In this document: positions 1 through 64,000 of the stretch, in pieces | Position numbering within the stretch: the first letter of the stretch is position 1 | How the letters are laid out: every line of letters begins with the position of its first letter | NCBI GenBank assembly: GCA_003649205.1 | Contig: QMRC01000006.1 | Span: forward strand, 13,190 to 77,189 | From: Thermoprotei archaeon | GTDB lineage: Archaea > Thermoproteota > Thermoprotei > Thermoproteales > B15-G16 | Direction: 5' to 3' | DNA length: 64,000 bases | Translations under genes and position numbers: made by a program | Notes under the pieces: generated by a model | Told to the model about the DNA's origin: nothing | What the model saw: the letters and a program-made list of their open reading frames with translations, nothing else | The model's database searches: none

Positions 1-2249
1 ATAGACTAGCTCTATCACTGGGACTAACTGGTTACGTACGTAATTTAGGTGGTTCAGAGGTTGAGATCTGGATTGAGGGTAGTGAGGAGGCAATTAGGAA
101 GTTTATTGAGAGGTTGAGATCTGAGAAACCACCCTCTGCAAAAATTGAGGAGTTACGTATTGAAGAGGTTGAGTGTAGGGGATTTACTGAGTTCAAGATC
201 TTGAGGAGCAGTGAAGAGATCTCAGGTATATCCATGATCCCACCTGACATAGCTATCTGTAGGTACTGTCTTGAGGAGATTCTCAATCCATCATCTAGAT
301 GGTATCGATATCCATTCAACTCATGTGCTTGGTGTGGACCTAGGTTCTCAATGATAGAGAGAGTACCGTACGATAGAGAAAATACGTCTATGAGGGATTT
401 CCCGCTATGCGATGAGTGTTTGAGAGAGTATAGTGATGTGGGTAATGTCAGGAGATACCACGCACAAGGCATATCCTGTCCCAAATGCGGTCCCAAGGTA
501 ACTCTACTCGATAAGCATGGTGAAGTAGTTGATGTCAAGGACCCCATATCTGTAGCAGCTAGGTTAATAGATGAGGGCTACATCATTGCTGTCAAGGGCT
601 TAGGTGGTTACCACATAGCGTGTCTAGCGACTGATGACGATGTTGTGTTGAGATTGAGGATGAGAAAGAAGAGAACGAGGAAACCATTTGCACTAATGGT
701 ACTTGACGTGAGTGTTGGTATGAGACTTTGCTACCTAACTAGTAAACATGTTGAGTTACTAACATCACCTGAAGCACCTATAGTCATTGCACCTAGGAGA
801 GAGGATGCACCTGTATCACCCTACGTTGCGCCCAATATGAGTACCCTAGGCATAATGCTTCCATACACCGGTCTACACTACCTACTACTTAGTGAGCTGA
901 GAGATAAATTCGCTATCATGACTAGTGGTAACATACATGGCAAGCCAACGATAATTAGTGACGATGTTGCACTGAAGGAGCTTGGGAATGTAGTTGATTA
1001 CCTCCTAGTACACAACCGCAGAATAGTTAATCGAGTTGATGATAGTGTTGTGAGGTTAACCGATGGTGAACCAACTATTCTGAGAAGAAGTAGAGGATAT
1101 GCACCAACTTGGCTGAAACTACCCTTTAAACTACCTAGACCGGTTATTGCCTTTGGTGCTGAGTTGAGTAGTTGTGGTGCTATTGGTATTGATAGGTACG
1201 TAATACCGACACAGTATGTTGGTGATGTGGATGAGTATGAGAACTTAGTATTTCTAGAGCAAGCACTGAGGTTCCTGATTAGGAACTATAGGGTAGATCT
1301 AGGGAGATCGGTTCTGGTATCTGACCTACATCCAAGGTATACAAGTACGTACTTAGCTAGGAAGTGGAGTGAAGAAAATAAGGTACCCTTAATGCAGGTT
1401 CAACACCATCACTCTCACATCGTTGCTGTTTTGGTTGATCACGGTATTGATCCTGACGAGGAGGTTATAGGTATTGCAATCGATGGTTTAGGGTATGGGA
1501 TAGATGGTAACGCATGGGGTGGCGAGGTCCTTAGGGTGACATACCGTGGATTTAGGAGAGTTGGTCACCTTCGTTACCAGGTAATGCCTGGTGGTGACCT
1601 AGCGGTTAAGTACCCAATAAGGATGTTAATCAGTATACTCGCTAGTAAGCTGGAAGAAGATGAGGTAAAGAAGTTCATTAAGGAGCTAGGCTACAGGAAC
1701 TACCTTGAGTCGTTGGAGTTTGAAACTATTCTGAAGCAGGTTAAGATGGGAAGTCCAGTGACATCTAGTATGGGGAGAGTGCTCGATGCGATATCAGTAG
1801 CTCTCGGTATTTGTTGGGAGAGAACATACGAAGGTGAACCGGCTATCTTATTGGAGGAACATGCTAGGGGTGGGAAGCTACTTGATGGCATCCGCGTACC
1901 GATACATTACATGGATGATAGCTACATCATTGATACGACAGAACTGCTCTATCAGGTCATAGAGCATGCTATTGAAGGATACGATACTAAGTCTATTGCA
2001 TTAACAGCTCAGTACGAGCTAGGTAGAGCACTTGGTGATGTTGCTAAGAGGTGTAGCACAAGAGGTATAACTTACGTGGTCGTCTCCGGTGGGTGTGCTG
2101 TTAACGACTACATAGTTAAAGGTATTAGAGAAGCCCTCACCAGTACATCCCTCAAATTGCTCAGAGCGCGAAGGATACCACCTAATGATGGTTCCATAGC
2201 TGTGGGTCAAGTAGCTATTGTAGGTGCTGAATTGCTTAACGAGAACTAG
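1..2249 (+). CDS. hypF: [NiFe]-hydrogenase maturation carbamoyltransferase HypF (5' end upstream of window)
   Basis: The frame stays open back to position 3 (..GYVRNLGGSEVEIWIEGSEEAIRKFIERL, acylphosphatase-like domain). It has two zinc-finger pairs (CRYC..CAWCGPRFS and CDEC..CPKCGPK), a YrdC-like block (KGLGGYHIAC) and a Kae1-like C-terminal half. It is adjacent to hypC/D/E. Confidence 0.9.
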   Translation, partial: RLALSLGLTGYVRNLGGSEVEIWIEGSEEAIRKFIERLRSEKPPSAKIEELRIEEVECRGFTEFKILRSSEEISGISMIPPDIAICRYCLEEILNPSSRWYRYPFNSCAWCGPRFSMIERVPYDRENTSMRDFPLCDECLREYSDVGNVRRYHAQGISCPKCGPKVTLLDKHGEVVDVKDPISVAARLIDEGYIIAVKGLGGYHIACLATDDDVVLRLRMRKKRTRKPFALMVLDVSVGMRLCYLTSKHVELLTSPEAPIVIAPRREDAPVSPYVAPNMSTLGIMLPYTGLHYLLLSELRDKFAIMTSGNIHGKPTIISDDVALKELGNVVDYLLVHNRRIVNRVDDSVVRLTDGEPTILRRSRGYAPTWLKLPFKLPRPVIAFGAELSSCGAIGIDRYVIPTQYVGDVDEYENLVFLEQALRFLIRNYRVDLGRSVLVSDLHPRYTSTYLARKWSEENKVPLMQVQHHHSHIVAVLVDHGIDPDEEVIGIAIDGLGYGIDGNAWGGEVLRVTYRGFRRVGHLRYQVMPGGDLAVKYPIRMLISILASKLEEDEVKKFIKELGYRNYLESLEFETILKQVKMGSPVTSSMGRVLDAISVALGICWERTYEGEPAILLEEHARGGKLLDGIRVPIHYMDDSYIIDTTELLYQVIEHAIEGYDTKSIALTAQYELGRALGDVAKRCSTRGITYVVVSGGCAVNDYIVKGIREALTSTSLKLLRARRIPPNDGSIAVGQVAIVGAELLNEN

Positions 2250-2478
2250 TTTTAGGAACCTTAATTGAGTTAACTACCTCACTGAGCAACTTCAGCATCT
2301 CAAGAGCCTCTTCCCTACTGATCTTTGATATTGCGAAACCTGCATGAACAATTACGTAATCACCTGGTTGAACATCTGGAGTCAACACTATGGATACCTC
2401 CTTCCGTAGACCACCGAAGTCAACTATAGCTGTATCTCCTCTAACCTCGAGGACTTTACCTGGAATACCCAGACACAT
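2236..2478 (-). CDS. hypC: hydrogenase maturation chaperone HypC
   Basis: 80 aa. It starts MCLGIPGKV (the hallmark N-terminal Cys) and has HypC/HupF-like length and context. Confidence 0.85.
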   Translation of the reverse strand: MCLGIPGKVLEVRGDTAIVDFGGLRKEVSIVLTPDVQPGDYVIVHAGFAISKISREEALEMLKLLSEVVNSIKVPKTSSR

Positions 2479-2482
2479 GAAA

Positions 2483-3364
2483 TTACATCACCAGTACTAA
2501 ATCAGGTACATAGCCCGGATTAAATTTAACTGCCTTTACATCAACATACTCTGATAAGGTCTCTGGCACATCACCATGGCACCTGAGGTATCTTAGTACC
2601 AATTCCGGGTCATAGCATATAGCACTCAATTTAGCTCTACGTGAAGTCGTAGACTCGTTATGTCTTAGGGAAAGGAGACAGAGGCTACTTGCTAACTCAT
2701 CCATGTCAGTGGATATGAGGAGGAATGGAGGAATAACAGGTAGAGTTAGGTACTTCCCAGCTCTCTTATCAAAATACATACCGTACTCCCTGCCAAGTAC
2801 CTGTGGCGTATTGTTGAGTATTAGGGTCGGTATACAGAGTGCGAGTAGTGCAAGTACTTCACTTAGCTCAAAGTCGTCCTTAATGACCGTAATCGGTATG
2901 TTGAGTAGTATTAAGTGAATTGCTCTTGAGAGATCTAGGTACGTACTATAGCTCCAGAGACAGCAGAGGTACAGTACAAGAGCAAGAAGCTCGATGATGC
3001 TTTCGCACCTTATCACAACCACTCTACTGGCTAACCTACCTAGGTCAATTGAGGGATCTTCAGTAAATAAAAAGGTAGTGAACTTACCAAGTAGTACGTG
3101 AGGTGTGTACTTCCTCAGTAATCTTCTCTTACATAGAACCTCTTCGCCAAAGTTAGTACGCTCGCAACATCTCAACATTGATATCAGGGTGTTGATGTCT
3201 ATAGCATAAACCTCGTGCTTCGCAAGCTTGCAGAAGACCTTGACACCCATGACCTTGAATTTCGCATGCTGAACAGGAGGTGCATTCTGTAGACAGTACC
3301 TAATCTCTGGCTCAACCTCGTAGTACTGTGTGTACACTGCCCTCAACACATCGTCTAAGTACAT
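2483..3364 (-). CDS. hypothetical protein embedded in the hyp cluster
   Basis: 293-aa ORF packed tightly between hypC and the hypD-like gene on the same strand. Cys/Leu-rich, with no motif I recognise. Confidence 0.5.
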   Translation of the reverse strand: MYLDDVLRAVYTQYYEVEPEIRYCLQNAPPVQHAKFKVMGVKVFCKLAKHEVYAIDINTLISMLRCCERTNFGEEVLCKRRLLRKYTPHVLLGKFTTFLFTEDPSIDLGRLASRVVVIRCESIIELLALVLYLCCLWSYSTYLDLSRAIHLILLNIPITVIKDDFELSEVLALLALCIPTLILNNTPQVLGREYGMYFDKRAGKYLTLPVIPPFLLISTDMDELASSLCLLSLRHNESTTSRRAKLSAICYDPELVLRYLRCHGDVPETLSEYVDVKAVKFNPGYVPDLVLVM

Positions 3365-3375
3365 GAGAGCTTCCT

Positions 3376-4389
3376 CTAGCTACCCTTAAGCCACCAGTAC
3401 CAGATGCTACAAGTGCCGTCTGGAATGGCCATAGGTAGCCCTAGAGGGTTATGTGGATTACATCTCACATTGAAGTGAGGACAAGATATAGGGAGCTCCC
3501 TACCCTCAATAACACCCCTACAGTGGGTGAGATGGGGGAAATCTTCGAGATCAAGTTCATCGCGTAGATGTAGGTATTGATGAACATCATAGATTGAGAA
3601 CTCATCCCTGAATGAGAAACCACTCAGCGGTATCTCTCCTATAGCAAACCAAGGTATATCACAACGTTTAAACACCTCATTAATTACGGCATCTAGAGAA
3701 CGTGGCGTGGAGGTACTAGGGGTGAGGGAACTCAATTCCTCTAATACACTTGATATAGCTAGTAACACATCAGTACAGCAAGTAAGTGAGGATATCACGT
3801 ACTTACATCTATACACGGAGATCAACCTTGAGAAGTCACTTAGATTCTCAAGAATGTTGAAAGTTCTTGGAAAAATAAGTCCTCTAATGGTGGAACCCTC
3901 ACGAGCTATCAAGTACTCTAGGAATGTGATGAGAGATCTACAGGAAAGATAGAACTTCACATTGCTAGGAACTTCACCTCTCAATATCGAGTAAGCTAAC
4001 TCAATTACTTCTGGTTCAAATCCGGGATAAAATATAACGACTAACTTATGACTAAATCTCTTAGCTAATTCAAGCGCTTCTGCTAGATTACTGAAGGAGA
4101 CTACGTTACCGAGCTCTCTCAGGAGATTAACAGTACCTAACCTTGAGGGGTACAAAAGTACAGTGCCTGACCTACATAATGTAGCTACGTTACGTAACTC
4201 ACTTATTGTGCAACACGTGTACGGTGACGTTGGCCCTGGCATTATGGTTAAATTCTGTGGTAAATATGCTCTGAGGTAATGCTTAAGGAGTTGGTACTCA
4301 CAACTGCTTGAGAAGTGAAGTATCTTCACCTCACTCTCTGAATATAGACCATGTATCTTCCTGAGTAGCTCATCAACTTTACCAGCCAT
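3376..4389 (-). CDS. HypD-like hydrogenase maturation protein (divergent)
   Basis: Sits in the hypD position between hypC and hypE. The C-terminal Cys pattern C-x12-C-x6-C-x16-C (HCRG..SCPHFNVRCNPHNPLGLPMAIPDGTC) resembles the HypD [4Fe-4S] motif, and there is a GFEPE block where GFETT is expected. The N-terminal CGHT and GPGCPVC motifs are not conserved (SSSCEYQ, PGPTSPYTCC). Confidence 0.6.
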   Translation of the reverse strand: MAGKVDELLRKIHGLYSESEVKILHFSSSCEYQLLKHYLRAYLPQNLTIMPGPTSPYTCCTISELRNVATLCRSGTVLLYPSRLGTVNLLRELGNVVSFSNLAEALELAKRFSHKLVVIFYPGFEPEVIELAYSILRGEVPSNVKFYLSCRSLITFLEYLIAREGSTIRGLIFPRTFNILENLSDFSRLISVYRCKYVISSLTCCTDVLLAISSVLEELSSLTPSTSTPRSLDAVINEVFKRCDIPWFAIGEIPLSGFSFRDEFSIYDVHQYLHLRDELDLEDFPHLTHCRGVIEGRELPISCPHFNVRCNPHNPLGLPMAIPDGTCSIWYWWLKGS

Positions 4390-4401
4390 GGTATAACCTA
4401 G

Positions 4402-5421
4402 CTAGCAAATTCTAGGTATAGGTGCGCCAATTGGAGGTTGAAGAATTCTGGCGCTACCAATACTTGTTCTAAGCAGTACAGTCCCTCTAGGCTCCTCCCT
4501 TACCTCACCTATCACCGAAGCTTCACTAAATCCATATCTCTTAAGCTCCTCAATCAATTCATCAGCAAATTCCGCATCAACAGACATCACCATCTGACCT
4601 TCACATGCTAACTCAAGGTAATCTACACCAGTTAACTCAGCTAACGAACGTACGGACTCCCTCACAGGTATATACTCCTCATAAATCACTATGCACACAT
4701 TAGATTTCCTAGCAAACTCATTGAGAGCCATAGCCAAGCCACCTCTAGTAGGGTCCTTACATGCATGTACGCCACCAACTCTCTTCATAACATCAATTAG
4801 CTCATACAGTGGTCTACAGTCACTACTGATACTGACCTCACTAAGCATGTTGAGTTGATGGGCTAGTACCATAGCACCGTGATCACCAACAGGACCAGTG
4901 ATAACAATCTTATCACCTACCTTAACATTGGAGTCAGATAGAGGACCAACCTCACATACACCAAGACCAACCATAGTCACAACAACTCCATCAAGAGAGC
5001 CCTTAGGCATAACCTTGAAGTCACCGCCGAGCAAAGCTATGTTGTACCTATTGGCTATATCCTGGATAGACTTCGCAATCCTAGCTAAATCACCTAGGGG
5101 AAACCCCTCTTCAACAACAATAGAGTCTAAAACAGCTACTGGACGAGCACCAACAGCAACTAAGTCATTTATCGTACCGGAGATAGCTAACTTACCGATA
5201 TCACCACCTGGAAAGAATACTGGCTTTATGGTGTAGCTATCGACTGTGATGGCTACCTTAAACTCACCAAACTCAACCACAGCAGAGTCATCAAAGTCAT
5301 CGAGACCTAGAGGACCTAGTCTCCTCTTAACAACATCACTAATAAGTGAGGTAACTAGCTTCTGAGTCTCCACACCACCAGCACCCATTACTAACGTAAT
5401 GACATCACCTAACTCACTCAT
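4402..5421 (-). CDS. hypE: hydrogenase maturation protein HypE
   Basis: 339 aa with a PurM/AIR-synthase-like fold signature (GGDIGKLA, GGDFKV). It ends in the HypE hallmark ..PRIC. Confidence 0.9.
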   Translation of the reverse strand: MSELGDVITLVMGAGGVETQKLVTSLISDVVKRRLGPLGLDDFDDSAVVEFGEFKVAITVDSYTIKPVFFPGGDIGKLAISGTINDLVAVGARPVAVLDSIVVEEGFPLGDLARIAKSIQDIANRYNIALLGGDFKVMPKGSLDGVVVTMVGLGVCEVGPLSDSNVKVGDKIVITGPVGDHGAMVLAHQLNMLSEVSISSDCRPLYELIDVMKRVGGVHACKDPTRGGLAMALNEFARKSNVCIVIYEEYIPVRESVRSLAELTGVDYLELACEGQMVMSVDAEFADELIEELKRYGFSEASVIGEVREEPRGTVLLRTSIGSARILQPPIGAPIPRIC

Positions 5422-5470
5422 CGCAGATCCCAGAAAATGAGAAATAACTCTTCTGAATTAAGTAATTCCC

Positions 5471-5626
5471 ATGAAGGAGCTGAAGAAGAGAGCTATATCA
5501 CTCGTCATAGCATCCATAGCACTCTCCACACTCGCACTAGCATACACACTGAGCGAACAGTACCTAGTATCAACCATTACACTTGCATTACTATTACTAC
5601 TCCTCACATTGCTCCTCCTCAGGTAA
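5471..5626 (+). CDS. small hydrophobic protein (51 aa), not in the ORF track
   Basis: ATG at 5471. MKELKKRAISLVIASIALSTLALAYTLSEQYLVSTITLALLLLLLTLLLLR has two hydrophobic stretches. It looks more protein-like than the overlapping low-complexity track ORF 5437..5631. Confidence 0.3.
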   Translation: MKELKKRAISLVIASIALSTLALAYTLSEQYLVSTITLALLLLLLTLLLLR

Positions 5627-5672
5627 CTTAATTAACGTAGTTAGGTAACTAAGAGTAATGAGGGTTTAGTAC

Positions 5673-6581
5673 ATGGATGAGATTAGTTGGTTAATCGGTT
5701 TCCTCTTTTGGTTCCTACTAATAGCTCTAGTCTTCACACCATCACTACAGCATAGAGCACTAAAAGCCGCGAGATTGAGGTTAATTAGCGAGATAGAGCG
5801 TAAGTACGGTATTAGAGTGATAACACTAATACATAGACAGGAGAGAGTTAGCTTCTTCGGTATACCTGTCTACAGGTACATAGATATAGAGGATTCAGAG
5901 GAAATCATTAGAGCAATTAAGACAACACCACCAGACAAGACAATTGCTCTTATACTACACACACCAGGTGGCCTAGTACTAGCAGCCGCGCAAATAGCAA
6001 TGGCCCTTAAACGTCATCCAGGTAGAAAAATAGTGGTTATTCCACACTATGCAATGAGCGGTGGGACCCTAATCGCACTAGCAGCTGATGAGATATGGAT
6101 GGATCCAGATGCCGTACTGGGACCCCTTGATCCACAACTAACGCTAGGTCAAGGACTAGCTGTACCAGCTCCATCAGTTATCAAGGTAGCTAAGATGAAG
6201 GGTAAAGATGCAAGTGACCAATTACTAGTGATGGCTGACATAGCTGAGAAGGCAATAAATGAAGTTAGAGAACTAATCATTAGACTACTTAGCGATAAGC
6301 TACCAAGGGAAAGAGCAGAGGAAATAGCTAGAGCACTAACAGAGGGTAAATGGACACATGACTATCCACTAACAGTTGAAGAAGCGAAGAAACTCGGGTT
6401 ACCGATAAGGGAGTACATACCACCTGAAGTCTATGAATTAATGAAGTTATATCCACAAGCACAACCAAGTAGACCAGGTATCGAGTACATACCGTACCCC
6501 ATGCCAACACCTCAGGTACCTAGGAGAGTAGAGAGGAGGGGAGAGACAAGTAGCGTAACAGTACTAGGTTGGGTACTCTAG
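5673..6581 (+). CDS. membrane-anchored SDH-family (ClpP-fold) serine protease
   Basis: N-terminal TM helix followed by ..ALILHTPGGLVLAAAQIAMALKRHPGRKIVVIPHYAMSGGTLIALAADEIWMD.., which is typical of the serine dehydrogenase proteinase / SppA-like family. Confidence 0.7.
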   Translation: MDEISWLIGFLFWFLLIALVFTPSLQHRALKAARLRLISEIERKYGIRVITLIHRQERVSFFGIPVYRYIDIEDSEEIIRAIKTTPPDKTIALILHTPGGLVLAAAQIAMALKRHPGRKIVVIPHYAMSGGTLIALAADEIWMDPDAVLGPLDPQLTLGQGLAVPAPSVIKVAKMKGKDASDQLLVMADIAEKAINEVRELIIRLLSDKLPRERAEEIARALTEGKWTHDYPLTVEEAKKLGLPIREYIPPEVYELMKLYPQAQPSRPGIEYIPYPMPTPQVPRRVERRGETSSVTVLGWVL

Positions 6582-7304
6582 AACACCCTCTATCTCAAAT
6601 CCTCGATCTGTTTGTCTGTACACATACCTATCCTTCGAGTACACTGTCTTAACACACTTCTCAATCCACATAACTCTATATGCTCTACCCTTCTTCCAAA
6701 ATCTCTTCAACCTAATAACTACGTCAGGTAGCTGCCTTAGGAATACCTCAGTATTCTCATCCAAGACCCCTTCAGTATAAACTAAAAGGTAGATAGCATT
6801 GTACTTCCTAGCTTCAGCATGTAGCTTAGCCATTAGGTGGTATATTCGTTCTCTATCCATTGTAAAGAGAAGCGTAGAGAGATGCGATAGCACTAATCGA
6901 CCGTAAGAACCATCACTATAGACCTCAGCTTGAGCCAGTGATAGAGTCTCTAACAGCTCATCTACATTAAATGGATTTTCCACGACGTACTGAGCCTTAC
7001 TCTCGTGACCTACCCTAGGAGAGAAACAGTCAACAAATATCAGGTGCTCACGTTCAAAGTACTCTCTAACATTCCAACCAAATCTCTCCATACTCTCTAG
7101 AACATCTTCGGGAAACATATCAATAGTCACGTAGATACACTTCTCACCAGACATTAAACCATACCACAGTATTTGCTGTGCTAGTAAGTTCTTTCCAACA
7201 CCTACATCACCACTGATCATCACAACAGCAGGTCTAGGCAGACCACCTTCAAGAATATTGTCAAGTAAGTTAACTCCTGTAGCTGCTCTCAAGTACCTCA
7301 CCAA
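6564..7304 (-). CDS. KaiC/RecA-superfamily ATPase
   Basis: Walker A ISGDVGVGKNLLAQQ, a Walker B-like LIFVDCF, and about 245 aa, like single-domain archaeal KaiC/RadA paralogs. Confidence 0.6.
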   Translation of the reverse strand: MVRYLRAATGVNLLDNILEGGLPRPAVVMISGDVGVGKNLLAQQILWYGLMSGEKCIYVTIDMFPEDVLESMERFGWNVREYFEREHLIFVDCFSPRVGHESKAQYVVENPFNVDELLETLSLAQAEVYSDGSYGRLVLSHLSTLLFTMDRERIYHLMAKLHAEARKYNAIYLLVYTEGVLDENTEVFLRQLPDVVIRLKRFWKKGRAYRVMWIEKCVKTVYSKDRYVYRQTDRGFEIEGVLEYPT

Positions 7305-7391
7305 TTAAATACCTTAGGAATACAGGTAAATTAAGTTAGTAGTTTGGTGGAACTGATATACAGAATTTGTGACTAAAGCACGTGAAACATC

Positions 7392-7886
7392 ATGTTCTCA
7401 AATCTTAGCCTACTCACGTCAATACTCACTGTGTTGCTGCTATCTCTAGTACCTAGCTTTGAAGGTAGGTACGCGCTAGTGATTGGAATTGCTATGGGAT
7501 TGCACCCACTACTATCCTTCACTATAGCTAGTCTAGGTATCGTGATTCTCTCCCTCCTCGTACCCAGGTTGATAGAGTACATAGACCAACTCATTAGGAA
7601 GCTAGGTAAGAGATCCTCACTTAAATCCATAGCGTCGATGTACTTCAACTACTTAAACCGTGTTAGGAGAAAGGTAAAACCCTATGTAGATAGGTATGGA
7701 TTCATTGGACTCGTAATATTTGTTGCTTTACCTATCCCAGGTTCAGGTATTTGGACCGGGTCTATTGCTGGTTATGTACTTGGATTTGAAAAGAAGAAAG
7801 AAGTACCAGCCTTGATACTTGGTGGAATGCTATCTAATCTGATAACACTACTTACTGCACTCGGTTCTGCAGTTATCTTAGATTGA
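7392..7886 (+). CDS. small multi-drug-export-like membrane protein
   Basis: 164 aa with 4 TM segments. The N-terminal LVPSFEGRYALVIGIAMGL resembles the COG2426 / Sm_multidrug_ex family. Confidence 0.45.
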   Translation: MFSNLSLLTSILTVLLLSLVPSFEGRYALVIGIAMGLHPLLSFTIASLGIVILSLLVPRLIEYIDQLIRKLGKRSSLKSIASMYFNYLNRVRRKVKPYVDRYGFIGLVIFVALPIPGSGIWTGSIAGYVLGFEKKKEVPALILGGMLSNLITLLTALGSAVILD

Positions 7887-7917
7887 AAGGGATTAGAGGT
7901 TGGATGAAAGCTTAATT

Positions 7918-8832
7918 TCAAGCTAGTCCAACTAGTTGCTTTGCTATCTTAAATGCCTCGTCGTAGCCATAGAAGCCTCTCTCGCCCTTTATGAGCGCTC
8001 TCACTATTAGCTCCTTTTCAACTTCATTCCTCAACTTACCTATAGCTAGTGCACCATAGACGAAGGTCCCAGGTTTCTCAGGATACTCCTTACAGTCCCA
8101 AGATGGTTTAATACCTTCAATACCTAGTGGTGGAACTGCATTCACATCAGCTAGTACCTTACACTTCTCAGCTTTCTTCACGACGTCCTTAGGTACTAGC
8201 TGTAGTCCTGGTGGTCCTGTTGTCAATACTATATCGGCGTCCTTACAGATTTCTGCGAGCTTTTCTGGATACTCCTCGGCAACCCTCACTCTTTCAGCTC
8301 CAACCATCTTATTTATCTCTTCAGCTCTCTTCCTAGCTACATCCTTAAGTACATCAGCTATCACCACATTGGCCCCTTCCTTAGCCAGTAACCTACATGC
8401 TACAGTACCAACTCTACCAGCGCCACCAACCACAACAACCTTGAGACCTTCTATACCCATGTTAAACTTAGTCTTCAGACCATGCTCAACCTTAGCCACT
8501 AACGCAGCAGCTGTCGTATATGCACCAGCTGGATCAGCAATAACACTCATTACAAATGGCTCAAACATAGTCTTCTTAGCTAGTTCAAACATCTGCTCGA
8601 CTAAGTCCATATTTCTACCACCTATGAATAGTAGTGTGTGCTTAACACCTTCAGGTCCTCTGGGAAACATAGCATCGAGAATCAGTGACTTAGCCTTATT
8701 CAGCGCGTTCACATTTCCGTAGTAGAGAACCGCGTCAACACCAATATCGTACATGAACAGTATGTCAAAGGGACTAGGGTGCTCGTCCGTACTTAGGACT
8801 ATTGCTATCTTCTTAAAGCCCTTCTCACTCAT
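7918..8832 (-). CDS. MtdA-like NAD(P)-dependent methylene-tetrahydromethanopterin/tetrahydrofolate dehydrogenase
   Basis: Blocks STDEHPSPFDILFMYDIGVDAVLYYGNV, LFIGGRNM, DPAGAYTTAAA, a Rossmann VVVVGGAGRVG, ADVNAVPPLGIEGI and YGALAIGKL match the MtdA sequence pattern as I recall it. I prefer the internal start MSEKGFKK (8832) to the track start at 8880. Confidence 0.7.
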   Translation of the reverse strand: MSEKGFKKIAIVLSTDEHPSPFDILFMYDIGVDAVLYYGNVNALNKAKSLILDAMFPRGPEGVKHTLLFIGGRNMDLVEQMFELAKKTMFEPFVMSVIADPAGAYTTAAALVAKVEHGLKTKFNMGIEGLKVVVVGGAGRVGTVACRLLAKEGANVVIADVLKDVARKRAEEINKMVGAERVRVAEEYPEKLAEICKDADIVLTTGPPGLQLVPKDVVKKAEKCKVLADVNAVPPLGIEGIKPSWDCKEYPEKPGTFVYGALAIGKLRNEVEKELIVRALIKGERGFYGYDEAFKIAKQLVGLA

Positions 8833-9147
8833 ATAGATCCCTAGGGTAGGTATGGAATGACACGATATATCAATTTCCACATAGTATTCACTTCATAGAT
8901 CTTTAAACTTTGAAATTAGTGTGAGTATAATTCGTAGAGGGTCATTAAGCTCGGAAAATCATACCCATCAATTCTGCAGTAATCTCAATGCTGATATAGG
9001 TTAGTTCTCGCTTCACTTTAGTAATGTACCTTAGTTAATGCTGATTCCAACTTAATGGTGCACGAGATCTAGGTTGAGAATTTGGAATTAGAGTAAGTAT
9101 AACTGATATTAGCACCTGTGCTTTTTTCCTTCAGTTGGTGGGTCTCC

Positions 9148-10491
9148 ATGAGAGTTGATGTTGTGGTAGTTGGTGGTGGGCCTGGTGGTTACACAAGTGC
9201 TCTAGTGACTAAGAGACTCTATCCCGAGATGAGTGTTTTGCTGATTAGAAGGGATGAGAAAGCTATCGTTCCTTGTGGTTCACCATATATCTTCGCTACA
9301 CTTGGTACTGTTGACAAGAACCTCCTACCTGATGATCCATTGAAGAAAGCTGGTGTTGAGATACTGATTGATGAGGTTACTGACATTGATAGGAGTGGCA
9401 AGAGAGTGAAGCTGAAGGGTGGACGTGAAATCGAGTATGGTAAGTTGATACTGGCTACTGGTTCAGTACCTAAGGGACTTAAGGTACCAGGTGCTGAACT
9501 CGATGGTGTATTTTACGTGTATAAGAGCTATGATTATCTGAGGAAGTTGAGGGGGGCTATTGAGGAAGCTAGTAAAATAGTTATCATTGGTGGTGGGTTT
9601 GTCGGCGTTGAGTTTGCTGATGACATAGCTGCTATGGGTAAGGAGGTTACTATTGTTGAGTTGCTACCACATTGCCTATTGCTGAATTTCGATGAGGAAT
9701 TCGCTGTATTAGCTGAGGAGGAGTTGAAGAAGCGTGGAGTAAATATCGTGACAGGTGTTAGGGTTAAGGAATTGAGAGGAGACAAGAGAGTTAAGGCTGT
9801 TGTTCTTGAGGATGGTAGAGAGATACCCTGTGATCTCGTCATTATTTCGGTAGGTACTAGACCAAATGTCGAGCTAGCTCAGAAGTGTGGTCTTAAGATT
9901 CATGAGTTAGGTGCTATAGATGTTGACGAGTATCTGAGAACTAGTGATCCAAACATATTCGCTGTCGGTGATTGTAGCATTAAGAGAGATTTCCTCACAG
10001 GCAAGCCGATGATAGCTATGTTAGCATCCATAGCGGCTATGGAGGGTAGAGTTGTCGCGAGTAACATACTTGGGCTAACTAAAGCTCGTAGAATGCCAGG
10101 TGTAGTCTTTGTCTGTAGTACTCAAGTTGGTGAGCTATGCCTAGGTGCTGCTGGCTACACCGAGAGGAGAGCTAAGGAGGAAGGTCTAGATTACTTAGCT
10201 GTGACATACACTACGGTTAACAGACATCCAGGTGCTATACCTGACGCTAGGAAGATAACTATGAAGTTACTATTCCTGAAGAGAAGTGGGCAACTAATAG
10301 GTGCAGAGGTAGCAGGTGGTAAGGAGGTAGGTGAGTTGATTAACTTACTGGCGCTAGCTATACAGGACAAGGCTACTGTTGCTAACTTACTTGATCTACA
10401 GTTCGGAACACATCCAAAGCTCACACCATCACCAATAGCATACCACGTGGTTAACGCTGCTGAGGAAGCAATTAGGAAATTAAGAACTTAA
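9148..10491 (+). CDS. FAD-dependent pyridine nucleotide-disulfide oxidoreductase (NADH oxidase / CoA-disulfide reductase family)
   Basis: FAD-binding VVVVGGGPGG at the N-terminus (start MRVDVVVV at 9148). There is a single redox Cys in VPCGSPY, a second dinucleotide motif IIGGGFVGVE, and GDC later. Confidence 0.8.
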   Translation: MRVDVVVVGGGPGGYTSALVTKRLYPEMSVLLIRRDEKAIVPCGSPYIFATLGTVDKNLLPDDPLKKAGVEILIDEVTDIDRSGKRVKLKGGREIEYGKLILATGSVPKGLKVPGAELDGVFYVYKSYDYLRKLRGAIEEASKIVIIGGGFVGVEFADDIAAMGKEVTIVELLPHCLLLNFDEEFAVLAEEELKKRGVNIVTGVRVKELRGDKRVKAVVLEDGREIPCDLVIISVGTRPNVELAQKCGLKIHELGAIDVDEYLRTSDPNIFAVGDCSIKRDFLTGKPMIAMLASIAAMEGRVVASNILGLTKARRMPGVVFVCSTQVGELCLGAAGYTERRAKEEGLDYLAVTYTTVNRHPGAIPDARKITMKLLFLKRSGQLIGAEVAGGKEVGELINLLALAIQDKATVANLLDLQFGTHPKLTPSPIAYHVVNAAEEAIRKLRT

Positions 10492-10613
10492 ACCACCCCT
10501 ACCTCTATTCCATCCCTCACTTCAATTCTAAGTTACGTAGTTTAGTGACTAATCTATAGGTTGACTTAAAACATATAACCTACTAGCTACTTATCAATTG
10601 ATTGAGGGAGAGG

Positions 10614-10901
10614 ATGAGGATTAAGGTAGTTAAGAGGGATGGTCGTGAGGAAGAGTTCATACCTGAGAAAGTTGTTGTAAGCTGTCTCAAGGCCGGTGCT
10701 CCTGTTGATGTTGCTAGGAAGATAGCTAAGATTATTGAGGGTAGGTTACTTGAGTCAGGTAGAGATACCGTAACTGCAAAGGAATTAACTAAGTGGATTC
10801 TTGAGCTTTTGAGAAAGGAGAATGAGGAGTGGTATAGGAACTGGATCTTATTTGATAGAGCTGTAAAGAGGAGGAGGACTGAGGAAGAACTGAAGGAGTA
10901 G
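10614..10901 (+). CDS. stand-alone ATP-cone domain protein
   Basis: MRIKVVKRDGREEEFIPEKV.. is a typical ATP-cone opening. About 95 aa with a basic tail. Confidence 0.6.
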   Translation: MRIKVVKRDGREEEFIPEKVVVSCLKAGAPVDVARKIAKIIEGRLLESGRDTVTAKELTKWILELLRKENEEWYRNWILFDRAVKRRRTEEELKE

Positions 10902-10904
10902 CTA

Positions 10905-11969
10905 CTAGATGTAACCTAGCTTAACCATTGCTTCAGCTATGAGGACTGCTATTCCAGCAGCACCTCTAGCCAGATTATGACCAAGTAATACGAATTTTAC
11001 TCCCTTTTTAAAAGCGCTTTCCTTTCTAATTCGTCCAACGACAACTGCCATACCTTCGTAGATCCACCTGTCTAGTCTTGGTTGTGGTCTATTCACCTCG
11101 TACCTTACAACTATGGGTTTTTCAGGAGCTGTTGGTAACTTCATCTCTTGTGGAGGTCCACGGAATTCCTCAAGTACCTTAGTTATCTCCTCAATGGAAC
11201 AGTCTTTCTCGGTCTCAACAAACACTGTCTCTAGATGACCCTCAAGAACTGGAACGCGCGTACAGGTTGCTGAGATCCTTATGTTAGCCCACTCAATACC
11301 TTCACCAGTTAGCTTACCAAGTATCTTCCTACTTTCATTCTCTACCTTCTCCTCCTCATTCGGTATGTAAGGTACTACGTTGTCTATTATATCTAGACTA
11401 GATACTCCAGGGTATCCAGCACCTGAAACTGATTGCATGGTTGCAACTATGACTTTCTTAATACCGAAGTTATCTAGTATTGGTTTGAGTGCTAGGGTTA
11501 GGATTGCTGCTGTGCAGTTTGGATTCTTCACTAACTTACCTCTCCAACCTCTATTCCTCTCTTGTAGCTTCAGCAATTCTAAGTGATCGAGATTGACTTC
11601 AGGATTTATTAGTGGTACATCTGAGTCAAGTCTGTAGGGACTAGCGTTTGATACCACGGTAAATCCTCTTTTAACTAGCTCTATCTCTATGTCCTTAGCA
11701 ATGTTGGGTGGTAGTGCGGAGAACACGATATCCAGTTCCTTAGGTATCTTCTCAGGAACAATCTCCTCAACTACTAGGTCACCCACCTCATCAGGTATTG
11801 GTTTTGGTACGTACTTCTCCTGTACTACTTCACGGAGTTTTTTCCCAGCTGATGCCTTCGATGCGCCTAGGTACATGACCTCAAACCATGGATGCCTAGA
11901 TAGGTAGTACGTCATTAGTTGACCTACAAGACCTGTAGCACCTAGGATACCAACCTTGAGCTTACTCAT
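10905..11969 (-). CDS. asd: aspartate-semialdehyde dehydrogenase
   Basis: VGILGATGLVGQ NAD(P) motif and active-site NPNCTAA. It lies in an operon with aspartate kinase and homoserine dehydrogenase. Confidence 0.9.
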   Translation of the reverse strand: MSKLKVGILGATGLVGQLMTYYLSRHPWFEVMYLGASKASAGKKLREVVQEKYVPKPIPDEVGDLVVEEIVPEKIPKELDIVFSALPPNIAKDIEIELVKRGFTVVSNASPYRLDSDVPLINPEVNLDHLELLKLQERNRGWRGKLVKNPNCTAAILTLALKPILDNFGIKKVIVATMQSVSGAGYPGVSSLDIIDNVVPYIPNEEEKVENESRKILGKLTGEGIEWANIRISATCTRVPVLEGHLETVFVETEKDCSIEEITKVLEEFRGPPQEMKLPTAPEKPIVVRYEVNRPQPRLDRWIYEGMAVVVGRIRKESAFKKGVKFVLLGHNLARGAAGIAVLIAEAMVKLGYI

Positions 11970-13126
11970 TCAATCACCTCCTCTACAATACTGAGAACGT
12001 CCCTCACATGGGTATCATTAGTCACTAGCTTCAAGCTAAATCTGGTTATCGATACGTGGTACACCTTACCCTCATATAGTAGGTCTCGAATTCTCTCAAG
12101 AAGACTACACACCTTACTATATGTCAGGTTACTGACAATAACTAGGGAGCAGTTCTCGATAATTCTGAGGAGCTTTGCAAGACCTCTCTCCAAAATTTCA
12201 CTCACTAGCTCTCTACTTGGACTACACTTCAGCAAAGTCACCACTGACTCGTGTTCTAGGATCACATCTACAATATCTCTAGCTCCTCTCACTATCGTAG
12301 CTAGAAGTGTACCCACATCGAGAACACCGATACAGAGTAGTAAGCTCAGGTTACTGTACGTGAGTACTCTCGGTTTCTCATGGATCTCTACGTAGCTACC
12401 TTTAAGTTCAGGTAACTTATCTGGTGATGTCACAACTAACTTCATACTAGAGGATACGTAGTCTAGAGTAGCTGGGTGTACTACCCTTGAACCATAGTTA
12501 ACCATTACCTTAAGGTACTCTACAGGCACCTTCTCAAGACATGCACTACTACCTACGTTATGGACATGTATCTCACCATCCTTAGTCAGTACTAAGTACT
12601 CAGCCCCTAATGCATACGCTATGAGCGCAGCAGTTACGTCCGATGTATTCCTCCCTAGTGTCGTTACCTTAAAGTCACTGTGGCTCACCCCAATGAACCC
12701 CGGTACTATGACAACACTCCTCTCTAGAAGTTTGGGAACGACCTCCTTTACCCTAGATACAGTCACCTCAAGAATTGGCTTCGCTCTAAGATGCTCACCA
12801 GTAGTTACTATAGGCCACGTACCGGTATCAGCTGGATCCAAGATCACTGCTGGCACACCTCTAGATTTGAGAGCAAGTGCAAGCAATCTAGCGCTCAATC
12901 TCTCACCAAAGCTAAGTACTTCATCGAGTAGTTCAGCATCTGGACTACCACCACTAACCTCGTGAGAGAGCTTTAGAAGTTCATCAGTACTACCCTTCAT
13001 AGCTGATACCACAACAACTAGCTTGTAACCACCTTCGTATAGCTTTTTGATTGATTCAGCAATCCTACAGTAGTCACTGGGAGATCTCAGAGGAGACCCG
13101 CCAATCTTAACAACTAGGATGCTCAC
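11966..13126 (-). CDS. aspartate kinase
   Basis: Amino-acid-kinase N-terminus ILVVKIGGSPL and VVVVSAMKGSTDELL, with an ACT-like C-terminal region. 4-bp overlaps with the neighbouring genes. Confidence 0.8.
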   Translation of the reverse strand: MSILVVKIGGSPLRSPSDYCRIAESIKKLYEGGYKLVVVVSAMKGSTDELLKLSHEVSGGSPDAELLDEVLSFGERLSARLLALALKSRGVPAVILDPADTGTWPIVTTGEHLRAKPILEVTVSRVKEVVPKLLERSVVIVPGFIGVSHSDFKVTTLGRNTSDVTAALIAYALGAEYLVLTKDGEIHVHNVGSSACLEKVPVEYLKVMVNYGSRVVHPATLDYVSSSMKLVVTSPDKLPELKGSYVEIHEKPRVLTYSNLSLLLCIGVLDVGTLLATIVRGARDIVDVILEHESVVTLLKCSPSRELVSEILERGLAKLLRIIENCSLVIVSNLTYSKVCSLLERIRDLLYEGKVYHVSITRFSLKLVTNDTHVRDVLSIVEEVIE

Positions 13127-14217
13127 TCATCATCACCTCCAAGACAGGGGTACCAGTTCCCTAGTAGTACCTGAACAAGATCACTAAGTATGGTAGATGC
13201 GGTGGGTAAACCACCAGCTCCAATACCCTTCAGGAAAACCCTATTCCCAATACCAGTCTCAATCAACACAGCATTGTACTCCCAATCAACACTAGCTAGT
13301 GGATCATCACAGGACACGACAGTAGGCTTAACACACAGCTCCTTAACTCCACTCTTCTCGAGTGCAGCACTTGCTAAGTACTTCACAACCTTACCTTTAC
13401 TCTTAAGCTCCTCAACATCTAGCTTACTAACTTCCCTCAAACTAATCCTCTCAACATCGTGAACCCTGTAATCTGTACCGAGAAGAGTATTGACTAAGAT
13501 CACTAGCTTAGCTGCAGGATCCCAACCATCTACATCAAGAGATGGATCAGCTTCTGCAAAACCCCTCTCCTGTGCAACCTTAAGAGCTTCTTCAAAGCTT
13601 CTCCTCTCAACAAACATTGAGGTCAAGATGTAGTTAGTAGTACCATTGAGTATACCCTTAATTAGCTTGATGCCCTGAACCCACAGAGTATGACCTAGCA
13701 AATCGAGTACCGGTGTACCAGCCATGACAGTTGCTGAGTACCTGAGTAGTGCACCGTGTTTCTTAGCTAGATTAATCAAGTATCTAAACCTCAGTGCTAG
13801 AGGTGCTTTATTTGAGGTAACTACGTGAATACCCCTAGACAGCGCAGCTTCAATATGCCTTAAACCTGGTTCACCAGTTACATAGTTTGCCGGTGTAATC
13901 TCGATAACTACATCGGGTTGAGTTACATCAATGACATCAAGTGTAGTTGCTCCCGGCTTACCATAGGTAGGGTATGTAGATACAGCACTTCGAGACAATT
14001 TGAGTATCTCAGAGAGTTCACTATAGGTGAATCCACTCTCTTTTATAACAGCACCTCTCGAATCAACGATACCAACGATAGATATTTCAGCACCAGTACA
14101 CCTCTTAACTGTGTTAAAACCTACATCAATCAGTAACCTAATAAATGCCCTACCCACTGTACCGAAACCCGAGACTGCAACCTTCACTACCTTACCCTTG
14201 ACATCAATGGTAATCAC
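13123..14217 (-). CDS. hom: homoserine dehydrogenase
   Basis: VAVSGFGTVGRAF NAD-binding motif and the catalytic-domain block KGILNGTTNYILT. Confidence 0.85.
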   Translation of the reverse strand: MITIDVKGKVVKVAVSGFGTVGRAFIRLLIDVGFNTVKRCTGAEISIVGIVDSRGAVIKESGFTYSELSEILKLSRSAVSTYPTYGKPGATTLDVIDVTQPDVVIEITPANYVTGEPGLRHIEAALSRGIHVVTSNKAPLALRFRYLINLAKKHGALLRYSATVMAGTPVLDLLGHTLWVQGIKLIKGILNGTTNYILTSMFVERRSFEEALKVAQERGFAEADPSLDVDGWDPAAKLVILVNTLLGTDYRVHDVERISLREVSKLDVEELKSKGKVVKYLASAALEKSGVKELCVKPTVVSCDDPLASVDWEYNAVLIETGIGNRVFLKGIGAGGLPTASTILSDLVQVLLGNWYPCLGGDDE

Positions 14218-14302
14218 CTAAACACTAAGAGTGGAAACCCTATATAACCTTATTCCTACTACTCATAATTAAGCAGTTAAAGAGATGAGTCTTAGTAATC
14301 AA

Positions 14303-15283
14303 TTACTTCCTAGCATAGAGCCAGCAGGCTACGTAGTGATCACGTTCTATCTCAATGAGTGGTGGTTCCTCTCTTGCACAGAGAGAGCATGCTTGCGGGC
14401 ATCTTGGGTGGAATCTACAACCAGGCGGTGGATTTATTGGACTTGGTGGTTCGCCTTTTGGTCTTAGCTTCATTCTTGACCTAGCTATCTTGGGGTCTGG
14501 TATGGGTATTGATGAGAGAAGGACTTGAGTATAGGGGTGTAGAGGTGCTTCGAAGATCTCATCTGATGGAGCTATCTCAACAATCTTACCTAGGTACATG
14601 ACAGCTATTCTGTGGCTCATGTACTTGACAACAGCTAGGTCGTGAGATATGAAGAGATATGTGAAGTTGTGTTCCTTTTGCAAGTCCTTCAGCATGTTCA
14701 GTATCTGCGCCTGTACTGAGACATCTAGTGATGATGTTGGTTCATCTAGGACTATGAACTTAGGTCTTACAGCAAGGACTCTAGCTATTGCAATCCTCTG
14801 TCTTTGACCACCACTGAACTCATGTGGATACCTATAGAGGTGTTCTCTAGAGAGACCTACCTTCTCGAGGATAGAAGCAACGTAGTCTTCCATATCTTCA
14901 GGAATTTCCTGCTGTGTAGCCTTAATAGCTTCAGCAACTATGTCAAAGACCATCATCCTGGGGTTAAGTGAGCTATAGGGGTCTTGAAACACTATCTGCA
15001 CCTTCCTTCTAAATTCCTTCAACTCCCTACCCCTTAACCTAAATACATCCTTACCCTCGAAGTACACAGTACCACTTGTCGGTTCAAGTAACCTAACAAT
15101 CAACCTACCTAGAGTTGACTTACCACAACCCGATTCACCAACTAGACCAAAGGTCTCTCCCTCACGTATGATGAACGATACACCATCAACAGCTCTAACC
15201 CAACCCTTTGTGAAGAAGAGCTTCTTTATCGGGAACCACTTCCTGAGATTATCAACAACAACTATTGGATCCACATACCTCAC
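14303..15283 (-). CDS. oligopeptide/dipeptide ABC transporter ATP-binding protein (OppF/DppF type)
   Basis: Walker [10 protein letters not shown], signature FSGGQRQR, Walker B VLDEPTS, and the C-terminal oligopeptide-transporter extension [11 protein letters not shown]. Confidence 0.9.
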
Positions 15284-16257
15284 CTCTTAGCATACATCCA
15301 ACAAGCAACATAGTGATTAGGTTCGACCTCAATCATTGGTGGTTCCTCCCTTGCACAGATATCCTTCGCAAATTGACACCTAGGTCTAAACCTACAACCT
15401 GGAGGTAGATTCACTGGACTAGGTATCATACCAGGTATCGAGTATAGTCGCTCTACCCTCTTTAGTGGATTAGGTATTGCCTTGAGTAGGCCCTGAGTGT
15501 AGGGATGTAGGGGTTTCTCGAATAGTGTATATACATCAGCTACCTCAACAATCTTACCTAGGTACATGACAGCAACTCTATCGCAGTACTCAGCTACTAG
15601 ACCTAGGTTATGTGTTATGAGTAGTAGCGTTGTGTTGTAGAGCTTCTTTAACTCCATTATGAGGTCCATGATCTGGGCTTGTATGGTTACGTCAAGAGCT
15701 GTTGTTGGTTCATCAGCTATGAGTAGCTTAGGTCTATTAGCTATAGACATAGAGATTACGACTCTCTGCTTCATACCACCAGATAGCTCATGAGGGTAGT
15801 TCTTAATTCGCTTCTCCGCTTCAGGAATAGCTACTTGCTTTAATAGCTTAAGTGCGTACATCCACGCATCTCTCCACTTAACAACACCTTGGTGCGATAC
15901 TATGGTCTCAGAAATCTGGTAACCACATGTGTATAGAGGATCAAGTGCACTACTCGGATCTTGACAGATATACGCTATATCAGCTCCTCTAATAGCTCTC
16001 AACTCCTTCTCAGGAAGTGACAGGAGATCTCTACCCTCGAAGAAAACTCTACCTGACACTATCCTACCTGGTGGTGGTATCAATCTGAGAACTGCTCTAG
16101 CTACCGTAGATTTGCCACAACCAGTCTCACCAACAAGGGCAAAACTCTCACCACGATACACCTCTAGGTCAATACCATCGACAGCCTTCACTACACCAGC
16201 ATAGGTGTAGAAGTAGACTCGTAGATCCTCAACTCTTAAGAGAACCTCACCACTCAC
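15280..16257 (-). CDS. oligopeptide/dipeptide ABC transporter ATP-binding protein (OppD/DppD type)
   Basis: Walker [10 protein letters not shown], signature LSGGMKQR, Walker B IADEPTT, and C-terminal [10 protein letters not shown]. Confidence 0.9.
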
Positions 16258-17189
16258 TACCTACCCCTCCTCTCTTTGAACTCTAATCTCCTCCTATAAC
16301 GAGGATCAAGTACATCACGAAGCGCATCACCAAGGAGATTCCAACCAAGTGCTGTAAGGAATATAGCTAGACCAGGGAAGAACACATACCACCACTTCTC
16401 AGGAAAGTAAGCTCTACCATCAGCAACTAACCTACCCCACTCAGGAGTTGGTGGTTGAGCACCCAAACCAATGAAGGACAGTGCTGCAGCTACCAGTATC
16501 ACACTACCGAAATCCAACGTAGCTAACACTATGACAGGAGTAAGAGCATTTGGAAGAATGTGCCTGAACATTATCTTCAGCGGATTGAGACCAAGAGCCT
16601 TAGCAGCTTCAACGAATAGAGATTCCTTAATCTGTAGCACTTGACCACGAACAACTCTGACATAGGGTGGCCACCAGACCAATGCTATAGCAGCCATAGC
16701 GGACCAAATACTTGCACCAAATGCAGCACTGAAGGCAATAGCCAGTATGAGTCCTGGAAATGACAGGAATACATCGGTTACCCTCATAATTACCTCATCA
16801 ACTACACCACCGAAGTAACCAGCTATGAGACCCAGTACAATACCTAGGGGAATAGCTATACTCAACACAACTATAGCCACCATGAGAGATATCCTAGCAC
16901 CACACAGCACTCTACTGAATAGATCTCTACCGAACTCATCTGTACCAAATGGATGCTCCCACGAAGGTGGTTGGAGTCTAAGTTCATGCATCTTCTCGAA
17001 GTCTATCTCGATGGGGTTGTACGGTGCTATGTAGGGGCCTACGATCCCGAGTATGATAAACGACATCGAGAGCACTAGACCAGCGATAGCTGTAGGTGAT
17101 CTAGTTAGTGCTGTGAACATTAGCTTATACTCACGTAATCTAGCTCTATTCCTCTTCCTCCAATTGTGAAGGATATGAAGCAGCCTCAT
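16257..17189 (-). CDS. peptide ABC transporter permease (OppC/DppC type)
   Basis: Polytopic protein with an N-terminal OppC-like segment, a BPD-transporter EAA-like loop (EAAKALGLNPLKIMFRHILPN), and operon context. Confidence 0.85.
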   Translation of the reverse strand: MRLLHILHNWRKRNRARLREYKLMFTALTRSPTAIAGLVLSMSFIILGIVGPYIAPYNPIEIDFEKMHELRLQPPSWEHPFGTDEFGRDLFSRVLCGARISLMVAIVVLSIAIPLGIVLGLIAGYFGGVVDEVIMRVTDVFLSFPGLILAIAFSAAFGASIWSAMAAIALVWWPPYVRVVRGQVLQIKESLFVEAAKALGLNPLKIMFRHILPNALTPVIVLATLDFGSVILVAAALSFIGLGAQPPTPEWGRLVADGRAYFPEKWWYVFFPGLAIFLTALGWNLLGDALRDVLDPRYRRRLEFKERRGR

Positions 17190-18190
17190 AGTCTAATCCT
17201 CGGATCGATAATTGCGTACAGGATATCAACAATTAGATTTACCGTAACGTAAACTAGCCCAATTATCAAGGTAACACCCATTATAGCTGGGTAATCTATG
17301 TTCGATATAGCGGCGACAGTGTACGTACCTAGACCAGGCCAAGAGAATACGGTCTCAGTAATTACAGCACCACAGAGGAGTGAACCGAAGAGAAGACCAA
17401 GTATTGTTATTATTGGTATAGATGCGTTCCTGAATACATGTCTAAATACGAAACTAGGCTTGAGACCACGTATGCGTGCGTAATCTATGAAGTCAGCTGA
17501 TAACACATCGAGGACACTACTTCTGGTAATCCTAGCAACAAGACCAATACATGGATATGCAAGTGTGAATCCGGGGAGTATTATGTGCTGTAGATTACTC
17601 CGAAAAGCCTCGAAGTCACCACATAGCAAGCTATCTAGTAGGTATAGACCTGTGTAGGTTATCCTTGGTGGAATCCCTCGACCTGTAGCTGGTAGTAGAC
17701 CTAGACTGTAGTAGAAGATCCACTGAAGTATTATACCGAGCCAGAATACCGGCATGGAGGCGCCGCTTATAGCTATGATCCTGACCACGTGATCAATCCA
17801 GGTATCTTTCTTAAGCGCAGATATCACACCGAGAGGTATACCAATGAAGATTGTGACAAATAGTGAGAAGAGTGCTAGTTCAGCTGTTGCAGGAAAGTAC
17901 GTAGCTATATCGGCTATGACTGGTCTATGTGTTACAGGTGAGATACCCCAGTGACCAGTAAATATGTCCTTAAGGTAGTAAAAGTACTGAATGTGTGGTG
18001 GCTTATCTAGATGGTACTTCTTAATGAGCAGCTGGACAACTTCTGGTTTCGCCTTTATACCACCAGCCCAGAGAACAGCTGGGTTAGCTGGTATGACTCT
18101 AGCTATGAGGAATGTGAGAAGAGTAACTCCAATGATCGTGGGTATAAATGTGAGCAACCTCCTGATTAGGTAGTACTTCAATTCACCCAT
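17186..18190 (-). CDS. peptide ABC transporter permease (OppB/DppB type)
   Basis: Starts ..YLIRRLLTFIPTIIGVTLLTFLI.., typical of OppB/DppB. It has the loop DYARIRGLKPSFVFRHVFRNA. Confidence 0.85.
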   Translation of the reverse strand: MGELKYYLIRRLLTFIPTIIGVTLLTFLIARVIPANPAVLWAGGIKAKPEVVQLLIKKYHLDKPPHIQYFYYLKDIFTGHWGISPVTHRPVIADIATYFPATAELALFSLFVTIFIGIPLGVISALKKDTWIDHVVRIIAISGASMPVFWLGIILQWIFYYSLGLLPATGRGIPPRITYTGLYLLDSLLCGDFEAFRSNLQHIILPGFTLAYPCIGLVARITRSSVLDVLSADFIDYARIRGLKPSFVFRHVFRNASIPIITILGLLFGSLLCGAVITETVFSWPGLGTYTVAAISNIDYPAIMGVTLIIGLVYVTVNLIVDILYAIIDPRIRL

Positions 18191-18284
18191 GGATTATCAC
18201 CAAATCCATCATTAGCTAAACATACAATTGTGAATAGTATAAAAGAGTTTCGCAAAAATTTAATTAGTAAAGAGGTTAGGAGGG

Positions 18285-20354
18285 TTACCCTCTTGCTTCA
18301 CCTACTATTACGAGCCAATCATGGTACGTTAACTTCTTAGCCGTCTCTAGCTTTATGTACTTAGCAGCTTCCTCAAGACTCTTGACTTCGTACACCTTCA
18401 CTTCAGTAAACCGGTAACCACCATATGAGAGAGGCCCTGCGTAGTCGTCTGGATCTATGTAGTCTGGACCCCATCCTAGTAAGTTAATGTCGAAGTCTCC
18501 AGTCATTATCTTCTGGTTGAACACTGGTCTCGATAGTACCTGTATCTTCACCTTGAAACCTAGCTGTGACCATGCTGCCTGTAGTATTGTTGCCATGTCT
18601 TGGAACTCCTTATAGCCTTCACAGATCAGTATCGTGATCGTGTACTTTGTTGGGTCTATTCCTGCCTTCTTCAGCAATTCCTTAGCCTTCTCAATATCGT
18701 ACTTGTAGTCAATGACGTCATCACACTGGAATCCAAACATACCCTTTGGTATTACTCCATATGCCTTGAATGCTAGTCCGCCATGTGCGACCTTTATGAT
18801 CTGATCATATGGTGTTGCGAATGCTAGTGCTTGTCTCACCTCAAGTATGTTGATTGGTTCTCTCTCACAATTTGGTACTATGTAGTCTATGACGAGTGTT
18901 TCCTGCTCCTTAATCACTAGCTTCCATGTCTTACCACCGTACTTCAGTGTGACACCCTTGACCTTGAATAGCAGCGATGGTGGTACTGCTGCATAGTCTA
19001 GGTCACCCTTCTTCAACAACATTATTCTAGTCTCATCCTCTGGAATTAGCTTGATAATCACCTTCTTGATCTTTGGCTTGTCCTTACCCCAGTAGTATGG
19101 GTTAGCTCTGAGCTCTAGGTACTGCTTGTGTACCCACTTAACTAGGTAGTACGGTCCTGTACCCACTGGGTGCTCATACACCCATGGATTGATCTCACCA
19201 GGTTTGATACCACCGTGAGCTTCAACAACGTCCTTACATACTATACTTGCTGGTGATGTAGCTAGTATATTGAGTATTGCTGGGTATGGTGACTTCAGTA
19301 CCAACTTCACAACACCAGCTATCTTACCTTCATAACCGAAGAACTTCAGTAACTCGTCTAGGGACTTAACGGTAGCTACCTTATCTTTGAACTCAGTTAC
19401 CAAACCTTTAGCTATGATCTTCTCAAATTTCTCGAGTGGTACAACAGCACACTTATTTACATCAATGAACGTCTCTATTAACCAGCATGGATCCTGATGC
19501 ATTATGACTACTCTCCTCAGTGAGTAAACTACGTCCTCTGGTTCAAGTGGATAAGTCTTGTTCTCCCATGGATCGTAGAATACTACACCACCTCTGATAA
19601 CGAAGAACCACACTGTAGCATTCTCTGTATGAGCCCATGCAGCAGCTAGACAGGGTACTACGTACTTCGTCTCCTCCTTCTCATAGGTCACTAACTTGTC
19701 ATATATCTGGTGCATTATCCACCAGTCAAAGCCCCAGTAGCTAACTGCTGGGTCTAGGCTATGTGGTTCCTCCGTTGCACCTACTCTGAAGATACCTGGT
19801 TCTGGTGCTGTTGGGTCTTTCTCTAGGTGATTGATCCTGAATACCAGTGTTGGGTGGAAGTAAATTCCCTTAACCCACTCCCAGTACACTCTAGGTCTCT
19901 TAAGCTGTGCTACCCATATCAGTGGTAGCTCGTAGTTCGTTACCTTCTGAATGACCTTGTAGATGACCTCTCTCCACTCAGGATTTGTCGTGTATCTACC
20001 AGCCCAAATCAATGCATCTAGTGTTAGATTGCTGTAGAAGCTAGGTGATATCGTTGAGTATGGCACTAACTTGTCCTTGGGCAGCTTCGTAGCGTTCTTG
20101 TAAGCTATGACGAGGATTCTCTTAGCTACGGTAGGTTTTGCTGGTGGCTTCTTTGGTGGTGTTACAGCAGGTTTTTCCTCTTCAGGCTTAGCTGCTGGCT
20201 TTTTAGCTGCAGGTGGTGCTGGTGGTGTCTTTGGTGTTAGCAGTATCAATGCTACTGCAGCAATGACTATGATCACCGCTACTGCTACAGCAATCAGTAC
20301 TTTAGACAAGGCGATATTTTTCCTACTTCTCATGAATGATTTACCTCCTCTCAT
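18285..20354 (-). CDS. ABC transporter substrate-binding protein, family 5 (peptide/nickel type), membrane-anchored
   Basis: An N-terminal TM anchor is followed by a Pro/Ala/Lys-rich linker and a large SBP_bac_5-like domain. It is the first gene of the opp-like operon. Confidence 0.8.
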   Translation of the reverse strand: MRGGKSFMRSRKNIALSKVLIAVAVAVIIVIAAVALILLTPKTPPAPPAAKKPAAKPEEEKPAVTPPKKPPAKPTVAKRILVIAYKNATKLPKDKLVPYSTISPSFYSNLTLDALIWAGRYTTNPEWREVIYKVIQKVTNYELPLIWVAQLKRPRVYWEWVKGIYFHPTLVFRINHLEKDPTAPEPGIFRVGATEEPHSLDPAVSYWGFDWWIMHQIYDKLVTYEKEETKYVVPCLAAAWAHTENATVWFFVIRGGVVFYDPWENKTYPLEPEDVVYSLRRVVIMHQDPCWLIETFIDVNKCAVVPLEKFEKIIAKGLVTEFKDKVATVKSLDELLKFFGYEGKIAGVVKLVLKSPYPAILNILATSPASIVCKDVVEAHGGIKPGEINPWVYEHPVGTGPYYLVKWVHKQYLELRANPYYWGKDKPKIKKVIIKLIPEDETRIMLLKKGDLDYAAVPPSLLFKVKGVTLKYGGKTWKLVIKEQETLVIDYIVPNCEREPINILEVRQALAFATPYDQIIKVAHGGLAFKAYGVIPKGMFGFQCDDVIDYKYDIEKAKELLKKAGIDPTKYTITILICEGYKEFQDMATILQAAWSQLGFKVKIQVLSRPVFNQKIMTGDFDINLLGWGPDYIDPDDYAGPLSYGGYRFTEVKVYEVKSLEEAAKYIKLETAKKLTYHDWLVIVGEARG

Positions 20355-20381
20355 TGACTTTTTAGTTCCATGACAAAAGGA

Positions 20382-20391
20382 TTATATAAAA
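20382..20391 (-). promoter_or_regulatory. candidate TATA box for the peptide-transporter operon
   Basis: On the minus strand this reads TTTTATATAA, centred about 30 nt upstream of the start codon at 20354. That spacing fits a leaderless or short-leader archaeal transcript. Confidence 0.35.
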
Positions 20392-20476
20392 GTTCTCTAA
20401 ATTACATACGTTACAGTGACATGGTACAGTAGTAAATATTAGATATAGGGATCTATGTGTTGGTGCTGGTGGTTGT

Positions 20477-21214
20477 ATGGACTTAGTTATCAGGGTTGAT
20501 GAGGACTCAATACGTAGCTTATTTACGAGGTATGGTATTCGTGTTGTTAAGCACGTTGTGTTGCTACATAGGTTGCTTCGTGTTAAGTATGTTGTTGGGT
20601 GTGGGAATTCTGCTAGGTTCTGTGACTTGGTGTTTGATACATCTCTTCTTGAGGTGTTGAGAAATGGGTGGTATGTCCTTTTCTGTCTTCGTAGAGGGGT
20701 TGATGTTGAGGGTATTGTTTGTAAGATTGATGAGAATGTCCCGTATATTGTCTTTGGTGGTAAGTTACGGGGTGTTGATGTTCTTTCATTGATTAAGGGT
20801 CTCTATGTTGATTTAGTTGAGGAGTTTGGGTGCTATAGGTCGAAGGTGTTTAGATTTCTTAGGTCTATATCGCTTTCCTCAATTCTTAGAATGTTCATGA
20901 TACCACATCTATCACCTGTTAGGAGGGTTGATGTTGTTCGTAAGGAGGTAGTTGATAAGCTAGGTGCTGATAAGCTTCATGCAATCTCCATCATTGAGGA
21001 GGTAGTTGGTTTCTCTAGGGATGCTCTCGAGTTTAGAGTTCTTGAAGAGAGCGAGATTAGTTACCCAATGCTCTATGCTCTAGAGCGAAGTGGGAGAATT
21101 ACTGTATTTGACTTAGTTCGAGGTATTGAGGATCGTAGGTATGTAGTAATCCTCGAGAGAGATCAAGGGTATAGGGACTTCGTAGTTAATGCACTACGTG
21201 CTCAGAGGACCTAG
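20477..21214 (+). CDS. hypothetical protein
   Basis: 245-aa ORF, Val/Arg-rich, with no recognisable motif. Confidence 0.5.
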   Translation: MDLVIRVDEDSIRSLFTRYGIRVVKHVVLLHRLLRVKYVVGCGNSARFCDLVFDTSLLEVLRNGWYVLFCLRRGVDVEGIVCKIDENVPYIVFGGKLRGVDVLSLIKGLYVDLVEEFGCYRSKVFRFLRSISLSSILRMFMIPHLSPVRRVDVVRKEVVDKLGADKLHAISIIEEVVGFSRDALEFRVLEESEISYPMLYALERSGRITVFDLVRGIEDRRYVVILERDQGYRDFVVNALRAQRT

Positions 21215-21255
21215 CACACATCACCTATCAGCGTTGACTGCGTTCATCACTACTA
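21198..21255 (-). ncRNA. C/D box sRNA (dual guide)
   Basis: The minus strand reads GUGAUGA(C)-ACGCAGUCAACG(12)-CUGA(D')-UAG-GUGAUGU(C')-GUGCUAGGUCCU(12)-CUGA(D). In plus-strand coordinates the boxes are C 21244-21250, D' 21228-21231, C' 21218-21224 and D 21202-21205. It overlaps the 3' end of ORF 20477..21214 in antisense. Confidence 0.8.
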
Positions 21256-21347
21256 TGCTGTAGTTTAGGAGAAGAGTTTTTCTCTATACCTCTATCTGAC
21301 GCTATGGATAAGTACTTCCTAGTTGAGTTAGATTTTGGTGAACTGTA

Positions 21348-23135
21348 TTGAAATCTAGCTCACTACTCACTCTAGCTCTTTTATGTCTTTTCCTTGTACT
21401 TAATGTAGGTGTTGTTGAGCCGATTATCTGTAACGGGGAGGAGTCACCTGGTGCTGTAATGAGTACCTACGTCTCTAGTATTGACTTGGGTCCTGGTATT
21501 GTAGTCATGTATAGTGCTAATGAGTACGTACTTGTGTTGATTACTGAGCAACCGCCTAGGTACTTCTCTGAACCACTCCTCTATGTGTTGATCTATCTCG
21601 TGAATGCACGTACAGGTCGTGTAATTGAGAGTTACTCAGGAGTTCTAAATTTGAGGTCGCGTACATTTAGTTCCTTTTCAGGTAAGTTATTCTGGTACTT
21701 CTATCCTCTAGCTATACCGAAGGGATTGAATATAGGGGACACGATTGCTTTGTACAATGGGACTAGGTTTAGAGTCTATGGTGTGGTTACTAAGGTCTTG
21801 CGAATTGGTGAAGTGAGTTACCCTGTCAAGGGTATTCCGAGGATTAAGGGTAAGCGAGTGATGCTTCTTAGGTGCTTGATGTTGAGTAATGGTAGTGATG
21901 TCATGTATTTTGACGAGTTTTCAGGTATCTTCGTGGAAGGTACACTTAGACTTCATGGTAGAGTACTGAGGCTAAAGCTCATTGCGACTAATGTAAAGTG
22001 GAGAATTAGTGAGTACTCCATACTAATTGATTGGTATAGGTTGAGAGATTTCGTACTGGAGCTAGAGCGTAGGTATCGAGATTTAGTTCACGTTAACGTA
22101 ATAGGTCACTCAGTTCTTGGACGTGAAATCTACGTAGTTGAGCTAAATCCTGGGGCACGTTATACGATACTGATTACTGCGTGCATTCACGGTGATGAAG
22201 TTATCACAGCAGTTACCTGTCTACACACGCTCAAGAAACTATGCTCTCTAGTTCTGAACAATACAAGCTTTCGAGAAGAATTAATTAGATGCAATGTAGC
22301 TATAGCATTCATACCAATGCTAAATCCTGATGGTGTTGAACGTGCGAAAATTCAACCACCAAACTTCCTCTTCCTATACTCTAGATGTAATGCTAGGTAC
22401 GTAGATCTCAACAGAAACTTCCCACAGTACTGGTTAACAAAGTATACAGAGAAATGTGTATATGGTACGGTAACGTACAGAGGACCTAAACCAGCATCTG
22501 AACCCGAGACTAGAGCATTGATGAGGTATGTTGAGAGTAGAGATGTGGTGCTCCATATTGATCTCCATTCAGGTATTAAGCTTATACTAGTACCATATGA
22601 GAATAGTGTACGTGACAAAGTACTTAAGGAATTGATTCATGAAGTAGCTTCATCACTAAGTATAAAGGTAGTGCTAACAGCTCCTTCTGGAGAAGCTATT
22701 TGGTGGACCTACCTAGGCGTAGAACCCACTAAAAGAGCACTATCGCTAATATATGAGATCTATCATGGTGAAGGTAAGGAAGACTACTTCCAAATATACA
22801 ATCCAGTATCTAAAGAGGAAATAGAGAAAGTATGCGAGGAAACTTCTCAAGTACTCATCACAATAATTAGAAAGACCTTGAGAAATCTAGATGAAATAAT
22901 TAAGATCAGAAAAGAGATCTCAACAAAGACAAAATATAGAGGTACTGCATTAGAGAGCCACAAAGTAGAGGAGACGAAGCAAATAACCTACATAGCAGCT
23001 TTAACCTTAGCACCAATCCTCACAGTGATAATAGCTGTAGTGATTATGAAGTACGTAAAATCGTCACGAAACAACAAGGTATTTAAGGAGTACCTCAGTA
23101 GTGTGGAGGGGGGCCGAGGGCTAAGGTACCCCTAA
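21348..23135 (+). CDS. secreted/membrane-anchored M14 zinc carboxypeptidase
   Basis: Signal-like N-terminus. The M14 motifs are present: CIHGDEVIT (HxxE), NRNF and DLHSG. There is a C-terminal TM anchor (LAPILTVIIAVVIMKYV). Confidence 0.75.
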   Translation: MKSSSLLTLALLCLFLVLNVGVVEPIICNGEESPGAVMSTYVSSIDLGPGIVVMYSANEYVLVLITEQPPRYFSEPLLYVLIYLVNARTGRVIESYSGVLNLRSRTFSSFSGKLFWYFYPLAIPKGLNIGDTIALYNGTRFRVYGVVTKVLRIGEVSYPVKGIPRIKGKRVMLLRCLMLSNGSDVMYFDEFSGIFVEGTLRLHGRVLRLKLIATNVKWRISEYSILIDWYRLRDFVLELERRYRDLVHVNVIGHSVLGREIYVVELNPGARYTILITACIHGDEVITAVTCLHTLKKLCSLVLNNTSFREELIRCNVAIAFIPMLNPDGVERAKIQPPNFLFLYSRCNARYVDLNRNFPQYWLTKYTEKCVYGTVTYRGPKPASEPETRALMRYVESRDVVLHIDLHSGIKLILVPYENSVRDKVLKELIHEVASSLSIKVVLTAPSGEAIWWTYLGVEPTKRALSLIYEIYHGEGKEDYFQIYNPVSKEEIEKVCEETSQVLITIIRKTLRNLDEIIKIRKEISTKTKYRGTALESHKVEETKQITYIAALTLAPILTVIIAVVIMKYVKSSRNNKVFKEYLSSVEGGRGLRYP

Positions 23136-23166
23136 CCAGGGGGTTGCCTCTACGCCCTCGGCTCCC
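23109..23166. other. GC-rich 13-bp stem / internal hairpin structure (possible structured RNA)
   Basis: GGGGGCCGAGGGC (23109-23121) pairs with GCCCUCGGCUCCC (23154-23166), with one G-U pair. An inner CCCC-UAACCA-GGGG hairpin lies within. This is one of only two strongly GC-rich islands I saw in the window. Confidence 0.35.
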
Positions 23167-23188
23167 TACACAAGTTCTCACAAGTTCT

Positions 23189-23785
23189 CTATGATGAAAG
23201 TACGTAGAGTAGGTATATCAGATCTGTGAGTATTAACATGTCCCCCGCTCTTTTCCCTAGACCTAAATCCTCTACCTGTTTGACTAGGTCTTCTAGTTCT
23301 GTTTCTAGTGGTATTGACCACTTGCTAATGAATTTACAGAGTTTAATTGCTAGTTCTGATGTGTATCTACTACTTAGCTTAAGTACGTGCTCTAGCTGCC
23401 ATACATAGAACTCTAGCTTTTTGCTCTTCTCCATAATTGTTATCTTAGCTAGTGGTTTGTAGCCTCTCTGTAGTAGGATTACGAGTGATAGTAGGAGTAA
23501 GGGAGTTAGTATGCCTGGTGTGCACAGTATATCGAGTACTGGGTTTTGCTCTATTGCTGACTTCACTATCGCTAGAACATCCGCTAGTAATTTGATGAAG
23601 CCTCTATCTAGTGAGAGTATGTGGATGCAGATCCTATGTTGTAGGGAGCTTGTGCTTAGCGTGCTCTCTGTCTTCTCTTGCTGTAGTGTTATGACTATTG
23701 TTCTCGGTAGATGTCTCTCCTCTATCTGTTTAATTAACTTCTCTGCGTCTGCTATGTGATCGCTGACTACGAGGTATGAGAACAC
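23189..23785 (-). CDS. hypothetical protein
   Basis: 198-aa ORF with no recognisable motif. Confidence 0.45.
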   Translation of the reverse strand: MFSYLVVSDHIADAEKLIKQIEERHLPRTIVITLQQEKTESTLSTSSLQHRICIHILSLDRGFIKLLADVLAIVKSAIEQNPVLDILCTPGILTPLLLLSLVILLQRGYKPLAKITIMEKSKKLEFYVWQLEHVLKLSSRYTSELAIKLCKFISKWSIPLETELEDLVKQVEDLGLGKRAGDMLILTDLIYLLYVLSS

Positions 23786-23788
23786 GTA

Positions 23789-24001
23789 CTACACCTTTTG
23801 TATTTGTTTCTCCTGTGATTGTGGTCTAAAACCTCTTATATATGGACACCAGTCTAACGTCCATGGGTGTACAGGTCTCAGCTTGATTGGTCTTCTACCG
23901 TATTTCTCCTCTATTCTCCTAATGCATTCCGAAGGTCCTATTGGACAGATCTCACATCTCTTATCTATCTTCTTTGGTCTCTTCATGGTGTTTATCACCA
24001 T
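23789..24001 (-). CDS. small Cys-containing hypothetical protein
   Basis: 70 aa, basic (KRCEICPIGPSECIRRIE..). It is immediately upstream of 23189..23785 on the same strand. Confidence 0.4.
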   Translation of the reverse strand: MVINTMKRPKKIDKRCEICPIGPSECIRRIEEKYGRRPIKLRPVHPWTLDWCPYIRGFRPQSQEKQIQKV

Positions 24002-24058
24002 TCTCTTGGCTTTACCTATATATTGAGCACTTGATTTATTTAGTTTCTCGGTGTTACT

Positions 24059-24391
24059 ATGGTTCTTGAGTTACTTAGCTCTGTACTCACCAATCCTCGT
24101 GTAGTGATTGTTGCTCTCATTCAGTTTGCTCTTGGTTTTGCTCTTGGGTACCTAATGGTTAGGGTTGCTAAGTACTTACTCGCTTTAATTGCTATTTTTG
24201 TTCTTGGTACTGTTCTCAATGTTTGGTCTCTTGGTGGTAGTGTTGAGCAGGTGTTGAAAGAGCTTGGTCTTTATGCTGTGAAGGTCAAGGATGTTGTGCT
24301 TAGGTTCCTTCATGTATTGGGTCTCTTGGTTGTAGGTCCTCTAACTCTTGGTTTTTTAGTTGGTTTGTTAGTTGGTGTCTTGAGGAGGTAG
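24059..24391 (+). CDS. small membrane protein
   Basis: 110 aa with 3-4 hydrophobic helices. It directly precedes the moaB-moaE-like gene. Confidence 0.5.
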   Translation: MVLELLSSVLTNPRVVIVALIQFALGFALGYLMVRVAKYLLALIAIFVLGTVLNVWSLGGSVEQVLKELGLYAVKVKDVVLRFLHVLGLLVVGPLTLGFLVGLLVGVLRR

Positions 24392-24395
24392 TTCG

Positions 24396-25259
24396 ATGAA
24401 GTTAGTCTTGGTTGTTGTTAGTGATGTTGTTTATCTAGATCGTTCAAGGGATAGGGTTGCTGATTGTGTTCGTGAAGTGCTGAGGGATTTTCCTGATGTT
24501 GTGCTGACTGAAGTGCTCTATGTGCCTAATGATGTTGCTGAGATTAGGAGGGCTGTTGTTGAGGGTTGTCGTTTAGGTGATGTTGTTGTTGTTTGTGGTG
24601 GTACTGGTGTTGGTGTTTGGGATGTGAGTGTTGAGGCTGTTAAGCCACTCTTTGATAGGGAGTTAAGTGGTTTTGGTGAGTACTTTCGATATGTATCGCT
24701 TAGGCAGGTTGGTGCTAGGGCTGTTCTCTCTCGGGCTGTAGCTGGTGTTGTTGGTAATTCTATTGTGTACGTGATTCCAGGTAGTCCTGAAGCTGTGTCA
24801 TTAGCTCTTCGTGAGATAATCATTGAGATTTCTAGACATATCCTTGATTTACTTCGTGGTGTTAAACATTGGGAGATAGGTAATTGCATTGTATTTGTTA
24901 GAGATAGGTTGAGGGTACAGGATTTGCTTGCAGTCAATAGGGTTGTCTACTCATTGACTAGAGGTTCGGGTTGTGTTGTTTCGTTTACAGGTGTTGTCAA
25001 GGAGAGAGTTGGTGAAAGGATCGTTAAGTCTCTTCGTGTGGAGATTGATGTGAAAGAATTTGAGAATTTTTGTAGAAAGTTAGCTAGTGAACGTAGGTGC
25101 TCTATTGTAGCTGCTCTCTCACTTGGTGAGTTGATGCCTGGTGACTTCATTATTCACGTTGCTGTTATAGCTGAGAGCAGGCAGGTTGGTTTTTCTGTCT
25201 TAAGGGAAATTGTCGAGTTTTATAAGTCGAAGGGTATTAAGAAGGAGATAGTGGTCTAG
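24396..25259 (+). CDS. MoaB/MogA-domain protein fused to a MoaE-like domain
   Basis: The N-terminal half has CGGTGVGVWDVSVEAV, SGFGEYFRYVS, LSRAVAG and VIPGSPEA (MoaB/Mog family). The C-terminal half is FTGVVKER..SLRVEIDVKEF..LGELMPGDFIIHVAVIAESRQVGF..YKSKGIKKEI, which follows MoaE block order but has the usual HR/HR/WKKE residues substituted. Confidence 0.7.
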   Translation: MKLVLVVVSDVVYLDRSRDRVADCVREVLRDFPDVVLTEVLYVPNDVAEIRRAVVEGCRLGDVVVVCGGTGVGVWDVSVEAVKPLFDRELSGFGEYFRYVSLRQVGARAVLSRAVAGVVGNSIVYVIPGSPEAVSLALREIIIEISRHILDLLRGVKHWEIGNCIVFVRDRLRVQDLLAVNRVVYSLTRGSGCVVSFTGVVKERVGERIVKSLRVEIDVKEFENFCRKLASERRCSIVAALSLGELMPGDFIIHVAVIAESRQVGFSVLREIVEFYKSKGIKKEIVV

Positions 25260-25729
25260 GCCGTATTCTGTACGTTCATGAATTTCTTCTGCTTTTCCAG
25301 TACTCTGATACTCGTGATCTCAGTATAGGGGTATTGTCCGCTCTCATCCTTCTCATACTTCTTGACCATATCCCAAATCGCTATTAACGCCATTGCTGTC
25401 GCTACAAGCGCTTCCATTTCAACACCTGTCTTAGCAATAGCCTTGACCCTACACCTAACCACTACTTCACAGGTCTCCTCTCGTATCTCAATATCGGTAT
25501 CAACACTCGTTATAGGTATTGGGTGACAGAGGGGTACTAGCTCCGAAGTCTTCTTAGCAGCGAGGATAGCTGCTATCTTTGCCACTGAGATAACGTCACC
25601 TTTCTCTACCTGTCCCTTCTTGATAAGCTCCAGTGTGCTTGGTCTAAGTCTTATCCTACCTTCTGCAATAGCTTCTCGGTAAGTAACCTCCTTAGAACTA
25701 ATATCAACCATCTTGACACACATACGCAT
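25256..25729 (-). CDS. moaC: cyclic pyranopterin monophosphate synthase MoaC
   Basis: MVDISSKEVTYREAIAEGRI.., LVPLCHPIP and GVEMEALVA are typical MoaC blocks. Confidence 0.9.
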   Translation of the reverse strand: MRMCVKMVDISSKEVTYREAIAEGRIRLRPSTLELIKKGQVEKGDVISVAKIAAILAAKKTSELVPLCHPIPITSVDTDIEIREETCEVVVRCRVKAIAKTGVEMEALVATAMALIAIWDMVKKYEKDESGQYPYTEITSIRVLEKQKKFMNVQNTA

Positions 25730-26671
25730 TCACCTCGTGAAGTATGGTCTTCTCAACTTATTAGCTACCTCTATCCTCTTCATAACCTCAAGAACCTTCT
25801 CCTCAGGAGAAAGATTTGAGTAGAGTACGGGTGCTAGATCAACTTCAGGTTCTCGAAAGAGACAAGTCTTTAGCTTAGCATCGTGAGTCACCCTTATCCT
25901 TGTACAACGTGAACAGAACTCCGGATTCCTGTAAGACATTATCAATTCAACTCTTGTCCCTGTAGGGAGTATGTATACAGGTCTATTGTGAAGTTCTCTT
26001 CTAAGGACTTTAGTAGCTACCTTCTCGAGGTAAAGTGCTAGATCTCTTAAGCTCACATAGTACCTACTGAAGACTGTAGGGTTGAGATTTAGAGGTATTA
26101 ACTCTATGATAGCTACATTAATACCTCTCTCACTGAAGTAGTTAATCATATGTTTTAACTCGTTATCGTTAATCCCTCGTAAAGCAACTACATTAACCTT
26201 AACCCTCAATCCATGGTCAAGAGCTAATTCTATACCGTGGAGTACTCTATTCAAGGCATCGACACCTGTAGCAACTCTGTACTTCTCTCTACTTAGCGAG
26301 TGAATACTAACATTGACTCTATCTAGACCAGCATCAACTAAGCTACGAACGTAGTTAGGTAGGTAGTACCCATTTGTTACCAGCGATACCTCACCAAGAC
26401 CTCTAACCTTGAAGATCCTCACAATATCTACTACATCAGGTCTAATAAGTGGTTCACCACCAGTTAACTTGAAGTACTTAATACCCAACCTCTTAGCAGC
26501 TTCAGCAAGGATCTCAAAATCAGTAACTCTTAGTAAGTCAGTACCATAGCTCTCACCTTCTCTATGGCAGAAGAAACACCTGTAGTTGCACCTAGAGGTA
26601 ATGGAGATCCTCATATGAGTTAGAGGTCTACCATATACATCGATGAGTACCATGGTGCTGTCCTCCTTCAA
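25730..26671 (-). CDS. moaA: GTP 3',8-cyclase MoaA (radical SAM)
   Basis: CNYRCFFC radical-SAM triad, LTGGEPL, and a C-terminal CSRCTRIRVTHDAKLKTCLF second cluster. Confidence 0.9.
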   Translation of the reverse strand: MKEDSTMVLIDVYGRPLTHMRISITSRCNYRCFFCHREGESYGTDLLRVTDFEILAEAAKRLGIKYFKLTGGEPLIRPDVVDIVRIFKVRGLGEVSLVTNGYYLPNYVRSLVDAGLDRVNVSIHSLSREKYRVATGVDALNRVLHGIELALDHGLRVKVNVVALRGINDNELKHMINYFSERGINVAIIELIPLNLNPTVFSRYYVSLRDLALYLEKVATKVLRRELHNRPVYILPTGTRVELIMSYRNPEFCSRCTRIRVTHDAKLKTCLFREPEVDLAPVLYSNLSPEEKVLEVMKRIEVANKLRRPYFTR

Positions 26672-26725
26672 GCACTCACAACATAGACCAAGCTACAATG
26701 TAAAAAATAAGTATTAACGCAATTG

Positions 26726-28702
26726 CTAGGCTTCAAAGATCACGGTACCAGTATCCCTATGCACCTTGTAACCCGAGTACTCCCTTATTAATTCTTTAAA
26801 TGCGGAACTACCCATGAACTCTACCACATTCCTAATGTATTTCTCGCTCATAGCTGATCTACTGATGACTAAGTCAAAAACCTCATCTGCTACGTACTTG
26901 AAGCCTAGACCATACTTCTCAGCTACGTACCTTATACCGAATCCAACATCTGCTCTACCCTGTGCTATCGCAATTGCAACAGCTTCATGAGTAGTGAACT
27001 CTACGTGGAATCCCTTAATCCTAGAAGCTAGTTCCTTAGGCTCCATACCTAGTTCCTCAGCTTCTTTACGTAGGATCTCCTCGATCAGTACTCTAGTACC
27101 GGAACCTCGATTCCTATTTACAAATCTCAAACCCAAATCCACTATATCTCTGAATGAGCTCACCTTACCCGCCAGATCCCTTCTAAATATGAAACCTTGC
27201 TCCCTAACGTAACCTCTAACGACAACGACATCACGTAGACCTAACCTACGTACGTACGGTACATTGAACTCCATAGTCTCCGGATCTAGGAGATGTGAAC
27301 CAGCCACATCACAGCCACCATGGAGAAGTGCTCTAAGACCTCCTAAACTACCTACGTAAATCAGCTTTACATTAGGACCTAGGACCTTTCTAAGGATCCT
27401 CTCAGCTAACGGACAGTGACTACCGATGTACAGTACGTCACTTATGCTAAGTTGCTGATTTATGAGAATTACGTCAACCAACGTACCGCGTTTAATGACT
27501 TCAGTACTCGGTTCAGTAAGGATAAAACCATCACAAGAGAGAAAGTGAGCTATCGAGCTACTCTTGATCGGTATTGGGTACGCAAGTAATTCATTTCCAC
27601 GTCTACTCACTACTACTGGCACTACACGTCTAAAACCAATTATTCCCCTCACTTCTGTTAGTAACCTAGCTCTCACAGTAGGTCCTTCTGAAGAGAATCT
27701 CGCACCAGCAAGCTTCATGAGAACTGGCTCAACAACTAGCCTATAGGCTATGTAGCATGATACTGGGAAACCTGGTAGACCAAAAACTACCTTATCACCT
27801 ACCACAGCTACAATAGTTGGCTTACCAGGTCTAAGCTTAACACCGTGAGCTACTATGCCTGGTTCATACTGACTTAGTACTCTGTAGGTTATGTCATCTA
27901 CCCCTGCTGAAGTACCAGCAATGATGAGAACTGCATCCACTTCATCAAGTACTTCGTCTAAAACTGCTTTGAGCTTACTAACCTCATCAGGGACAATACC
28001 TTTGAGTACGTAAGTGAAACACCTCCTGCTAGTGAGTAATGAAGCTAGTAGGTAAGTATCTACATCGTATATACACCAAGATTCCAGCTCTGTTCCTGGA
28101 GGTCGAATTTCCCTACCTGTTGCTATGATAGCAACACGAACGCGCTGAAATACCTTAACCTTCCTGATACCTGTTGCAGCAAATAACGCTACATGTGCTG
28201 GAGTAATAACCGTACCTCTCTCAGCAAGTAGCTGCCCTCTGACAACGTCTGAAGCGGCAAAATCAATGTTCTCACCAGGTGCCACTCTACGGCGAATGAA
28301 TACAGTATCGTTACTCACTTCATCACAATACTCAACAGGTACTACAGCATCTGCTGGGTACGGTATAGGTGCACCAGTTGCTACTTCAACACATTCACCT
28401 CTACTGAAGGTAGGTGGTTGAGAAGCAACACCAATACGAGCGATAACCCTCAGAGGTACAGGTCTATCCTCCTGCGCTCTCGCAACGTCAAGAGCACACA
28501 CAGCATAACCATCAACTAAACTCCTATCGAAGGGAGGTACATCAGAAGGGGCGTAGACATCTTCAGCTAGGACCCTACCAATGGCATCCTCAATAGGTAC
28601 CTCCTCAATACCCTTTGGAGATAACCTAACATACCTCTCCACTATATCGAGTACCTCTCTGTAATCAACTAACCTGTGGAAGACCTTCCTCGACATGACC
28701 AT
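26726..28702 (-). CDS. moeA: molybdopterin molybdenumtransferase MoeA fused to a C-terminal periplasmic-binding-protein-like domain
   Basis: MoeA N-terminal and MPT-binding domains (..FDRSLVDGYAV.., IIAGTSAG) are followed by about 230 extra residues resembling the PBP-like domain found on archaeal MoeA proteins. Confidence 0.85.
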   Translation of the reverse strand: MVMSRKVFHRLVDYREVLDIVERYVRLSPKGIEEVPIEDAIGRVLAEDVYAPSDVPPFDRSLVDGYAVCALDVARAQEDRPVPLRVIARIGVASQPPTFSRGECVEVATGAPIPYPADAVVPVEYCDEVSNDTVFIRRRVAPGENIDFAASDVVRGQLLAERGTVITPAHVALFAATGIRKVKVFQRVRVAIIATGREIRPPGTELESWCIYDVDTYLLASLLTSRRCFTYVLKGIVPDEVSKLKAVLDEVLDEVDAVLIIAGTSAGVDDITYRVLSQYEPGIVAHGVKLRPGKPTIVAVVGDKVVFGLPGFPVSCYIAYRLVVEPVLMKLAGARFSSEGPTVRARLLTEVRGIIGFRRVVPVVVSRRGNELLAYPIPIKSSSIAHFLSCDGFILTEPSTEVIKRGTLVDVILINQQLSISDVLYIGSHCPLAERILRKVLGPNVKLIYVGSLGGLRALLHGGCDVAGSHLLDPETMEFNVPYVRRLGLRDVVVVRGYVREQGFIFRRDLAGKVSSFRDIVDLGLRFVNRNRGSGTRVLIEEILRKEAEELGMEPKELASRIKGFHVEFTTHEAVAIAIAQGRADVGFGIRYVAEKYGLGFKYVADEVFDLVISRSAMSEKYIRNVVEFMGSSAFKELIREYSGYKVHRDTGTVIFEA

Positions 28703-29927
28703 AGAGAGTCACCTCAACAACATCACCAACATCATAACCCTCAACATCTTCAGGAACAACGAGGTACCCATTACCTAGGACCAAGCTACGTAGTGACCCA
28801 GAACCACCGACCATGATGGGCTCAATAAAGTACTCACTACTAATACGACGAACAATAACGCGAACAAAGCACCTATAACCAACAACACCAGCAACCTTCT
28901 TAACCAACTTACCACGAACAACAGCTCTAGGAGGAGCTCTAACACCTAACCACTTGATTAAGATACTCCTCAAAATAAGCTCTAGAACAGCTAACGCAGC
29001 AACAGGTAGACCACTCATAGCAATAACCAACCTACCATCAACAGAGCTGACACAGGTAGTCCTTCCAGGTCTAATAGCTAGTCCATGCACCATGTACTCA
29101 GGTTCAAGCAACTTAATAGCCTTAACGCTGTAGTCCTTCCTACCTAGAGCAGTACCACCCACAATCAGCACCACGGAGTAATCACGAGAAATAAACTCTT
29201 TGACCTTACTAACAATTATACTCGTGTCATCAGGTACTACACAGGTAGTAACCTCAGTAAACCAGTTCTCACGTAGCCAACCAACGATCAGCCACATGGT
29301 GTAAGGTATTGCTAGACTTCGAACAAACTCGTCACCAGTAATGACAACACCGCACTTAAGGTCGTAGACCTCAATTGAGGAAAGACCTTGTGAGGAGAGA
29401 GCAGCTAGGTGCCAAGGCCTAATGACATCACCTACACTTACTATGGTATCCCCAGTACTAAGCTCCTCCCCAACCAGAGACACATTACCGTACTTCGGAA
29501 CACTGCGGTACACAGCAACAGTACCATCAGCAACCTCAACATCCTCAAGCCTAACAACAGCATCTGCACCACGAGGAAGGTAACCACCAGTCTCTATCAA
29601 GACACACTCACCTTCACGAAGCTCAAAATTAGGAAGTTCACATGCGTGAACTACCTCATTACTCCTTAACTTAAGGTAGATGGGATTCACCTCACTAGCA
29701 TGAGCAACATCACTAGACCTAACAGCAACACCATCCATAGTAGCCTTTAGGTGGGGCGGTATAGGTTTGCTACAGGTAATCGTACAGCTAGACACCTTAC
29801 CCAATGCATGTAGTAGATCTAGAGTACATGAAGGAGGTAAATGTAGATACTTCACAACTTCACTAACCACCTCATCAACTCTAGCGAATCTACCTAGTAC
29901 CTCCACACCAACCCCCCTACCTAACAA
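28665..29927 (-). CDS. MoeA paralog (molybdopterin molybdenumtransferase family)
   Basis: ..MDGVAVRS.., VVITGDE, IVGGTALGRKDY and GLAIRPGRTT follow MoeA domain order. It overlaps the downstream moeA gene. Confidence 0.8.
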   Translation of the reverse strand: MLGRGVGVEVLGRFARVDEVVSEVVKYLHLPPSCTLDLLHALGKVSSCTITCSKPIPPHLKATMDGVAVRSSDVAHASEVNPIYLKLRSNEVVHACELPNFELREGECVLIETGGYLPRGADAVVRLEDVEVADGTVAVYRSVPKYGNVSLVGEELSTGDTIVSVGDVIRPWHLAALSSQGLSSIEVYDLKCGVVITGDEFVRSLAIPYTMWLIVGWLRENWFTEVTTCVVPDDTSIIVSKVKEFISRDYSVVLIVGGTALGRKDYSVKAIKLLEPEYMVHGLAIRPGRTTCVSSVDGRLVIAMSGLPVAALAVLELILRSILIKWLGVRAPPRAVVRGKLVKKVAGVVGYRCFVRVIVRRISSEYFIEPIMVGGSGSLRSLVLGNGYLVVPEDVEGYDVGDVVEVTLYGHVEEGLPQVS

Positions 29928-30487
29928 TCCTCAATCCTCACACTACCTACAGGTCTCAACTCTAAAGCCTTTGGATTAGCTGGACATGAACGTACACAGT
30001 GACCACAGCCAACACAACGACTCTGATCAATTACAGGACCTGAAGAACCTTTGGAAAAAGCGTTGAGAGGACAAACCTCAACACAGACAAAGCATTCACC
30101 ACCTCTAAAGGCAATACACCTCTCTGGAAACCACACAACACTACCCAACTTAACTCTCGAGCTAATCTGCTTGAGAGCACCAGTTGGGCATGCAGAAGTA
30201 CAGGGATATGGAGGAGAACAAACACCAATCGATATACCACAGAAACCTCTAGCTACATCGAGTTTGGGTGTCCTCCATATTTTCAAACCATCTCGTAATG
30301 ACGTGAAGGTCAGGACCCCAGTTCCATACACCTTACAGGCCTCAATGCAGTGGCCACAGCCAATACATAACTTGAGAAATTTATCCTCTACAACAGCGCC
30401 TGGAGGTCTAATGACCGGTTTGCAGGGAAATAGCTTACCAATTGCTCGAACAATCCTGATGAGAACTCTCATAGCTATGGAAGACAT
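29921..30487 (-). CDS. 4Fe-4S ferredoxin-domain protein
   Basis: CIGCGHCIEAC and CVGCGHCVRSCP motifs plus additional Cys clusters. It is translationally coupled to the upstream DUF362 gene. Confidence 0.7.
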   Translation of the reverse strand: MSSIAMRVLIRIVRAIGKLFPCKPVIRPPGAVVEDKFLKLCIGCGHCIEACKVYGTGVLTFTSLRDGLKIWRTPKLDVARGFCGISIGVCSPPYPCTSACPTGALKQISSRVKLGSVVWFPERCIAFRGGECFVCVEVCPLNAFSKGSSGPVIDQSRCVGCGHCVRSCPANPKALELRPVGSVRIEDC

Positions 30488-31413
30488 AGGTCAATTACCT
30501 CGATCTCATCTACATTACATGTACCCACTCCTCTCTCAGCAGCATACTTAATGTGCTTAACCTCTAATGCCTTCTCTAGCGGGTTGGCACATCCCTCTAA
30601 TTCGAAGAGATACGTAGCAGCTATCAAATCTGCCGCAACAGGATCACCAGACACAAAGATAGTATTCGCTTTGACGAGATTACCGTGCTGTGGTCCGTGA
30701 CGTATCATGACTTCAGTAGCATCAATGACGACTAGATCAGGTCTAATAGCTGTATTCAGATCTGCAATGCAGCTACTGAGACCAGCTAAGTGGAAGAGAG
30801 ATTTCTCACTATCCGGTATAGCCCCCATCATGTTCTTCAGCGATATTGTGACTGTTGCCTCGACATGTCTCTTGAGCTTTGGTACTGATATCAGTACGTC
30901 ACAGTCGTAGACCTCCTTATACACTTTAACACTCCTCAACGCACCCCCTCTCGTAGACACCTTAATTGGGTGACCAGATCTCTTCAGGTCAATTAGCTCA
31001 ACACCTAACTCCTTAGCTAGCTCATGGTAACCACATAGCTTGAAACAAAGTGAAGTATCTAGACCACTTACAGCGCTCTCTGCAATGACTATATTAACAT
31101 CGCTAACCTCGCTCTTTATCAACTCAATCAAAGCCCTAACAACTGCTGGATTAGTCACAGCATCCAACTTAGCGAAACCAACATTTGGTTTAATGACAAC
31201 TCTATCACCAGACCTAATTAACTTAGATAAACCACCAAGAACCTCAAAACAGGACCTCAAACCGCTTCTGATATCAGTACTACGGACCTTAGCAACTAGA
31301 ACCCTTCCATCCCTAATGTAGGGATTTAACCTACCTACTCTCGGTGGAAGAACAGTAGACCCACTAACCCTAACGTAATTCAGTACCTTTCTCAGAAAGT
31401 AACCACAACACAC
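30475..31413 (-). CDS. DUF362 domain protein
   Basis: DRVVIKPNVGF.. and a downstream block typical of DUF362. The classic pairing with a ferredoxin gene is present. Confidence 0.65.
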   Translation of the reverse strand: MCCGYFLRKVLNYVRVSGSTVLPPRVGRLNPYIRDGRVLVAKVRSTDIRSGLRSCFEVLGGLSKLIRSGDRVVIKPNVGFAKLDAVTNPAVVRALIELIKSEVSDVNIVIAESAVSGLDTSLCFKLCGYHELAKELGVELIDLKRSGHPIKVSTRGGALRSVKVYKEVYDCDVLISVPKLKRHVEATVTISLKNMMGAIPDSEKSLFHLAGLSSCIADLNTAIRPDLVVIDATEVMIRHGPQHGNLVKANTIFVSGDPVAADLIAATYLFELEGCANPLEKALEVKHIKYAAERGVGTCNVDEIEVIDLCLP

Positions 31414-32233
31414 AACAAAACACCACTCAAAAATGATACAGCACTAACAACTCAATAACTTATCGACTTAGTAAATCAGTAATCAGAGCCCCATATCGAG
31501 AGTAAAACTCAACATACTCATCGAGAGTACGGCAGAATGGCAGCAGTGGCTTCTCAACATAACAGCTATTAAAGCTGTAGACGATACTTAAGGGCATCCA
31601 GATTTAGGACGCAATTCAGACTTAAGGCCGTGAATAAATCCATCAATGACCTTAACACATTCCGTATATGTAGTACATACGCCAAGGCCTTGTCACTACG
31701 TACCCAACCCTCCAATAGTCAGTACCGAAGAACAGAACCCTACCATCAACACCACGAAGCACAGTAACAACAGGAATACCCAACGTAAATTCTTCTGTAA
31801 TCTTGGATGAGGTTCAAGTACTAAGAAAACAGCACAACACCACCAATGTAGGTACCTTAAGCGATTTCAGAATAGACCTTGATTAACGGCACTTACACTA
31901 CGTGAAGACCACGTAATGAGGTCTACACCAAGTTCTTTAGCAATTTTCATAGCACCTAACTCAATAAACTTTAGATACACTCACGTGAAGTACTGATTTG
32001 ACAAGTGGTGACAAGTCTCTACTCTCTGCTAATGTGCTTGAGAATTTTGAGGAGCACTATGAGTAGGATCACTGATCATTAATGTAGTTGGTTTTAGTTT
32101 CCTCATGTACCCTCAATCCGCGAAGGTACGTACTATCGTGCCTATCCTTAGCGTTGCACCATTACCCAATATGAGCGATAACTTAATTTGTAGGATCTCT
32201 AGAGCACGTGTTTTCGTCTATTTAGGGTAGGTA

Positions 32234-33574
32234 GTGCACTTTATGAGATTTGGAGAGAAGCTAGGTGCGCTCTTAATGGTTGAAGCTGCATTTGCTGGAG
32301 CATACGTTAGCATTACTCGTGGTTTCTTCTACTTGATGATGGTTGAACGTGGTTATAGTGTTAGGGATCTAGCTGTAGTTAGCCTAGTGGCTTCACTATC
32401 TATGGTGCTTGTGAGCTACCTACTGTACAGGAGACCTGAGCTACTTGAGAGAAGCGTCAAGGTTAAACTCCTCACCATGCACATACTCGAGAGAATTTTC
32501 TGGTGCATTCTACCATTCATAGTGTTTAGATTTAGCTACATGTTTATCCTCCTAGCTTACTCACTAGCACAGGTCATTACTGTACCTGTGTGCGTGCTGC
32601 TGAATACTGTGTTACTCTCTCAGCTAAGTGAGGACGAGTTCAAGAGCGTTACTGGGTGGAGGAATTCCCTTGGCCTAATCTCGTCATTAAGTGCTCAGCT
32701 ATTGGCGGTCCACGTGTTAGCATCTATGAGGAGTCCAGTACGGTACTACTACCTTTACACAATTGCTCTACTCCTTGGCTTCCTCTCATGGATTCCACTT
32801 ACTATTGCTAGAGTTAGGGACTATGTGAGGAAGGTTAGTGGTTACTCTAGTGAGGAGGTTGAGGTTATTGCTGGTACTACGTTCATATACTTGGTCCTTC
32901 TACTTGGATCAGCTAACATGCTCAGCATCCTCTGGGTACCATATCTGGTGAATGACCTAGGTGCACCGAGCTACCTAGTAGCTATCATGAACGCTGCTGG
33001 TACGATCTCTGGTTCCATATCGTCAGTTCTCTGGATTAGAGTTGTGTACAGGTACTATCTCTGTGGACTAGTTATTGACTCAGCTGTACCAACCTTAGTC
33101 ATGACATTACCACCAATATTCCATCCAGCTCTAGCTGGGCTCTCAGCTTTTGGCTTTACAGCAGGTAACTTCATTGGCTACTTCATGTACTCGAAGATAG
33201 CGGAGAAAAGCGACCCCATAAAGAACTCCACTAGGTTAGCTGCTGCTAATGCACTGGGTCTCCTAATATCATTGATACCAGTTGCTATCTTGAATTTGAG
33301 CGCTAGGGATGGACTAATTCTCTGTAGTTGCTTGAAGGTACTAGCTCTCGTAATTGCTCTGCTGAGTATTAAGGAAGTATCGCCACTTCCTGATCCACGT
33401 ATCAGGACTTATAGTAAGGTAATCTTCGAGACAGGTATGTTCTCATACAGGTTAACGCTCGAATTCACTACTCACTACGTACTATATACCTTGAAGATAG
33501 TAGCTGTTGTCCTTATAATGCTCTTCATGTACTTCATCTACAGGACAGTTACCATACTGATTAGTGGTGCGTAG
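32234..33574 (+). CDS. polytopic membrane protein (MFS-like transporter)
   Basis: 446 aa with about 12 hydrophobic segments in two halves. No strong signature motif. Confidence 0.5.
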   Translation: MHFMRFGEKLGALLMVEAAFAGAYVSITRGFFYLMMVERGYSVRDLAVVSLVASLSMVLVSYLLYRRPELLERSVKVKLLTMHILERIFWCILPFIVFRFSYMFILLAYSLAQVITVPVCVLLNTVLLSQLSEDEFKSVTGWRNSLGLISSLSAQLLAVHVLASMRSPVRYYYLYTIALLLGFLSWIPLTIARVRDYVRKVSGYSSEEVEVIAGTTFIYLVLLLGSANMLSILWVPYLVNDLGAPSYLVAIMNAAGTISGSISSVLWIRVVYRYYLCGLVIDSAVPTLVMTLPPIFHPALAGLSAFGFTAGNFIGYFMYSKIAEKSDPIKNSTRLAAANALGLLISLIPVAILNLSARDGLILCSCLKVLALVIALLSIKEVSPLPDPRIRTYSKVIFETGMFSYRLTLEFTTHYVLYTLKIVAVVLIMLFMYFIYRTVTILISGA

Positions 33575-34235
33575 TATGGAGTTATTGAACATGAGCAATG
33601 GCGAGGTAGCATTTGAGAGAATAATTCAAGCATTTAAGTTGGCACTAAATGAATTGATAGCACTGGTACCTGTAGTACTAGCATCTGTCCTCATAGTTGC
33701 ACTCATGCTAGTAATTGCTAAGTACGTAGGTTCTCTTGTCAAGAGGATACTGAAGGTAGTTGGTCTAGATAGGATACTTGAGAGGTACGTAGGTACACCA
33801 CCGATATCTGTCGAGAACTTCATCGTCGTATTCATACAGCTGGGCTTCGTAATACTTGGCGTAACAATATCCGTGACAGTATTCGCACCTGAGTACCTAG
33901 CTACCTACAACATGTACCTATCCTATATACTGAGGTTGATGTCGGCTGTAGCACTCATAATAATAACGCTCTTCTGGATAGAGGTACTAGTGAATAAGAT
34001 TCGTGGTGAGAGCAAGGTAAAGGCATTTGCCTCACTAATAGCCTTCCTCCTAATACTCACCTTCATAATCGACGTAACAGCACTATCTGAAAGCGTTAAG
34101 TCATCACTCGTATTCGGAATATCCCTTGGACTTGGATTGACAATAGGAGTATTCTCCATATGGTACTTCATGCATGAATACCTTGAGCACTACATCAGCA
34201 GAAAGCATGGAGAGAAAGAGGTCAGACAAGGCTGA
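33564..34235 (+). CDS. membrane protein; its last 5 codons plus stop form attL
   Basis: 223 aa with several TM helices. The 3' end GAG GTC AGA CAA GGC TGA coincides with the 17-bp direct repeat. Confidence 0.5.
   Translation: MVRSMELLNMSNGEVAFERIIQAFKLALNELIALVPVVLASVLIVALMLVIAKYVGSLVKRILKVVGLDRILERYVGTPPISVENFIVVFIQLGFVILGVTISVTVFAPEYLATYNMYLSYILRLMSAVALIIITLFWIEVLVNKIRGESKVKAFASLIAFLLILTFIIDVTALSESVKSSLVFGISLGLGLTIGVFSIWYFMHEYLEHYISRKHGEKEVRQG
34219..34235. repeat. attL: 17-bp direct repeat AGGTCAGACAAGGCTGA
   Basis: An exact copy occurs at 45006-45022. It lies 10 bp upstream of the integrase gene. Confidence 0.75.
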
Positions 34236-34245
34236 TTGAGTTCTC

Positions 34246-35409
34246 ATGGAAGAAATCACACCTGATAGCCCTATCTATCAGGTGAGAATAGGTCTCAATT
34301 CGATGGAGTTGCTGAAGCACTTTGAGAGTTGGTTAATTGCTCAGAACCTGTCCGTGGCTACGGTTAGGTCTCATGTTAGACAGGTTAGGTCTTTCCTCAC
34401 GTGGTTTGGTAGGTCTATCGAGGATTTGAGTAGTTTCGATATTGCGTGTTACCTAGCTGAGTGCCGTAAGCGTGGTCTATCTGAGGCTAGTGTGAATCGC
34501 TATGCTTCTGCTCTCAAGAAATTCCTGAGGTTCCTAGCTAGTTACTTCAGAGCTAGGAGAAGGGTTGAGTTAGCTAATTACTTTGAGCAGGTGTACCGTG
34601 AGGTCAAGGTACCTAAGTACGACCTAGTTGAGGTCAGCATTAAGCGACACATGGAGCCTGATACAGCGAGGAAAGTCATAGACTTAATTCATGACCCCTA
34701 CTGGAAGTGCTTTTTCGCTGTGCTGTATGAGACAGGTCTGAGGTTGAGGGAGCTTAGACAGGTCAAGGTAAGTGATGTTCACGAGAACAAGCACGGGTTC
34801 GAGATAGTTGTCAGAGATAGCAAGACACCTGAGGGAGTTAGGAAAGTGTACGTGGTTGAGTACTATCAGCTACTGAGGTACTACCTAGAGCATGTACGTC
34901 CGAGAGATAGCGAGTGGTTGTTCCCTGCTAGGAGAGACCCAAGGCAACCAATCTCCGAGAAAGCAATCTACAGCTTTCTAAACCGCTTCAGAAAGCGGAC
35001 AGGTATCGTGATTAGTCCACACCGCTTTAGACACGCTAGAGCTACTGAGCTTTACCGCAAGGGAGTATCTGAGCAGTCGTTAATGAGGTTGTTTGGTTGG
35101 AGGACAAGGACAATGATTGATGTCTACAGTAAGCTTTCACAGCGAGATGTGGAGTCTGAGCTACTGAGCAAGGTCTACGGGCTATCCCCTGTAGAGAGTG
35201 AGAGGTCTCAGACTCGTAAGTGCCCGAGGTGTGGTGCTGAGGTAATACCCACAGCTAGGTACTGTCCATACTGTGGTCTAGCCCTAGATATTGCGTCAGT
35301 ATTAGGCAAAGAGGAACAGGTACGGAAATACGCAGAGCTCATTGAAGCACTGCTGAGGTACCTAGAGGAACACCCAGAGTACCTGTCGAAACTATTCTCA
35401 AGGACTTAA
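34246..35409 (+). CDS. int: tyrosine recombinase/integrase with C-terminal zinc ribbon
   Basis: N-terminal SAM-like core-binding domain. Catalytic blocks are ETGLRLRELRQVKVSDV (Arg), HRFRHARATELY (H-x-x-R) and LFGWRTRTMIDVYS (Tyr). The C-terminal tail carries CPRCGAEV..YCPYCG. Confidence 0.9.
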   Translation: MEEITPDSPIYQVRIGLNSMELLKHFESWLIAQNLSVATVRSHVRQVRSFLTWFGRSIEDLSSFDIACYLAECRKRGLSEASVNRYASALKKFLRFLASYFRARRRVELANYFEQVYREVKVPKYDLVEVSIKRHMEPDTARKVIDLIHDPYWKCFFAVLYETGLRLRELRQVKVSDVHENKHGFEIVVRDSKTPEGVRKVYVVEYYQLLRYYLEHVRPRDSEWLFPARRDPRQPISEKAIYSFLNRFRKRTGIVISPHRFRHARATELYRKGVSEQSLMRLFGWRTRTMIDVYSKLSQRDVESELLSKVYGLSPVESERSQTRKCPRCGAEVIPTARYCPYCGLALDIASVLGKEEQVRKYAELIEALLRYLEEHPEYLSKLFSRT

Positions 35410-35562
35410 AAGCGGACATGAAACACAGGCAGAGAACACCAAGACCCGCCCTATAGTCCAGAGGAAATGTTGCCTGAATTCAACAATAGTCTAATATGCG
35501 TATACGTGTGAGTGAACAGCGAGCGAGGTAATACACCACTTGAGGATGAATAGGGGCTCCTC

Positions 35563-35631
35563 GGGGGATGATGAAGGGCTTAGCGGAGCGACCCCGCAAG
35601 GGGGTATGGCTGGACCAGGCTAGCTGACCCC
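35563..35631 (+). ncRNA. GC-rich structured RNA candidate with external C/D-box-like K-turn (element-borne)
   Basis: GGGG-AUGAUGA (C box 35568-35574) ... CUGA (35624-35627)-CCCC terminal stem, with an internal CCCC-GCAA-GGGG tetraloop hairpin (35592-35603). The internal D'/C' boxes are not recognisable. Confidence 0.35.
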
Positions 35632-35753
35632 TACCCCCTCGCCCCGTGATAATGGGTTATTATCACCAATATTTAAGTTTCTATGCAATTACAGTGAAAT
35701 TACCATGGTTACTTTCTCGTGAGGGGGTTTAAGAACCCTTGATACGTCTTTGC

Positions 35754-36101
35754 TTAGCCTTTCTTTCTGATTAGTCCTCCTATTGCTCCTCCTATCATTG
35801 ATAGGAATGCTGAGGCTAGCATCATGAATATTATTGCTAACCCTGCTAACCCACCTGCCCATGCTCCTAGGAATCCAGCTACTGAGAAGCCTAGTACTGT
35901 CAGCACTATTGCTGCTAGTATTCCTCCAATGATTCCACTGAGGAACCCTGCTGCTGCTCCTCTACCTGCTCCTCCTCCAGCTACTAGACCTGCTATGAAG
36001 CCTCCAAGTACTGGTGCGAAGATGTGTAGTATGGGTGAGAGTACGGCTGTAGCTAACATACCTGCAAAGACACCAGCTATGAAACTCAGTACACGACCCA
36101 T
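35754..36101 (-). CDS. Gly/Ala-rich small membrane protein
   Basis: 115 aa with 3-4 TM helices made of G/A/I/L repeats and a basic C-terminus. The opposite-strand ORF is a Pro/Ala shadow. Confidence 0.5.
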   Translation of the reverse strand: MGRVLSFIAGVFAGMLATAVLSPILHIFAPVLGGFIAGLVAGGGAGRGAAAGFLSGIIGGILAAIVLTVLGFSVAGFLGAWAGGLAGLAIIFMMLASAFLSMIGGAIGGLIRKKG

Positions 36102-36371
36102 GTAGGGAAAACCCCGAGGAAACCAGATACAGAGAGGACATAAAGCAGTTCAGAACATAGAGAGCAATGAACCTAGCAACCTCAGAGGACAGAAAACAAG
36201 AACGCTCCTCCGGTCGGTGATGAATACTTGTACTTTTCTCTCGGTGACTTTCCTCAAGGCACTAAATAAGAAATTGCTCTACTCTACAGTGGTATGGATT
36301 CTGAGGATTTTTGGATTGGTTTTCTCCTTGGTTACAGTACTGGTCTTATTCATGCGAAAAACTTAACAACT

Positions 36372-36755
36372 TCAGAACTTGTCTTCAGGCTCATTTCCTG
36401 TTCCTTCATGCTCAGTGAGTTGTTGGGTACTAGACTTAATGAGTTCTTCAGCTCTTTGGAGAAGTTCAGCGACTTCACGACCCTTCTCAGTGAGCTCAAT
36501 GTACCTAAGACCGTGCTTGGTATACGTCCTAACAAGACCGTACTGAAGACAGGTACTGAGGGCTCTGTAAGTACTGACAGGTGAGATACCGTATCTCTGA
36601 AGTTCTCTAATGTGCATAGCTCTACCTGTTTTGTGAAGAATTAGCAGCAATTTAATTCCCGGTCTACCTAAGTCATCAGCTAGAGCTGACATTTTCCTCT
36701 GTCGTTTTCTGGTGATAAACCTAATAACGATATCTTCGAGCATTCGTAACCTCAT
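36372..36755 (-). CDS. winged-helix transcriptional regulator
   Basis: LLLILHKTGRAMHIRELQRYGISPVSTYRALSTCLQYGLVRTY..YIELTEKGREV is a wHTH (ArsR/MarR-like) pattern. It is transcribed divergently from the RHH-led operon. Confidence 0.65.
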   Translation of the reverse strand: MRLRMLEDIVIRFITRKRQRKMSALADDLGRPGIKLLLILHKTGRAMHIRELQRYGISPVSTYRALSTCLQYGLVRTYTKHGLRYIELTEKGREVAELLQRAEELIKSSTQQLTEHEGTGNEPEDKF

Positions 36756-36786
36756 TCTCAGTCTATACCCGATTTAGAGGTATCAC

Positions 36787-36850
36787 GTAATAATATTACA
36801 ACGCTATATCTCGAAACTGATAAATTGTTATAACGTTACAGAGTTGTAAC
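36787..36850. promoter_or_regulatory. divergent promoter/operator region with inverted repeats
   Basis: GTAATAATATTAC (36787-36799), palindrome GTTATAAC (36827-36834) and GTTACA-gagt-TGTAAC (36835-36850). All lie between the wHTH gene and the RHH gene. Confidence 0.4.
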
Positions 36851-36853
36851 AGG

Positions 36854-37051
36854 GTGAGAGAGGTGCCTAAGAGTAAGGTGCCTATGGTCTTGGTTACCTT
36901 CCATATCCCGATACCACTCCTTAGAGAACTTGACAGGTTGGTGGAGGAGGGTAAGTTCCCGAGCAGGAGCGAGGCGATAAGGCACGCAATAATCCAACTC
37001 CTAGCTCGTGAGCGTCAAAGAACACAAATACACGAGGTGTTGGTAGCGTGA
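36854..37051 (+). CDS. ribbon-helix-helix (CopG/Arc-type) DNA-binding protein
   Basis: MVLVTFHIPIPLLRELDRLVEEGKFPSRSEAIRHAI is a textbook RHH pattern. The true start may be the ATG at 36884. Confidence 0.7.
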   Translation: MREVPKSKVPMVLVTFHIPIPLLRELDRLVEEGKFPSRSEAIRHAIIQLLARERQRTQIHEVLVA

Positions 37052-37296
37052 CCATTGTCAACTATGTCGAGGTAATTAGGAACATCATACTCAATGCTTT
37101 GAAGGAGCATGGCTACATTAGTGACCTAGAGCTTGTTAGGGCTGTCAAAGAGGCTACGGGACTCAGCTACGTAGACTTTGCTCCCATTCTTGAGCAGGTA
37201 CTGAGTGAGCTAATGAGGTCTGGCGCAATTAGACGTGTAATGTCAGCAAGCAACCCGAGAAAGGTCGAGCATGGGTGGGAGCTGTGTACACAATAA
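37048..37296 (+). CDS. hypothetical protein (element)
   Basis: 82-aa ORF coupled to the upstream RHH gene by a GTGA overlap. Confidence 0.5.
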   Translation: MTIVNYVEVIRNIILNALKEHGYISDLELVRAVKEATGLSYVDFAPILEQVLSELMRSGAIRRVMSASNPRKVEHGWELCTQ

Positions 37297-37640
37297 AGCC
37301 GAATGGATTCTACCTCAGGTTGGTTTTGGATGCACTGAAGTACTGTGCTAGGACTGAAAGAGGCTCTATTGTGTCTATTTACCCAAAGAAAGTCGCTAAG
37401 TTAAATGGGTACAGTGTTCGTGCATGTGGGAGGTATAGAGATGACAGTGAGGTAGAGAGGTCGCTATCCCCTGCCGAGCTATCTATCATTAGGTACTGGC
37501 TGGATTACCTCTGGGTCAATGGGCTGTGTAGCCGTGAGAAGACTAGTCGTGACAGGTGGAACTACGTATTCCCGAGGGAGAACTTGCCTAAGGCTATCAA
37601 GCTACTTGAGGAGGTGCTCAATGGTGAAGTACAAGATTGA
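37275..37640 (+). CDS. hypothetical protein (element)
   Basis: 121-aa ORF in the co-directional early-gene string. Confidence 0.5.
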   Translation: MGAVYTIKPNGFYLRLVLDALKYCARTERGSIVSIYPKKVAKLNGYSVRACGRYRDDSEVERSLSPAELSIIRYWLDYLWVNGLCSREKTSRDRWNYVFPRENLPKAIKLLEEVLNGEVQD

Positions 37641-37761
37641 GGAGATAGTCAAGGAGTTGAAGGTTGCTCTCAGGGATAGAGAACTCAGAGAAGCATTGCT
37701 GAAGCACTTCTCCAACAACCCAAAGGCTCAAGCAATCATACTACTCCTGTCAGGTGAGTGA
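37621..37761 (+). CDS. small hypothetical protein (element)
   Basis: The ATG at 37621 (MVKYKIEEIVKELKVALRD..) overlaps the previous stop. The longer track ORF from 37519 overlaps the preceding gene extensively. Confidence 0.35.
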   Translation: MVKYKIEEIVKELKVALRDRELREALLKHFSNNPKAQAIILLLSGE

Positions 37762-38000
37762 GCATGATTGAGCTGAGTTTCAAGACGAAGCGGGACTTCG
37801 ATAACTGGGTTAAGGCGCTGTATGACTTCGGTTCGAATCACTGTGTTGAGCCTGTCGTCATCAAGCTAGATGGTAATGACCTCTACGACAGGTACATGGT
37901 CTGCATTGTGTACCATGCTTGGACTGAGGAAGGTGCTTACGCAGTGACCTGTCTAGCCCGCATAGTAGCGATAGTGTACAGGGAAGGTGAGCAGAAGTGA
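37758..38000 (+). CDS. hypothetical protein (element)
   Basis: 80-aa ORF with a 4-bp overlap with each neighbour. Confidence 0.5.
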   Translation: MSMIELSFKTKRDFDNWVKALYDFGSNHCVEPVVIKLDGNDLYDRYMVCIVYHAWTEEGAYAVTCLARIVAIVYREGEQK

Positions 38001-38179
38001 GTCGCTACCACGGGCACAAGGTAACTATCACGATTATTGCGACAACAGGTTCTGGACTACCGACAGGTGAGCGAAAGAGCGATTTCATTAGATTCATGGT
38101 CGAGCAGGTACTGGAACGTGAGCTTTCTAAGAGGCTCCGTGATTTCCGTGTCCTCAAAGTCATGGTGAAGGTGATGTAG
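37997..38179 (+). CDS. hypothetical protein (element)
   Basis: 60-aa ORF with a GTG start overlapping the previous stop. Confidence 0.4.
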   Translation: MSRYHGHKVTITIIATTGSGLPTGERKSDFIRFMVEQVLERELSKRLRDFRVLKVMVKVM

Positions 38180-38258
38180 ATGGTTCCTGCTACTACTACC
38201 TATTCTATTTCTAGTAATTCGTTTAGACAAAATACGCGGGACATTAAACGCGGTTCAG

Positions 38259-38383
38259 ATTGGAACCAATGTTCCCTCTCAGAGGAATCATTGAAACCAA
38301 TCATTGGAATCAATGTCAGTGGTATGATTGGAACCAATGATTGGAACCAATCATTCCACTCGCTTAGTCTCATTGGTTCCAAA
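38259..38383. repeat. iteron-like array of ATTGGAACCAAT half-palindromic 12-mers
   Basis: Copies lie at 38259-38270, 38290-38301 (ATTGAAACCAAT), 38303-38314 (ATTGGAATCAAT), 38327-38338, 38340-38351 and, inverted, 38372-38383 (ATTGGTTCCAAa). The region has no convincing ORF. Confidence 0.7.
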
Positions 38384-38394
38384 AACGGAGAGAG

Positions 38395-38718
38395 GTGTTG
38401 AGTATCCCCCGAATAACTATCTACATCCATGAGAGCGATTGGGAAAAGCTGACGAAAATAGCTGAGCAGAGAGGACAATCAATGTACAGCATAGTGAAGC
38501 AAGTAGTACTTGAGTTCCTGAAGCTAAGTAACCCAATTGTTGCTCATGGTAAGCTTTCTAGGGATTTAGCTACCTGTCGGAGCATTATCAAGCGATTTGG
38601 TTGGTGTGCTCTCTGCATACATGCTGAGGTTGTTGGTGATAGGTTAGTCTGCAGAAAGACAGGCAAAGTCATAGAAAAACCCATATGGCAATGCCCACAC
38701 CCCATACCCAAGGTGTAA
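38395..38718 (+). CDS. RHH-like N-terminal domain protein with Cys-rich C-terminal region
   Basis: ITIYIHESDWEKLTKIAEQRGQSMYSIVKQVVLEFL has a beta-strand/helix/helix pattern. The C-terminal region is CALCIHAE..CRKTG..CPH. It lies directly downstream of the iteron array. Confidence 0.5.
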   Translation: MLSIPRITIYIHESDWEKLTKIAEQRGQSMYSIVKQVVLEFLKLSNPIVAHGKLSRDLATCRSIIKRFGWCALCIHAEVVGDRLVCRKTGKVIEKPIWQCPHPIPKV

Positions 38719-38727
38719 ATCATGCTT

Positions 38728-38751
38728 TTTACACAGCTGCAGCTGTGTAAA
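38728..38751. promoter_or_regulatory. perfect 24-bp palindrome TTTACACAGCTGCAGCTGTGTAAA
   Basis: Read directly from the sequence. It is flanked by an AAATCAT / ATGATTT inverted pair and GTAAAT repeats, in the 76-bp gap upstream of ORF 38795. Confidence 0.5.
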
Positions 38752-38794
38752 TGATTTTTACTCACTGACAGGTGCGTAAATTTGGTGAGAATTC

Positions 38795-39163
38795 ATGTCC
38801 GAGATGGAGAAGTTAATTAGGAACCTGAACATACTGCGAAACTACTTCAGCAAGGTACCACCTGAAGTCATTGAGGCTCTCATGTACTTTGAGGATAGGT
38901 TCTTCACTGAGAAATACCATGTTGTTCGCTCTAAGACAGGTAGGGAGTATCGCTACAGGTACCTCTACATCAGGTTGAATGACTACAGGACACTAGGTTA
39001 CTTCAGGATAAATGATAGCAATGATGAATTGCTGCTACACGAAATTAGGCAGGTCAAGGCATTTTCACAAGCACTACTACAGTACATAGCAATGCTCAGA
39101 CACAGCAAACTAGCAAACCTCACCAAAATTTACTCAAGGACCTTGAGTAAAAACAACCAATAA
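38795..39163 (+). CDS. hypothetical protein (element)
   Basis: 122-aa ORF with no recognisable motif. Confidence 0.5.
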   Translation: MSEMEKLIRNLNILRNYFSKVPPEVIEALMYFEDRFFTEKYHVVRSKTGREYRYRYLYIRLNDYRTLGYFRINDSNDELLLHEIRQVKAFSQALLQYIAMLRHSKLANLTKIYSRTLSKNNQ

Positions 39164-39224
39164 CACATCAGCAATTGGGGAAATTGAATTGGGGTGATGC
39201 CCCCTGAACCTCAAGGTCTATTTC

Positions 39225-40211
39225 GTGAAGAAAACTAGGCAATACGAGGTCTATGAGGGCTCTAGGAGAATCCTCAGGACTAAGGTACATGCAAAAGCTC
39301 ACGAGTACCTATCGAAACAAATCAATTCAAGTTTTGAGTTCTACTTTGTTTGTTGCAATAGGGAGCACCTGTTAGCATGTTCACGTTTCTTTGAACTCAC
39401 AGGTCGCAGGCTCAATGTGTTGATTAGTTACAACTTCATACGTGACAGGTACCTCACACAGGTGCTTCAGCAAGTTAGACCACACCTAAGCAAAGTCATG
39501 ATTGATTCAGGTGCTTTCCATGTACTTATCCGCAAGGTACCCCTGGAAAAGTTCCAGAGCTACATAGGTGAGTACGTGAATTGGCTCAACAACCACACAG
39601 AGCTTTACGACTACTGTGTCGCACCTGACGTACCCTGTGATGAACGACCCGCAGAAAAAATCCAGAAACTACCAAACAGGTACAAGATAGAGCTAACCAT
39701 AGCTAACACAGTTCACTGGATAGATAGGTTGACAGACCCTCGCAAGGCTGTGGCTGTAGTTCAGGGTTATTTCGTGAATGAGTACCTGCTCTGTGCTGAG
39801 AAGCTGAAAGAACTCGGGCTCACAACAGCAAAGACAGGTGTCGGCTCTTTATGTGTCAGGAAATACAGTAGACAACAAGCACGTGAAGTACCACAGATAC
39901 TAGCTAGCATAAGACAGGTCTTACCGTCATGGGTGAAACTTCACGCATTCGGTCTTCAGCTAGATTTCTTACCGACCTGTCTCAAGTACCTACACAGCTC
40001 AGACAGTGCCTCATGGCAATTAAGTTACTCAAAGTTCAATAGGATACGAATAGCGAACCTGTCGACAGGTCAAACAGTTGAGCTTGATTTAGTTAGTCAT
40101 GGCGGAGCGAGGAAAAAGAACCTAGACCAAGTCACGATATACACATACAACCTCTTAGCCTACTGGAATAGAGTTCAGCAACTAACGAGACAGGCAGCAC
40201 AGACAAAATAA
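39225..40211 (+). CDS. TGT-fold transglycosylase, DpdA-like (candidate DNA or tRNA 7-deazaguanine transglycosylase)
   Basis: The order of blocks matches tRNA-guanine transglycosylases. These are MIDSGAFHV (Asp94, cf. DSGGFQ), AVVQGY (cf. VQGG), GVGSLC, KLHAFGL (cf. xLxGxG) and HSSDSASW (Asp260, cf. FDS/FDC). There is no PUA domain and no Cys-Cys-Cys-His zinc site, as in the short phage/island DpdA proteins. Confidence 0.6.
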   Translation: MKKTRQYEVYEGSRRILRTKVHAKAHEYLSKQINSSFEFYFVCCNREHLLACSRFFELTGRRLNVLISYNFIRDRYLTQVLQQVRPHLSKVMIDSGAFHVLIRKVPLEKFQSYIGEYVNWLNNHTELYDYCVAPDVPCDERPAEKIQKLPNRYKIELTIANTVHWIDRLTDPRKAVAVVQGYFVNEYLLCAEKLKELGLTTAKTGVGSLCVRKYSRQQAREVPQILASIRQVLPSWVKLHAFGLQLDFLPTCLKYLHSSDSASWQLSYSKFNRIRIANLSTGQTVELDLVSHGGARKKNLDQVTIYTYNLLAYWNRVQQLTRQAAQTK

Positions 40212-40230
40212 AGTAAGTGTTGAAAACTGC

Positions 40231-40995
40231 TCAAGTCCCCATGTTCTCTATCTCATGTCCTGTAGGGTATAGGTTCAGTTTCTTTATGTACTTGTACACT
40301 GTTTGACGTGAAACACCGAGTGCTCTAGCTATATCACTTATACTGTAACCTTTCTTCAACATATCCTCAATAGTCTTCTCCCTATTAGCAGTCTGGATAG
40401 CTACCTGTAAGTCCATGAACACCTTCTCAACAAAGAGCCTCCTCATTTCCTGATACTTCACATAGATGTCGTGGTCTAGCTTAGGCACGAAGGTATCTAC
40501 ACCAATTTCCTTCACCACGAACTTACCCGTAGGAGTCCACGTAAACCTGTAGATGTGTGCCTCTCTCTCACCTTGCTTACTCTTCCTAATGTGTACATGT
40601 ATCCAACACATCTCACGTAGTGCTCTTAAGAGCAGGCGATAGGTAGGTACCGTGAATATGACAGCACCTGTCACAGTCCTAGCAACCTCAAGGAACTTTA
40701 CAAATAGCTGACGGTCTTCTTTAAGAAAGTCATATTTGCTTATCCACACACCAGCATCATCATAGCACAGACACTTAACACGCTTACGATACCTAAGACA
40801 CTCCCTAATAATTGGGAAAGACTGCTTAACATCGAAGAATACGTAGTTGAGAGCAGTCTCCCTACAATACAGCTCACTCAAGACCTTGATAGCGTAGGTA
40901 GTCTTACCAACCCCTTGCTGACCCTGAATAACAATAACCTCAAATCCATTGTTCCTGAAAGCACGCTCAATTATCTTAGTTAGGACAAACGGCAT
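40231..40995 (-). CDS. P-loop NTPase with C-terminal helix-turn-helix
   Basis: Walker A QGQQGVGKTTYA, Walker B-like CLCYDDAG, and a C-terminal GYSISDIARALGVSRQTVYKYIKKL (resolvase/HTH_7-like). Confidence 0.7.
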   Translation of the reverse strand: MPFVLTKIIERAFRNNGFEVIVIQGQQGVGKTTYAIKVLSELYCRETALNYVFFDVKQSFPIIRECLRYRKRVKCLCYDDAGVWISKYDFLKEDRQLFVKFLEVARTVTGAVIFTVPTYRLLLRALREMCWIHVHIRKSKQGEREAHIYRFTWTPTGKFVVKEIGVDTFVPKLDHDIYVKYQEMRRLFVEKVFMDLQVAIQTANREKTIEDMLKKGYSISDIARALGVSRQTVYKYIKKLNLYPTGHEIENMGT

Positions 40996-40998
40996 ACC

Positions 40999-41301
40999 TC
41001 ACTCCTCCTCAATCTCCTCCTCACGACCAACAGGTATGAACCTCTTACGACCCATTACATGCGTTATAGTCCTGAAGAACTTAGCAAACGATAGCAGAGC
41101 TGAGTAACCACGACCGCCCTCAGCTAACCTCAACTCAAGGTAAGGTATGATGAATGAGTCTCTCAAGTCCTGAAGGTTGTACCTGTCGCATATGAAGAGC
41201 AACGTAGCTATCTTACGAGCCTCACCATACTGCAACCTAGTTAAGCGAAGTATGTTCCCCGAGGTAAGAGCCTCAATTAGTTCCTCTGACATGAGCCTCA
41301 C
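40999..41301 (-). CDS. hypothetical protein (element)
   Basis: 100-aa ORF with an acidic tail, coupled to the neighbouring genes. Confidence 0.5.
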   Translation of the reverse strand: MRLMSEELIEALTSGNILRLTRLQYGEARKIATLLFICDRYNLQDLRDSFIIPYLELRLAEGGRGYSALLSFAKFFRTITHVMGRKRFIPVGREEEIEEE

Positions 41302-41302
41302 C

Positions 41303-41758
41303 TCACAGGTGAATGATACCGAACTTCACGAGCATGAACATGATGTACGCACCTATGATTAACCCACAAATCAGAGCAATGATGACAGGAGTAGCCCTAA
41401 CAGGTACCTTCTCCGTTAGCAGAGCCCTCAGTACCTGTCCCTTGATAATCTGCGATATAGTGTCACTATCAATGTAGGGGTCTTGATATTGACCACAGAA
41501 GTACACTATCTTTCTGACAGGTGCCCACACCTTCACGTCTCTAAACACCCTAACCCTACCCCCAGCAAGCACCAGCTTCCTCTCCGGATTGAGCAATTTA
41601 GCAGGCGTAATCTCGACATGCTTATCGTTCACGATAATAGCTATGTGCTTTGACCTGAAGATACGTCCTTCAGGTCTCGCTAGGAACATCATGATGAATG
41701 TGACAGGTATAGCTACGCAGTATATTGCGACTAGGATAGGGCTCAACATAGGGCTCAC
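41303..41758 (-). CDS. membrane protein (element)
   Basis: 151 aa with N- and C-terminal TM helices. Confidence 0.5.
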   Translation of the reverse strand: MSPMLSPILVAIYCVAIPVTFIMMFLARPEGRIFRSKHIAIIVNDKHVEITPAKLLNPERKLVLAGGRVRVFRDVKVWAPVRKIVYFCGQYQDPYIDSDTISQIIKGQVLRALLTEKVPVRATPVIIALICGLIIGAYIMFMLVKFGIIHL

Positions 41759-42280
41759 CTACAGAGTCTTCTCAGCTTCAGCAATGAGCTTGTTCAGGAC
41801 CTGCTCAACCCTCTCAATTCGCTTAGCTAACTCACTGAGCCTATCCTCACTATGATTTGAGCCTAGCTTACTCACGTCGATAGCGTCTAGGAATATCGAG
41901 AGCGGAACAGCAATAGCGTACTCAAACCTCTCAACCTTACCACTCTGCTCGACAGGTATCGTAACTTGCTGAGCCTCCCTCTCCCTCACCAAAATCAGAA
42001 CACGGTCAGGATTCCTAACCGCAGAGACAGGTAGCTTAGACAGGTACGGTCTCCTACCTGTCTCACTTTCGGACGTGTACGGTCTACCTCTCTGAAAGTG
42101 AAGTACTAAGCACAGAGCACCGAGACTAGCTAGAGCAATGAAACCAACCCACTTCAGCGTAAAGACCGCTCCAGAGGATATCTTAGCAGTCAGTGGTGAC
42201 AGGTATGGGTCATACCAAATCAAGTACATGACTGCACCTGTGAGCAGTGCTGTGCTCAGGTAAAGGAAACGAGTACTCAC
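41759..42280 (-). CDS. membrane protein (element)
   Basis: 173 aa with three N-terminal TM helices and a C-terminal coiled segment. Confidence 0.5.
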   Translation of the reverse strand: MSTRFLYLSTALLTGAVMYLIWYDPYLSPLTAKISSGAVFTLKWVGFIALASLGALCLVLHFQRGRPYTSESETGRRPYLSKLPVSAVRNPDRVLILVREREAQQVTIPVEQSGKVERFEYAIAVPLSIFLDAIDVSKLGSNHSEDRLSELAKRIERVEQVLNKLIAEAEKTL

Positions 42281-42405
42281 TTACAACCCACCTCACTTAT
42301 GTAAACTTTTTCACAAAAACCATAAGGTCAACTTGCGAGATATCCTGAATAATCACTGAACACGGAGCAAACCTGAGACAGGTCGAAAAGTAGGAGGTGA
42401 AGTAG

Positions 42406-42765
42406 GTGGACATAGACCTAGGGAACATCCTGAGAGCTGTCCTGTTTGTAGCCCTAATACCCACGCTATTCGGAGCTATAGCTGGATTCGTTGACCCTTC
42501 ACTACAACCAATGATACAGCCCCTACTCAGCCTAGTACCAATGCTCATAATCCTCAACCTAATCAAAGACCTGTTCTCAGAAGCTGGAGCAAAGGGATTC
42601 GTCAAGATATTCGATATCCTACTGCTCGTAATGATGTTACCTGTCCTAATCAACATGTTCGGAGCAGCCACAGGACAAAACGAAGCACTAGCACAAGTCT
42701 CAGGACTCCTACAGCAACTCCTACCAATCCTACTATTCATCAAGCTCATCGAAGAGATGGTTTAG
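42406..42765 (+). CDS. small membrane protein (element)
   Basis: 119 aa with 3-4 TM helices. It is immediately upstream of the large glycoprotein gene. I prefer it to the antisense track ORF 42297..42749. Confidence 0.5.
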   Translation: MDIDLGNILRAVLFVALIPTLFGAIAGFVDPSLQPMIQPLLSLVPMLIILNLIKDLFSEAGAKGFVKIFDILLLVMMLPVLINMFGAATGQNEALAQVSGLLQQLLPILLFIKLIEEMV

Positions 42766-42786
42766 TTCCTTCGAGGTGATTAAGCT

Positions 42787-44541
42787 ATGAAACCCAAGCC
42801 CCTTTTTGCAATCTTAACAGTACTCACTCTAGTGCTCATAGTGGCGGTTGTTAATGCTGGTGAGTACACGCTATACGATGTACTTCAGTACGCTCATGAG
42901 GTACATGTCTTCGGAAAGACATACAACACAGCAAGTTATGGCACCACAACTTACTCTGGGACATGGAATCTAACTGATGTTGTGTCGGGGAGGAAAGTTA
43001 CATTTGGCTACAGGCAATACCTACAAGACCCAGATAGCTCCGACACAATCGTTATTGTGTTTCAGAAGAATACAGCTATCGAGGTCGGTACTGGTAGCGG
43101 GAAGTGTGTCTACGGTAAACCTGTCGTAATTACGTATGATACTGAAACAGGAAGGAGGACTATGTACTACATTGATGGCGGTGAACTGAAGAAAGTAGGT
43201 GAATTCACTGGTGGTACCTACGTCTACTGGAACGGTACAAAGTTATGTCAAGCACTACGTTTCAAGGACTGGTTAGATTTCCACAAGTTCTTTAACAACA
43301 CATGCATGTTAATACTCCCAGACATCACGACATACGACTACAGGATAATTGATGGGTCTTCCGAGCTATTAAAGGATAAGTGTGGTGGAAATGGTTTCCA
43401 CACCCTCATTATCTTCGGTGGTGAGTACCTAAACAAATCGATAATTGTTGAAGTTGCTGGAGCCTACGGAATCAAGAACATAACGCTCACTACAGAACTC
43501 AACACAGTCTACACGATTGACCCAAAGCACTTGAAGTTAGCTGTGTTCACAGGTAACCTAACGGAGACGCTATCGAGGGCGAGCCAGAGCACAGAGGAAA
43601 GTACACAGGAAAGTACAACTAACACGACAAACGAGACCTCAACACCAACCACAGCACCAGAGACGAAGGTGTACAAGGTCACGATACATGTCTACGATGT
43701 GGATACCAATGAGGAAATCACATCAGCAATGGTTAAGGCGGGTTGGTTCACGAAGACAGGTTCACCTGTTACCTTTGAGTTCAAGTGGAAGGAACCACAG
43801 TGGTTACCTATCTCAGCTAGTGCTACAGGTTACAAGTCCTTCAGCACAACTATCTGGGTCGATACCAACATGACGCTGTGGGTAGGGCTAGTCAAGGAAA
43901 CCTCGAACAGCACCGAGCAATACAGTAAATTACTGAGGCTCGGTGTCTCAATTGCGGGTGTTGGTTCAACTCCATATTGGGCTCAGGAAAACAAGACATT
44001 CACAGAGTGGGCTAATGAGGTTGAGCAGTTACTATCCTCATCACAGGCTCCTGAGGTTAAGTATGAGACTACGTGGTATGGTTTGAAGATAGTCGCTGTG
44101 AAGGTACCTTCAGGTAGACCAGCATACGGAGTAGCGACTATTGTCGCTGTTAAGAAAGGATTTCTCGGTACCCTAACATGGGAAGAAGAACTCGGTACTG
44201 TGCAAATAGTGAATGGTACGGGTTATTTCCATGTTGACTACGAGACAATCAAGAACAAGCTACAACTCAAAGAGTGGGGAGGGGAGTACTTCTACGGTTT
44301 CAAGATTGTATGGAAGGTCGGTGACCTAGACCCAGAGGTCGAGGTTGTACCTGTCAAGAATACATGGACGCCTGTCTACATTCAGGTGAATGAGCAGACA
44401 GGAACCTACTCAGCAACAACACTACCACAGACAGCATTAACGAATGTCGGAACATCACTAACACAGATGCTCATAACCCTACTACCACTGTTCATCATAT
44501 TCGCACTCATTGGAGCTATTACAGGTCGTAGAAGGCGATAG
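42787..44541 (+). CDS. large secreted, C-terminally anchored glycoprotein-like protein (candidate virion/envelope or surface protein)
   Basis: Signal peptide MKPKPLFAILTVLTLVLIVAVVNA. Many N-x-S/T sequons. Thr/Ser-rich linker ESTQESTTNTTNETSTPTTAPETK. C-terminal TM helix plus RRRR stop-transfer. Confidence 0.6.
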   Translation: MKPKPLFAILTVLTLVLIVAVVNAGEYTLYDVLQYAHEVHVFGKTYNTASYGTTTYSGTWNLTDVVSGRKVTFGYRQYLQDPDSSDTIVIVFQKNTAIEVGTGSGKCVYGKPVVITYDTETGRRTMYYIDGGELKKVGEFTGGTYVYWNGTKLCQALRFKDWLDFHKFFNNTCMLILPDITTYDYRIIDGSSELLKDKCGGNGFHTLIIFGGEYLNKSIIVEVAGAYGIKNITLTTELNTVYTIDPKHLKLAVFTGNLTETLSRASQSTEESTQESTTNTTNETSTPTTAPETKVYKVTIHVYDVDTNEEITSAMVKAGWFTKTGSPVTFEFKWKEPQWLPISASATGYKSFSTTIWVDTNMTLWVGLVKETSNSTEQYSKLLRLGVSIAGVGSTPYWAQENKTFTEWANEVEQLLSSSQAPEVKYETTWYGLKIVAVKVPSGRPAYGVATIVAVKKGFLGTLTWEEELGTVQIVNGTGYFHVDYETIKNKLQLKEWGGEYFYGFKIVWKVGDLDPEVEVVPVKNTWTPVYIQVNEQTGTYSATTLPQTALTNVGTSLTQMLITLLPLFIIFALIGAITGRRRR

Positions 44542-44544
44542 AGC

Positions 44545-44847
44545 ATGACTAACCGCTACGTCTACCTTGGAAAGAAAGTGAAGGACATAGGCAAGAAAGG
44601 ACTAGACCGACCAAGCGAGTACCTAGCAATAGCGAGAGCTATAGCACAAGACTACAAGGCTGGTAGGATAAGTAAAAAGACTGCTCACGGACGCTTTTTA
44701 CTACTTTACAGGCTCGTGGATAAGAATAGCAAGCTGAAGGTACCTAAGTCAGTTAAGGAACGTCTCAAACGCAAGATTAAGGAAATCTGGATGAAGACCA
44801 TTGGAGGTGGGAAGGTGGCTCGAAAGAGGAAAAGAAAGAAAAGGTAG
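44545..44847 (+). CDS. small basic protein (possible nucleic-acid-binding)
   Basis: 100 aa, Lys/Arg-rich, with the C-terminal tail ARKRKRKKR. Confidence 0.5.
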   Translation: MTNRYVYLGKKVKDIGKKGLDRPSEYLAIARAIAQDYKAGRISKKTAHGRFLLLYRLVDKNSKLKVPKSVKERLKRKIKEIWMKTIGGGKVARKRKRKKR

Positions 44848-45003
44848 GCTCAAGTCACATCACCTGTATGTCGCTCTAACTACCTAATTTCTTGAGCTTG
44901 CTCTAGTCCTCAAGAATTCTTTACACATGTCTCATGTCCTGCGACCTGTCACCTAGACCTGAACTAGCTCAAGACAGAAGGTGGGTGACTTCTCTCAACT
45001 TAT

Positions 45004-45060
45004 TTAGGTCAGACAAGGCTGAATTCTTCACGGATCTGCCTCGCCTGGGCTCATCATAAA
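45004..45060 (-). ncRNA. C/D box sRNA (dual guide) whose 3' end is the att core
   Basis: The minus strand reads AUGAUGA(C, 45051-45057)-GCCCAGGCGAGG(12)-CAGA(D', 45035-45038)-UCC-GUGAAGA(C', 45025-45031)-AUUCAGCCUUGU(12)-CUGA(D, 45009-45012)-CCU. Confidence 0.75.
45006..45022. repeat. attR: 17-bp direct repeat AGGTCAGACAAGGCTGA
   Basis: Exact copy of 34219-34235. It lies inside the 3' part of the minus-strand C/D box sRNA. Confidence 0.75.
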
Positions 45061-45101
45061 GCAGCCAATTACCTACTCTCGAGACCCTCTAATAAAGATC
45101 A

Positions 45102-45860
45102 CTAATCAGCAATCACATACCTAACCTCACCAGTGAAGCACCACTCACTCTCATCACTACGTTTGAGATCCACATCTACACACTTCTGCTGAAGATACAG
45201 TATTAGTTCTCGACTCGGGATTGCCTCACTAGGTAGTGAATCAAGAACACGTCTATACTGTACAGCTATGATTCCATCGAAGTACTTACTTAGCTCCTCA
45301 ACTGACTCAACAACCTTACTCTCTGGAATTAACTCAATACCGAAGAGGATGTAAGCAATGAAGCTAACCTCATCACCATAAACTTCACGACATTTCTCCC
45401 TAAGAGCATTCAACCTCACAATCTCACTCTGAGGAATACCCTTACACAACACAGCATTTCTCAGGTACTCATCCCAAACCTCAATACCAACCCTAATAAC
45501 GAGCCTACTAGGTTTAAGCAGCTCAAGCACCTGTCTCACAGAGTCAAAACTTAGGTACTCAGGTCTAGACTCAATATCCACAATTCTACCACAGGTAAAT
45601 CTAGAGAGCTTGAGCACGGTATCCAGAGGTAGCTCAAAGAATGAACCACCATTAAATACAGTAATTCTCTCAATACTAAACCTCAGGGTAGCATCTTCCA
45701 GAAGCGACAATATCTTGTCATTTGTCTGAATTACATCGGATAGTGAGTTACCTGCCTCAAGGAAGAAGGGACAGAAGACACATCTACCCCAACGACATCT
45801 AAATCCCTTGAGTATCACGATAGCTCTCTTCCTAGATCTCTCAATCACAACACCTAGCAC
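45102..45860 (-). CDS. RaSEA-like radical SAM protein (archaeosine formation partner of ArcS)
   Basis: Cys triad CRWGRCVFC (C-x4-C-x2-C, Elp3-like spacing) near the N-terminus, about 250 aa. It overlaps and is co-directional with the ArcS-like gene, the arrangement known for ArcS/RaSEA. Confidence 0.55.
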   Translation of the reverse strand: MLGVVIERSRKRAIVILKGFRCRWGRCVFCPFFLEAGNSLSDVIQTNDKILSLLEDATLRFSIERITVFNGGSFFELPLDTVLKLSRFTCGRIVDIESRPEYLSFDSVRQVLELLKPSRLVIRVGIEVWDEYLRNAVLCKGIPQSEIVRLNALREKCREVYGDEVSFIAYILFGIELIPESKVVESVEELSKYFDGIIAVQYRRVLDSLPSEAIPSRELILYLQQKCVDVDLKRSDESEWCFTGEVRYVIAD

Positions 45861-46557
45861 TGAGAATCTCCCTCAAACCACTAATTAACTTACTCAAACT
45901 AGTTGGAGTTATGAGTATGAGATCTGGATCATCGTAGTAACCACCTAGAGATACCTCATCAAGCTCATGAGGAGGTACCTCATTAACTCTCGCAGCTAAG
46001 TTCTTAACCTCAATACCTAGCATGGAACAAGCACGCTCTAGAGCAGCATAGCTATCTGAATCCCACCTTAGATACGACACAAAGCACTCATAATAACTCC
46101 TAAATCTACTCAGGAACAATCTCAATCTCTCACAGGTAACCTCCCTATAGAGTACCTTCACTTCACTAGTTTCATACTTAGGATTCCAGTCATACGCACA
46201 ATAGGGGTAGTACTCTTCAAGCTCTCTCGGTACGATACCGGCATTCGTTATAATGACTTGATGAATATCCTCGTAGTACCTACCTAACGACTTCAAAGCC
46301 CTAATTATGAAGTAGTGTATGTAGGATTGAGAGTACGGCTTACCGTAAGCACATGGTAGGAAGAGACAGACTCTATACCTCTTCCTTGGCTTCCACTCAG
46401 TTAGTAATCTCTTAAAACCCTCTTCAAAGAATGGGTGCTTAAGGTACCTAAGACCTACACCTCTGAGGAATTCCCTACCATCACCAGACCAGATAAGTTC
46501 GTGACCATCCCAAATAACGTACAAGCTAGATCCCTCAAGAAGTTCTCCACAAACCAA
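45841..46557 (-). CDS. ArcS-like protein (stand-alone DUF5591/ArcS catalytic-type domain)
   Basis: LPCAYGKPYSQSYIHY is an exact match to the ArcS signature PC-x3-KPY-x2-S-x2-H. At 238 aa it has no PUA domain. Confidence 0.75.
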   Translation of the reverse strand: MVCGELLEGSSLYVIWDGHELIWSGDGREFLRGVGLRYLKHPFFEEGFKRLLTEWKPRKRYRVCLFLPCAYGKPYSQSYIHYFIIRALKSLGRYYEDIHQVIITNAGIVPRELEEYYPYCAYDWNPKYETSEVKVLYREVTCERLRLFLSRFRSYYECFVSYLRWDSDSYAALERACSMLGIEVKNLAARVNEVPPHELDEVSLGGYYDDPDLILITPTSLSKLISGLREILSARCCD

Positions 46558-46610
46558 TACACTCTAATAATTCTTAGCAATTCTTCCCCTAAAGAATAGG
46601 TCAAGACGAG

Positions 46611-46808
46611 GTGATGTATTTGTCAACTAAGAAACGTGAAGAGAGATGGGGTACGTGCCCGAAGTGTGGTGGAGGATTGAGAAGGAGAAATCACCCAGAG
46701 ATATTCCAGTGTAGGAAGTGTGGTACGTACTTCTGTGGTAGGTGTTGGAAGGCAGAATTCATGTCCTATGCAGAAGCTTTAGAGCACTTAAAGGACTGTA
46801 CTGGTTAA
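46611..46808 (+). CDS. small zinc-ribbon protein
   Basis: CPKCGG..x13..CRKCGTYFCGRC, 65 aa. Confidence 0.5.
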   Translation: MMYLSTKKREERWGTCPKCGGGLRRRNHPEIFQCRKCGTYFCGRCWKAEFMSYAEALEHLKDCTG

Positions 46809-46837
46809 GGTGATGTACTCTGAATAACTTATCCTAT

Positions 46838-48589
46838 GTGCTTGGCAGTGTATTTAGGGATTCTGGTGTCCAAGTACTTGCTGTTGAGGGTAGAGCACTA
46901 CAGAGTAAGATCGTTAGTGCAATTATCCAAAGTTGTAGGGAGATGAACATCAATGTCATTGTGCTACCTAGTGGTAGAGACGTGGTCCTATCATCAGTCG
47001 CTACTTCAAGTACTTTCCTGCGTACTCTAGCAGTGATATCTCATGAAGGTTTTGCAGAGTCTCTCGATGTACTTGAGAAAGTGAGTAGAGTAGGTTGCAG
47101 AGGTGCTTTAGTGATAACAGTTGTCGATGAATTTAGACAAGATATCCGTGTACTGGCTTCAGCCCTAAAGCTTCCAGTACTAGAGCTATCAACAGCTAGC
47201 TACATCCCGTTGATCTACAGTAATTGCTTTGAGTGGAGTGAAGCAGCAGAGCTACCATACGTAGTTAGGTTGTTATGTCCCTTAGTGTGGTCTAAGGTTG
47301 AGTACCGTGGTGAAGGTATTGAGAGGTTACCTAGAACACCTGTCTTCAACAAGCACTGGCACAGAGTGTATAGGTGGGTACCTGAGCTACATGATAGGTA
47401 CTCTGTGAATCTGCAGGAGGTTGATAGGTGTCGCGATGTTGCTAGAGCTTTTGCAGAGTTGGGTACTCTATGTAGGGAGTGGGGTAGTGGTGATACCTGT
47501 GTTATTAGTAGTGGCTTTGCTAGGTTCTGTATTGAGTTAGGTGGTGTCTGTTTCCTAGATGTACCTTACGTGTATCCTTTTCCTCGGGAACTTCTTAGGA
47601 AGCAACTTCATGAGTATCGTAGAGCTATTGTTGTTGAGATTGGTGTTGCTTCCTACCTCAGTGATTTGGTTAAGTCTATTTTACCGAGTGGAGTTGATGT
47701 AGTGACTATTATTGGCAATGATATTGTTGATGCTGTGAATAAGTTGTCAGCTGTACTTAGGTGTACCGTGAAGGGTGTTGAGTTGATTAATGGTCTCGAG
47801 AGGTATAGTGAGGCAAGGAGTACAGTTAGTGAGGAGTGTTGTGGTTGCGGTTTAGTTGCTCTTGCTTATGCTCTGTACCGAGTACTTAGGGATAGGGGTG
47901 ATGTACCTGTTATCGTATTTGATAGGGGGTGCCTCGGTAGGCTGTTAATGAGATTTAGAGGGGATTTGAAGCCAAATTACTCAATACTTTCAACATCGTA
48001 CTCGATTGATGATGTAGGGGATATAGGGGATATTTCTCTAGCACCTAGGTCAGCAATTACGACATCTATTGGGTATGCAGTAGCTAGGTATCGTGATGGT
48101 CCTATCCTCTGTGTATCTGATGGTCTTAACTTCCTCACTCAAATCCATAGTATTAAGGTGTTGAGGAGGGTTGGTGATGTTAAGTTACTTATTGTGGTCA
48201 CTAGAGGGTACAGTGGATCTGAGCTGTTTGAGGATCTTGACGCTGTGAAGTTGCTTGAGGTCCTTGGGTATTCTCGTGAGGAGGTTCTGGTTACTGATTC
48301 AGGTAGTGTTAATGAGCTAGTTGAGTTCTTGAGTAAGTTACTTAGTAGGCCTGAGGTTAGAGCTATGGTGTATCTAGTCAATTGTCGTAAGGGTAGAGAA
48401 GTTGTTTGTAGAGGAGTTGTCGAGTTTATTGCTGAGAACTGTGATGCTTGTGGTGAGTGCCTTAAGGTCCCTTGTCCTGCTATCGAAATTTCTGAAACAG
48501 GGACACCAGTAATTAAGCGTGAGCTCTGTATTGGTTGTGGTATATGTTGTGAGGTCTGTACTAGAGGTGCTTTGAAACTTGCGCAGTAG
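46838..48589 (+). CDS. indolepyruvate:ferredoxin oxidoreductase alpha-like protein (degenerate TPP region) with 2x[4Fe-4S] C-terminus
   Basis: The C-terminal CDACGECLKVPCPAI...CIGCGICCEVC is as in IorA, and overall size fits. The usual GDS TPP-binding motif is not evident (CVSDGLNF). Confidence 0.4.
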   Translation: MLGSVFRDSGVQVLAVEGRALQSKIVSAIIQSCREMNINVIVLPSGRDVVLSSVATSSTFLRTLAVISHEGFAESLDVLEKVSRVGCRGALVITVVDEFRQDIRVLASALKLPVLELSTASYIPLIYSNCFEWSEAAELPYVVRLLCPLVWSKVEYRGEGIERLPRTPVFNKHWHRVYRWVPELHDRYSVNLQEVDRCRDVARAFAELGTLCREWGSGDTCVISSGFARFCIELGGVCFLDVPYVYPFPRELLRKQLHEYRRAIVVEIGVASYLSDLVKSILPSGVDVVTIIGNDIVDAVNKLSAVLRCTVKGVELINGLERYSEARSTVSEECCGCGLVALAYALYRVLRDRGDVPVIVFDRGCLGRLLMRFRGDLKPNYSILSTSYSIDDVGDIGDISLAPRSAITTSIGYAVARYRDGPILCVSDGLNFLTQIHSIKVLRRVGDVKLLIVVTRGYSGSELFEDLDAVKLLEVLGYSREEVLVTDSGSVNELVEFLSKLLSRPEVRAMVYLVNCRKGREVVCRGVVEFIAENCDACGECLKVPCPAIEISETGTPVIKRELCIGCGICCEVCTRGALKLAQ

Positions 48590-49388
48590 GTACCTGTATG
48601 GCTATCCTGTGATTGCTGTTCTTGGCTACAAGAATTCCGGTAAGACAACCCTGATATCTCTACTAGTTAATTCACTACAGAGACGTGGGGTTAAGGTTGG
48701 TGTCATAAAGCACATTGCTGATAAGTACTTCACTATTGATACACCCGGTACTGATACATGGAAGTTTAGGGGATGCGGTAGCAGTGTTGTTGGGTATGTT
48801 GCAGATAGTGGTGAGGCTGGTCTCTATGGTGATCTTGGTGATCTAGGTATGTTACTTAGGTTCTTCCTTGAGCTAGGTTGTGAGGTTGTTTTTCTTGAGG
48901 GGTTCAGTAGGTGGGTTAGGGATAGGGGTGATGTTGCTAAGATAGTGTGTGTAAGAGGTTATTCTGAGGTTTCAGAGCTTACTGAAGGTGTTGTGAATGT
49001 AATTGCGGTGTGTAGTCCATACGTTTCTGGTGATGGTATTGTTAAGCTACCTGAACAATTTAATGAGGTTTTAACGAGAGTTCTAAAGTACGTAGAGCTT
49101 CAACGTAAGGTACGTGAGGTACTAACTCAGCTACCAGGTCTGGACTGTGGGAAATGCGGTTTACGATGTTGCGGTGAGTTTGCTCTTGCTGTGGTTAGGG
49201 GTTTAAGGAAGTTAGAGGAGTGTAGAGCTAGAGGCGGAAGTTTATCTAGGGTCACTGTTAGGGGTCGTGAAGTTGCTCTTAATAGGTTTGTATCTAAGCT
49301 ACTTCACGATATTGTGCTTGCTATCTTGAAGAATTTGAAAGGTGTTGAGGTAACAGGTGCTGAACACATTGAGGTGATTGTAGAGTGA
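48579..49388 (+). CDS. mobB: MobB (molybdopterin-guanine dinucleotide biosynthesis adaptor) with C-terminal putative Fe-S domain
   Basis: VIAVLGYKNSGKTTLISLLVNSLQRRGVKVGVIKH is the MobB P-loop block. The C-terminal LPGLDCGKCGLRCCGEFALAV resembles the RnfB-type Fe-S domain. Confidence 0.75.
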   Translation: MRSRYLYGYPVIAVLGYKNSGKTTLISLLVNSLQRRGVKVGVIKHIADKYFTIDTPGTDTWKFRGCGSSVVGYVADSGEAGLYGDLGDLGMLLRFFLELGCEVVFLEGFSRWVRDRGDVAKIVCVRGYSEVSELTEGVVNVIAVCSPYVSGDGIVKLPEQFNEVLTRVLKYVELQRKVREVLTQLPGLDCGKCGLRCCGEFALAVVRGLRKLEECRARGGSLSRVTVRGREVALNRFVSKLLHDIVLAILKNLKGVEVTGAEHIEVIVE

Positions 49389-49393
49389 TGTAG

Positions 49394-50161
49394 TTAGAAC
49401 AGTGGAGCTAGTACGTAGCATGCCGCAGAGACCACTAGTGGAAGTGTTAAGTTATCTTCTGGACTGTATGCTTCTGTCACTACGGCTATTGAAGCTACGA
49501 TTACCGATACTGTTGGTTCCAGACCAAGTGCTACTAATATCACAGCGAATACGAATGCTGTTATGAACATCGCTGGTAAGCTAGTCTTCGAGTGGGGTAT
49601 GGTGTACCCATTTAGCACCCTTGTGAGTATTGGTGAGAGAGCATCCACTATAGCTAGGGATAGAATTCCGTACATGACATATTCATTAAACAGTATATAG
49701 GAGATGAGAACTGAAAGAGAGCCAAAGGTCGCTCCAATATAACCTGTTTTCTTCTCGTAATCACGCTCTATACTCGAAATAATTGATGTAACTGTGGTCT
49801 CGAACTTAACTATGTGCATCTCCACGTCACGAATTAACTTACTCAATTCCTTAATCGGTACTGGAGTTCTCTGAAGACTCACTTGAAGACCTTCAAAGAT
49901 CTTTCTACGTGCTTCCACAATTCTCCTTCTCAATTCCTCTGTGAGTAAGGGTGCTCTTACCTGGAAACTATTTACGAAAGCACATGAGAAGCAAACTAAT
50001 GAATAGATGAGGGTTGTTACCTCATGTGGTGAGGACCCATACTGCGCAAGTACTCCAGCATACAGCTTCGGAGCTATGAGTGCTACAAGTAGTAGGAGAC
50101 ACAATGTTGTGTGAATGCTCTTTCTAATAATTAGCGTCTTAAGCGAGTCCGACATGACCAC
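49394..50161 (-). CDS. polytopic membrane protein (possibly polyprenol/dolichol kinase-like)
   Basis: 255 aa with 6-7 TM segments and an RKSIHT motif near the N-terminus. The family assignment is weak. Confidence 0.4.
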   Translation of the reverse strand: MVMSDSLKTLIIRKSIHTTLCLLLLVALIAPKLYAGVLAQYGSSPHEVTTLIYSLVCFSCAFVNSFQVRAPLLTEELRRRIVEARRKIFEGLQVSLQRTPVPIKELSKLIRDVEMHIVKFETTVTSIISSIERDYEKKTGYIGATFGSLSVLISYILFNEYVMYGILSLAIVDALSPILTRVLNGYTIPHSKTSLPAMFITAFVFAVILVALGLEPTVSVIVASIAVVTEAYSPEDNLTLPLVVSAACYVLAPLF

Positions 50162-50227
50162 TAGTCAGTATCACTACAGCAAGGTACTATTAAATGTGAC
50201 CTACCTTAGACCTAGCTTTGCTGAACT

Positions 50228-50285
50228 GAATCAGACAATAGCCCCCAGCTCCTCATCGCTCAGTGGTAGGTCTCTTCATCACCTA
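50228..50285 (-). ncRNA. candidate C/D box sRNA overlapping the 3' end of the glycosyltransferase gene in sense
   Basis: The minus strand reads GUGAUGA(C, 50276-50282)-AGAGACCUACCA(12)-CUGA(D', 50260-50263, contains the stop codon)-GCG-AUGAGGA(C')-15 nt-CUGA(D, 50231-50234). The second spacer is longer than canonical. Confidence 0.4.
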
Positions 50286-51453
50286 CTAGAACTAACTTCC
50301 TGAGGTACTTAATGTACATATCGCGGAGTTGCATAATAACCTCCCTAACCCGTGTAGCACTAGATCTAGCTCTCTGAACTAGTGATTCATCACTCGAGAG
50401 CACAAGTAGAAGGCTCAACAACTCACCAATATTACTCGCTACCAGTAGAGCACCATTACCCAGGAGCTTGAGGTATGGATCGGGTACTGCTCTAGCTAAA
50501 GCAACTACAGGAAGACCTAGATAGAGAGACTTAACGATCTTAGACCTAGAACCAAATAAACCCTTAACCTGAGGAATGACGACAATACTACCCCCAACAA
50601 CATCCTCTAAACTAGGAACCTCACCAACTAATTCACAGAACTTAACAAACTTAGAAACCAACCTAGTAACCCTACCAACAACTCTACATCTCAACGCAAC
50701 ACCAACACGCTTCAAAGCACCTACAACACGATCCAACACAAAAACAGCCTCAACATTAGGCTCAAAATCACTACCAAAGAAAACAAAAGTAGGTTCAGCA
50801 AATCTAGGACCCTCCACAGCTCGTCTAGGTAATTTAAGTAGAAGGGGACCAAAGAAAACCCTCACACCAAAGCTGCATAGGAAAATTGTCTCGATTAGAG
50901 AGAAGGAAAGTACTAGAAGGCATTTCCTTAAGCAATTCACCTCAATGCAACCAAGAATCCTCACTAAGTGATCAACGACTACACTAGGACCACTACTAAG
51001 CTCAAGATATCTTAAGTACGTTAACTCACCACATATACCAATGACCTTCTGACCAAGAACCCTACATATGAGTAGTAGAACTGGGTAGTCCGTGTAGTGG
51101 ATCATGACGTACTTAGGCTTAACCTCTCTAAATACATTCATGAGAGAGACATAAAGCGAGAGATCGATTAGTAGAAGGAAGTTCAGGATTATGAAACCAA
51201 GCAGTCTTACAAGACCATAGCTACCACGCTCTAACGAACGAATAGTACTCCTAACACCTGACCTGTAGTACTGCATCAACACCATGGTGGAGAGAGAAGG
51301 TAAGTCCTTAAAACTAGTAATCGATATGTACCTCACAGTACATATAGGACGAAGTTCATCAATCAGTGATGCTAGTAACTCGCAACCACCACTCCTAGGT
51401 TCAAGTACCTCCTCAATACTATGAACAGACAGCACAACAATACTCAGCGCCAC
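50260..51453 (-). CDS. GT-B fold glycosyltransferase (group 1-like)
   Basis: The C-terminal half has ..IVVIPQVKGLFGSRSKIVKSLYLGLPVVA.., which resembles the GT1/GT4 nucleotide-sugar binding region. The N-terminal half is divergent. Confidence 0.5.
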   Translation of the reverse strand: MALSIVVLSVHSIEEVLEPRSGGCELLASLIDELRPICTVRYISITSFKDLPSLSTMVLMQYYRSGVRSTIRSLERGSYGLVRLLGFIILNFLLLIDLSLYVSLMNVFREVKPKYVMIHYTDYPVLLLICRVLGQKVIGICGELTYLRYLELSSGPSVVVDHLVRILGCIEVNCLRKCLLVLSFSLIETIFLCSFGVRVFFGPLLLKLPRRAVEGPRFAEPTFVFFGSDFEPNVEAVFVLDRVVGALKRVGVALRCRVVGRVTRLVSKFVKFCELVGEVPSLEDVVGGSIVVIPQVKGLFGSRSKIVKSLYLGLPVVALARAVPDPYLKLLGNGALLVASNIGELLSLLLVLSSDESLVQRARSSATRVREVIMQLRDMYIKYLRKLVLVGDEETYH

Positions 51454-54400
51454 AATCTAGACCTCACTAAATACATTAACTGAGAACCTAGACGTGTACA
51501 GGTGATAACCCAGAGAACTAAGGTCAATACCGAAGTCACTACAGCACAGGTACACACAACGTGATTAACTACGGGAGTAAAAGCGATATGAGTACAATCA
51601 CTAGTTACTCGTACTAAGGAGGTAGTAGTGAAGCAAACACCAGTAAACCTAGCACACTCTCTACAACCCACTACACACCAGATATCACGTGGGTAGTACT
51701 TAACCTTCCACTCAACTACGTAAGTACCTCTATCGAGATTTAGACTTAAATCACGAAAGTTCACCCCAACAACACTACTCCGTAGGTACTTCACCAATTC
51801 ACGAAGAGACGTAAACTTAGTGCTAAAAAGCACGAGAACATAGTCAACACACATACCACATTCAGCTCCACCCCTAACGGAAAAAATGACATTACTACCA
51901 CAATGCTCACCGAGAAACACTAGATGAGGAAAATTAGGTAGCGATATGGAGTACGTACCCCGTACAGACTTTACACAGAGAGCACAACCCTCATCCCCCC
52001 AAGCTAGAGCATAGACCCAGTACGGAATACTCAAGTTAGGTACCTCAAGATGGAGGGTATCACCATCACGAAGCTTCAGAGCAAGACCACGAACTCTACT
52101 ACACTTCACGAAATCACCACTCCTCAACCACAACTCAGGTTCCCATACGTATAGTAGAGAGAGGTAACCACGTTCAATCAAACCCCTTAAAAGGTCGTTA
52201 ATTCGTTCTACTTCATCAGATTTAACAAACAATAACACATCTATAACATTAAGACCACAGACATTAACTACCTCAACCTCGTGAAGACCATTAGAAAGGT
52301 AGAGAATACCTACAGGAATAAACCTCAGAGACACGACACTGGATCTAGTACTAACGGAGAACACCCTACCATCGATAACTACCTCGATCTCACCCCCACG
52401 ATCGTGCTTTAGAGCACGAATTAACAACAAATACACACCAGACTTCTCAACTCTAAACACCACCTTGAGATTGCAACCACTCTTCTCACAAGCAACAACA
52501 CTCGAAAAAGCATATCCCAGCCTCGCTAACCAGAGGTAAATCTCAGGTGAGAGTGCTGCCCATGAAACTGTGTAGTTCTTCCTTGGTTCACAGTACCTAC
52601 TTAAGTCAATCACTATAGCGTCTTGAGTAAGGTAGGGAAGAATATCGTAGATAGTACTGGAGCTAAGTACCAGAATCACATGATCTAGCTCACCACCGAG
52701 TAGAGTAGTGAGATTCTGCTGAAAGAAATCCCCCAGGAGGTGAGCAGTAGGTACCTCAGCAACATCTACTCCAAGATCTTGAAGCAAATCCAGAGTGAAG
52801 AGGTCACCAACAATGACAAGACAAGTTCTTGAAGCAGCTACCTTAGGTGATGGAGGAACCGCTGTAACGAAAGGTAACTTCCTAACACCCCAATAGTGCT
52901 TAATCGCCTTAAAGAACTTTAGCGGATTGGCCATGAACTCACCACTAACATCATCAACAACAATGTACTTCACACCTAAGCACCTAGGTACTGTACTCCA
53001 ATTAAGTACCTTGAAATTAGCTAGATTAAGCTCATAGAAGTAGTATGTGTGAGCTACCAAGTCCTGCAGACAACCAGGTAAGTACACAACACCTCTCCTA
53101 TACCATACCCCAATGAGAGGTAGTGGAGAGAGCTCTTGAGCAATATCCTTGACAAATGTCTTAGTAGGTAGGTAACGAGGGTAAACACTTGCTGAATCTG
53201 GAAACCACATCACCCTATCGAGAACTAGACCAGATAACCTACTAACTACATCATGAGTCATCGTAGGTGGTTTAGCTAATTTGAAGAACTCTATAGAAGC
53301 TAGTGAGTGGAGCAGGAAGTGTGGAGTAGATCCCACAGCAACGATAGAAATAAACATCATAACCACTGCAATGAGTACCTTAATACTCAAGCTGTGTACC
53401 GTCCTAAATCTCAATCGTGTAGAGAGCACCATACGCAGAGCATCAATAGAGGTAGCAATGAGTAACGTAAGACCAACAGCACTAAGGTACAGAAACTTCG
53501 TACTCTCCCTAAATAGTGAAAGCGCTGGAACTACACGGTAAAGAGCTATGTACTGCTCAGTAGCTAGATACGGTAAGAAAGCCAGAACAATACCAATCAC
53601 GTAAAGTACGAAACCAACCTGAACAATCCTACATCTAATCCTACTGAGTGCTATTGTGAGAATACACGCTAACCACAGCACTAGAACATACTCGAAGTAC
53701 GGTACTAAAGCACCAGCACTTGAAACAGATACGAAGGGGGCATATAGGAGAGCTGTAGAGAGGGAAGTAACCTCAGCTTCACCCCACCTCGTTACCAATT
53801 CCTCAATCGGTACCAAGCCGTACCCTGGTATGGTAGTGATGGTGTAGTAGAGAGATAGTAACCAAGGTAGGAGTGGGAGTGCACATGCTATAGCTGTGTA
53901 AGGTACATACCTAATTACCTTCCTCAAGTTCTTCCTCTTAACTAATACGTAGAGGACTACGAGAAGAGGAGTGAGGACTACTAGGTGGAGCTGAGTCATC
54001 GATACTAGAGCTAGTGCTAGACCTAGGTAAATCGCGTAGTCCCTACGTGGTTTCTCAGTAAGTAAATCAGCTAGCAATACAGTGAGCGGAGTTAGTGAGT
54101 AACCTATACAGAAGAGTACCTGACCTATAGCTAGTCTATTCAGTAGGAATGGTGATGTCGCGTAGAATACTGCAGCTATAGCTGAAGTTGCTTTGCTGAA
54201 TCCTAGGTGTCTGAGGAGCATATAGGTAAGTACGTAGGATAGCAGTATGGATGTGCTATACCATACCTTAACGTAGTTTGTAGGGCCAAATATCATCGAT
54301 ATGAGGTAGGTGATTACATAGTACAGACTCAACCTAATGTTTTCTGGGTCGAGAGTACCCATGTTCCAGGTCAAGTCACATAGCTTCAATACCTTCTCCT

Positions 54401-54581
54401 TAACTAATCTCATATTGAAGAACTCAAAGGTATCCACAGACACCACTATACCATCTCCTAGAAAGAGCTGAGAGGATGCCCAGATACAGATGGCTAAACC
54501 CATAACTGAGGGAAGTTCTTTGCGAAGCGATGATCGTAATGTGTATAGACTCCTCCTCACTGTCTTCTCCTCGGTGTCCAC
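51444..54581 (-). CDS. very large polytopic membrane protein with extracytoplasmic C-terminal domain (GT-C-like candidate)
   Basis: 1045 aa, with about 13 TM helices in the first 420 residues, a roughly 600-aa soluble region and a terminal TM. It lies in a glycosylation-type neighbourhood. Confidence 0.5.
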   Translation of the reverse strand: MDTEEKTVRRSLYTLRSSLRKELPSVMGLAICIWASSQLFLGDGIVVSVDTFEFFNMRLVKEKVLKLCDLTWNMGTLDPENIRLSLYYVITYLISMIFGPTNYVKVWYSTSILLSYVLTYMLLRHLGFSKATSAIAAVFYATSPFLLNRLAIGQVLFCIGYSLTPLTVLLADLLTEKPRRDYAIYLGLALALVSMTQLHLVVLTPLLVVLYVLVKRKNLRKVIRYVPYTAIACALPLLPWLLSLYYTITTIPGYGLVPIEELVTRWGEAEVTSLSTALLYAPFVSVSSAGALVPYFEYVLVLWLACILTIALSRIRCRIVQVGFVLYVIGIVLAFLPYLATEQYIALYRVVPALSLFRESTKFLYLSAVGLTLLIATSIDALRMVLSTRLRFRTVHSLSIKVLIAVVMMFISIVAVGSTPHFLLHSLASIEFFKLAKPPTMTHDVVSRLSGLVLDRVMWFPDSASVYPRYLPTKTFVKDIAQELSPLPLIGVWYRRGVVYLPGCLQDLVAHTYYFYELNLANFKVLNWSTVPRCLGVKYIVVDDVSGEFMANPLKFFKAIKHYWGVRKLPFVTAVPPSPKVAASRTCLVIVGDLFTLDLLQDLGVDVAEVPTAHLLGDFFQQNLTTLLGGELDHVILVLSSSTIYDILPYLTQDAIVIDLSRYCEPRKNYTVSWAALSPEIYLWLARLGYAFSSVVACEKSGCNLKVVFRVEKSGVYLLLIRALKHDRGGEIEVVIDGRVFSVSTRSSVVSLRFIPVGILYLSNGLHEVEVVNVCGLNVIDVLLFVKSDEVERINDLLRGLIERGYLSLLYVWEPELWLRSGDFVKCSRVRGLALKLRDGDTLHLEVPNLSIPYWVYALAWGDEGCALCVKSVRGTYSISLPNFPHLVFLGEHCGSNVIFSVRGGAECGMCVDYVLVLFSTKFTSLRELVKYLRSSVVGVNFRDLSLNLDRGTYVVEWKVKYYPRDIWCVVGCRECARFTGVCFTTTSLVRVTSDCTHIAFTPVVNHVVCTCAVVTSVLTLVLWVITCTRLGSQLMYLVRSRLWR

Positions 54582-55694
54582 ATGGGCGTTAACCTACTTG
54601 AGTTACTACGTAGATACGATAAGACAGGTATTTATAATGTATACTTGAGGTGGCATGAGCTGCTTAGCGATACGTACAGAGTGGTCAGAGAGAGCTTTAG
54701 TGTGCCTAGGGAGATTAATGTCCATGGTAAGGTCATTAGGTATGGAGATATCAATAAGGTTGTTATCTGTGGCATGGGTGGTTCAGGTATTGTCGGTGAT
54801 CTAGTGTACGACATGTACCAGGACGTAGCTGAGGTACCTATCGTCGTGATTAAGGACTATCACCTACCTAGGTTCTGTGATGAGAGAACTCTGGTCATAG
54901 CTATTAGCTACTCAGGTAATACCGAGGAGACAATTAGTGCCTTTGTTGAGGGTATTGAGAGAGGTTGTCAAGTTGTCTCGGTGTCGTCTGGTGGTGTATT
55001 AGAGGAGTTTGCGAAGAAGTTAGGTACTCCACATGTTGCTGTACCTAGGGGAACTCAGCCTAGAGCCGCTCTCCCATGTTTAGTTGCTGCTACCTTAGCT
55101 ATCCTAGAGAAATTTAATGTGATTGGTGATACCGGGGGTGATGTTAAGGAGTGTAGTGCTGTCCTTAGGGATGTGATTGAGGAGAATAGACCTGAGGTAG
55201 GTGGTAGAGCACTTGAGCTAGCAAACGCTATTGGAGATAAGGTACCGTTCATCTGTGGTCACACATTCTACAGGGGTGTAGCTATTAGGCTGAAGAATGA
55301 GTTCAATGAGAATAGTAAGGTGGTTGCAGTAGCATCTACATTACCTGAATTTGATCACAACGATATTGTTGGTTGGGAGCTTAAGCCAAGTAATGTAGTA
55401 CCAGTATTCATTAGGGATAGGGATGAGGATGAGGTTACTAGAGCTAGAGTTACCTGTACGGAGGATGTATTGAGGTCGCTGGGTCTACGTATTGAGGAGA
55501 TTTGGGCTAGAGGGAGATCTAGATTAGCTAAAGTACTATCCCTGTGCCTACTCGGTGGATTAGCTAGTGTGTACTTAGCTGTACTCCGTGGTCTTGACCC
55601 AGGTGAGGTAGTAACTATATCTTTACTCAAGAGGTACATGAGTGAGAAGCTACGTGTTGTCGAGAGTTTGAGGAAGAGATTGTGCATCGAGTAA
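54582..55694 (+). CDS. bifunctional phosphoglucose/phosphomannose isomerase family (SIS domain)
   Basis: CGMGGSGIVGD and ISYSGNTEET SIS motifs, with a C-terminal PGI/PMI-type domain. Confidence 0.7.
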   Translation: MGVNLLELLRRYDKTGIYNVYLRWHELLSDTYRVVRESFSVPREINVHGKVIRYGDINKVVICGMGGSGIVGDLVYDMYQDVAEVPIVVIKDYHLPRFCDERTLVIAISYSGNTEETISAFVEGIERGCQVVSVSSGGVLEEFAKKLGTPHVAVPRGTQPRAALPCLVAATLAILEKFNVIGDTGGDVKECSAVLRDVIEENRPEVGGRALELANAIGDKVPFICGHTFYRGVAIRLKNEFNENSKVVAVASTLPEFDHNDIVGWELKPSNVVPVFIRDRDEDEVTRARVTCTEDVLRSLGLRIEEIWARGRSRLAKVLSLCLLGGLASVYLAVLRGLDPGEVVTISLLKRYMSEKLRVVESLRKRLCIE

Positions 55695-55759
55695 ATGTGA
55701 GTTACTTTGGTATATGTGGTGCTCATGGATTCGATACCTGCGTCCATGTAGTTTACATG

Positions 55760-56524
55760 ATGTGCTCCATACTCCAAGCTCACGGTATCGGTAATGATGC
55801 TGTCGGCATAGCATCTATCAGGAGGGGGGAAGTAAAGATTGTTAAGTGTTTAACGCCGAGAGGATTACTCATTGACCTACCTCTAACTCCTAAGTTAGTG
55901 GAGGAATTAAGTGGTCGAACTGTGCTCGCATCCACTGGTTCATATACAGTAGCTGAGGAGAGTAGCTATAGGTATATTCAACCATTTGTTGACTGTAGAG
56001 AGGAGTTACTTCTACTACATGATGGGTATGTCGAGAACTATGTGAAGTATTACCACGAGTTGAAGAAACGTGGACACAGATTCGTAACAGAGGTAAATGG
56101 TAACGTCATTAGTAGTGAGGTTGTGGTACATATGCTTGAGGAGTGTCTTGAAGATGCGGTTAACCTACTTGATGCATTGCTTATGGTATGCTCAAAGCTG
56201 AGCAATGACCTAAGAGGTGTCGTAGTTGCTGTACACAGAGATATTGAAGATATCTGTGCTGTTGCCGTGTGCAGAGACGTGAGTAGAGTACGTAAAGTAG
56301 CTGTAGCAGTTGATGAGAATAGTTGGGCATTCGCATCCTTCAGAGATCGTGTTCTAGGTCAAGAGATAGCACTAGGAATGAAGGCATTAGCACCAGTGCT
56401 CTCCCTCATGAACAAACCAACAACTGAAATACTTAGGTACGGTGAAGCCGCATTACTTACGCCTGGAAAGTTAGTGAAGAGGTGTATTAATCAGGATAGG
56501 AAAAGGGTACTTATTGAATGGTAG
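55760..56524 (+). CDS. class-II (Ntn) glutamine amidotransferase-like protein
   Basis: The internal start gives MCSILQAHG.., a Met-Cys N-terminus typical of Ntn amidotransferases. The track ORF starts at 55682. The family call is weak. Confidence 0.4.
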   Translation: MCSILQAHGIGNDAVGIASIRRGEVKIVKCLTPRGLLIDLPLTPKLVEELSGRTVLASTGSYTVAEESSYRYIQPFVDCREELLLLHDGYVENYVKYYHELKKRGHRFVTEVNGNVISSEVVVHMLEECLEDAVNLLDALLMVCSKLSNDLRGVVVAVHRDIEDICAVAVCRDVSRVRKVAVAVDENSWAFASFRDRVLGQEIALGMKALAPVLSLMNKPTTEILRYGEAALLTPGKLVKRCINQDRKRVLIEW

Positions 56525-56611
56525 GTGAAGTGGTAAGGATTTAGGGAATTAAGCAAAAAAGATTTAAGCAAGTGCTAGCACAGAGGTACACAGCAAGAGA
56601 GGGAGGGCACT

Positions 56612-56827
56612 ATGAGCCTAGAAGAGGAGAAGATTAAGATACTAAAGGCCATTGAGGAGCTAGGTGGAATCGCAAAGTGCAAGGACATCGCTGAGAGAAT
56701 CGGAATGAGCGTACAGAAGGTAGCAGCACACATTAGAGCACTAAAGAACAAAGGCTACGTGGAGCAGATCAAGAAGGGCGAGTATAGACTGACAGAAGCA
56801 GGTAAGAAAGTACTAGCAGGTGAGTAA
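56612..56827 (+). CDS. small winged-helix DNA-binding protein
   Basis: 71 aa: KILKAIEELGGIAKCKDIAERIGMSVQKVAAHIRALKNKGYVEQIKKGEYRLTEAG. Confidence 0.6.
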   Translation: MSLEEEKIKILKAIEELGGIAKCKDIAERIGMSVQKVAAHIRALKNKGYVEQIKKGEYRLTEAGKKVLAGE

Positions 56828-57181
56828 AAGCAAATATAGTACTCAATCCCTGGTATTAAGAAATTATCCACTTCTCTTTTTCTCACTTAATACCCTGCTC
56901 CTTAAATCCTCTAATCAACTCATCAATTACTTAGAAGTACCTGAGTACCTACCTAGCTCAGCACGGAAACCCACAACTGCATACTTCTCCTAGCCTCAAT
57001 TGATGCATCATGTACGTACCATGAGGCAAAGCACATACATGCCCCTTCTACTGAAGCTTTTATTAACCTGAGAGACATGTCTTTCGAGCAAGTAGAAAGT
57101 AGGAAAGAACTAAATCTACGTAGTAGTGATTAAGAAGGGTAGAGACATAACACTCCTCTACTCTACTTCTGTTGTATTCGT

Positions 57182-57238
57182 TCAATGATGAGTACCCTGG
57201 GGTCTGTACTGGTGATGAGCCGAGATTGTACTGAGAGT
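57182..57238 (+). ncRNA. C/D box sRNA (dual guide)
   Basis: AUGAUGA(C, 57185-57191)-GUACCCUGGGGU(12)-CUGU(D', 57204-57207)-ACUG-GUGAUGA(C', 57212-57218)-GCCGAGAUUGUA(12)-CUGA(D, 57231-57234). It ends 13 nt before the start codon of the m5C methyltransferase gene. Confidence 0.75.
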
Positions 57239-57246
57239 GAGCATGT

Positions 57247-58533
57247 ATGGGGCTCATTGATGATGTACTGAAATTCACCTCTAGAGTACTGTACTACGTC
57301 GATAGGTACTCACTATCACTCGATAAGGCGTATCAATACGCTAAACACAGCTTGGGATTGAGTAGTGTAGAGAGAGCACCAAAGTTCTTCTATGAGATTT
57401 CTCGTGATGTTGTGTCTAAGTTTATTCAGCTTGATCTCTTATGTAGGCGCTATAACATTGCCCCAACGTATAAGAACATTGTTAGGCTATGGTTACTGCT
57501 CTATGGTGAAGACGTCATTAGGTTGAATGCCGTAAGACATTACGTTAAGAGGTTGAGGAAGAGGTTTAGGGATCTTGATCTTAGCTCAGTAATCGAAGAG
57601 GTAAAGGGTGTGGAGAGACTTGCTATTGAGTATTCCTTTCCTCTTCAGTTCGTTAAGAGGTTAAGTTCGGTACTACCATTAGAGGAAGTAGAGAGGTTAC
57701 TGAAGTCACTTAATTCAAATATTTTGTGGTTGCGTGTGAATACGCTCAAGTTTGATGTCGATAGAGCTATCAAGGTTCTTGAGGAAGAAGGTGTTCTCGT
57801 TGAGGTTGATCATGACTTTGAGTTCATGCTTCGTGTTGTGAAGTATGATAAGCCTCTGCATAAGCTCTCAGTTGTAAGAGAGGGTAAGGTAATTATTCAG
57901 GATAAGGCTTCTGCTTTTGCCGTTAGAGCGTTAGACCCAAAACCAGGGGATGTAATACTTGACCTCTGTGCAGCGCCTGGTGTTAAGACGTCGCTCATTA
58001 TGCAGCTTACTGAGAATAGGGCTAAGGTGATCGCATTTGATAAGTCAAGGAAGAGATTGAGATCGATGATTCGCCTATTGAAGCTATATGGCGTTGATGT
58101 GAGTAGAGTGGATATTGTTTTGACAGATTCTAGGGTTATTAGGTGGGTAGCTAATGTAGATAGTATCCTAGTCGATGCTCCCTGTACTTCTAGTGGAGTT
58201 GTGTGTAGGGATCCAGCAGTAAAGGTTCACTTACGTAGACTAACTAAGGTTGAGCACTACTCTCAAATCCAGTTAGAGTTACTTAGGAATGCTCTCAGGT
58301 GGATTCCTGTGGGTACTCCAGTAATCTTCACTACCTGCTCGTTATTACCTGATGAAGGCGAGGAGGTTGTGAAGAGAGTTATTAGTGGTGAAGTGCTTGC
58401 CGAAGTAGCTCCTCTAGATCTACCTGTTGCAACTGGTTACCCTGGATATCTATTTAGTAGTAGTGTGAGGAGGACCTTTCCACATATACATCACTGTGGT
58501 GGTTTCTTCTACTGCAAGTTAGTGAGGATCTAG
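57247..58533 (+). CDS. NOL1/NOP2/Sun-family RNA cytosine-C5 methyltransferase (RsmB/Trm4-like)
   Basis: SAM motif DLCAAPGVKT and catalytic DAPCTSSG and TCS motifs, with a NusB-like N-terminal region. Confidence 0.85.
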   Translation: MGLIDDVLKFTSRVLYYVDRYSLSLDKAYQYAKHSLGLSSVERAPKFFYEISRDVVSKFIQLDLLCRRYNIAPTYKNIVRLWLLLYGEDVIRLNAVRHYVKRLRKRFRDLDLSSVIEEVKGVERLAIEYSFPLQFVKRLSSVLPLEEVERLLKSLNSNILWLRVNTLKFDVDRAIKVLEEEGVLVEVDHDFEFMLRVVKYDKPLHKLSVVREGKVIIQDKASAFAVRALDPKPGDVILDLCAAPGVKTSLIMQLTENRAKVIAFDKSRKRLRSMIRLLKLYGVDVSRVDIVLTDSRVIRWVANVDSILVDAPCTSSGVVCRDPAVKVHLRRLTKVEHYSQIQLELLRNALRWIPVGTPVIFTTCSLLPDEGEEVVKRVISGEVLAEVAPLDLPVATGYPGYLFSSSVRRTFPHIHHCGGFFYCKLVRI

Positions 58534-58587
58534 TCAGTGTGGTGTAGCTCAATCATCTGGTCATTGCCCGGACTACTCATCATCGTG
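58531..58587 (-). ncRNA. candidate C/D box sRNA convergent on the methyltransferase gene 3' end
   Basis: The minus strand reads AUGAUGA(C, 58577-58583)-GUAGUCCGGGCA(12)-AUGA(D')-CCA-GAUGAUU(C'-like)-13 nt-CUGA(D, 58534-58537). The internal boxes are degenerate. Confidence 0.5.
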
Positions 58588-58620
58588 ACAGAGCTAGTGT
58601 TTAATACCTCTAGTTGAGTT

Positions 58621-60669
58621 TTAGGTGTTGCGGAGTTTTCTCATGATGAAATGGCCGTGAACTCGCAGATTTGGTGACGAGTGACCCCCTACTGATCTCA
58701 CAGTTTTTCTTGTAGTGAGAGCTACAGTAACTACCACTATAAATGCTATAATCAAGGTCACAAGTATAGCTAGTGCTAGCTTATTGATCATTGCTCTACT
58801 CGTTGAAGGCACTTCCTTTTGTTTTCCACCTGGTGTTTTAGGTACATTAGCTGGCTTAGGTACTTCCGGTATAGGTGCCTTAGGTAATGTGATGTTGAGC
58901 GTGCTTAAGCGCAATAGAAGTGCTAGCGAGTACGAGTATATGCTGGCTTGTCTATAGAGTACGAGTTTAAGTGTTGAGTCTCTGGTCTCATTAGCTAACT
59001 CGATGTACGATATTGATACTATTGGTACTATTCCTCTCTTAAGACACTTCTCAGTATTGTAGAGTGCCATCTTCTTAGCGTACTCGATCAAGTACTCCAT
59101 AACCTCTTCTCTCTGTGCTGACAGTATGTTCATTGCTGCACTCGAGCAAGTTATTGACCTAATGCTCAGCGCTATAGTCATGAGAAAGTCACCTGAATGG
59201 AGGTAATACTCCGCCTTCTTCAGACACCACTCAGCTTCAGCTATGAACCTCTCAAGTGCTTCCGCTAAACCAACCTCTCTCACTATCTCACTCGTGTACG
59301 AGTATATTGATCTAGCTTGGTCAAAGAGGATGTACGCTAGGTTGTCTATGGGTAGGTGTTTAGTCGCTACTCCACTAGATACCTTACCGAGTAACCTCAT
59401 CCACAACATGGCAGTTTCAAGCCTAGCCTGTAGGTATGCTAGATCGCTAACTATGTCACGTATTACTCCGTACATACCTTCCTTAGCTTCCTGGAGCAAT
59501 CCTTTAATCCTCTCAATTAGGGTTTCAGCAACAGAGAGACGCTCAGCAACGGCAATCAACACCGATACATCACTAACAGAACTAACCTCTTGATGTGAAC
59601 GTAGATCACTAATACAGTTCCTAAACTCATTGCTTAATTCCCTAAACTTTTCCTCAAGAACCTCAATAGCTTTGTCTGGACTTAGGTCACGTACCTCGCT
59701 CAGTAGCTTGAGTTCGAGCGCATCAATGTATGTACGAAATGCCATAGATGCAGCAACGTAGTAGAGACCCCTATCAAGGTAGCTCTCTGTCTTACGCACC
59801 TCATCCTCTACCCTCTTAACTTCACTACCATACACCTCTCTAAGCTTCTTCTCCTCTAAAATTGAGCTAACCCTACTAAGCAGGTACTCAGCAACATCTC
59901 TAAAATGCATAGCCACTGTGGGAGGTAGCTTTAGCTTACGAGGGTACGTTAACTCCATCTCAATGCCTGTGAAGTACTGCAACGCCTCCTCAACACTACC
60001 AACCTCAATAACCTTAAGACCCCACTTCTTCCGTGCATACTCAACAACGTCAACAACCTTAGGCTTCCTCACAATCCTAGTTATCGGACCTATTACCTGC
60101 TTAATAGTCTCATAGGTAACGACATACCTCTGGCCAAGAGGAATTAGAAATACCTTACCACCTGCACGTGCAACAGCTTCGGCTTTCTCCAAGATACCAC
60201 CTACGGGACCTATGCTACCATCTGGATTCACCATACCCGTCATGTAGACTGTTGTGTTCAGTGTCAAGTTCTTCAACAGAGCGTACATAGCAACCGCCAT
60301 CAATGCGCTTGCTGAGGGACCACCAACAATTACTGTTGGCGCTCTGACATTGATTAGGAAATCATACTTCACATATGGCACATCAGCTAGTTCAGATGCC
60401 ACTATAGCTGCGACCTTAGCTGCTGCCTGCATATCTAGCTCAGTCAACGGAGTTGTGGATATGTAGACAGTTCCATTGCCGGGCTTGAGCACAGCTATCT
60501 CAATTGTCGTAATGGTACCAACCAACTTACCCTCCTCAGTTCTCGAAACAGCAACAGCTCTTACGGAAACTTTCTTAACCTCAGCACTGTAGCACAACGC
60601 AGATGAGGTGAAGGTAGGGCTCAGTAACAGGATTATCAACACAAACAAGGTCAATTTACTGTACTTCAT
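58621..60669 (-). CDS. membrane-anchored Lon-type S16 serine protease domain protein (no ATPase module)
   Basis: An N-terminal signal/anchor is followed by GGPSASALMAVAMYALL..TGMVNPDGSIGPVGGILEKAEAVARAGGKVFLIP (Lon proteolytic domain Ser/Lys dyad context), a long helical region and a C-terminal TM. Confidence 0.7.
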   Translation of the reverse strand: MKYSKLTLFVLIILLLSPTFTSSALCYSAEVKKVSVRAVAVSRTEEGKLVGTITTIEIAVLKPGNGTVYISTTPLTELDMQAAAKVAAIVASELADVPYVKYDFLINVRAPTVIVGGPSASALMAVAMYALLKNLTLNTTVYMTGMVNPDGSIGPVGGILEKAEAVARAGGKVFLIPLGQRYVVTYETIKQVIGPITRIVRKPKVVDVVEYARKKWGLKVIEVGSVEEALQYFTGIEMELTYPRKLKLPPTVAMHFRDVAEYLLSRVSSILEEKKLREVYGSEVKRVEDEVRKTESYLDRGLYYVAASMAFRTYIDALELKLLSEVRDLSPDKAIEVLEEKFRELSNEFRNCISDLRSHQEVSSVSDVSVLIAVAERLSVAETLIERIKGLLQEAKEGMYGVIRDIVSDLAYLQARLETAMLWMRLLGKVSSGVATKHLPIDNLAYILFDQARSIYSYTSEIVREVGLAEALERFIAEAEWCLKKAEYYLHSGDFLMTIALSIRSITCSSAAMNILSAQREEVMEYLIEYAKKMALYNTEKCLKRGIVPIVSISYIELANETRDSTLKLVLYRQASIYSYSLALLLRLSTLNITLPKAPIPEVPKPANVPKTPGGKQKEVPSTSRAMINKLALAILVTLIIAFIVVVTVALTTRKTVRSVGGHSSPNLRVHGHFIMRKLRNT

Positions 60670-61546
60670 AAACTACAACACCTCCCGCAACAACCCTAAA
60701 TACAAGGATCTCAGGTAACTTGAGACAATACCTGTCCCTAATCTCAGAAACCATGTCGAGAACCTCATTTAATTTCTTACCGTGAACCAAGATCATCAGT
60801 GATCTAGGTGTTGGTAGCGGATACACAAAATTGCAACTCCTCAACTCAGCTACAATTGCTGAAGCAGGGGGTGTTAGTCTCGGTACCTCAACTACATACC
60901 TACGGGCAACTTCACCTAGAGTAGATAGGCATGGCTTGAGCACGAGTTTCTTGAAGTAAGATAGTACTTTACCATCTTCAGGTACCGGTAGCTCTAAGCA
61001 ATTTGGAATGTAGATTACGTACATGCCATCTGGTACTGGAAATACATCGAAGAGGGCAAATGAGGGAGCACCAGGTACATGAACAATCGTAGGTGATAGC
61101 GTTAGTAAGCAATTTACAAAACCGTATCCCACCTCATACCTTAGCTCAAGCTCGTGAATGAACTGAAGAAGGGATATGTAGCTAAGTCCTAGATACTGAC
61201 ATAGCGTGTATCCGATACCAACGAGTAGAGACGTTATGGCACTCAAGTCATTACACAGCTTTAGGAACTCACCATGAAGTACCTTGACCTTGAGACCAAT
61301 ACCTCTACCCCCTAGAACCATGTACGTGAATTCGTTGAGTACCCTCTCAAGTACTTGACCGTACTCGTGATCTAGCTCCAGTACAATTCCCGATCTAGTA
61401 CTCTTCACACACTCGATAACTAACTCAAGTCCAGGTTCGAGGGGTATGTAAAGACCACGAAAACCAGCTCTCAGTGGATTGCGAGCGTGTACACGAGTTA
61501 GTAGAGTAGCAGCTACGAGTGGTACAGTACACACCACCCTATGCAC
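60656..61546 (-). CDS. hypothetical protein (possibly a GHMP-kinase-like fold, motif degenerate)
   Basis: 296-aa ORF. Size and secondary-structure-like pattern are only weakly reminiscent of GHMP kinases, and there is no intact PxGSGLGSS motif. Confidence 0.4.
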   Translation of the reverse strand: MHRVVCTVPLVAATLLTRVHARNPLRAGFRGLYIPLEPGLELVIECVKSTRSGIVLELDHEYGQVLERVLNEFTYMVLGGRGIGLKVKVLHGEFLKLCNDLSAITSLLVGIGYTLCQYLGLSYISLLQFIHELELRYEVGYGFVNCLLTLSPTIVHVPGAPSFALFDVFPVPDGMYVIYIPNCLELPVPEDGKVLSYFKKLVLKPCLSTLGEVARRYVVEVPRLTPPASAIVAELRSCNFVYPLPTPRSLMILVHGKKLNEVLDMVSEIRDRYCLKLPEILVFRVVAGGVVVYEVQ

Positions 61547-61561
61547 GAGTACCTAAACCCC

Positions 61562-61990
61562 TCACCTACCTAGATACCATCTCCTAACCTTCTTAAGTTT
61601 GAGCTTTGTCGATGAGAAGCATAGTTTACGAAAACAGCAGTAACTACACTTAACCCCTTTCTCACTACATATCTGACTGAGTTCAGAGGCTAGGACTATT
61701 GCCTCTCTAAGTAATCTCGCTCTGGCGCTACGAATCTCAGCTATCCTCCTATAGAGAGCTTTACGAGCTTCCTTCTGAAGTACTTGTGGAATTGAGGTGA
61801 TAGCTAGCTCAAATTGCTCGATTTCTTTTCTCTCTCTTTCCTGTAACTCGTCAACTAATCTAAGTACCCTAGCTAACTCAGCACGTAGTAGGTACTCACG
61901 TGAGTATGCTAGGTTCTGATCAGGTTCCTTACTCATGTACTTGGAGATTAGTTCTCTAGCTAGGTCACTCATCGAAATACTAATTCTCAA
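61562..61990 (-). CDS. hypothetical coiled-coil protein
   Basis: 142-aa ORF, rich in Glu/Arg/Leu heptad-like sequence, with C-terminal Cys residues. Confidence 0.4.
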   Translation of the reverse strand: MRISISMSDLARELISKYMSKEPDQNLAYSREYLLRAELARVLRLVDELQERERKEIEQFELAITSIPQVLQKEARKALYRRIAEIRSARARLLREAIVLASELSQICSEKGVKCSYCCFRKLCFSSTKLKLKKVRRWYLGR

Positions 61991-62025
61991 ATACTTAATA
62001 GGGGTGACATACAGTTTCTAATTCT

Positions 62026-62076
62026 CAGATGAAGAGAGGGTCACGGACTGAGAGGTGACGAACTAGGCTCCGCTGA
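62026..62076 (+). ncRNA. weak C/D box sRNA candidate convergent on ORF 62063..62638
   Basis: CAGAUGA(C-like)-15 nt-CUGA(62048-62051)-GAG-GUGACGA(C'-like)-11 nt-CUGA(62073-62076). The boxes and spacers are imperfect. Confidence 0.3.
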
Positions 62077-62638
62077 GTATCCTCCTAACAACTCTCTTCG
62101 GTAAAACGACCCTACCTTCATCATTACCTACCGGAGCTGCTAAACCTAGATCGTAGAGGATAGCTGTTAAGACAGCTAGAGTAGCATCGTACTCATGCCT
62201 TGACTTAGGTAGTTCACGTATAGAGATACCTAGTTTCCTGAAGTACGTAACCAACCTCCCAATACCATTGATCAGTAGTATCTTCTCAGTCGATCTCGGG
62301 TGGACTTCAATAACTCTTGAATCAGGAGCTATAGCTAGAATTCTCGAAACTAACTTCATAGCTCTCTCAGTTAACTTCTTCATACCGGGGAAGAGAGGAG
62401 GTAGTACAGGATACCCCAATCTATGCATTAACCTATCTACAAATCGCGTGTACCCTGATGTAGGTAGTGTGAGAGGTGCATCAATAGCCACTATCTTTGG
62501 TCTATACCTGGAAACTACTTCAAGTACTTCGCAATCCCTTTTCACAATATAGGTACTGAGCTGAGAACTGTATACTATGGCTATACCTGTGGGATTCTTC
62601 TCTACACCTGCTAAGTCAATCCCTATGTAGGTACTCAC
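62063..62638 (-). CDS. DUF429-like predicted RNase H-fold protein
   Basis: The N-terminal YIGIDLAGVEKNPTGIAIV and ..IVAIDAPL.. pattern resembles DUF429/COG2410. Confidence 0.5.
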   Translation of the reverse strand: MSTYIGIDLAGVEKNPTGIAIVYSSQLSTYIVKRDCEVLEVVSRYRPKIVAIDAPLTLPTSGYTRFVDRLMHRLGYPVLPPLFPGMKKLTERAMKLVSRILAIAPDSRVIEVHPRSTEKILLINGIGRLVTYFRKLGISIRELPKSRHEYDATLAVLTAILYDLGLAAPVGNDEGRVVLPKRVVRRILSGA

Positions 62639-63168
62639 CAGTAGCTCACTGCATTACCTAATTTAATTACCTTCTCACTCATCTTACCGCTTGGTGATAC
62701 CTTAGCGATAACTATCATAGCCATTCCCTGTCTACTACCTTCACGACTAATTACTCTCGACATTGCACGGTGAAGTAGGTGTATTGCAGCTGATACAGGG
62801 TTAAGCTTCTTACCATGTCTTGTTGGCTGTCTCTTGCTTATGTATCTACTCACGTACTTACTATCAGTCACAGCTGAAAAGAGACATACATCACATCTCA
62901 AGACAATACCCGATACGTTATCGTACACATACTCCTCAAATATGAGGTCAGAACCACATCTAGGACATTTCTTACCGGTTTTGAGGCTTAGCACCTTACT
63001 TAACCCAAATACTTCAGGTGGAGTTGTGTACCCACTGACTAGCCTAGCTAGGTAATCACATACCTTGTCAACTACTATATGCTCATCGTAGCGCTCATCA
63101 TAGTCCATTAGGAAAACCCCAAGCACACACCACGTATTAGATATTAAAGGTTTCCTCTCTACAACCAT
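62635..63168 (-). CDS. hypothetical zinc-ribbon-containing protein
   Basis: 177 aa, with CPRCGSDL..x20..CDVCLF. Confidence 0.45.
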   Translation of the reverse strand: MVVERKPLISNTWCVLGVFLMDYDERYDEHIVVDKVCDYLARLVSGYTTPPEVFGLSKVLSLKTGKKCPRCGSDLIFEEYVYDNVSGIVLRCDVCLFSAVTDSKYVSRYISKRQPTRHGKKLNPVSAAIHLLHRAMSRVISREGSRQGMAMIVIAKVSPSGKMSEKVIKLGNAVSYW

Positions 63169-63210
63169 CTATCGGGAATACTTAAGTTCGTAGCACCTAG
63201 GTACTTAGTC

Positions 63211-63417
63211 TTGGTGTCATGTATGAAGTTTGAACACGTAGTATCATTAGCAATTGTAGTGGTATCGATCGTAGTAACTGCTCTTGTCATAACGTGGTTC
63301 TACACATGGATTACGCCAAATGTGGCAAATCTCACGATGCTCACGTACTCACTACTACTGATCATTATAATCTACATATGCTACATGTGGGTTAAAGAGG
63401 TTAAAGAAAGGGGGTAG
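63211..63417 (+). CDS. small membrane protein
   Basis: 68 aa with two hydrophobic helices. Confidence 0.35.
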   Translation: MVSCMKFEHVVSLAIVVVSIVVTALVITWFYTWITPNVANLTMLTYSLLLIIIIYICYMWVKEVKERG

Positions 63418-63424
63418 TGTCGTT

Positions 63425-64000
63425 TTACATCGGTTGAATTAGTACTTCGTGAGTACTATTGCTCTCTCCAACTTCCTGCGTTAAATCTGCTCCAGTACTT
63501 GACTCGGGTTTCTCTATGTACTTCTCAAACTCTAGCTCGCTTAATACTGAACGAACTTCATCATTTGGAGAGAATACCCTAATCCTAACGATGTCTCCTT
63601 CCCTGAGGATCTGAAGGATTAGGTTATCCATTTCTATGTAGTCCTCACTCAAGCTCATGAGCTTAGGCACATCACCTAACTTCTCGAATAACTTGTTCAG
63701 TAAATCTGCATACAGCTTACTCACATTAATTCTCCACGATGGCTCTAACTTCAGCACCTCCTCACTACACAGCAATACAGTTGTTACAAAGGGACCTAAC
63801 TCCTTACCTATCTCATCTAGGTAGCTCTTCACTACCTCACATACAACTCTATTATCCTCAACCTTAATCCACTGATCATTTGTAAAGGTGAAGAGCACCT
63901 TCGATGGATTGACCTCAGTAAACCTATCACCACCCTTCAGTAAGACCTTGAAGGCTGTTGTAGCTAGTTCCAGTGCTTGTGACTTGTTCTCTGCTCTAAG
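63425..64000 (-). CDS. hypothetical protein (5' end probably beyond the window)
   Basis: The frame stays open upstream of the track start (GTG at 63898) all the way to position 64000 (..LRAENKSQALELATTAFKVLLKGGDRFTEVNPSK-VLFTF..). Confidence 0.5.
   Translation of the reverse strand, partial: LRAENKSQALELATTAFKVLLKGGDRFTEVNPSKVLFTFTNDQWIKVEDNRVVCEVVKSYLDEIGKELGPFVTTVLLCSEEVLKLEPSWRINVSKLYADLLNKLFEKLGDVPKLMSLSEDYIEMDNLILQILREGDIVRIRVFSPNDEVRSVLSELEFEKYIEKPESSTGADLTQEVGESNSTHEVLIQPM

Follow-up and report, generated by a model that had tools for sequence, protein, structure and literature searches.

A 10.8-kb mobile element in the genome of a Thermoprotei archaeon, probably an undescribed provirus, with parts resembling two archaeal virus families

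The 10.8-kb segment described here is a real and precisely bounded mobile element, inserted in the end of a host gene of an uncultured, heat-loving archaeon. We take it to be intact and most probably a provirus, derived from a temperate or chronic virus of archaea whose lineage has yet to be described, and put the probability of this reading at roughly 70%. To judge from sequence, it combines components familiar from two families of archaeal viruses, while the majority of its genes resemble nothing known. Relatives can be detected for five of its 19 proteins (the integrase, an ATPase-HTH protein, a DpdA-like protein, a wHTH regulator and an RHH protein), the other 14 are ORFans, and no relative of the element as a whole was found in the collections searched. 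In size, coding density (87%) and layout it resembles small archaeal viruses: the integrase gene lies beside the att site, genes for a small multi-TM protein, a large glycoprotein with a membrane anchor and a basic protein come one after another in that order, and the ATPase has its own operon. The suggestion of the first-pass annotation that the element may belong to an uncharacterised family broadly stands: for 14 proteins no relative could be detected, nor could the capsid or spike hallmark of any known family.

The boundaries are set by an exact 17-bp direct repeat, AGGTCAGACAAGGCTGA, as had been proposed beforehand. It occurs exactly twice in the 64-kb window (the whole stretch of DNA analysed), at 34219-34235 and 45006-45022, where none is expected (0 matches in 100 shuffles). 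No third copy was found within the window with two mismatches allowed. The identity ends at its 17 bp; the flanking letters are g...t for the left copy and t...a for the right. The left, attL core (34219..34235, forward strand) consists of the final five codons and stop (..VRQG*) of the host target gene, which encodes a 223-aa MscS-like membrane protein (33564-34235); this overlap with a gene end had gone unmentioned in the first-pass annotation. Host-type sequence follows directly after the attR core (45006..45022, forward strand). Insertion duplicates the core, so that the host gene retains its final five codons and stop.

An empty site, the check named in advance, is present in a related genome, the uncultured Thermoproteales MAG L003. 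By blastn, L003 1-10855 aligns to window positions 55856-45006 (89.7% identity) and L003 10839-13443 to 34235-31655 (87.8% identity). Their overlap is the 17-bp core and no more, such that left arm, one core and right arm are contiguous, and the orthologue of the 223-aa host gene ends in the same core. Blastn found no match in L003 to the element interior. The same gene order lacking any empty site, which was to count against the element, is contradicted by this genome. As L003 is ~89% identical in the flanks and lacks the element, the insertion is young compared with the divergence of these lineages. The same integrated copy is present in three assemblies.

As a circle the element would measure 10,787 bp; its GC content is 45.7%, against 43.3% in the flanks. 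A non-coding right end of 158 bp (44848..45005), carrying an imperfect 27-nt inverted repeat (44882-44908 / 44956-44982), is a candidate attP arm, and in the circle it would lie directly upstream of the core and int. A decaying, immobile genomic island with repeats left over from an old insertion is a very improbable reading. It would fit an element seen only in integrated form, with no attP junction or free copy in the scanned collections, which do not contain the source organism. Against it stand the identical cores, the empty site in a genome ~89% identical in the flanks, an integrase with its full set of catalytic residues, and 19 of 19 ORFs uninterrupted and tightly packed.

The gene for the 387-aa tyrosine integrase (34246..35409, forward strand) starts 10 nt past the left core copy, as first noted, and matches Pfam Phage_integrase (3e-24), Phage_int_SAM_1 (2e-13) and Zn_Ribbon_1 (1e-7). 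From the N-terminus onwards, the protein comprises a SAM-like domain, a catalytic domain whose residues are complete (R166, H259, R262, W285, Y294), a zinc ribbon (C326/C329/C340/C343) and a helical tail. Its sequence features are those of a XerA-like integrase with a C-terminal zinc ribbon, with a score of 114 bits to NCBIfam XerA, under the 220-bit cut-off. Among 50,697 virus records, full-length matches came only from two Archaeoglobi pleomorphic viruses, ThalV2 (gp01, E 6e-29) and GacPV1 (gp01, E 2e-28), with zinc ribbon and tail included; among virus and plasmid records together, full-length relatives were solely viral. An SSV-type integrase was rejected, since comparison with the SMF1 enzyme gave no significant match (E 0.02) and the gene is unsplit after integration.

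Because the integrase gene is not split, we infer integration of the lambda/pNOB8 type (class II; PMC8371274), in which likewise the gene stays intact, a short identical core is common to attP and attB, and the target gene is reconstituted. The element differs from this class in its target, the 3′ end of a protein-coding gene; such sites are known for archaeal integration, although tRNA genes are preferred (PMC8371274). Its integrase is probably nearer to XerA and thalassapleovirus integrases than to pNOB8. The element's own XerA-like enzyme would catalyse both integration and excision at the 17-bp core common to attP and attB.

The gene content described in the first-pass annotation (small ORFs led by an RHH gene, a divergent wHTH gene, an iteron array and a P-loop ATPase with an HTH) was all recovered. 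The 127-aa wHTH transcription regulator (36372..36755, reverse strand; phrog_12817 transcriptional regulator, 1.5e-6) is weakly homologous to SSV4, SSV5 and SSV2 ORFs (phmmer 2e-5, local comparator set). Divergent from it runs an operon of overlapping small ORFs (36854..38179, forward strand), presumed to hold early or regulatory genes. A CopG-type RHH protein comes first (36854-37051; Pfam RHH_1 4e-9), weakly matching the RHH proteins of SSV1 and SSV7, and is followed by ORFs of 82, 121, ~46/80, 80 and 60 aa, for which family searches gave no match. Public gene calls contain these small ORFs as well. The divergent wHTH/RHH pair may control lysogeny and the early operon.

Six 12-mers of the ATTGGAACCAAT type, five direct and one inverted with spacings of 31, 13, 24, 13 and 32, form an iteron-like array (38259..38383) in the 215-bp gap upstream of a second RHH gene; elsewhere in the window only one such site was found, with two mismatches, at 52470. 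That second gene (38395..38718, forward strand) encodes a 107-aa protein with an N-terminal RHH (RHH_1 7.5e-4; 19.8 bits, just below the 20.5-bit cut-off; phrog_582 Arc-like repressor 0.005) and a Cys-rich C-terminal half (5 Cys). It is a candidate iteron-binding protein, and together with the adjacent array, a candidate operator and/or replication origin, it could form such a site. Replication of the element would rely on host enzymes, as assumed for fuselloviruses. A 29-bp tandem repeat of 2.1 copies with CAGCTG palindromes (38722..38781) separates this gene from a 122-aa ORFan (38795..39163, forward strand) without a Pfam or PHROG match.

The 254-aa ATPase (40231..40995, reverse strand) had been left anonymous; it can now be assigned by similarity (phrog_5484, 5e-41) to the AAA+ family of the fusellovirus B251 or 'DnaA-like' protein. 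It carries Walker A (GQQGVGKT, residue 25), Walker B (YDDAG, residue 78) and a C-terminal Pfam HTH_7 domain (4e-10). By tblastn it matches SMF1 (35% identity, 2e-31), 57+ SSV records, APSV1, ATV, GacPV1 and ThalV2, and all 72 matches in the virus collection are to archaeal viruses, bar one phage match confined to the HTH. It also matches the satellite plasmid pSSVx (2e-15). When aligned, it falls with the SSV type (38%/32% identity), not the thalassapleovirus type (22-24%). To our knowledge, B251 is the sole replication-associated candidate of the fuselloviruses themselves. The earlier remark that no Rep is recognisable therefore stands without setting the element apart. According to PMC4158269, the arCOG of this ATPase is associated with viruses and frequent in integrated 'dark matter islands'.

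As pSSVx also has a B251-type ATPase, the gene is no proof that the element makes its own particle. An integrative plasmid or virus satellite, like pSSVx or pSSVi and without particle genes of its own, is an unlikely reading. The ATPase module would serve packaging by a helper virus, or the element would spread in vesicles, and the membrane proteins and glycoprotein would be cargo, for example for surface modification or exclusion. The pairing of a B251-type ATPase with A154 has been tied to spread by means of a helper (PMC9608457), small integrated elements that resemble satellites and carry fusellovirus genes have already been proposed (PMC4158269), the iteron array and RHH protein are plasmid-like, and profile tests against VP1, VP3 and VP4 found no capsid or spike homology. 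However, Pfam/PHROG-type searches find no prim-pol, Rep, MCM, conjugation or mobilisation gene, the integrase has only viral full-length relatives among the records above, and ~4.6 kb (>40%) of the element encodes a closely packed set of proteins that are membrane-bound, secreted or basic, ordered as in small enveloped archaeal viruses.

Hydropathy and composition agree with the earlier description of this set as four small membrane proteins, a 584-aa anchored, sequon-rich protein and a basic 100-aa protein. A glycine-rich membrane protein of 115 aa (35754..36101, reverse strand; Pfam DUF5518, 3.7e-10) has three hydrophobic segments. Upstream of the ATPase gene and in the same orientation lie three genes (40999..42280, reverse strand), presumed to form a morphogenesis or membrane module: the 173-aa product has one TM and a C-terminal helix, the 151-aa product has N- and C-terminal TMs, and the 100-aa product is soluble with an acidic tail. 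The 119-aa protein (42406..42765, forward strand) has four hydrophobic helices and is an internal duplication of a two-helix hairpin, the halves being similar with z 5.6 (0/500 shuffles). It is a candidate major virion membrane or capsid protein, although it matches neither Pfam VP1_VP3 nor His1_capsid (the control, SSV1 VP1, scores 1.6e-20) and reaches hhalign probabilities of 4% for VP1/VP3 and 0.1% for thalassapleovirus VP3.

Next comes a predicted 584-aa type-I membrane glycoprotein (42787..44541, forward strand), a candidate spike or receptor-binding protein. It has a signal-like segment (6-24), a Ser/Thr-rich linker (~262-295) and, at the C-terminal end, a TM (561-579) with an RRRR tail behind it. 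Its N-glycosylation sequons number 12, where shuffles give 4.4 +/- 1.8. No homologue but itself was found among 5.8e9 proteins, nor any by exhaustive phmmer of 1.84e9 representatives; Pfam and PHROG gave no match, hhalign gave 0.2% for thalassapleovirus VP4 and 0.06% for SSV VP4, and a single-sequence AF2 model was unusable (pLDDT 35). The last gene encodes a highly basic 100-aa protein (44545..44847, forward strand; 34 K+R, net +27), without homology to SMF1 VP2 or any family searched. By analogy with SSV VP2 in position and charge, it is a candidate genome-condensing DNA-binding protein. Homology thus identifies no virion protein: the 119-aa and 584-aa proteins fail all tests for fusellovirus VP1/VP3/VP4 and pleolipovirus VP3/VP4, in line with the first-pass annotation, which had seen no recognisable capsid protein. 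A particle containing a membrane, spindle-shaped or pleomorphic, could be built and loaded jointly by the ATPase-HTH protein, the three products encoded upstream of it, the anchored glycoprotein and the four-helix and basic proteins on either side of it.

One of the two families is Fuselloviridae (SSV1, SMF1 and relatives), which with pSSVx share with the element a circular dsDNA form with a tyrosine integrase (range 11-17 kb), the B251 ATPase (30-38% identity), RHH and wHTH regulators, strings of small overlapping ORFs, the lack of an identifiable polymerase, primase or Rep and, as candidates in the element, three kinds of protein, one small, hydrophobic and structural in type, one a large glycoprotein with a membrane anchor, and one basic and DNA-binding. 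That the element is a divergent member we regard as rather improbable; the 119-aa protein would then be a VP1-like capsid protein in duplicated form, the 584-aa protein a VP4-like end-filament and the basic protein VP2-like. The element's ATPase comes closest to those of SSVs (SMF1, 38% identity in the alignment), its regulators weakly match SSV ones, the hairpin modules have LxP motifs like VP1 (Smith-Waterman z 2.5-4.4), and the SMF1 end-filament protein (591 aa) is close in size to the 584-aa protein. There are also weak hints that the order 151 aa, 100 aa, ATPase follows that of B277-A153-B251: the 151-aa protein weakly matches the B277 profile (hhalign probability 28%, E 6e-4, 43 columns; Smith-Waterman z 4.85), and comparison of the acidic-tailed 100-aa protein with A153 gives hhalign 0.7% and z 2.5. 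Yet B251 is the only one detected of the nine absolute-core fusellovirus genes (PMC9608457). VP1/VP3, VP4, A82, A92, C166 and B115 are not detectable, and phmmer against nine SSV genomes yields nothing beyond the ATPase and regulators. SSV integrases split on integration, whereas the element's stays intact; its target is not a tRNA gene, its ATPase has the extra HTH_7 domain, it encodes DpdA, and its host is a Thermoproteales-like archaeon, not one of the Sulfolobales.

The other family is 'Thalassapleoviridae', Pleolipoviridae-like viruses of Archaeoglobi (AvPV1, GacPV1, ThalV2; PMC10919331) that occur as integrated proviruses of 13-18 kb in marine hydrothermal hyperthermophiles. They have the same integrase architecture (26% identity full-length), with the gene beside att, and a small multi-TM gene followed directly by a gene for a signal-peptide, TM-anchored glycoprotein, the VP3-VP4 arrangement; the element's ATPase aligns with the homologous NTPases of ThalV2, GacPV1, ApPV1 and AvPV1. 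A crenarchaeal relative of these viruses, in which the 119-aa protein would correspond to VP3, the 584-aa protein to a fusogen of the VP4 type and the ATPase to the conserved NTPase, is nonetheless rather improbable. The VP4-like fusogen is the family hallmark (PMC10919331) and is not detected in the element by hhalign or BLASTP, while thalassapleovirus VP4, unlike the 584-aa protein, finds haloarchaeal VP4 by plain tblastn. VP3-like protein and RCR Rep are likewise undetected, the ATPase is nearer to the SSV type, the ATPase operon is divergent and not downstream, and the host belongs to another phylum.

The provirus reading gains a further gene from a 328-aa protein (39225..40211, forward strand) passed over in the first-pass annotation, a DpdA/TGT-family guanine transglycosylase by family matches, predicted structure and active site. 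It scores 27.0 bits to Pfam DpdA, exactly at the cut-off, 11 of 11 members of its clade match that profile (best 1.7e-13), and it matches NCBIfam DpdA (9.6e-8) and phrog_1279 (4e-11); profile searches against PDB sequences gave no match. The best Foldseek PDB matches of its AF2 model (pLDDT 82.8) are TGT 5utj, arcTGT 1iq8 and DpdA 7ui4. The active-site residues are all conserved: its invariant D94, D129, Q180-G181, G205/G207 and D260 have counterparts in DpdA at D95, D130, H181-G182, G206-G207 and D256 (PMC10164549). The clade is small and separate, comprising 10 metagenomic relatives (42-47% identity), one of the closest on a 46-kb filamentous-virus-like contig. By tblastn, the deposited viruses matched are only a Methanofastidiosa virus (annotated queuine tRNA-ribosyltransferase, 5e-15), one unannotated gut phage contig and cluster-B mycobacteriophages.

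From its sequence and model, the protein is predicted to put a 7-deazaguanine base into DNA. ArcS-like and RaSEA-like host genes adjoin the element and suggest preQ0 production by the host. DpdA might swap guanines in the element's DNA for a base from the host archaeosine pathway (preQ0 or a derivative), which would shield that DNA from restriction; viral DpdA proteins confer such protection (PMC6884629). The three catalytic aspartates and this predicted role are shared with other DpdA-encoding viruses (phages CAjan, 9g and Rosebush; archaeal Ligamenvirales and STSV2; PMC6884629, PMC10516641), and the gene is a singleton with no genes for preQ0 synthesis beside it, as also seen in certain phages and viruses of archaea that draw on the host pool. 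The element's DpdA differs in forming its own small clade, and its bearer is an integrating element of ~11 kb, the archaeal cases reported so far being Ligamenvirales and Bicaudaviridae.

The first-pass annotation had described a segment bounded by an exact 17-bp direct repeat, with a tyrosine integrase gene starting 10 bp inside the left copy, and both points were confirmed; also present is everything it had listed inside, namely a string of small overlapping genes led by an RHH protein, a divergent wHTH regulator, iterons, an ATPase that bears an HTH, four small membrane proteins, the 584-aa protein and a basic protein of 100 aa. The repeat, AGGTCAGACAAGGCTGA, occupies 34219-34235 (attL) and 45006-45022 (attR). 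It marks only these two ends: no further copy with up to two mismatches occurs in the 64-kb window, it appears in 0 of 100 dinucleotide-preserving shuffles of the window, and identity between the two copies stops exactly at 17 bp. The integrase gene (Pfam match 3e-24) begins 10 nt inside attL, and attL itself consists of the last five codons and stop (…VRQG*) of a gene at 33564-34235 for a 223-aa MscS-like membrane protein, whose start is placed elsewhere in the public gene call, giving 214 aa. The host target gene is therefore preserved on integration. Since the window has no tRNA gene and no match to an Rfam family, we reject an RNA gene as the target. The predicted junction of the circular form (attP) is …CTCAACTTATTT-AGGTCAGACAAGGCTGA-TTGAGTTCTCATGG… and that of the empty chromosomal site (attB) is …GGAGAGAAAG-AGGTCAGACAAGGCTGA-ATTCTTCACGG….

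An empty site was sought by using the right-flank protein as query, with one genome per species. This found, at 88% protein identity, a sequence from an uncultured Thermoproteales metagenome-assembled genome (MAG), here called L003, where orthologues of both flanking genes are adjacent and the core is present in single copy. By blastn, L003 1-10855 corresponds to window 55856-45006 (89.7% identity) and L003 10839-13443 to window 34235-31655 (87.8% identity); what these two alignments share is precisely the 17-bp core, a three-way alignment was also made, and window 34236-45005 has no blastn match in L003. The arrangement anticipated in the first-pass annotation, with left arm, one core and right arm contiguous, is thus found at 88-90% identity and free of element DNA. 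The empty site fixes the element at 10,804 bp including both cores, or 10,787 bp as a circle, and shows insertion to be site-specific at the 17-bp core. GC content is 45.7% inside the element versus 43.3% in the flanks. The segment is almost certainly an integrated mobile element.

A 261-kb metagenome-assembled contig (ENA ERZ27227320 k141_41376) contains the window, the same proteins are also on record in an NCBI 'Thermoprotei archaeon' MAG, and a short Logan contig spans attR; these three assemblies may come from the same or related samples. A scan for the core pattern gave 23 chance matches in the JGI metagenomes, none with the flanks of the window, and 0 matches in IMG/VR. Because every type of junction was missing from both scans, attL and attR as well as attP, these collections evidently lack the source organism. 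One JGI match, L051, shares three further bases, by chance.

The 19 proteins of the element were compared with Pfam, PHROGs, NCBIfam and virus and plasmid collections, and with a local set of nine fuselloviruses, four Archaeoglobi pleomorphic viruses and the contigs that surround relatives of DpdA. Relatives were detectable for only five; the other 14 are ORFans. The 387-aa integrase is XerA-like (NCBIfam 114 bits, under the equivalog cut-off), carrying residues R166, H259, R262, W285 and Y294 and, beyond them, a zinc ribbon of four cysteines and a helical tail. In 50,697 virus records, the only matches that cover 95% of its length come from two viruses: ThalV2 and GacPV1 (Geoglobus acetivorans pleomorphic virus 1), each at 26% identity (E 6e-29 and 2e-28, respectively) through the zinc ribbon to the C-terminus. 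No significant similarity to the SSV type was found (BLASTP against the SMF1 integrase, E 0.02). The two types also differ in gene layout, because the SSV integrase gene of Fuselloviridae contains attP and is split on integration, whereas in our element the att site lies outside the gene, which stays intact. An unsplit gene of this kind is the class II integration pattern (PMC8371274). The integrase of the element is intact, and its type is one that viruses carry.

The ATPase, of 254 aa, falls in the B251 'DnaA-like' family of fuselloviruses (phrog_5484, 5e-41), with 35% identity to the SMF1 protein and 30-38% across comparisons with SSV/SMF1 proteins. It is of virus type: 71 of the 72 virus records that it matches are archaeal (SSVs, APSV1, ATV and Archaeoglobi pleomorphic viruses), and the lone phage match is limited to the HTH. 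Aligned jointly with both types, it clusters with that of the SSVs (Walker B YDDAGVW; 38% and 32% identity) and lies further from that of the pleomorphic viruses (WDDFALH; 22-24%). Homology nevertheless extends to ThalV2 gp07 (E 1e-15) and to proteins of GacPV1, ApPV1 and AvPV1. The C-terminal HTH_7 is an addition relative to the family. IMG/VR scans with the protein and with an ATPase profile gave no relative closer than the known SSVs. In the literature, B251-type ATPases are linked to replication and/or packaging (PMC9608457), and the arCOG of this ATPase is virus-associated and common in integrated islands (PMC4158269).

Three consecutive genes near the right end are candidates for particle proteins. 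The 584-aa protein has an N-terminal hydrophobic segment, a Ser/Thr-rich linker, a C-terminal transmembrane segment with an RRRR tail, and 12 sequons where 4.4 are expected, features that predict a type-I anchored, heavily glycosylated surface protein. It finds only itself, both in a word index of 5.8 billion clustered proteins and in an exhaustive phmmer search of 1.84 billion representatives, and its single-sequence AF2 model (pLDDT 35) is unusable. Directly before it, the gene at 42406-42765 encodes a 119-aa protein whose four hydrophobic helices are a two-helix hairpin in duplicate (halves 1-58 and 59-119; z 5.6, 0 of 500 shuffles). In both halves an LxP motif recalls VP1, the capsid protein of spindle-shaped viruses. 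Behind the 584-aa gene comes the gene for the 100-aa basic protein, of net charge +27. The trio resembles either the VP3-VP4 pair found in pleolipoviruses or the fusellovirus set VP1/VP3-VP4-VP2; these predicted structural roles are assigned by composition and gene order.

At the level of sequence, BLASTP of the trio against fusellovirus and pleomorphic-virus structural proteins found no homology. For the 119-aa protein, Pfam VP1_VP3 (PF06281) gave nothing at E <= 10 (SSV1 VP1, as control, 1.6e-20), comparison with the SSV VP1/VP3 profile gave an hhalign probability of 4% over 16 columns, Smith-Waterman z-scores were marginal, and the thalassapleovirus VP3 profile gave hhalign 0.1%. Pfam His1_capsid was negative as well. 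The 584-aa protein reached BLASTP E 0.13 (SMF1) and hhalign 0.06% against SSV VP4, and against thalassapleovirus VP4 it gave nothing by BLASTP and hhalign 0.2% with a profile of four sequences; by contrast, thalassapleovirus VP4 recovers the haloarchaeal VP4 by plain tblastn. A 115-aa DUF5518 protein was considered as a pleolipovirus VP3 and rejected (hhalign 0.2% against the VP3 profile), and its local alignments with VP1 and VP3 of SSV1 and SMF1 have z about 0. Upstream of the ATPase gene, a 151-aa protein gives a weak hint of B277 (hhalign 28%, E 6e-4, z 4.85) and a 100-aa protein of the same operon one of A153 (hhalign 0.7%, z 2.5), so that the three genes preceding the ATPase may faintly echo the fusellovirus order B277-A153-B251. 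With phmmer against nine SSV genomes, no counterpart of A154/A153, B277, A82, A92, C166 or B115 was found. Some open reading frames (82, 121 and 151 aa) equal SMF1 ones in length, and BLASTP shows no homology behind this coincidence.

We favour a small temperate archaeal virus over a plasmid or a satellite, with a probability of about 0.65-0.7. Pointing to a virus are the integrase, with its two full-length relatives in pleomorphic viruses, the almost exclusively archaeal-virus distribution of the ATPase, and the candidate particle genes; a satellite would also account for the ATPase, as its family occurs in the satellite pSSVx. The element acts like such a virus, and by defining genes it falls in neither nearby family. 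One of the nine absolute-core genes of Fuselloviridae is detected, that for the B251-type AAA+ ATPase, and the integrase is of the wrong type. As for Pleolipoviridae and 'Thalassapleoviridae', there is a homologue of the NTPase of their morphogenetic block, although it is nearer to the SSV type, and the hallmark of these viruses, a VP4-like spike or fusion protein (PMC10919331), was not detected in the element. Judged by its protein sequences, the element joins a fusellovirus-type ATPase to a thalassapleovirus-type integrase and adds a DpdA from a small clade apart. As a whole, the element had no relative in IMG/VR or in the reachable genome and metagenome contigs, and the possibility that it founds a new family is a real one.

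The DpdA-like protein (328 aa, 39225-40211), recognised by Pfam, NCBIfam and PHROG matches, was missing from the list of the first-pass annotation. It meets the Pfam DpdA model (PF23859) at 27.0 bits, exactly the cut-off, matches the NCBIfam DpdA model at 9.6e-8, far under the equivalog cut-off, and matches phrog_1279, annotated as queuine tRNA-ribosyltransferase, at 4e-11. Together with ten metagenomic relatives (42-47% identity) it forms a clade whose 11 members are all hit by Pfam DpdA, the best at 1.7e-13. Phmmer and profile searches of the clade against PDB sequences gave nothing, and only a fold search made the link: an AlphaFold model built on the clade alignment (pLDDT 82.8, pTM 0.86) has as its top four Foldseek PDB hits TGT, arcTGT, TGT and the DpdA 7ui4 (a DNA preQ0 insertase), at TM 0.49-0.59, with generic TIM-barrel aldolases scoring close behind. 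Invariant in the clade are D94 (DSGAF), D129, Q180-G181, G205/G207 and D260 (SSDS), which match the DpdA active site (D95, D130, H181-G182, G206-G207 and D256) nearly residue for residue. Of these, D94, D260 and D129 have the same spacing as the general acid/base D95, the nucleophile D256 and the base-recognition residue D130 of the S. Montevideo enzyme. The active site is thus complete, and the protein is probably a functional enzyme of the DpdA type. Compared with arcTGT (577 aa in 1iq8), it is shorter, at 328 aa, and lacks both the PUA and the C-terminal domains, which is compatible with a DpdA, predicted to act on DNA rather than tRNA and to insert preQ0 or a derivative. DpdA is known in phages, archaeal Ligamenvirales and Bicaudaviridae, where it puts 7-deazaguanines in DNA and guards against restriction (PMC6884629, PMC10516641).

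One of the ten relatives, at 42% identity, lies on a 46-kb contig (L013/L014/L015; JGI 3300005265, IMGVR_UViG_3300005265_000744) that appears filamentous-virus-like in its gene content. The contig carries a coat domain of the rudivirus/lipothrixvirus type (Sulf_coat_C), glycosyltransferases, a methyltransferase and a homologue of the chromatin protein Cren7. Other relatives lie on small contigs resembling mobile genetic elements. On two contigs (L009 4886-7614 and L010 8105-11087) the DpdA gene is convergent with a gene for a 177-aa HTH_7 protein, whose HTH matches the C-terminal HTH of the ATPase in the window (43% over 35 aa); at window 39225-40995 the gene convergent with that for DpdA has the HTH fused to the AAA+ ATPase. 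The 177-aa proteins are not truncated ATPases, since the HTH alone matches. Bacterial DpdA requires a separate ATPase partner, DpdB. A functional pairing of DpdA with the HTH-ATPase is conceivable.

The element has no genes for preQ0 synthesis. The two genes immediately right of attR (45102-46557, minus strand) are weakly similar to RaSEA (43 bits, cut-off 212) and to ArcS alpha/DUF5591 (54 bits), and both recur at the empty site (L003 9337-10759), so they belong to the host. RaSEA and ArcS are archaeosine enzymes, and DpdA draws on the same precursor pathway. These host genes suggest that the host makes preQ0; their adjacency to an element with DpdA is probably coincidence.

Among the regulators, the wHTH protein (36372-36755, minus strand) and the first RHH protein (36854-37051) weakly resemble SSV regulators. 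Six sites of the type ATTGGAACCAAT lie within 125 bp (38259-38383) before the gene for a second RHH protein with a Cys-rich tail (38395-38718), and elsewhere in the window the motif has a single match with two mismatches, at 52470. Between this gene and that for a 122-aa protein is a 29-bp tandem repeat of 2.1 copies (ATGATTTTTACACAGCTGCAGCTGCGTAA, 38722-38781) with perfect 12-nt palindromic arms, TTTACACAGCTG and CAGCTGTGTAAA. The right end of the element is a 158-bp non-coding stretch with an imperfect inverted repeat, plausibly an arm of attP, which in the circle would lie just upstream of the core and the integrase gene. We infer the roles of iterons, tandem repeat and right end alike.

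In the life cycle that we propose, the integrase would recombine attP with the 3′ end of the host gene, and the wHTH/RHH pair would set the lysogenic state. The iterons and the Cys-rich RHH protein would act as an operator or an origin, with host replication enzymes copying the DNA. DpdA would swap guanines for a host-made 7-deazaguanine, and the ATPase operon, together with the 119-aa, 584-aa and basic 100-aa proteins, would form and fill a membrane-containing particle. A fuller reading is tentative and, taken as a whole, rather doubtful: the element would be the first representative of a new virus family, with membrane-containing particles and Thermoproteales-like hyperthermophiles as hosts, and with particle proteins unrelated or only anciently related to those of fuselloviruses and pleolipoviruses, linking both families through its ATPase and integrase; its singleton DpdA alone would write 7-deazaguanine into the small genome from the host's archaeosine precursors, with the HTH-ATPase possibly standing in for DpdB.

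What is known of archaeal viruses comes mostly from cultured Sulfolobales and haloarchaea, and to our knowledge few viruses have been described from Thermoproteales-like archaea of hydrothermal sediments. The element is a clean case, its boundaries being exact and its empty site documented. Its mix of a fusellovirus-type ATPase and the integrase type of the Archaeoglobi pleomorphic viruses, which were described recently, bears on the exchange of modules between spindle-shaped and pleomorphic archaeal viruses. With a DpdA on an integrating element of ~11 kb, 7-deazaguanine DNA modification would reach the smallest class of archaeal mobile elements; the host should provide preQ0 to this enzyme for free. 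The compact candidate virion proteins, having no homologues, are good targets for structure determination. We regard the element as a well-supported new lineage that brings no new principle and does not overturn current understanding.

The host DNA around the element has some features of its own. The left flank, ~24200-33600 (L001 1-9329), is colinear with L003 and carries a molybdenum-cofactor cluster (MoaE/MoCF, MoaC, a MoaA-like radical SAM protein and two MoeA-like proteins), along with a ferredoxin, a DUF362 protein and a 446-aa multi-TM protein. To the right, at 46838-48589, is a gene for a 583-aa protein, conserved in L003, whose N-terminal part is like the alpha subunit of indolepyruvate-ferredoxin oxidoreductase (97 bits, far under the cut-off) and which ends in a 2x[4Fe-4S] ferredoxin domain. 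Tandem repeats outside the element occur at 24348-24376 (12 bp, 2.4 copies) and at 50691-50746 (21 bp, 2.7 copies, 68% matches).

What the first reader, a model, noticed from the sequence alone, without database searches (positions are those of the whole stretch)
34219..45022. The heptamer GACAGGT / ACCTGTC is massively over-represented throughout the element
By manual count I find about 24 GACAGGT on the plus strand. Examples are 34379, 34731, 34757, 34998, 36548, 36576, 36932, 37551, 37887, 38062, 38767, 38935, 39444, 39833, 39913, 40064, 41702, 41951, 42026, 42038, 42198, 42376 and 43754. I find about 14 ACCTGTC, for example at 34345, 35351, 37928, 38571, 39975, 40057, 40648, 41180, 41443, 42057, 42629, 43129, 44349 and 44945. 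That is about 38 copies in 10.8 kb, against roughly 1.3 expected for a 7-mer on both strands with equiprobable bases. The core hexamer ACAGGT/ACCTGT occurs about 57 times. A comparable host stretch (9001-20000) gave me only about 6. Copies fall in all three reading frames (R-Q-V, D-R-Y/W, x-T-G), on both strands, and in both coding and non-coding DNA. The flanking bases show no consensus. This points to selection at the DNA level rather than on a peptide. Two copies form perfect palindromes: ACCTGTCGACAGGT at 40057-40070 and ACAGGTTCACCTGT at 43756-43769. Possible roles are distributed binding sites for an element-encoded DNA-binding or packaging protein, a self-marking or uptake-type signal, or the recognition context of the element's TGT/DpdA-like enzyme.
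Basis: seen in the sequence. Interest (0 to 1): 0.85.

Follow-up and report, generated by a model that had tools for sequence, protein, structure and literature searches.

The report
Provirus saturated with one seven-base word
A 10.8-kb virus integrated in an archaeal genome carries 38 copies of GACAGGT where about two are expected, written into its genes in every reading frame, and the best lead is that the word is the target of the virus's own DNA base-swapping enzyme.

Summary
GACAGGT/ACCTGTC occurs 38 times inside 34219-45022 and 11 times in the other 53 kb. Host-trained Markov models of order 0 to 5 expect 1 to 2 copies.

All copies lie inside an integrated fusellovirus-like element bounded by a perfect 17-bp direct repeat. 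The word is exactly 7 bp with no flank consensus. It has Poisson-like spacing, sits on both strands, and is read in all six coding contexts.

It overrides coding constraints. 35 of the 67 positions where the proteins permit the word actually carry it, against a median of 1.4% for control heptamers. The proteins themselves are biased to permit it.

What reads the word is not shown. The best lead is the element's divergent TGT-fold DpdA-like enzyme. Unrelated mobile elements that share only this gene show the same kind of enrichment of CAGG-core words (TCAGGA, TCAGGT, AACAGGT). Controls do not.

I infer dense, element-specific 7-deazaguanine marking at confidence 0.45. The main rival is binding by the element's unusual AAA+ ATPase with a fused HTH domain.

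I found no prior description. Modification-aware sequencing or LC-MS would decide.

The parts
34219..45022 (.). Integrated fusellovirus-like element (provirus), 10,804 bp including both att repeats. All 38 motif copies lie inside it.
   Evidence: 17-bp direct repeats at both ends. A 4-mer composition log-likelihood with the motif masked switches sign at about 34.2 and 45.0 kb. Motif histogram.
34219..34235 (+). attL: AGGTCAGACAAGGCTGA. It overlaps the 3' end and stop codon of the host MscS-like gene 33564-34235.
   Evidence: Perfect 17-bp direct repeat with 45006-45022. Pfam MS_channel hit on the host gene.
45006..45022 (+). attR: AGGTCAGACAAGGCTGA
34346..34352 (-). motif copy (ACCTGTC on + strand)
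34379..34385 (+). motif copy GACAGGT
34731..34737 (+). motif copy GACAGGT
34757..34763 (+). motif copy GACAGGT
34998..35004 (+). motif copy GACAGGT
35381..35387 (-). motif copy (ACCTGTC on + strand)
36548..36554 (+). motif copy GACAGGT
36576..36582 (+). motif copy GACAGGT
36932..36938 (+). motif copy GACAGGT
37551..37557 (+). motif copy GACAGGT
37887..37893 (+). motif copy GACAGGT
37947..37953 (-). motif copy (ACCTGTC on + strand)
38062..38068 (+). motif copy GACAGGT
38572..38578 (-). motif copy (ACCTGTC on + strand)
38767..38773 (+). motif copy GACAGGT (intergenic)
38935..38941 (+). motif copy GACAGGT
39444..39450 (+). motif copy GACAGGT (in dpdA-like gene)
39833..39839 (+). motif copy GACAGGT (in dpdA-like gene)
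39913..39919 (+). motif copy GACAGGT (in dpdA-like gene)
39975..39981 (-). motif copy (ACCTGTC on + strand; in dpdA-like gene)
40057..40063 (-). motif copy (ACCTGTC), left half of the 14-bp palindrome ACCTGTCGACAGGT
40064..40070 (+). motif copy GACAGGT, right half of the 14-bp palindrome
40666..40672 (-). motif copy (ACCTGTC on + strand)
41181..41187 (-). motif copy (ACCTGTC on + strand)
41433..41439 (-). motif copy (ACCTGTC on + strand)
41702..41708 (+). motif copy GACAGGT
41951..41957 (+). motif copy GACAGGT
42026..42032 (+). motif copy GACAGGT
42039..42045 (+). motif copy GACAGGT
42056..42062 (-). motif copy (ACCTGTC on + strand)
42198..42204 (+). motif copy GACAGGT
42377..42383 (+). motif copy GACAGGT (intergenic)
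42639..42645 (-). motif copy (ACCTGTC on + strand)
43119..43125 (-). motif copy (ACCTGTC on + strand)
43755..43761 (+). motif copy GACAGGT
44349..44355 (-). motif copy (ACCTGTC on + strand)
44944..44950 (-). motif copy (ACCTGTC on + strand; intergenic, 56 bp before attR)
34246..35409 (+). Tyrosine integrase, intact, with an N-terminal SAM-like domain and a C-terminal zinc ribbon
   Evidence: Pfam Phage_integrase 3.4e-24, Phage_int_SAM_1 1.8e-13
39225..40211 (+). DpdA-like DNA/tRNA-guanine transglycosylase homologue (328 aa). Proposed reader/writer of the motif.
   Evidence: PF23859 DpdA 27.0 bits (cut-off 27) and phrog_1279 4e-11. NCBIfam DpdA 1e-7. AlphaFold2 pLDDT 83; best Foldseek matches are TGT, ArcTGT and DpdA 7ui4. 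Invariant DSGAF and SSDS motifs.
40231..40995 (-). Fusellovirus B251/DnaA-like AAA+ ATPase with a C-terminal HTH_7 domain (residues 205-240). Rival candidate reader.
   Evidence: phrog_5484 5e-41, HTH_7 4.3e-10. 35% identity to the SMF1 DnaA-like protein. SSV1 and SMF1 homologues have no HTH.
38255..38385 (.). Intergenic iteron/operator-like array of at least 6 TTGGAACCAA-type pseudo-palindromes. It holds no GACAGGT and is a conventional target for the element's HTH/RHH proteins.
36854..37051 (+). Ribbon-helix-helix (CopG-type) protein
   Evidence: PF01402 4.1e-09
42787..44541 (+). 584-aa secreted and C-terminally anchored protein with a Thr/Ser-rich linker. By position it is the end-filament/adhesin analogue. 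No detectable homologues.
   Evidence: Translation. No Pfam or PHROG hit. No relatives in IMG/VR.
44545..44847 (+). 100-aa highly basic protein, the VP2-like position at the end of the structural module
   Evidence: Translation. SMF1 gene order for comparison.

Best explanation
GACAGGT is the recognition word of the provirus's own DpdA-like guanine transglycosylase (39225-40211). The enzyme would swap a guanine in or opposite the word for a 7-deazaguanine base. The base would come from preQ0, which the archaeal host makes for archaeosine. This gives the viral DNA a dense, element-specific chemical mark of about 3.5 sites per kb.

Because the enzyme needs a long word, mark density can only rise if the genome acquires more copies. 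Selection has therefore pushed the word into every place that coding allows, and into some places it did not.

Shown: the enrichment and its DNA-level nature; the TGT fold and conserved motifs of the enzyme; and recurrence of CAGG-core word enrichment in unrelated elements that share only this gene.

Inferred: that the enzyme acts on DNA, that this word is its target, which G is exchanged, and what the mark is used for. Possible uses are protection from host nucleases or CRISPR, or self-recognition for packaging.
For: (1) 38 copies against 1-2 expected. The word is strictly 7 bp with no flank consensus. It appears in six reading contexts, 18 sense and 16 antisense, with Poisson-like spacing.

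(2) 35 copies in CDS against 7.4 +/- 2.5 after synonymous shuffling. 52% of synonymously reachable positions are realised, against a median of 1.4% for 60 control heptamers. There are 67 reachable positions against 23 +/- 4 after shuffling residue order.

(3) The element encodes a TGT-fold DpdA-like protein. It has an invariant DSGAF motif, like the DSGG[YF] catalytic motif of TGT (from memory), and an invariant SSDS motif.

(4) Loci carrying 41-47% identical homologues show DNA-level enrichment of CAGG-core words that beats every one of 1000 synonymous shuffles, in several frames and on both strands. TCAGGA is enriched in L001, L002 and L008, and in the unrelated filamentous-virus contig L005. 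TCAGGT(A) is enriched in the probably circular L147. AACAGGT is enriched in L151.

(5) tblastx finds only the dpdA-like gene shared between the window element, L005 and the L002/L147 lineage.

(6) Rank test. The best CAGG-core 6-mer ranks 1-3 of 2080 in 7 of 10 loci of this clade. In 15 controls the ranks are 2 (a distant DpdA-like locus), 10, 12, and then 21 to 1226. The controls were host windows, SSV1, SMF1, STSV2, HTH-only contigs and others.

(7) Contigs with the co-occurring 177-aa HTH protein but no DpdA lack TCAGGA enrichment. They share AGACGTCT/CGTCTCA instead.

(8) Viral DpdA enzymes are known to be sequence-specific. An archaeal virus with DpdA (STSV2) modifies only 0.04% of its G, which implies rare sites (PMC7544227 and PMC10484667 abstracts; PMC10516641).

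(9) The host encodes ArcS-C1 and RaSEA-like archaeosine genes next to the element, so a preQ0 supply is plausible.
Against: No modification data exist. Known DpdA target contexts are 2-3 nt (GA, GGC), not 7 nt, and no DpdA-encoding virus has been reported to enrich its target.

One sizeable locus with a homologue (L009) shows no dispersed CAGG-core word. Four short fragments (L012-L015) show none either.

Support rests on only three independent lineages out of four.

In L002 and L008, TCAGGA also forms tight intergenic clusters that look like ordinary protein-binding arrays.

The match to curated DpdA models is marginal. It scores 27.0 bits at the Pfam cut-off and 31 bits against an NCBIfam cut-off of 200. 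The TGT CxCxxC zinc site is not evident.

Why a virus would raise site number rather than relax enzyme specificity is not explained. The element also avoids GATC completely, so modification clearly does not give it general protection.
Confidence: 0.45

Rival explanations
1. The word is a dispersed binding site for an element-encoded DNA-binding protein. The most likely candidate is the B251/DnaA-like AAA+ ATPase, which here carries an extra C-terminal HTH_7 domain. Many monomer sites spread over the genome would let the protein coat, condense or select the viral DNA for replication or for packaging into the spindle-shaped virion. Genomes with more sites would win.
For: The HTH_7 fusion is specific to this element. 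SSV1 B251 and the SMF1 DnaA-like protein have no HTH. A single HTH can read an asymmetric 6-7 bp word without dyad symmetry, which fits the orientation-independent single copies. ATPases with a C-terminal DNA-reading domain that recognise over-represented 8-mers are known (FtsK gamma with KOPS; established knowledge). The TCAGGA lineage also carries an HTH_7-type protein next to dpdA, and TCAGGA forms intergenic clusters there.
Against: L005 shows TCAGGA enrichment with no HTH_7 protein in the 21 kb seen. Contigs with the HTH177 protein but no DpdA show no TCAGGA enrichment, and a different palindrome (AGACGTCT/CGTCTCA) tracks that protein. The window element has a conventional iteron array of another sequence at 38255-38385, which is a more usual HTH/RHH target. 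There is no strand polarity of the kind a translocase guide would show (24:14 overall, 18:16 relative to genes).
Confidence: 0.28
2. The word is read by a host factor, not by the element. It could be a Chi-like, uptake-like or recombination signal, or a decoy that titrates or blocks a host defence or repair protein. Mobile elements of these Thermoprotei would then accumulate it.
For: CAGG-core words recur in several unrelated elements from similar hot, anoxic metagenomes. Fuselloviruses of Sulfolobales do the opposite and avoid CAGG strongly, with 8 observed against 77 expected in SMF1 and 22 against 65 in SSV1. This hints that some cellular activity cares about this core.
Against: The host flanks are neutral for the heptamer, with 11 observed against 5-10 expected. 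The flanks of L001 and L002 are not enriched either. The flanking bases of the enriched word differ between elements (GACAGGT, AACAGGT, TCAGGA, TCAGGT). This points to an element-encoded, fast-evolving specificity rather than one host factor. There is no polarity as in Chi or KOPS.
Confidence: 0.12
3. The enrichment is a non-adaptive by-product of a sequence-biased mutation or repair process. Examples are a very-short-patch-type repair, or base exchange by the transglycosylase at near-cognate sites. Such a process would convert neighbouring words into the cognate word, in the way VSP repair inflates CCWGG-related words in E. coli.
For: Copies are placed as if at random along the element and ignore gene orientation and frame. 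Protein sequences have been altered to carry the word. A repair-driven word bias has precedent (established knowledge).
Against: One-mismatch neighbours are not depleted. They number 51 in the element against about 32 expected from host density, which is what decay of selected sites predicts and not conversion of neighbours. TGT-type enzymes exchange guanine only (established knowledge), so they cannot create most of the seven positions. A 17-35-fold excess of a 7-mer is far beyond known repair-driven biases.
Confidence: 0.08
4. The enrichment is a by-product of composition, codon or dipeptide usage, or of a hidden repeat family.
For: The element differs from the host in composition: GC is 45.7% against 43.3%, and the 4-mer signature is distinct.
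Against: All three frames are used on both strands. Synonymous shuffling that keeps each gene's codon usage gives 7.4 copies against 35 observed, with a maximum of 16 in 2000 shuffles. There is no flank consensus, so this is not a repeat family. Single-mismatch variants are not enriched to any comparable degree. After masking the word, no other word stands out.
Confidence: 0.02

Closest known systems
DNA uptake sequences (Neisseria DUS, Pasteurellaceae USS)
   Same: A short asymmetric word, over-represented tens to hundreds of fold. It is found in both orientations, inside genes in all frames as well as between them. It serves as a 'self' tag and distorts codon and amino-acid choice.
   Different: Those words mark whole cellular genomes at about 1 per kb and are read by the competence machinery. 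Here the word marks only a 10.8-kb provirus at 3.5 per kb. The host flanks are not enriched, and no uptake system is involved.
Sequence-specific DpdA modification in viruses (phage CAjan GA/GGC, phage iggy GA, Sulfolobus virus STSV2)
   Same: A virus-encoded TGT-family transglycosylase inserts preQ0-derived bases post-replicatively at defined sequence contexts (PMC7544227, PMC10484667, PMC10516641). An archaeal host pathway can supply the base.
   Different: Known contexts are 2-3 nt and are not reported as enriched. Here a 7-nt word is 17-35-fold enriched. The enzyme belongs to a small, very divergent clade, with 11 homologues among 5.8 billion proteins and no sequence-level PDB hit. Modification itself is untested.
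Polar guide words read by motor proteins (Chi/RecBCD, KOPS/FtsK gamma, SRS/SpoIIIE)
   Same: Over-represented 7-8-bp asymmetric words read by a protein machine.
   Different: Those words are strongly strand-skewed with respect to replication. Here the orientation is 24:14 overall and 18:16 relative to genes.
Iterons, operators and centromere-like arrays of plasmids and viruses
   Same: Repeated short words bound by element-encoded HTH or RHH proteins.
   Different: Those words are clustered in non-coding DNA. The element has such an array with a different sequence (TTGGAACCAA, 38255-38385). GACAGGT is spread evenly and mostly lies inside genes.
Fuselloviridae (SSV1, SMF1) proviruses
   Same: A B251/DnaA-like ATPase, 31-35% identical. 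Also a tyrosine integrase, RHH regulators, a small hydrophobic capsid-like protein, a large end-filament-position protein and a basic VP2-position protein. Genome size is 10-17 kb.
   Different: The integrase is not split by integration. There is an extra HTH on the ATPase and a DpdA-like gene. The host is a Thermoprotei MAG, not a member of Sulfolobales. SSV1 and SMF1 have no comparable word and instead avoid CAGG.

Membership tests
DpdA / TGT superfamily (DNA or tRNA guanine transglycosylase) | TGT-type TIM-barrel fold | tested here: met
   AlphaFold2 model has pLDDT 83.4 and pTM 0.86. The best Foldseek PDB matches are bacterial TGT, archaeal ArcTGT 1iq8 and DpdA 7ui4, at E about 1e-7 and TM 0.5-0.6.
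DpdA / TGT superfamily | Score above curated family thresholds | tested here: inconclusive
   Pfam PF23859 scores 27.0 bits against a cut-off of 27.0. NCBIfam DpdA NF041059 scores 31 bits against a cut-off of 200. phrog_1279 scores 4e-11. There is no sequence-level hit to any PDB chain.
DpdA / TGT superfamily | Catalytic aspartates (the DSGG[YF]-type motif and a second Asp nucleophile) | tested here: inconclusive
   D94 in DSGAF and D260 in SSDS are invariant in 11 homologues. Equating them with the TGT catalytic residues rests on recalled motifs, not on a residue-level structural superposition. No CxCxxC zinc site was seen.
DpdA / TGT superfamily | 7-deazaguanine present in the DNA at a defined motif | not testable with these tools
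   This needs LC-MS/MS or modification-aware sequencing of native DNA.
Fuselloviridae | B251/DnaA-like AAA+ ATPase core gene | tested here: met
   phrog_5484 at 5e-41. tblastn gives 30-35% identity to 57 SSV-type genomes.
Fuselloviridae | SSV-type integrase whose gene is split by integration (attP inside int) | tested here: not met
   The integrase ORF 34246-35409 is intact. The att is a 17-bp repeat at the element ends, outside int.
Fuselloviridae | Recognisable VP1/VP3 capsid and VP4 end-filament homologues | tested here: not met
   No Pfam or PHROG hit for the 584-aa protein or the other structural-position ORFs. Only positional and compositional resemblance exists, such as the Gly-rich hydrophobic 115-aa ORF 35754-36101.
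Uptake-signal type self words (DUS/USS) | Over-representation throughout the genome of the organism that reads it | tested here: not met
   Host flanks hold 11 copies in 53 kb against 5-10 expected. Enrichment stops at the att repeats.
Polar guide words (Chi, KOPS, SRS) | Strong strand skew | tested here: not met
   24 plus and 14 minus copies. Relative to genes, 18 sense and 16 antisense. The cumulative skew shows no clear switch.
Iteron / operator arrays | Clustering in non-coding DNA | tested here: not met
   Spacing CV is 0.89 against 0.97 for random placement. 35 of 38 copies lie in CDS, at similar density in and out of genes.

The most novel reading that the evidence does not exclude
A small clade of archaeal-virus DpdA-like transglycosylases reads long CAGG-core words, with flanks that evolve from element to element. 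Their carrier genomes have been reshaped, codon by codon and even residue by residue, to maximise the number of sites. The DNA would then carry a dense 7-deazaguanine 'barcode' of self. This would be the first case of a virus evolving its sequence towards its own hypermodification enzyme rather than the reverse. It would also be a natural set of programmable, 6-7-bp-specific DNA base-exchange enzymes.
Probability: 0.35. Interest if true: 0.9.

Novelty: new variant of a known kind. Interest (0 to 1): 0.78.

Why it matters
If the word is the target of the DpdA-like enzyme, three things follow.

- 7-deazaguanine DNA modification can be specific for a 7-bp word. Sequence-specific base-exchange enzymes of that kind would be useful tools.
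- A virus can be under strong enough selection for mark density to rewrite its own coding sequence.
- There would be a concrete handle on what such marks do in hyperthermophilic archaea, for example evasion of nucleases or CRISPR, or self-recognition for packaging.

That step is not understood for fuselloviruses.

Either way this is, to my knowledge, the densest element-specific word reported. It is about 3.5 per kb, against roughly 1 per kb for uptake sequences.

Tried and rejected
1. Codon, dipeptide or composition explanation. Rejected by the frame and strand table, synonymous shuffling, residue-order shuffling and host-trained Markov models.

2. Hidden repeat family or MITE. Rejected because there is no flank consensus and repeat finding returns only the word itself.

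3. Regular or helical phasing, or clustering. Spacing is Poisson-like.

4. A second enriched word. None appears after masking.

5. Close relatives of the element, wanted for gain/loss polymorphism. The same locus is 100% identical in two other assemblies. There are no relatives of the ATPase or the 584-aa protein in IMG/VR. The ATPase has no homologue other than itself in the word-indexed protein search.

6. Scan of IMG/VR for triple GACAGGT within 30-nt gaps. It returned only tandem, collagen-like coding repeats and no dispersed enrichment.

7. The idea that the ArcS-C1/RaSEA-like pair right of attR belongs to the element. Rejected because it lies outside the att repeat and is host-like in 4-mer composition.

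8. STSV2, an archaeal virus with DpdA and ArcS, as a positive comparator. Its DpdA is barely alignable to this one, and it has no CAGG-type word.

9. L009's top words GTTTAAAC and GTTAAC. These are intergenic arrays, not a dispersed word.

10. Literature searches for a prior description found none.

Full report
**Observation.** GACAGGT occurs 24 times and ACCTGTC 14 times on the + strand within 34219-45022. The remaining 53.2 kb holds 11 copies. In 2-kb bins the density is 6-8 inside the element and 0-2 outside. A few example coordinates were off by 10-30 nt, and one copy (41516) was not listed. The hexamer count is 58. The second 'perfect palindrome' (43756-43769) is really an inverted hexamer pair around a TC spacer.

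**Significance.** Markov models of order 0-5 trained on the host flanks predict 1.1-2.1 copies in 10.8 kb. An order-2 model trained on the element predicts 3.3. Poisson P is about 1e-27 to 1e-33. Orders 4-5 trained on the element are circular, because their sub-words come from the motif copies. The top 7-mer z-score is 19.2 in the element and 5.8-7.8 in five host windows of equal size. The host is neutral for the word, with 11 observed against 5-10 expected.

**Anatomy of the word.** It is sharply 7 bp. No single-mismatch variant approaches it; the best is AACAGGT with 9 copies. Twelve bases of flank on each side show no consensus apart from a mild A at +1. After masking the word, nothing else in the element stands out.

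- Of the 34 copies that the hand annotation places inside genes, 18 are sense and 16 antisense.
- All six reading contexts are used: DR[YWL], [RG]QV and xTG for the sense word, and TC[LR], [NY]LS and xPV for the antisense word.
- Spacing is Poisson-like, with CV 0.89 against 0.97 for random placement. There is no phasing.
- Strand orientation is 24:14 with no clear switch point.

**The word overrides coding.** Under the gene set, which adds ORF 42406-42765, 35 of the 38 copies lie in CDS.

- Shuffling synonymous codons within each gene, which keeps protein sequence and codon usage, gives 7.4 +/- 2.5 copies against those 35. The maximum was 16 in 2000 shuffles.
- Of the 67 positions where the encoded proteins would tolerate the word by synonymous choice, 35 (52%) carry it. 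For 60 control heptamers of the same composition the median is 1.4% and the maximum 18%.
- Shuffling residue order within proteins leaves only 23 +/- 4 tolerant positions, with a maximum of 36. So the amino-acid sequences themselves have been bent towards the word.

This is selection or drive on double-stranded DNA, not on peptides or RNA.

**The element.** A perfect 17-bp direct repeat, AGGTCAGACAAGGCTGA, sits at 34219-34235 and at 45006-45022. The first copy overlaps the 3' end of a host MscS-like gene. A 4-mer composition score with the word masked flips sign at the same two places. The element encodes:

- an intact tyrosine integrase;
- RHH and wHTH regulators;
- a DpdA-like protein;
- a B251/DnaA-like AAA+ ATPase, 31-35% identical to those of SSV-type fuselloviruses, here with an extra C-terminal HTH_7 domain;
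- small hydrophobic proteins;
- a 584-aa secreted protein and a basic 100-aa protein.

It is a fusellovirus-like provirus of a Thermoprotei MAG. It does not meet two fusellovirus criteria: a split integrase and detectable capsid or VP4 homology. It has no close relatives in the collections searched. The identical locus appears in two other assemblies.

**Who reads the word: the DpdA-like lead.** The 328-aa protein folds as a TGT-type barrel. The AlphaFold2 model has pLDDT 83, and its best matches are TGT, ArcTGT and DpdA 7ui4. It sits at the Pfam DpdA threshold. It keeps invariant DSGAF and SSDS motifs across its 11 known homologues.

I fetched the contigs that encode those homologues. None is enriched in GACAGGT, but several are enriched in other CAGG-core words:

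- L001, L002, L003 and L008 (related small elements): TCAGGA. For example 33 observed against 6.3 expected in L002, and 19 in 3.2 kb in L003.
- L005, an unrelated filamentous-virus contig with Sulf_coat_C and Cren7 genes: TCAGGA, 42 against 13.7.
- L147, a probably circular 8.4-kb element: TCAGGT(A), 18 against 5.6.
- L151: AACAGGT, 7 against 0.6.

In L001, L002, L008 and L005 the excess exceeds all 1000 synonymous shuffles and uses several frames on both strands. The non-element part of L002 shows none.

tblastx finds only the dpdA-like gene in common between the window element, L005 and the L002/L147 lineage.

In a rank test, the best CAGG-core 6-mer is rank 1-3 of 2080 in 7 of 10 loci of this clade. 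It is rank 9 in two loci and rank 289 in L009. In 15 controls the ranks are 2 (L016, which has a 27%-identical DpdA-like gene), 10, 12, and then 21 to 1226. Only 2.3% of 6-mers contain the core. Counting independent lineages only (window, L001 group, L005, L009), three of four have rank 1, which by chance is roughly 5e-5.

**Who reads the word: the HTH rival.** The C-terminal HTH_7 on the ATPase is absent from SSV1 B251 and the SMF1 homologue. The TCAGGA lineage also carries an HTH_7-type 177-aa protein near dpdA. Three results count against it:

- Contigs with that protein but no DpdA (L148/L149, L150) lack TCAGGA enrichment.
- A different palindrome, AGACGTCT/CGTCTCA, tracks that protein.
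- The window element has its own conventional iteron array, TTGGAACCAA with at least 6 copies at 38255-38385. That array is a more usual target for HTH or RHH proteins.

In its favour, TCAGGA also forms tight intergenic clusters in L002 (180-277) and in L008 (956-1069), which look like binding arrays.

**Proposed mechanism.**

- Shown: the enrichment, its DNA-level nature, the enzyme's fold, and the cross-element association.
- Inferred: the DpdA-like enzyme recognises GACAGGT/ACCTGTC and replaces a guanine with a preQ0-derived 7-deazaguanine. The host makes preQ0 for archaeosine. A stand-alone ArcS C1 domain with the PC-x3-KPY-x2-S-x2-H motif and a RaSEA-like radical-SAM protein lie just outside attR (the motif is described in PMC10516641).
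- Inferred: because a 7-bp specificity gives few sites, selection for mark density would act on the genome, filling every tolerated position.

What the mark does is open. It could block nucleases or CRISPR effectors, or tag self for packaging. General restriction protection is unlikely to be the whole story. The element has eliminated GATC entirely (0 against about 36 expected from host density), as well as GGCC (0) and nearly all CCWGG (2 against 13). It therefore still relies on site avoidance.

**Other rivals.** A host-read signal is disfavoured by neutral host flanks and by element-specific flanking bases. A mutational or repair drive is disfavoured because one-mismatch neighbours are slightly enriched (51 against about 32 expected), not depleted, and because TGT chemistry exchanges only guanine. 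Composition or codon artefacts are excluded.

**Comparison with known systems and novelty.** In form the word resembles uptake sequences, but it is confined to a virus and is three to four times denser. It lacks the polarity of Chi or KOPS and the clustering of iterons. Sequence-specific viral DpdA enzymes are known with GA and GGC contexts (PMC7544227, PMC10484667). An archaeal virus with DpdA modifies only 0.04% of its G (PMC10516641). A long target word that the carrier genome has been reshaped to maximise has not been described in the literature I could search. I rate it a new variant of a known kind. The stronger reading, a self-barcode of 7-deazaguanine written by 6-7-bp-specific base-exchange enzymes, is given at probability 0.35.

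**Limits.** There are no modification or binding data. Only three independent lineages support the association. One clade member (L009) and several short fragments lack a word. Most comparison contigs are incomplete. The word analyses in the comparison loci were exploratory, and the CAGG core was recognised post hoc.

Noticed in passing
window 34219-45022: The element contains no GATC at all, against about 36 expected from the host density of 178 in 53 kb. It also has no GGCC (5.5 expected) and only 2 CCWGG (13 expected). The host flanks have normal counts. This is a classic restriction-avoidance signature that coexists with the enriched heptamer.
   Followed up: partly
window 45102-46557 (- strand): Immediately outside attR lie two host-like genes. 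One is a stand-alone ArcS C1 domain (DUF5591, with the motif PC-AYG-KPY-SQ-S-YI-H). The other is a short RaSEA-like radical-SAM protein (TIGR01210, 2.7e-11). This is the archaeosine pathway, in the same C1-only architecture that phages and STSV2 use next to DpdA. Composition and the att repeat place them in the host, so the adjacency to a DpdA-bearing provirus may be coincidence.
   Followed up: partly
window 38255-38385: An intergenic array of at least 6 TTGGAACCAA / ATTGGTTCCAA pseudo-palindromes. It lies in a 220-bp gap that a gene caller left empty. It is a candidate origin or operator of the element.
   Followed up: partly
window 34219-34235 and 45006-45022: A perfect 17-bp direct repeat, AGGTCAGACAAGGCTGA (att sites), at the 3' end of a MscS-like gene. 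The integrase gene is not split, unlike in SSV-type integration. The core contains GACAAGG, one insertion away from GACAGG, which is probably chance.
   Followed up: yes
L024 (SMF1, NC_020882.1) and L025 (SSV1, NC_001338.1), whole genomes: Sulfolobales fuselloviruses strongly avoid CAGG/CCTG. SMF1 has 8 observed against 77 expected, and SSV1 has 22 against 65. SMF1 also has 0 GGCC against 115 expected. This is the opposite of the enrichment seen in the DpdA-like-bearing elements.
   Followed up: no
L001, L002, L008, L148, L149, L151: The palindrome AGACGTCT, or its part CGTCTCA, is strongly over-represented wherever the 177-aa HTH_7/Cys-rich protein family is encoded. It often lies in intergenic DNA near that gene and is probably that protein's operator.
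   Followed up: partly
L147 (JBPKTK010000143.1), 1-8445: The dpdA-like gene is split across the two contig ends (2-736 and 8050-8445, same strand). The 8.4-kb contig is therefore probably a complete circular plasmid-like element, carrying DpdA, the HTH protein and an AAA ATPase.
   Followed up: no
L002 180-277; L008 956-1069: Tight clusters of TCAGGA. L002 has 7 copies in 100 bp. L008 has 6 copies in 115 bp just upstream of dpdA, interleaved with GGTTATGACCATGG and AGACGTCT repeats.
   Followed up: partly
L009 5990-6100 and 7200-7430: GTTTAAAC (4 sites; 8 against 0.1 when both strands are counted, as) and GTTAAC (9 sites; 18 against 2.7 on the same count) form intergenic arrays in a 51% GC contig that carries a DpdA-like gene but has no dispersed word.
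   Followed up: partly
L005/L006/L007 (46-kb contig, IMGVR_UViG_3300005265_000744): A filamentous-virus-like contig with a Sulf_coat_C capsid domain, Cren7 and glycosyltransferases. It carries a DpdA-like gene and shows a genome-wide 3-fold excess of TCAGGA.
   Followed up: partly
window 1-34218 and 45023-64000: The host DNA has a marked word bias. TACCTA, AGGTAC, AAGTAC and AGCTAG are its commonest hexamers, at about 120-140 copies in 53 kb, presumably from codon usage. This explains the mild A preference after the heptamer.
   Followed up: no

Follow-up and report, generated by a model that had tools for sequence, protein, structure and literature searches.

Does the cluster of short palindromic repeats in front of an RHH-like gene of this archaeon mark a replication origin, a partition site or the operator of the neighboring gene? 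A preliminary description of the locus had named these three functions. The repeats are part of an integrated element in the genome of a hydrothermal 'Thermoprotei archaeon' MAG (DRJ40 locus tags), and we analyzed them within the whole stretch of 64,000 nucleotides, referred to here as the window. The element is recognized by the following features.

34219 to 45022: integrated element of 10.8 kb, identified by 17-bp direct repeats and a tyrosine integrase
34219 to 34235 and 45006 to 45022: 17-bp perfect direct repeats (att), AGGTCAGACAAGGCTGA, which bracket the element
34246 to 35409: tyrosine integrase gene at the start of the element
36372 to 37051: divergent gene pair consisting of a wHTH gene (36372 to 36755, minus strand) and a first RHH gene (36854 to 37051, plus strand)

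The divergent pair is followed by a string of small ORFs, the gap with the repeats and a gene at 38395-38718 encoding an RHH protein with additional Cys/His residues. Behind this gene are located a palindrome with T5 runs, a 122-aa ORF and a DpdA/TGT-like gene. The element additionally encodes small hydrophobic proteins and a 584-aa ORF whose sequence contains hydrophobic stretches at the N- and the C-terminus. Its recognizable links to known viruses are limited to a B251-type ATPase and the tyrosine integrase. The wHTH and the first RHH protein are candidates for further DNA-binding proteins of the element, and the 98-bp gap between their genes contains distinct palindromes of its own. The remaining non-coding gaps also carry palindromes which differ from the motif of the array, which suggests a separate operator for each gap. 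A GC-rich stretch at 35500-35670 showed no significant structure (z = -0.56).

The gap of interest extends from 38180 to 38394 between the called genes, in agreement with the length of 215 bp reported initially. It contains at 38259-38383 six copies of the 12-mer ATTGGAACCAAT with at most one mismatch, and no others are present in the 64-kb window. This number of copies within 125 bp, as well as their positions, had been part of the preliminary description and could be reproduced by a repeat scan, by shuffling and by a position weight matrix. In 100 dinucleotide-preserving shuffles 0.09 +/- 0.29 matches were expected versus six observed, and none of the shuffles reached six. The matrix derived from the six sites assigned 19-23 bits to these sites and 13.6 bits to the runner-up anywhere in the 64 kb. 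Scanning the entire window for clusters of 9-mers returned the array at 38259-38383 as the sole locus. The six sites are arranged as follows.

Site 1, 38259 to 38270, plus strand: ATTGGAACCAAT, exact; 3' flank GTTCCCTCT, giving the extended unit U1 (read on the minus strand)
Site 2, 38290 to 38301, plus strand: ATTGAAACCAAT, one mismatch; 5' flank AGAGGAATC, giving unit U2; first half of doublet 1
Site 3, 38303 to 38314, plus strand: ATTGGAATCAAT, one mismatch; second half of doublet 1
Site 4, 38327 to 38338, plus strand: ATTGGAACCAAT, exact; 5' flank AGTGGTATG, giving unit U3; first half of doublet 2
Site 5, 38340 to 38351, plus strand: ATTGGAACCAAT, exact; 3' flank CATTCCACT, giving unit U4 (read on the minus strand); second half of doublet 2
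Site 6, 38372 to 38383, minus strand: inverted copy with one mismatch, TTTGGAACCAAT on the minus strand and ATTGGTTCCAAA on the plus strand

The original division into three exact copies, two copies with one mismatch and one inverted copy is correct, and the inverted copy also contains one mismatch. The reported tandem of two exact copies with a 13-bp period is located at 38327/38340. A second 13-bp tandem, beyond the one already described, is formed by the one-mismatch copies at 38290/38303, and both doublets sit in a 37-bp unit that is present twice with 83% matches. Four of the six copies share a conserved flank of 9 nt, which extends the 12-mer to the 21-nt unit AGWGGNAWSATTGRWWCCAAT with 14 invariant columns out of 21. 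The extended units are combined into two larger palindromes, and a separate pair of repeats precedes the array.

38259 to 38301: 43-bp imperfect palindrome formed by U1 and U2, center at 38280; 22-nt arms, 77% complementary, with 1 nt between them
38318 to 38360: 43-bp imperfect palindrome formed by U3 and U4 around doublet 2, center at 38339; 21-nt arms, 86% complementary, with 1 nt between them
38226 to 38253, plus strand: two tandem 14-bp units, GACAAAATACGCGG and GACATTAAACGCGG, with 79% identity, located between an AT-rich block and the array

The array as a whole has a near-dyad symmetry around 38321. The distances between the starts of the 12-mers are 31, 13, 24, 13 and 32 bp with one copy inverted, and inside the doublets the ATTGG/CCAAT half-sites are spaced by 7, 6 and 7 bp. 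Since the conserved flank starts with AGWGG, a degenerate form of ATTGG, the region can also be read as a run of half-sites with spacings of 9, 7, 6, 7 and 9 bp. Each unit is a near-perfect palindrome, and the orientation of the AA/TT core is not coupled to the orientation of the conserved flank. In functional terms each of the 12-mers therefore acts as a palindrome, an arrangement which fits recognition by a two-fold symmetric dimer, for example an RHH protein. The 14-bp tandem pair at 38226-38253 could be a two-copy family of chance origin.

Two open reading frames cover the gap on opposite strands. Both had been considered spurious in the preliminary description, which mentioned repeat-driven DWNQ peptides; these peptides are found in ORF 38180-38401, and the assessment of both frames holds. 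The codon usage of ORF 38180-38401 is -0.15 bits per codon (log-odds) when scored with the host model and -0.03 when scored with that of the element, and the antisense ORF yields 0.00, compared with +0.09 to +0.55 for the accepted genes of the element. A Pfam search gave no match for either ORF, and neither of them is called in the two independent annotations from ENA and Logan. In all six frames the 12-mer is free of stop codons, and this explains the presence of long ORFs on both strands of the gap. ORF 38180-38401 fills the gap exactly: it begins with an ATG directly behind the TAG of the preceding gene and ends with a TGA that overlaps the possible TTG start of the RHH gene at 38398. This fit is a small oddity if the gap is non-coding, and it is what speaks for a real protein of 73 aa on the plus strand in which the repeats would be incidental. 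We regard such a protein as extremely unlikely, because its codon-usage score is negative in contrast to all accepted genes, its composition is skewed (18% Ser and 10% Asn, with Leu, Val and Ala scarce), the stop-free 12-mer favors open frames by itself and the copies fall into three different reading frames as a result of the 13-bp period; the empty Pfam search and the missing gene calls point in the same direction. The gap is most likely non-coding.

Upstream of the repeats the gap contains a region of low duplex stability.

38194 to 38234: AT-rich block (75% AT), according to a nearest-neighbor profile the least stable 40-bp duplex in the 10.8-kb element

This block is located 25 bp upstream of the first repeat and is a candidate for a promoter (TATA/BRE) region or for a DNA-unwinding element. 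The other promoter gaps of the element contain AT-rich blocks of similar, almost equal instability. The host promoter words CTTAAT, TTAATT and TATTTA, which were determined de novo, are not present in the gap, and the resemblance of the AT-rich block to these words is weak. A search for TATA-like elements within the array and 3' of it was negative. For this reason all six sites should be located downstream of any promoter in the gap, and the corresponding leader would comprise at least 130 nt. No T-run terminator was found between the gap and the upstream operon; the region is therefore probably transcribed.

Alternatively, the array could act at the level of RNA, with two strong hairpins in an intercistronic region or 5' leader which would control how stable the RHH mRNA is and how it is processed or translated. 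The folding energy of the gap RNA (-66.3 kcal/mol, z = -4.0) and the probable transcription of the region are consistent with this possibility. However, folding of the opposite strand is equally strong (z = -3.8), as expected for palindromes that function at the DNA level, and a hairpin requires complementarity and not the exact repetition of a 12-mer. In addition, scans of the gap for Rfam and other RNA families revealed nothing above chance, with one chance match to a miRNA. Taking these points into account, we consider a function of the array in RNA very unlikely.

The end of site 6 is separated by 12 bp from the GTG codon of the next gene, which had been described as RHH-like. This gene and the sequence at its 3' end have the following organization.

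38395 to 38718, plus strand: RHH-like gene of 106/107 aa, with the ribbon-helix-helix domain at the N-terminus and a C-terminal half rich in Cys and His; start at GTG 38395, or at TTG 38398 according to the databases
38722 to 38781, plus strand: 24-bp perfect palindrome TTTACACAGCTGCAGCTGTGTAAA within a 29-bp two-copy repeat, with two T5 runs

The RHH assignment agrees with a Pfam RHH_1 score of 19.8 bits (E 7.5e-4), which is slightly below the cutoff of 20.5, with weak matches in the PDB (E 0.03-2) that are all to Arc, Mnt and HP0222, and with a PHROG match to 'Arc-like repressor'. A single-sequence AF2 model contained helices at residues 13-26 and 30-44, but with a pLDDT of 50 the model was poor, and too poor for a fold search. 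Based on the sequence pattern CxxC...C...CxH the C-terminal half may bind zinc. The palindrome with the T5 runs is probably the end of the transcription unit of the RHH gene, and the position of the T5 runs directly 3' of the gene suggests that the RHH gene closes this unit. The same palindrome may serve as operator or promoter of the next operon.

The array is real, statistically robust and non-coding, and it is predicted to be bound by protein, most likely as an operator set comparable to that of the SSV1 regulator F55. More specifically, we tentatively favor a multi-site operator to which the product of the RHH gene located 12 bp downstream would bind cooperatively. Among the three functions proposed at the outset, that of an operator for the downstream RHH protein has the strongest support. 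This reading is based on the palindromic units, on the confinement of the sites to one locus, on the end of the array 12 bp before the RHH-like gene, on the different palindromes in the other gaps, on the T5 runs behind the gene and on the precedent of F55-type arrays in viruses with a B251-type ATPase. The half-site spacings of 7, 6 and 7 bp and the period of 13 bp are within the range of RHH dimers bound to adjacent subsites. In the proposed mechanism about a dozen ATTGG/CCAAT half-sites together with the degenerate AGWGG half-sites, packed into 125 bp, would form the operator. A small dimeric protein of the element, most likely the adjacent RHH protein, would assemble cooperatively and polymerize on the array. 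The resulting complex would be positioned between the promoter-like AT-rich block at 38194-38234 and the RHH gene, and it would repress transcription into this gene, starting either from a local promoter or from read-through of the upstream small-ORF operon. The outcome would be negative autoregulation or a timing switch of the provirus program. Observed are the repeats with their symmetry and their restriction to this locus, a gap of non-coding character, the RHH-like neighboring gene and the matching arrangement in SSV1, whereas the model infers which protein binds and in what stoichiometry, where the promoter is located and whether regulation is positive or negative.

Several findings argue against this operator. 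Six to sixteen half-sites exceed the needs of simple autoregulation, and the assignment of the protein itself is borderline with respect to both the RHH score (19.8 versus 20.5 bits) and the AF2 model. The element encodes three other candidate DNA binders, namely the wHTH protein, the first RHH protein and the HTH domain of the ATPase. The promoter assignment is weak, as CTTAAT and TTAATT are absent from the gap, and all sites are located downstream of any promoter in the gap, unlike the F55 sites over BRE, TATA and TSS.

F55 is the RHH lysogeny regulator of SSV1. It binds cooperatively and in a concentration-dependent manner to 11-nt sites (ATAGATAGAGT) arranged in tandem at the T5, T6, Tind and Tlys promoters, where the sites overlap BRE, TATA box and TSS (PMC9608457, PMC5569661). 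The 9-mer cluster scan used for the window also recovered SSV1 arrays at 4972-5109 and 5681-5786, which correspond to the annotated T5 and T6 promoters. An RHH ORF of 55 aa at 5510-5677 (minus strand) directly adjoins one of the two arrays; we take it to be F55, and its RHH_1 score is 21.3 bits compared with 19.8 bits here. In both cases a small RHH gene is located beside an array of short repeats in a non-coding gap of an integrating virus with a B251-type ATPase, and several copies are clustered in 100-140 bp and detected by the same scan. The SSV1 sites are direct tandem repeats of 11 nt at four promoters, whereas a 12-bp palindrome at one locus is present here, apparently downstream of any promoter. 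The RHH protein of the element is also twice as long as F55 and has the Cys/His-rich C-terminal half; sequence similarity between the two proteins was not detected.

Other relatives of the ATPase family show a comparable organization, with arrays in non-coding gaps flanked by AbrB/MazE-like genes or by genes for F112-type wHTH proteins. At locus L152 ATTACAC repeats are arrayed on both sides of an AT-rich core, and the ATPase operon, headed by an ORF of 55 aa, follows downstream. The virus ThalV2 contains four copies of TGTGTCCACA (one of them as the variant TGTGACCACA), a palindrome of two half-sites separated by N2, in the gap after the ATPase operon. From the arrays beside small regulator genes in SSV1 and these relatives we conclude that it is the norm in this virus group for a short-repeat array to adjoin a small transcription-factor gene.

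RHH proteins of the omega (pSM19035), ParG, CopG and MetJ type bind arrays of 7-13-bp subsites, and the spacing of the subsites for the dimers is 7 bp for omega, 8 bp for MetJ, 9 bp for CopG and 11 bp for Arc. As in the present array, the short subsites are contiguous and occur in direct and inverted orientation with a spacing of 6-13 bp; in these systems they are covered by polymerizing RHH dimers. The arrays of omega and ParG serve as operator and also as centromere. In contrast to the locus analyzed here, these systems belong to bacterial plasmids and include a ParA-type partner or a copy-control circuit. The proposed function as a partition site finds no support in the gene content, since no gene of the ParA/ParB type was identified among the proteins of the element. 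The archaeal virus regulators SvtR (SIRV1) and AvtR (AFV6) are also RHH proteins; they recognize imperfect inverted repeats and spread from there to promoters up to 80 nt away (PMC5569661). Spreading of this kind from a high-affinity site would explain sites which are located away from the TATA box. Both regulators differ from the present case by other motifs and by one or two sites per target over several targets, and homology to them was not detected.

If the operator reading is correct, the locus adds another archaeal virus regulator encoded beside its own repeated sites and no concept has to be changed. It would contribute the new motif ATTGG-N2-CCAAT and a new RHH-plus-Cys/His protein, and it would help to annotate an opaque provirus.

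Apart from the RHH protein, the gene product most relevant to the function of the array is a P-loop ATPase.

40231 to 40995, minus strand: B251/'DnaA-like' P-loop ATPase with a C-terminal resolvase-type HTH (Pfam HTH_7, E 4e-10)

Members of the B251 ATPase family are conserved across fuselloviruses and related pleomorphic viruses. The protein of the element matches phrog_5484, 'DnaA-like replication initiation protein', with an E value of 5e-41, and tblastn revealed 30-35% identity to the B251-type proteins of SMF1, SSV1-7 and others. In an exhaustive search 486 relatives of this ATPase were collected; weaker ones include the NTPases of ThalV2 and GacPV1, two pleomorphic viruses of hydrothermal origin (PMC10919331). 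The HTH region also matches PHROGs of terminase small subunits. These results modify the initial statement that the element lacks a recognizable Rep protein: the part concerning HUH, Rep_trans-like (DUF7845) and primase-type initiators stands, as none was found among the element proteins, but a DnaA-like ATPase is present. This ATPase is the alternative candidate for the protein bound to the array if the array functions in replication or packaging.

In a replication origin the 12-mers would serve as initiator boxes and melting of the AT-rich block at 38194-38234 would start replication of the excised circle. The boxes would be recognized by the 'DnaA-like' ATPase via its C-terminal HTH, according to the logic of DnaA boxes or of Orc1 and mini-ORBs, or by an initiator of the host. 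Mini-ORBs of archaea are likewise dyad elements of about 13 bp that are repeated around a DUE. A cluster of boxes adjoining the DNA of the replicon that melts most readily, and an encoded AAA+ ATPase with a DNA-binding domain at its C-terminus, are features which the element has in common with iteron and mini-ORB origins. The short distance of 25 bp between the array and the least stable 40 bp of the element is in line with such a function, as is the combination of a B251/DnaA-like ATPase-HTH protein with the absence of HUH, Rep_trans-like (DUF7845) and primase-type Rep proteins (PMC13107129). In addition, a region with repeat arrays was once proposed as the origin of SSV1 (PMC9608457), and the strong palindromes of the gap could extrude cruciforms (DNA fold z = -6.6).

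On the other hand, 'iteron-like', the term applied in the preliminary description, is a loose label for these repeats: they are palindromes of 12 bp with the unphased spacing of 31, 13, 24, 13 and 32 bp and not direct iterons of 17-22 bp, and no rep gene adjoins them. Origins with iterons differ in repeat length, internal symmetry, spacing and the presence of an adjacent initiator gene, and ORB origins differ in the ORB consensus. Inspection of the sites against the ORB consensus revealed neither a match to an ORB dyad plus G-string nor an ORB-type G-string beside them, and the element contains no orc1/cdc6 gene. The AT-rich block is present on a single side of the array, and similarly unstable blocks mark other promoter gaps of the element. 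The GC skew changes its sign at about 40200 and 42300, following the orientation of the genes, and not at the array. The ATPase gene is located 1.85 kb away on the opposite strand, and neither of the genes flanking the gap is Rep-like. Furthermore, ThalV2 and GacPV1 encode a dedicated HUH Rep in addition to relatives of the ATPase (PMC10919331), and some of the relatives accompanied by an HUH Rep align through the HTH region of the ATPase; the coexistence in these two viruses indicates that the ATPase need not be the initiator. On balance an origin at the array is unlikely. The more specific version, in which the gap is the origin of a Rep-less provirus with dyad 12-mer boxes for the B251 ATPase-HTH protein or a host initiator and with unwinding at the AT-rich block, appears more doubtful still. 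If true, the B251 ATPase family would thereby obtain its first origin defined at the sequence level and its first assigned DNA target.

HTH_7 domains recognize sites of about 12 bp, and res-type sites contain six such motifs in about 120 bp. Size and number of the sites in the array agree with these values, which raises the possibility that the array is a docking site for another protein of the element, either for a purpose other than transcription, such as a packaging or segregation signal for the ATPase-HTH protein, or as an operator for the wHTH or the first RHH protein. The match of the ATPase HTH region to terminase small subunits would be compatible with packaging, and a pac- or centromere-like site would be expected to occur at a single locus, as the motif does. 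Since pSSVx carries both B251 and A154, the two have been connected with replication or packaging (PMC9608457). Nevertheless, the element contains no catalytic domain of a serine recombinase and, among its proteins, no member of the ParA, ParB or AspA families. A monomeric HTH does not require an internal dyad in each 12-mer, the ATPase has no positional tie to the gap, and distinct palindromes accompany the genes for the wHTH and the first RHH protein. We therefore consider such a docking site rather improbable.

Independent of the favored operator function, the array is a short and defined DNA probe for the question which of the four small DNA-binding proteins controls the element, and it also addresses whether ATPases of the B251 family bind DNA specifically. 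The element as a whole merits more attention than the array, since it is a virus-like unit of 10.8 kb with few links to known viruses and with a DpdA-like transglycosylase.

Relatives of the locus were searched at several levels. Two other assemblies contain the locus (L001 and L002), and there the sequence matches the window with 100% identity. With the RHH protein and the ATPase as queries, word-index searches yielded the same organism only and no close homologues, and the RHH protein was found nowhere else. Homologues of the integrase with 31-36% identity are located in unrelated elements. Analysis by tblastn of 93 loci with ATPase relatives, together with phage records, demonstrated that nearly all of them have the ATPase alone in common with the element; a few showed weak matches to the integrase, the wHTH or the RHH protein, and L118 shares one small ORF. 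A syntenic relative of the element was not present in the collections searched, and comparison of the gap and the RHH protein with the phage records by blastn and tblastn was negative.

Scanning the viral contigs with the motif of the tandem doublet gave no match, and a looser pattern with two copies yielded 95 matches in the genome contigs and 11 in the viral contigs. Of these matches, six loci from Bathyarchaeia and one from Prevotellaceae were examined as possible homologues of the array. With the exception of L010 they contain the perfect palindrome ATTGGTACCAAT, and they were rejected as homologues. Kinship of the wHTH protein of the element with the wHTH protein encoded beside one of the Bathyarchaeia arrays was also rejected (BLASTP, E 0.52). 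At L017, L062, L030 and L078 the palindrome ATTGGTACCAAT is located in intergenic DNA near host genes.

The 10.8-kb integrated virus-like element is flanked by a 17-bp perfect direct repeat, and a host gene lies just beyond its right end. The features at these boundaries are as follows.

34219-34235 and 45006-45022: 17-bp perfect direct repeat AGGTCAGACAAGGCTGA, flanking the element
45841-46557, minus strand: host DUF5591 gene, just beyond attR of the element

Because the left copy of AGGTCAGACAAGGCTGA constitutes the 3' end and the stop codon of a membrane-protein gene (33564-34235), the element is integrated into a protein gene and not into a tRNA gene. A search of the window with ARAGORN revealed no tRNA genes.

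Within the element, the gap with the six-copy array of the 12-mer ATTGG-N2-CCAAT (38259-38383) is spanned exactly, from end to end, by the non-coding-looking ORF 38180-38401. This ORF starts at a TAG|ATG junction (38177-38182) and its TGA overlaps the TTG start of the downstream RHH gene (38398-38401). Palindromes were also identified in two other gaps of the element.

36756-36853: gap of the divergent wHTH/RHH gene pair, with the palindromes GTAATAATATTAC, GTTATAAC and GTTAC-N6-GTAAC
38722-38781: gap between the RHH gene and the following operon, with the 24-bp perfect palindrome TTTACACAGCTGCAGCTGTGTAAA inside a 29-bp two-copy repeat, and two T5 runs

The region at 38722-38781 is probably a terminator combined with a putative second operator. 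In the gap of the divergent pair, palindrome GTAATAATATTAC contains TAATATTAC, the nonanucleotide of HUH-Rep origins. Since the element has no HUH Rep, this is probably a chance occurrence.

Two further genes of the element were characterized by their protein families.

39225-40211, plus strand: DpdA/TGT-like protein (Pfam DpdA, 27 bits; phrog_1279 queuine tRNA-ribosyltransferase, E 4e-11)
40231-40995, minus strand: fusellovirus B251/'DnaA-like' ATPase with an additional C-terminal resolvase-type HTH_7 domain

Alignments to the 486 relatives of the ATPase extend through its HTH region in a minority of cases only. The DpdA/TGT-like gene hints that the DNA of the element may carry a 7-deazaguanine modification; DUF5591, present in the host gene beyond attR, is a domain of archaeosine synthase/TGT-family proteins.

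Repeat arrays were also detected in loci fetched via the ATPase family. In a related hydrothermal contig (L152) a 350-bp gap at 2629-2978 contains ATTACAC-type repeats, five direct and three inverted, which surround an AT-rich core. On one side of this gap is a 711-aa ORF containing a Walker-A-like GKS motif, on the other a 55-aa ORF heading the ATPase operon. In the pleomorphic virus ThalV2 the palindrome TGTGTCCACA occurs four times, once as the variant TGTGACCACA, in the non-coding gap following the ATPase operon (L103, 6714-6800). 

Separately, five sequences of viral_contigs (L198, L202-L204 and L207), each about 2.76 kb long, have two ATTGGWWCCAAT copies 24 bp apart. These contigs have the size of geminivirus genomes; the two copies in each are candidate Rep iterons.

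Similar motifs were found in Bathyarchaeia.

L010, 86-121: end of a low-GC contig, two ATTGGTTCCAAT copies in a 12-bp tandem, then a third copy with one mismatch
L017, 6716-7053; L062, 2941-3109; L030, 435-580; L078, 6453-6492: intergenic arrays of the 16-bp palindrome GTATTGGTACCAATAC in MAGs

ATTGGTTCCAAT is the exact 12-mer of the window, and the tandem in L010 has TGTATACATTGTATACAATG-type repeats on its flanks. The palindrome GTATTGGTACCAATAC, with two to seven copies per array, is identical to the window motif in half-sites and spacer. Among the genes near these arrays are those for hemerythrin-rubredoxin, Mtd and a MarR-like wHTH; the arrays probably represent the regulon of some host factor.

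The promoters of host genes in the window seem to rely on a ACTTAATT-type box 30-70 nt 5' of the start codons (e.g. 5627-5634 and 32182-32189). In the sequences upstream of these genes, the enrichment is about 6-fold for CTTAAT and TTAATT and about 10-fold for TATTTA.
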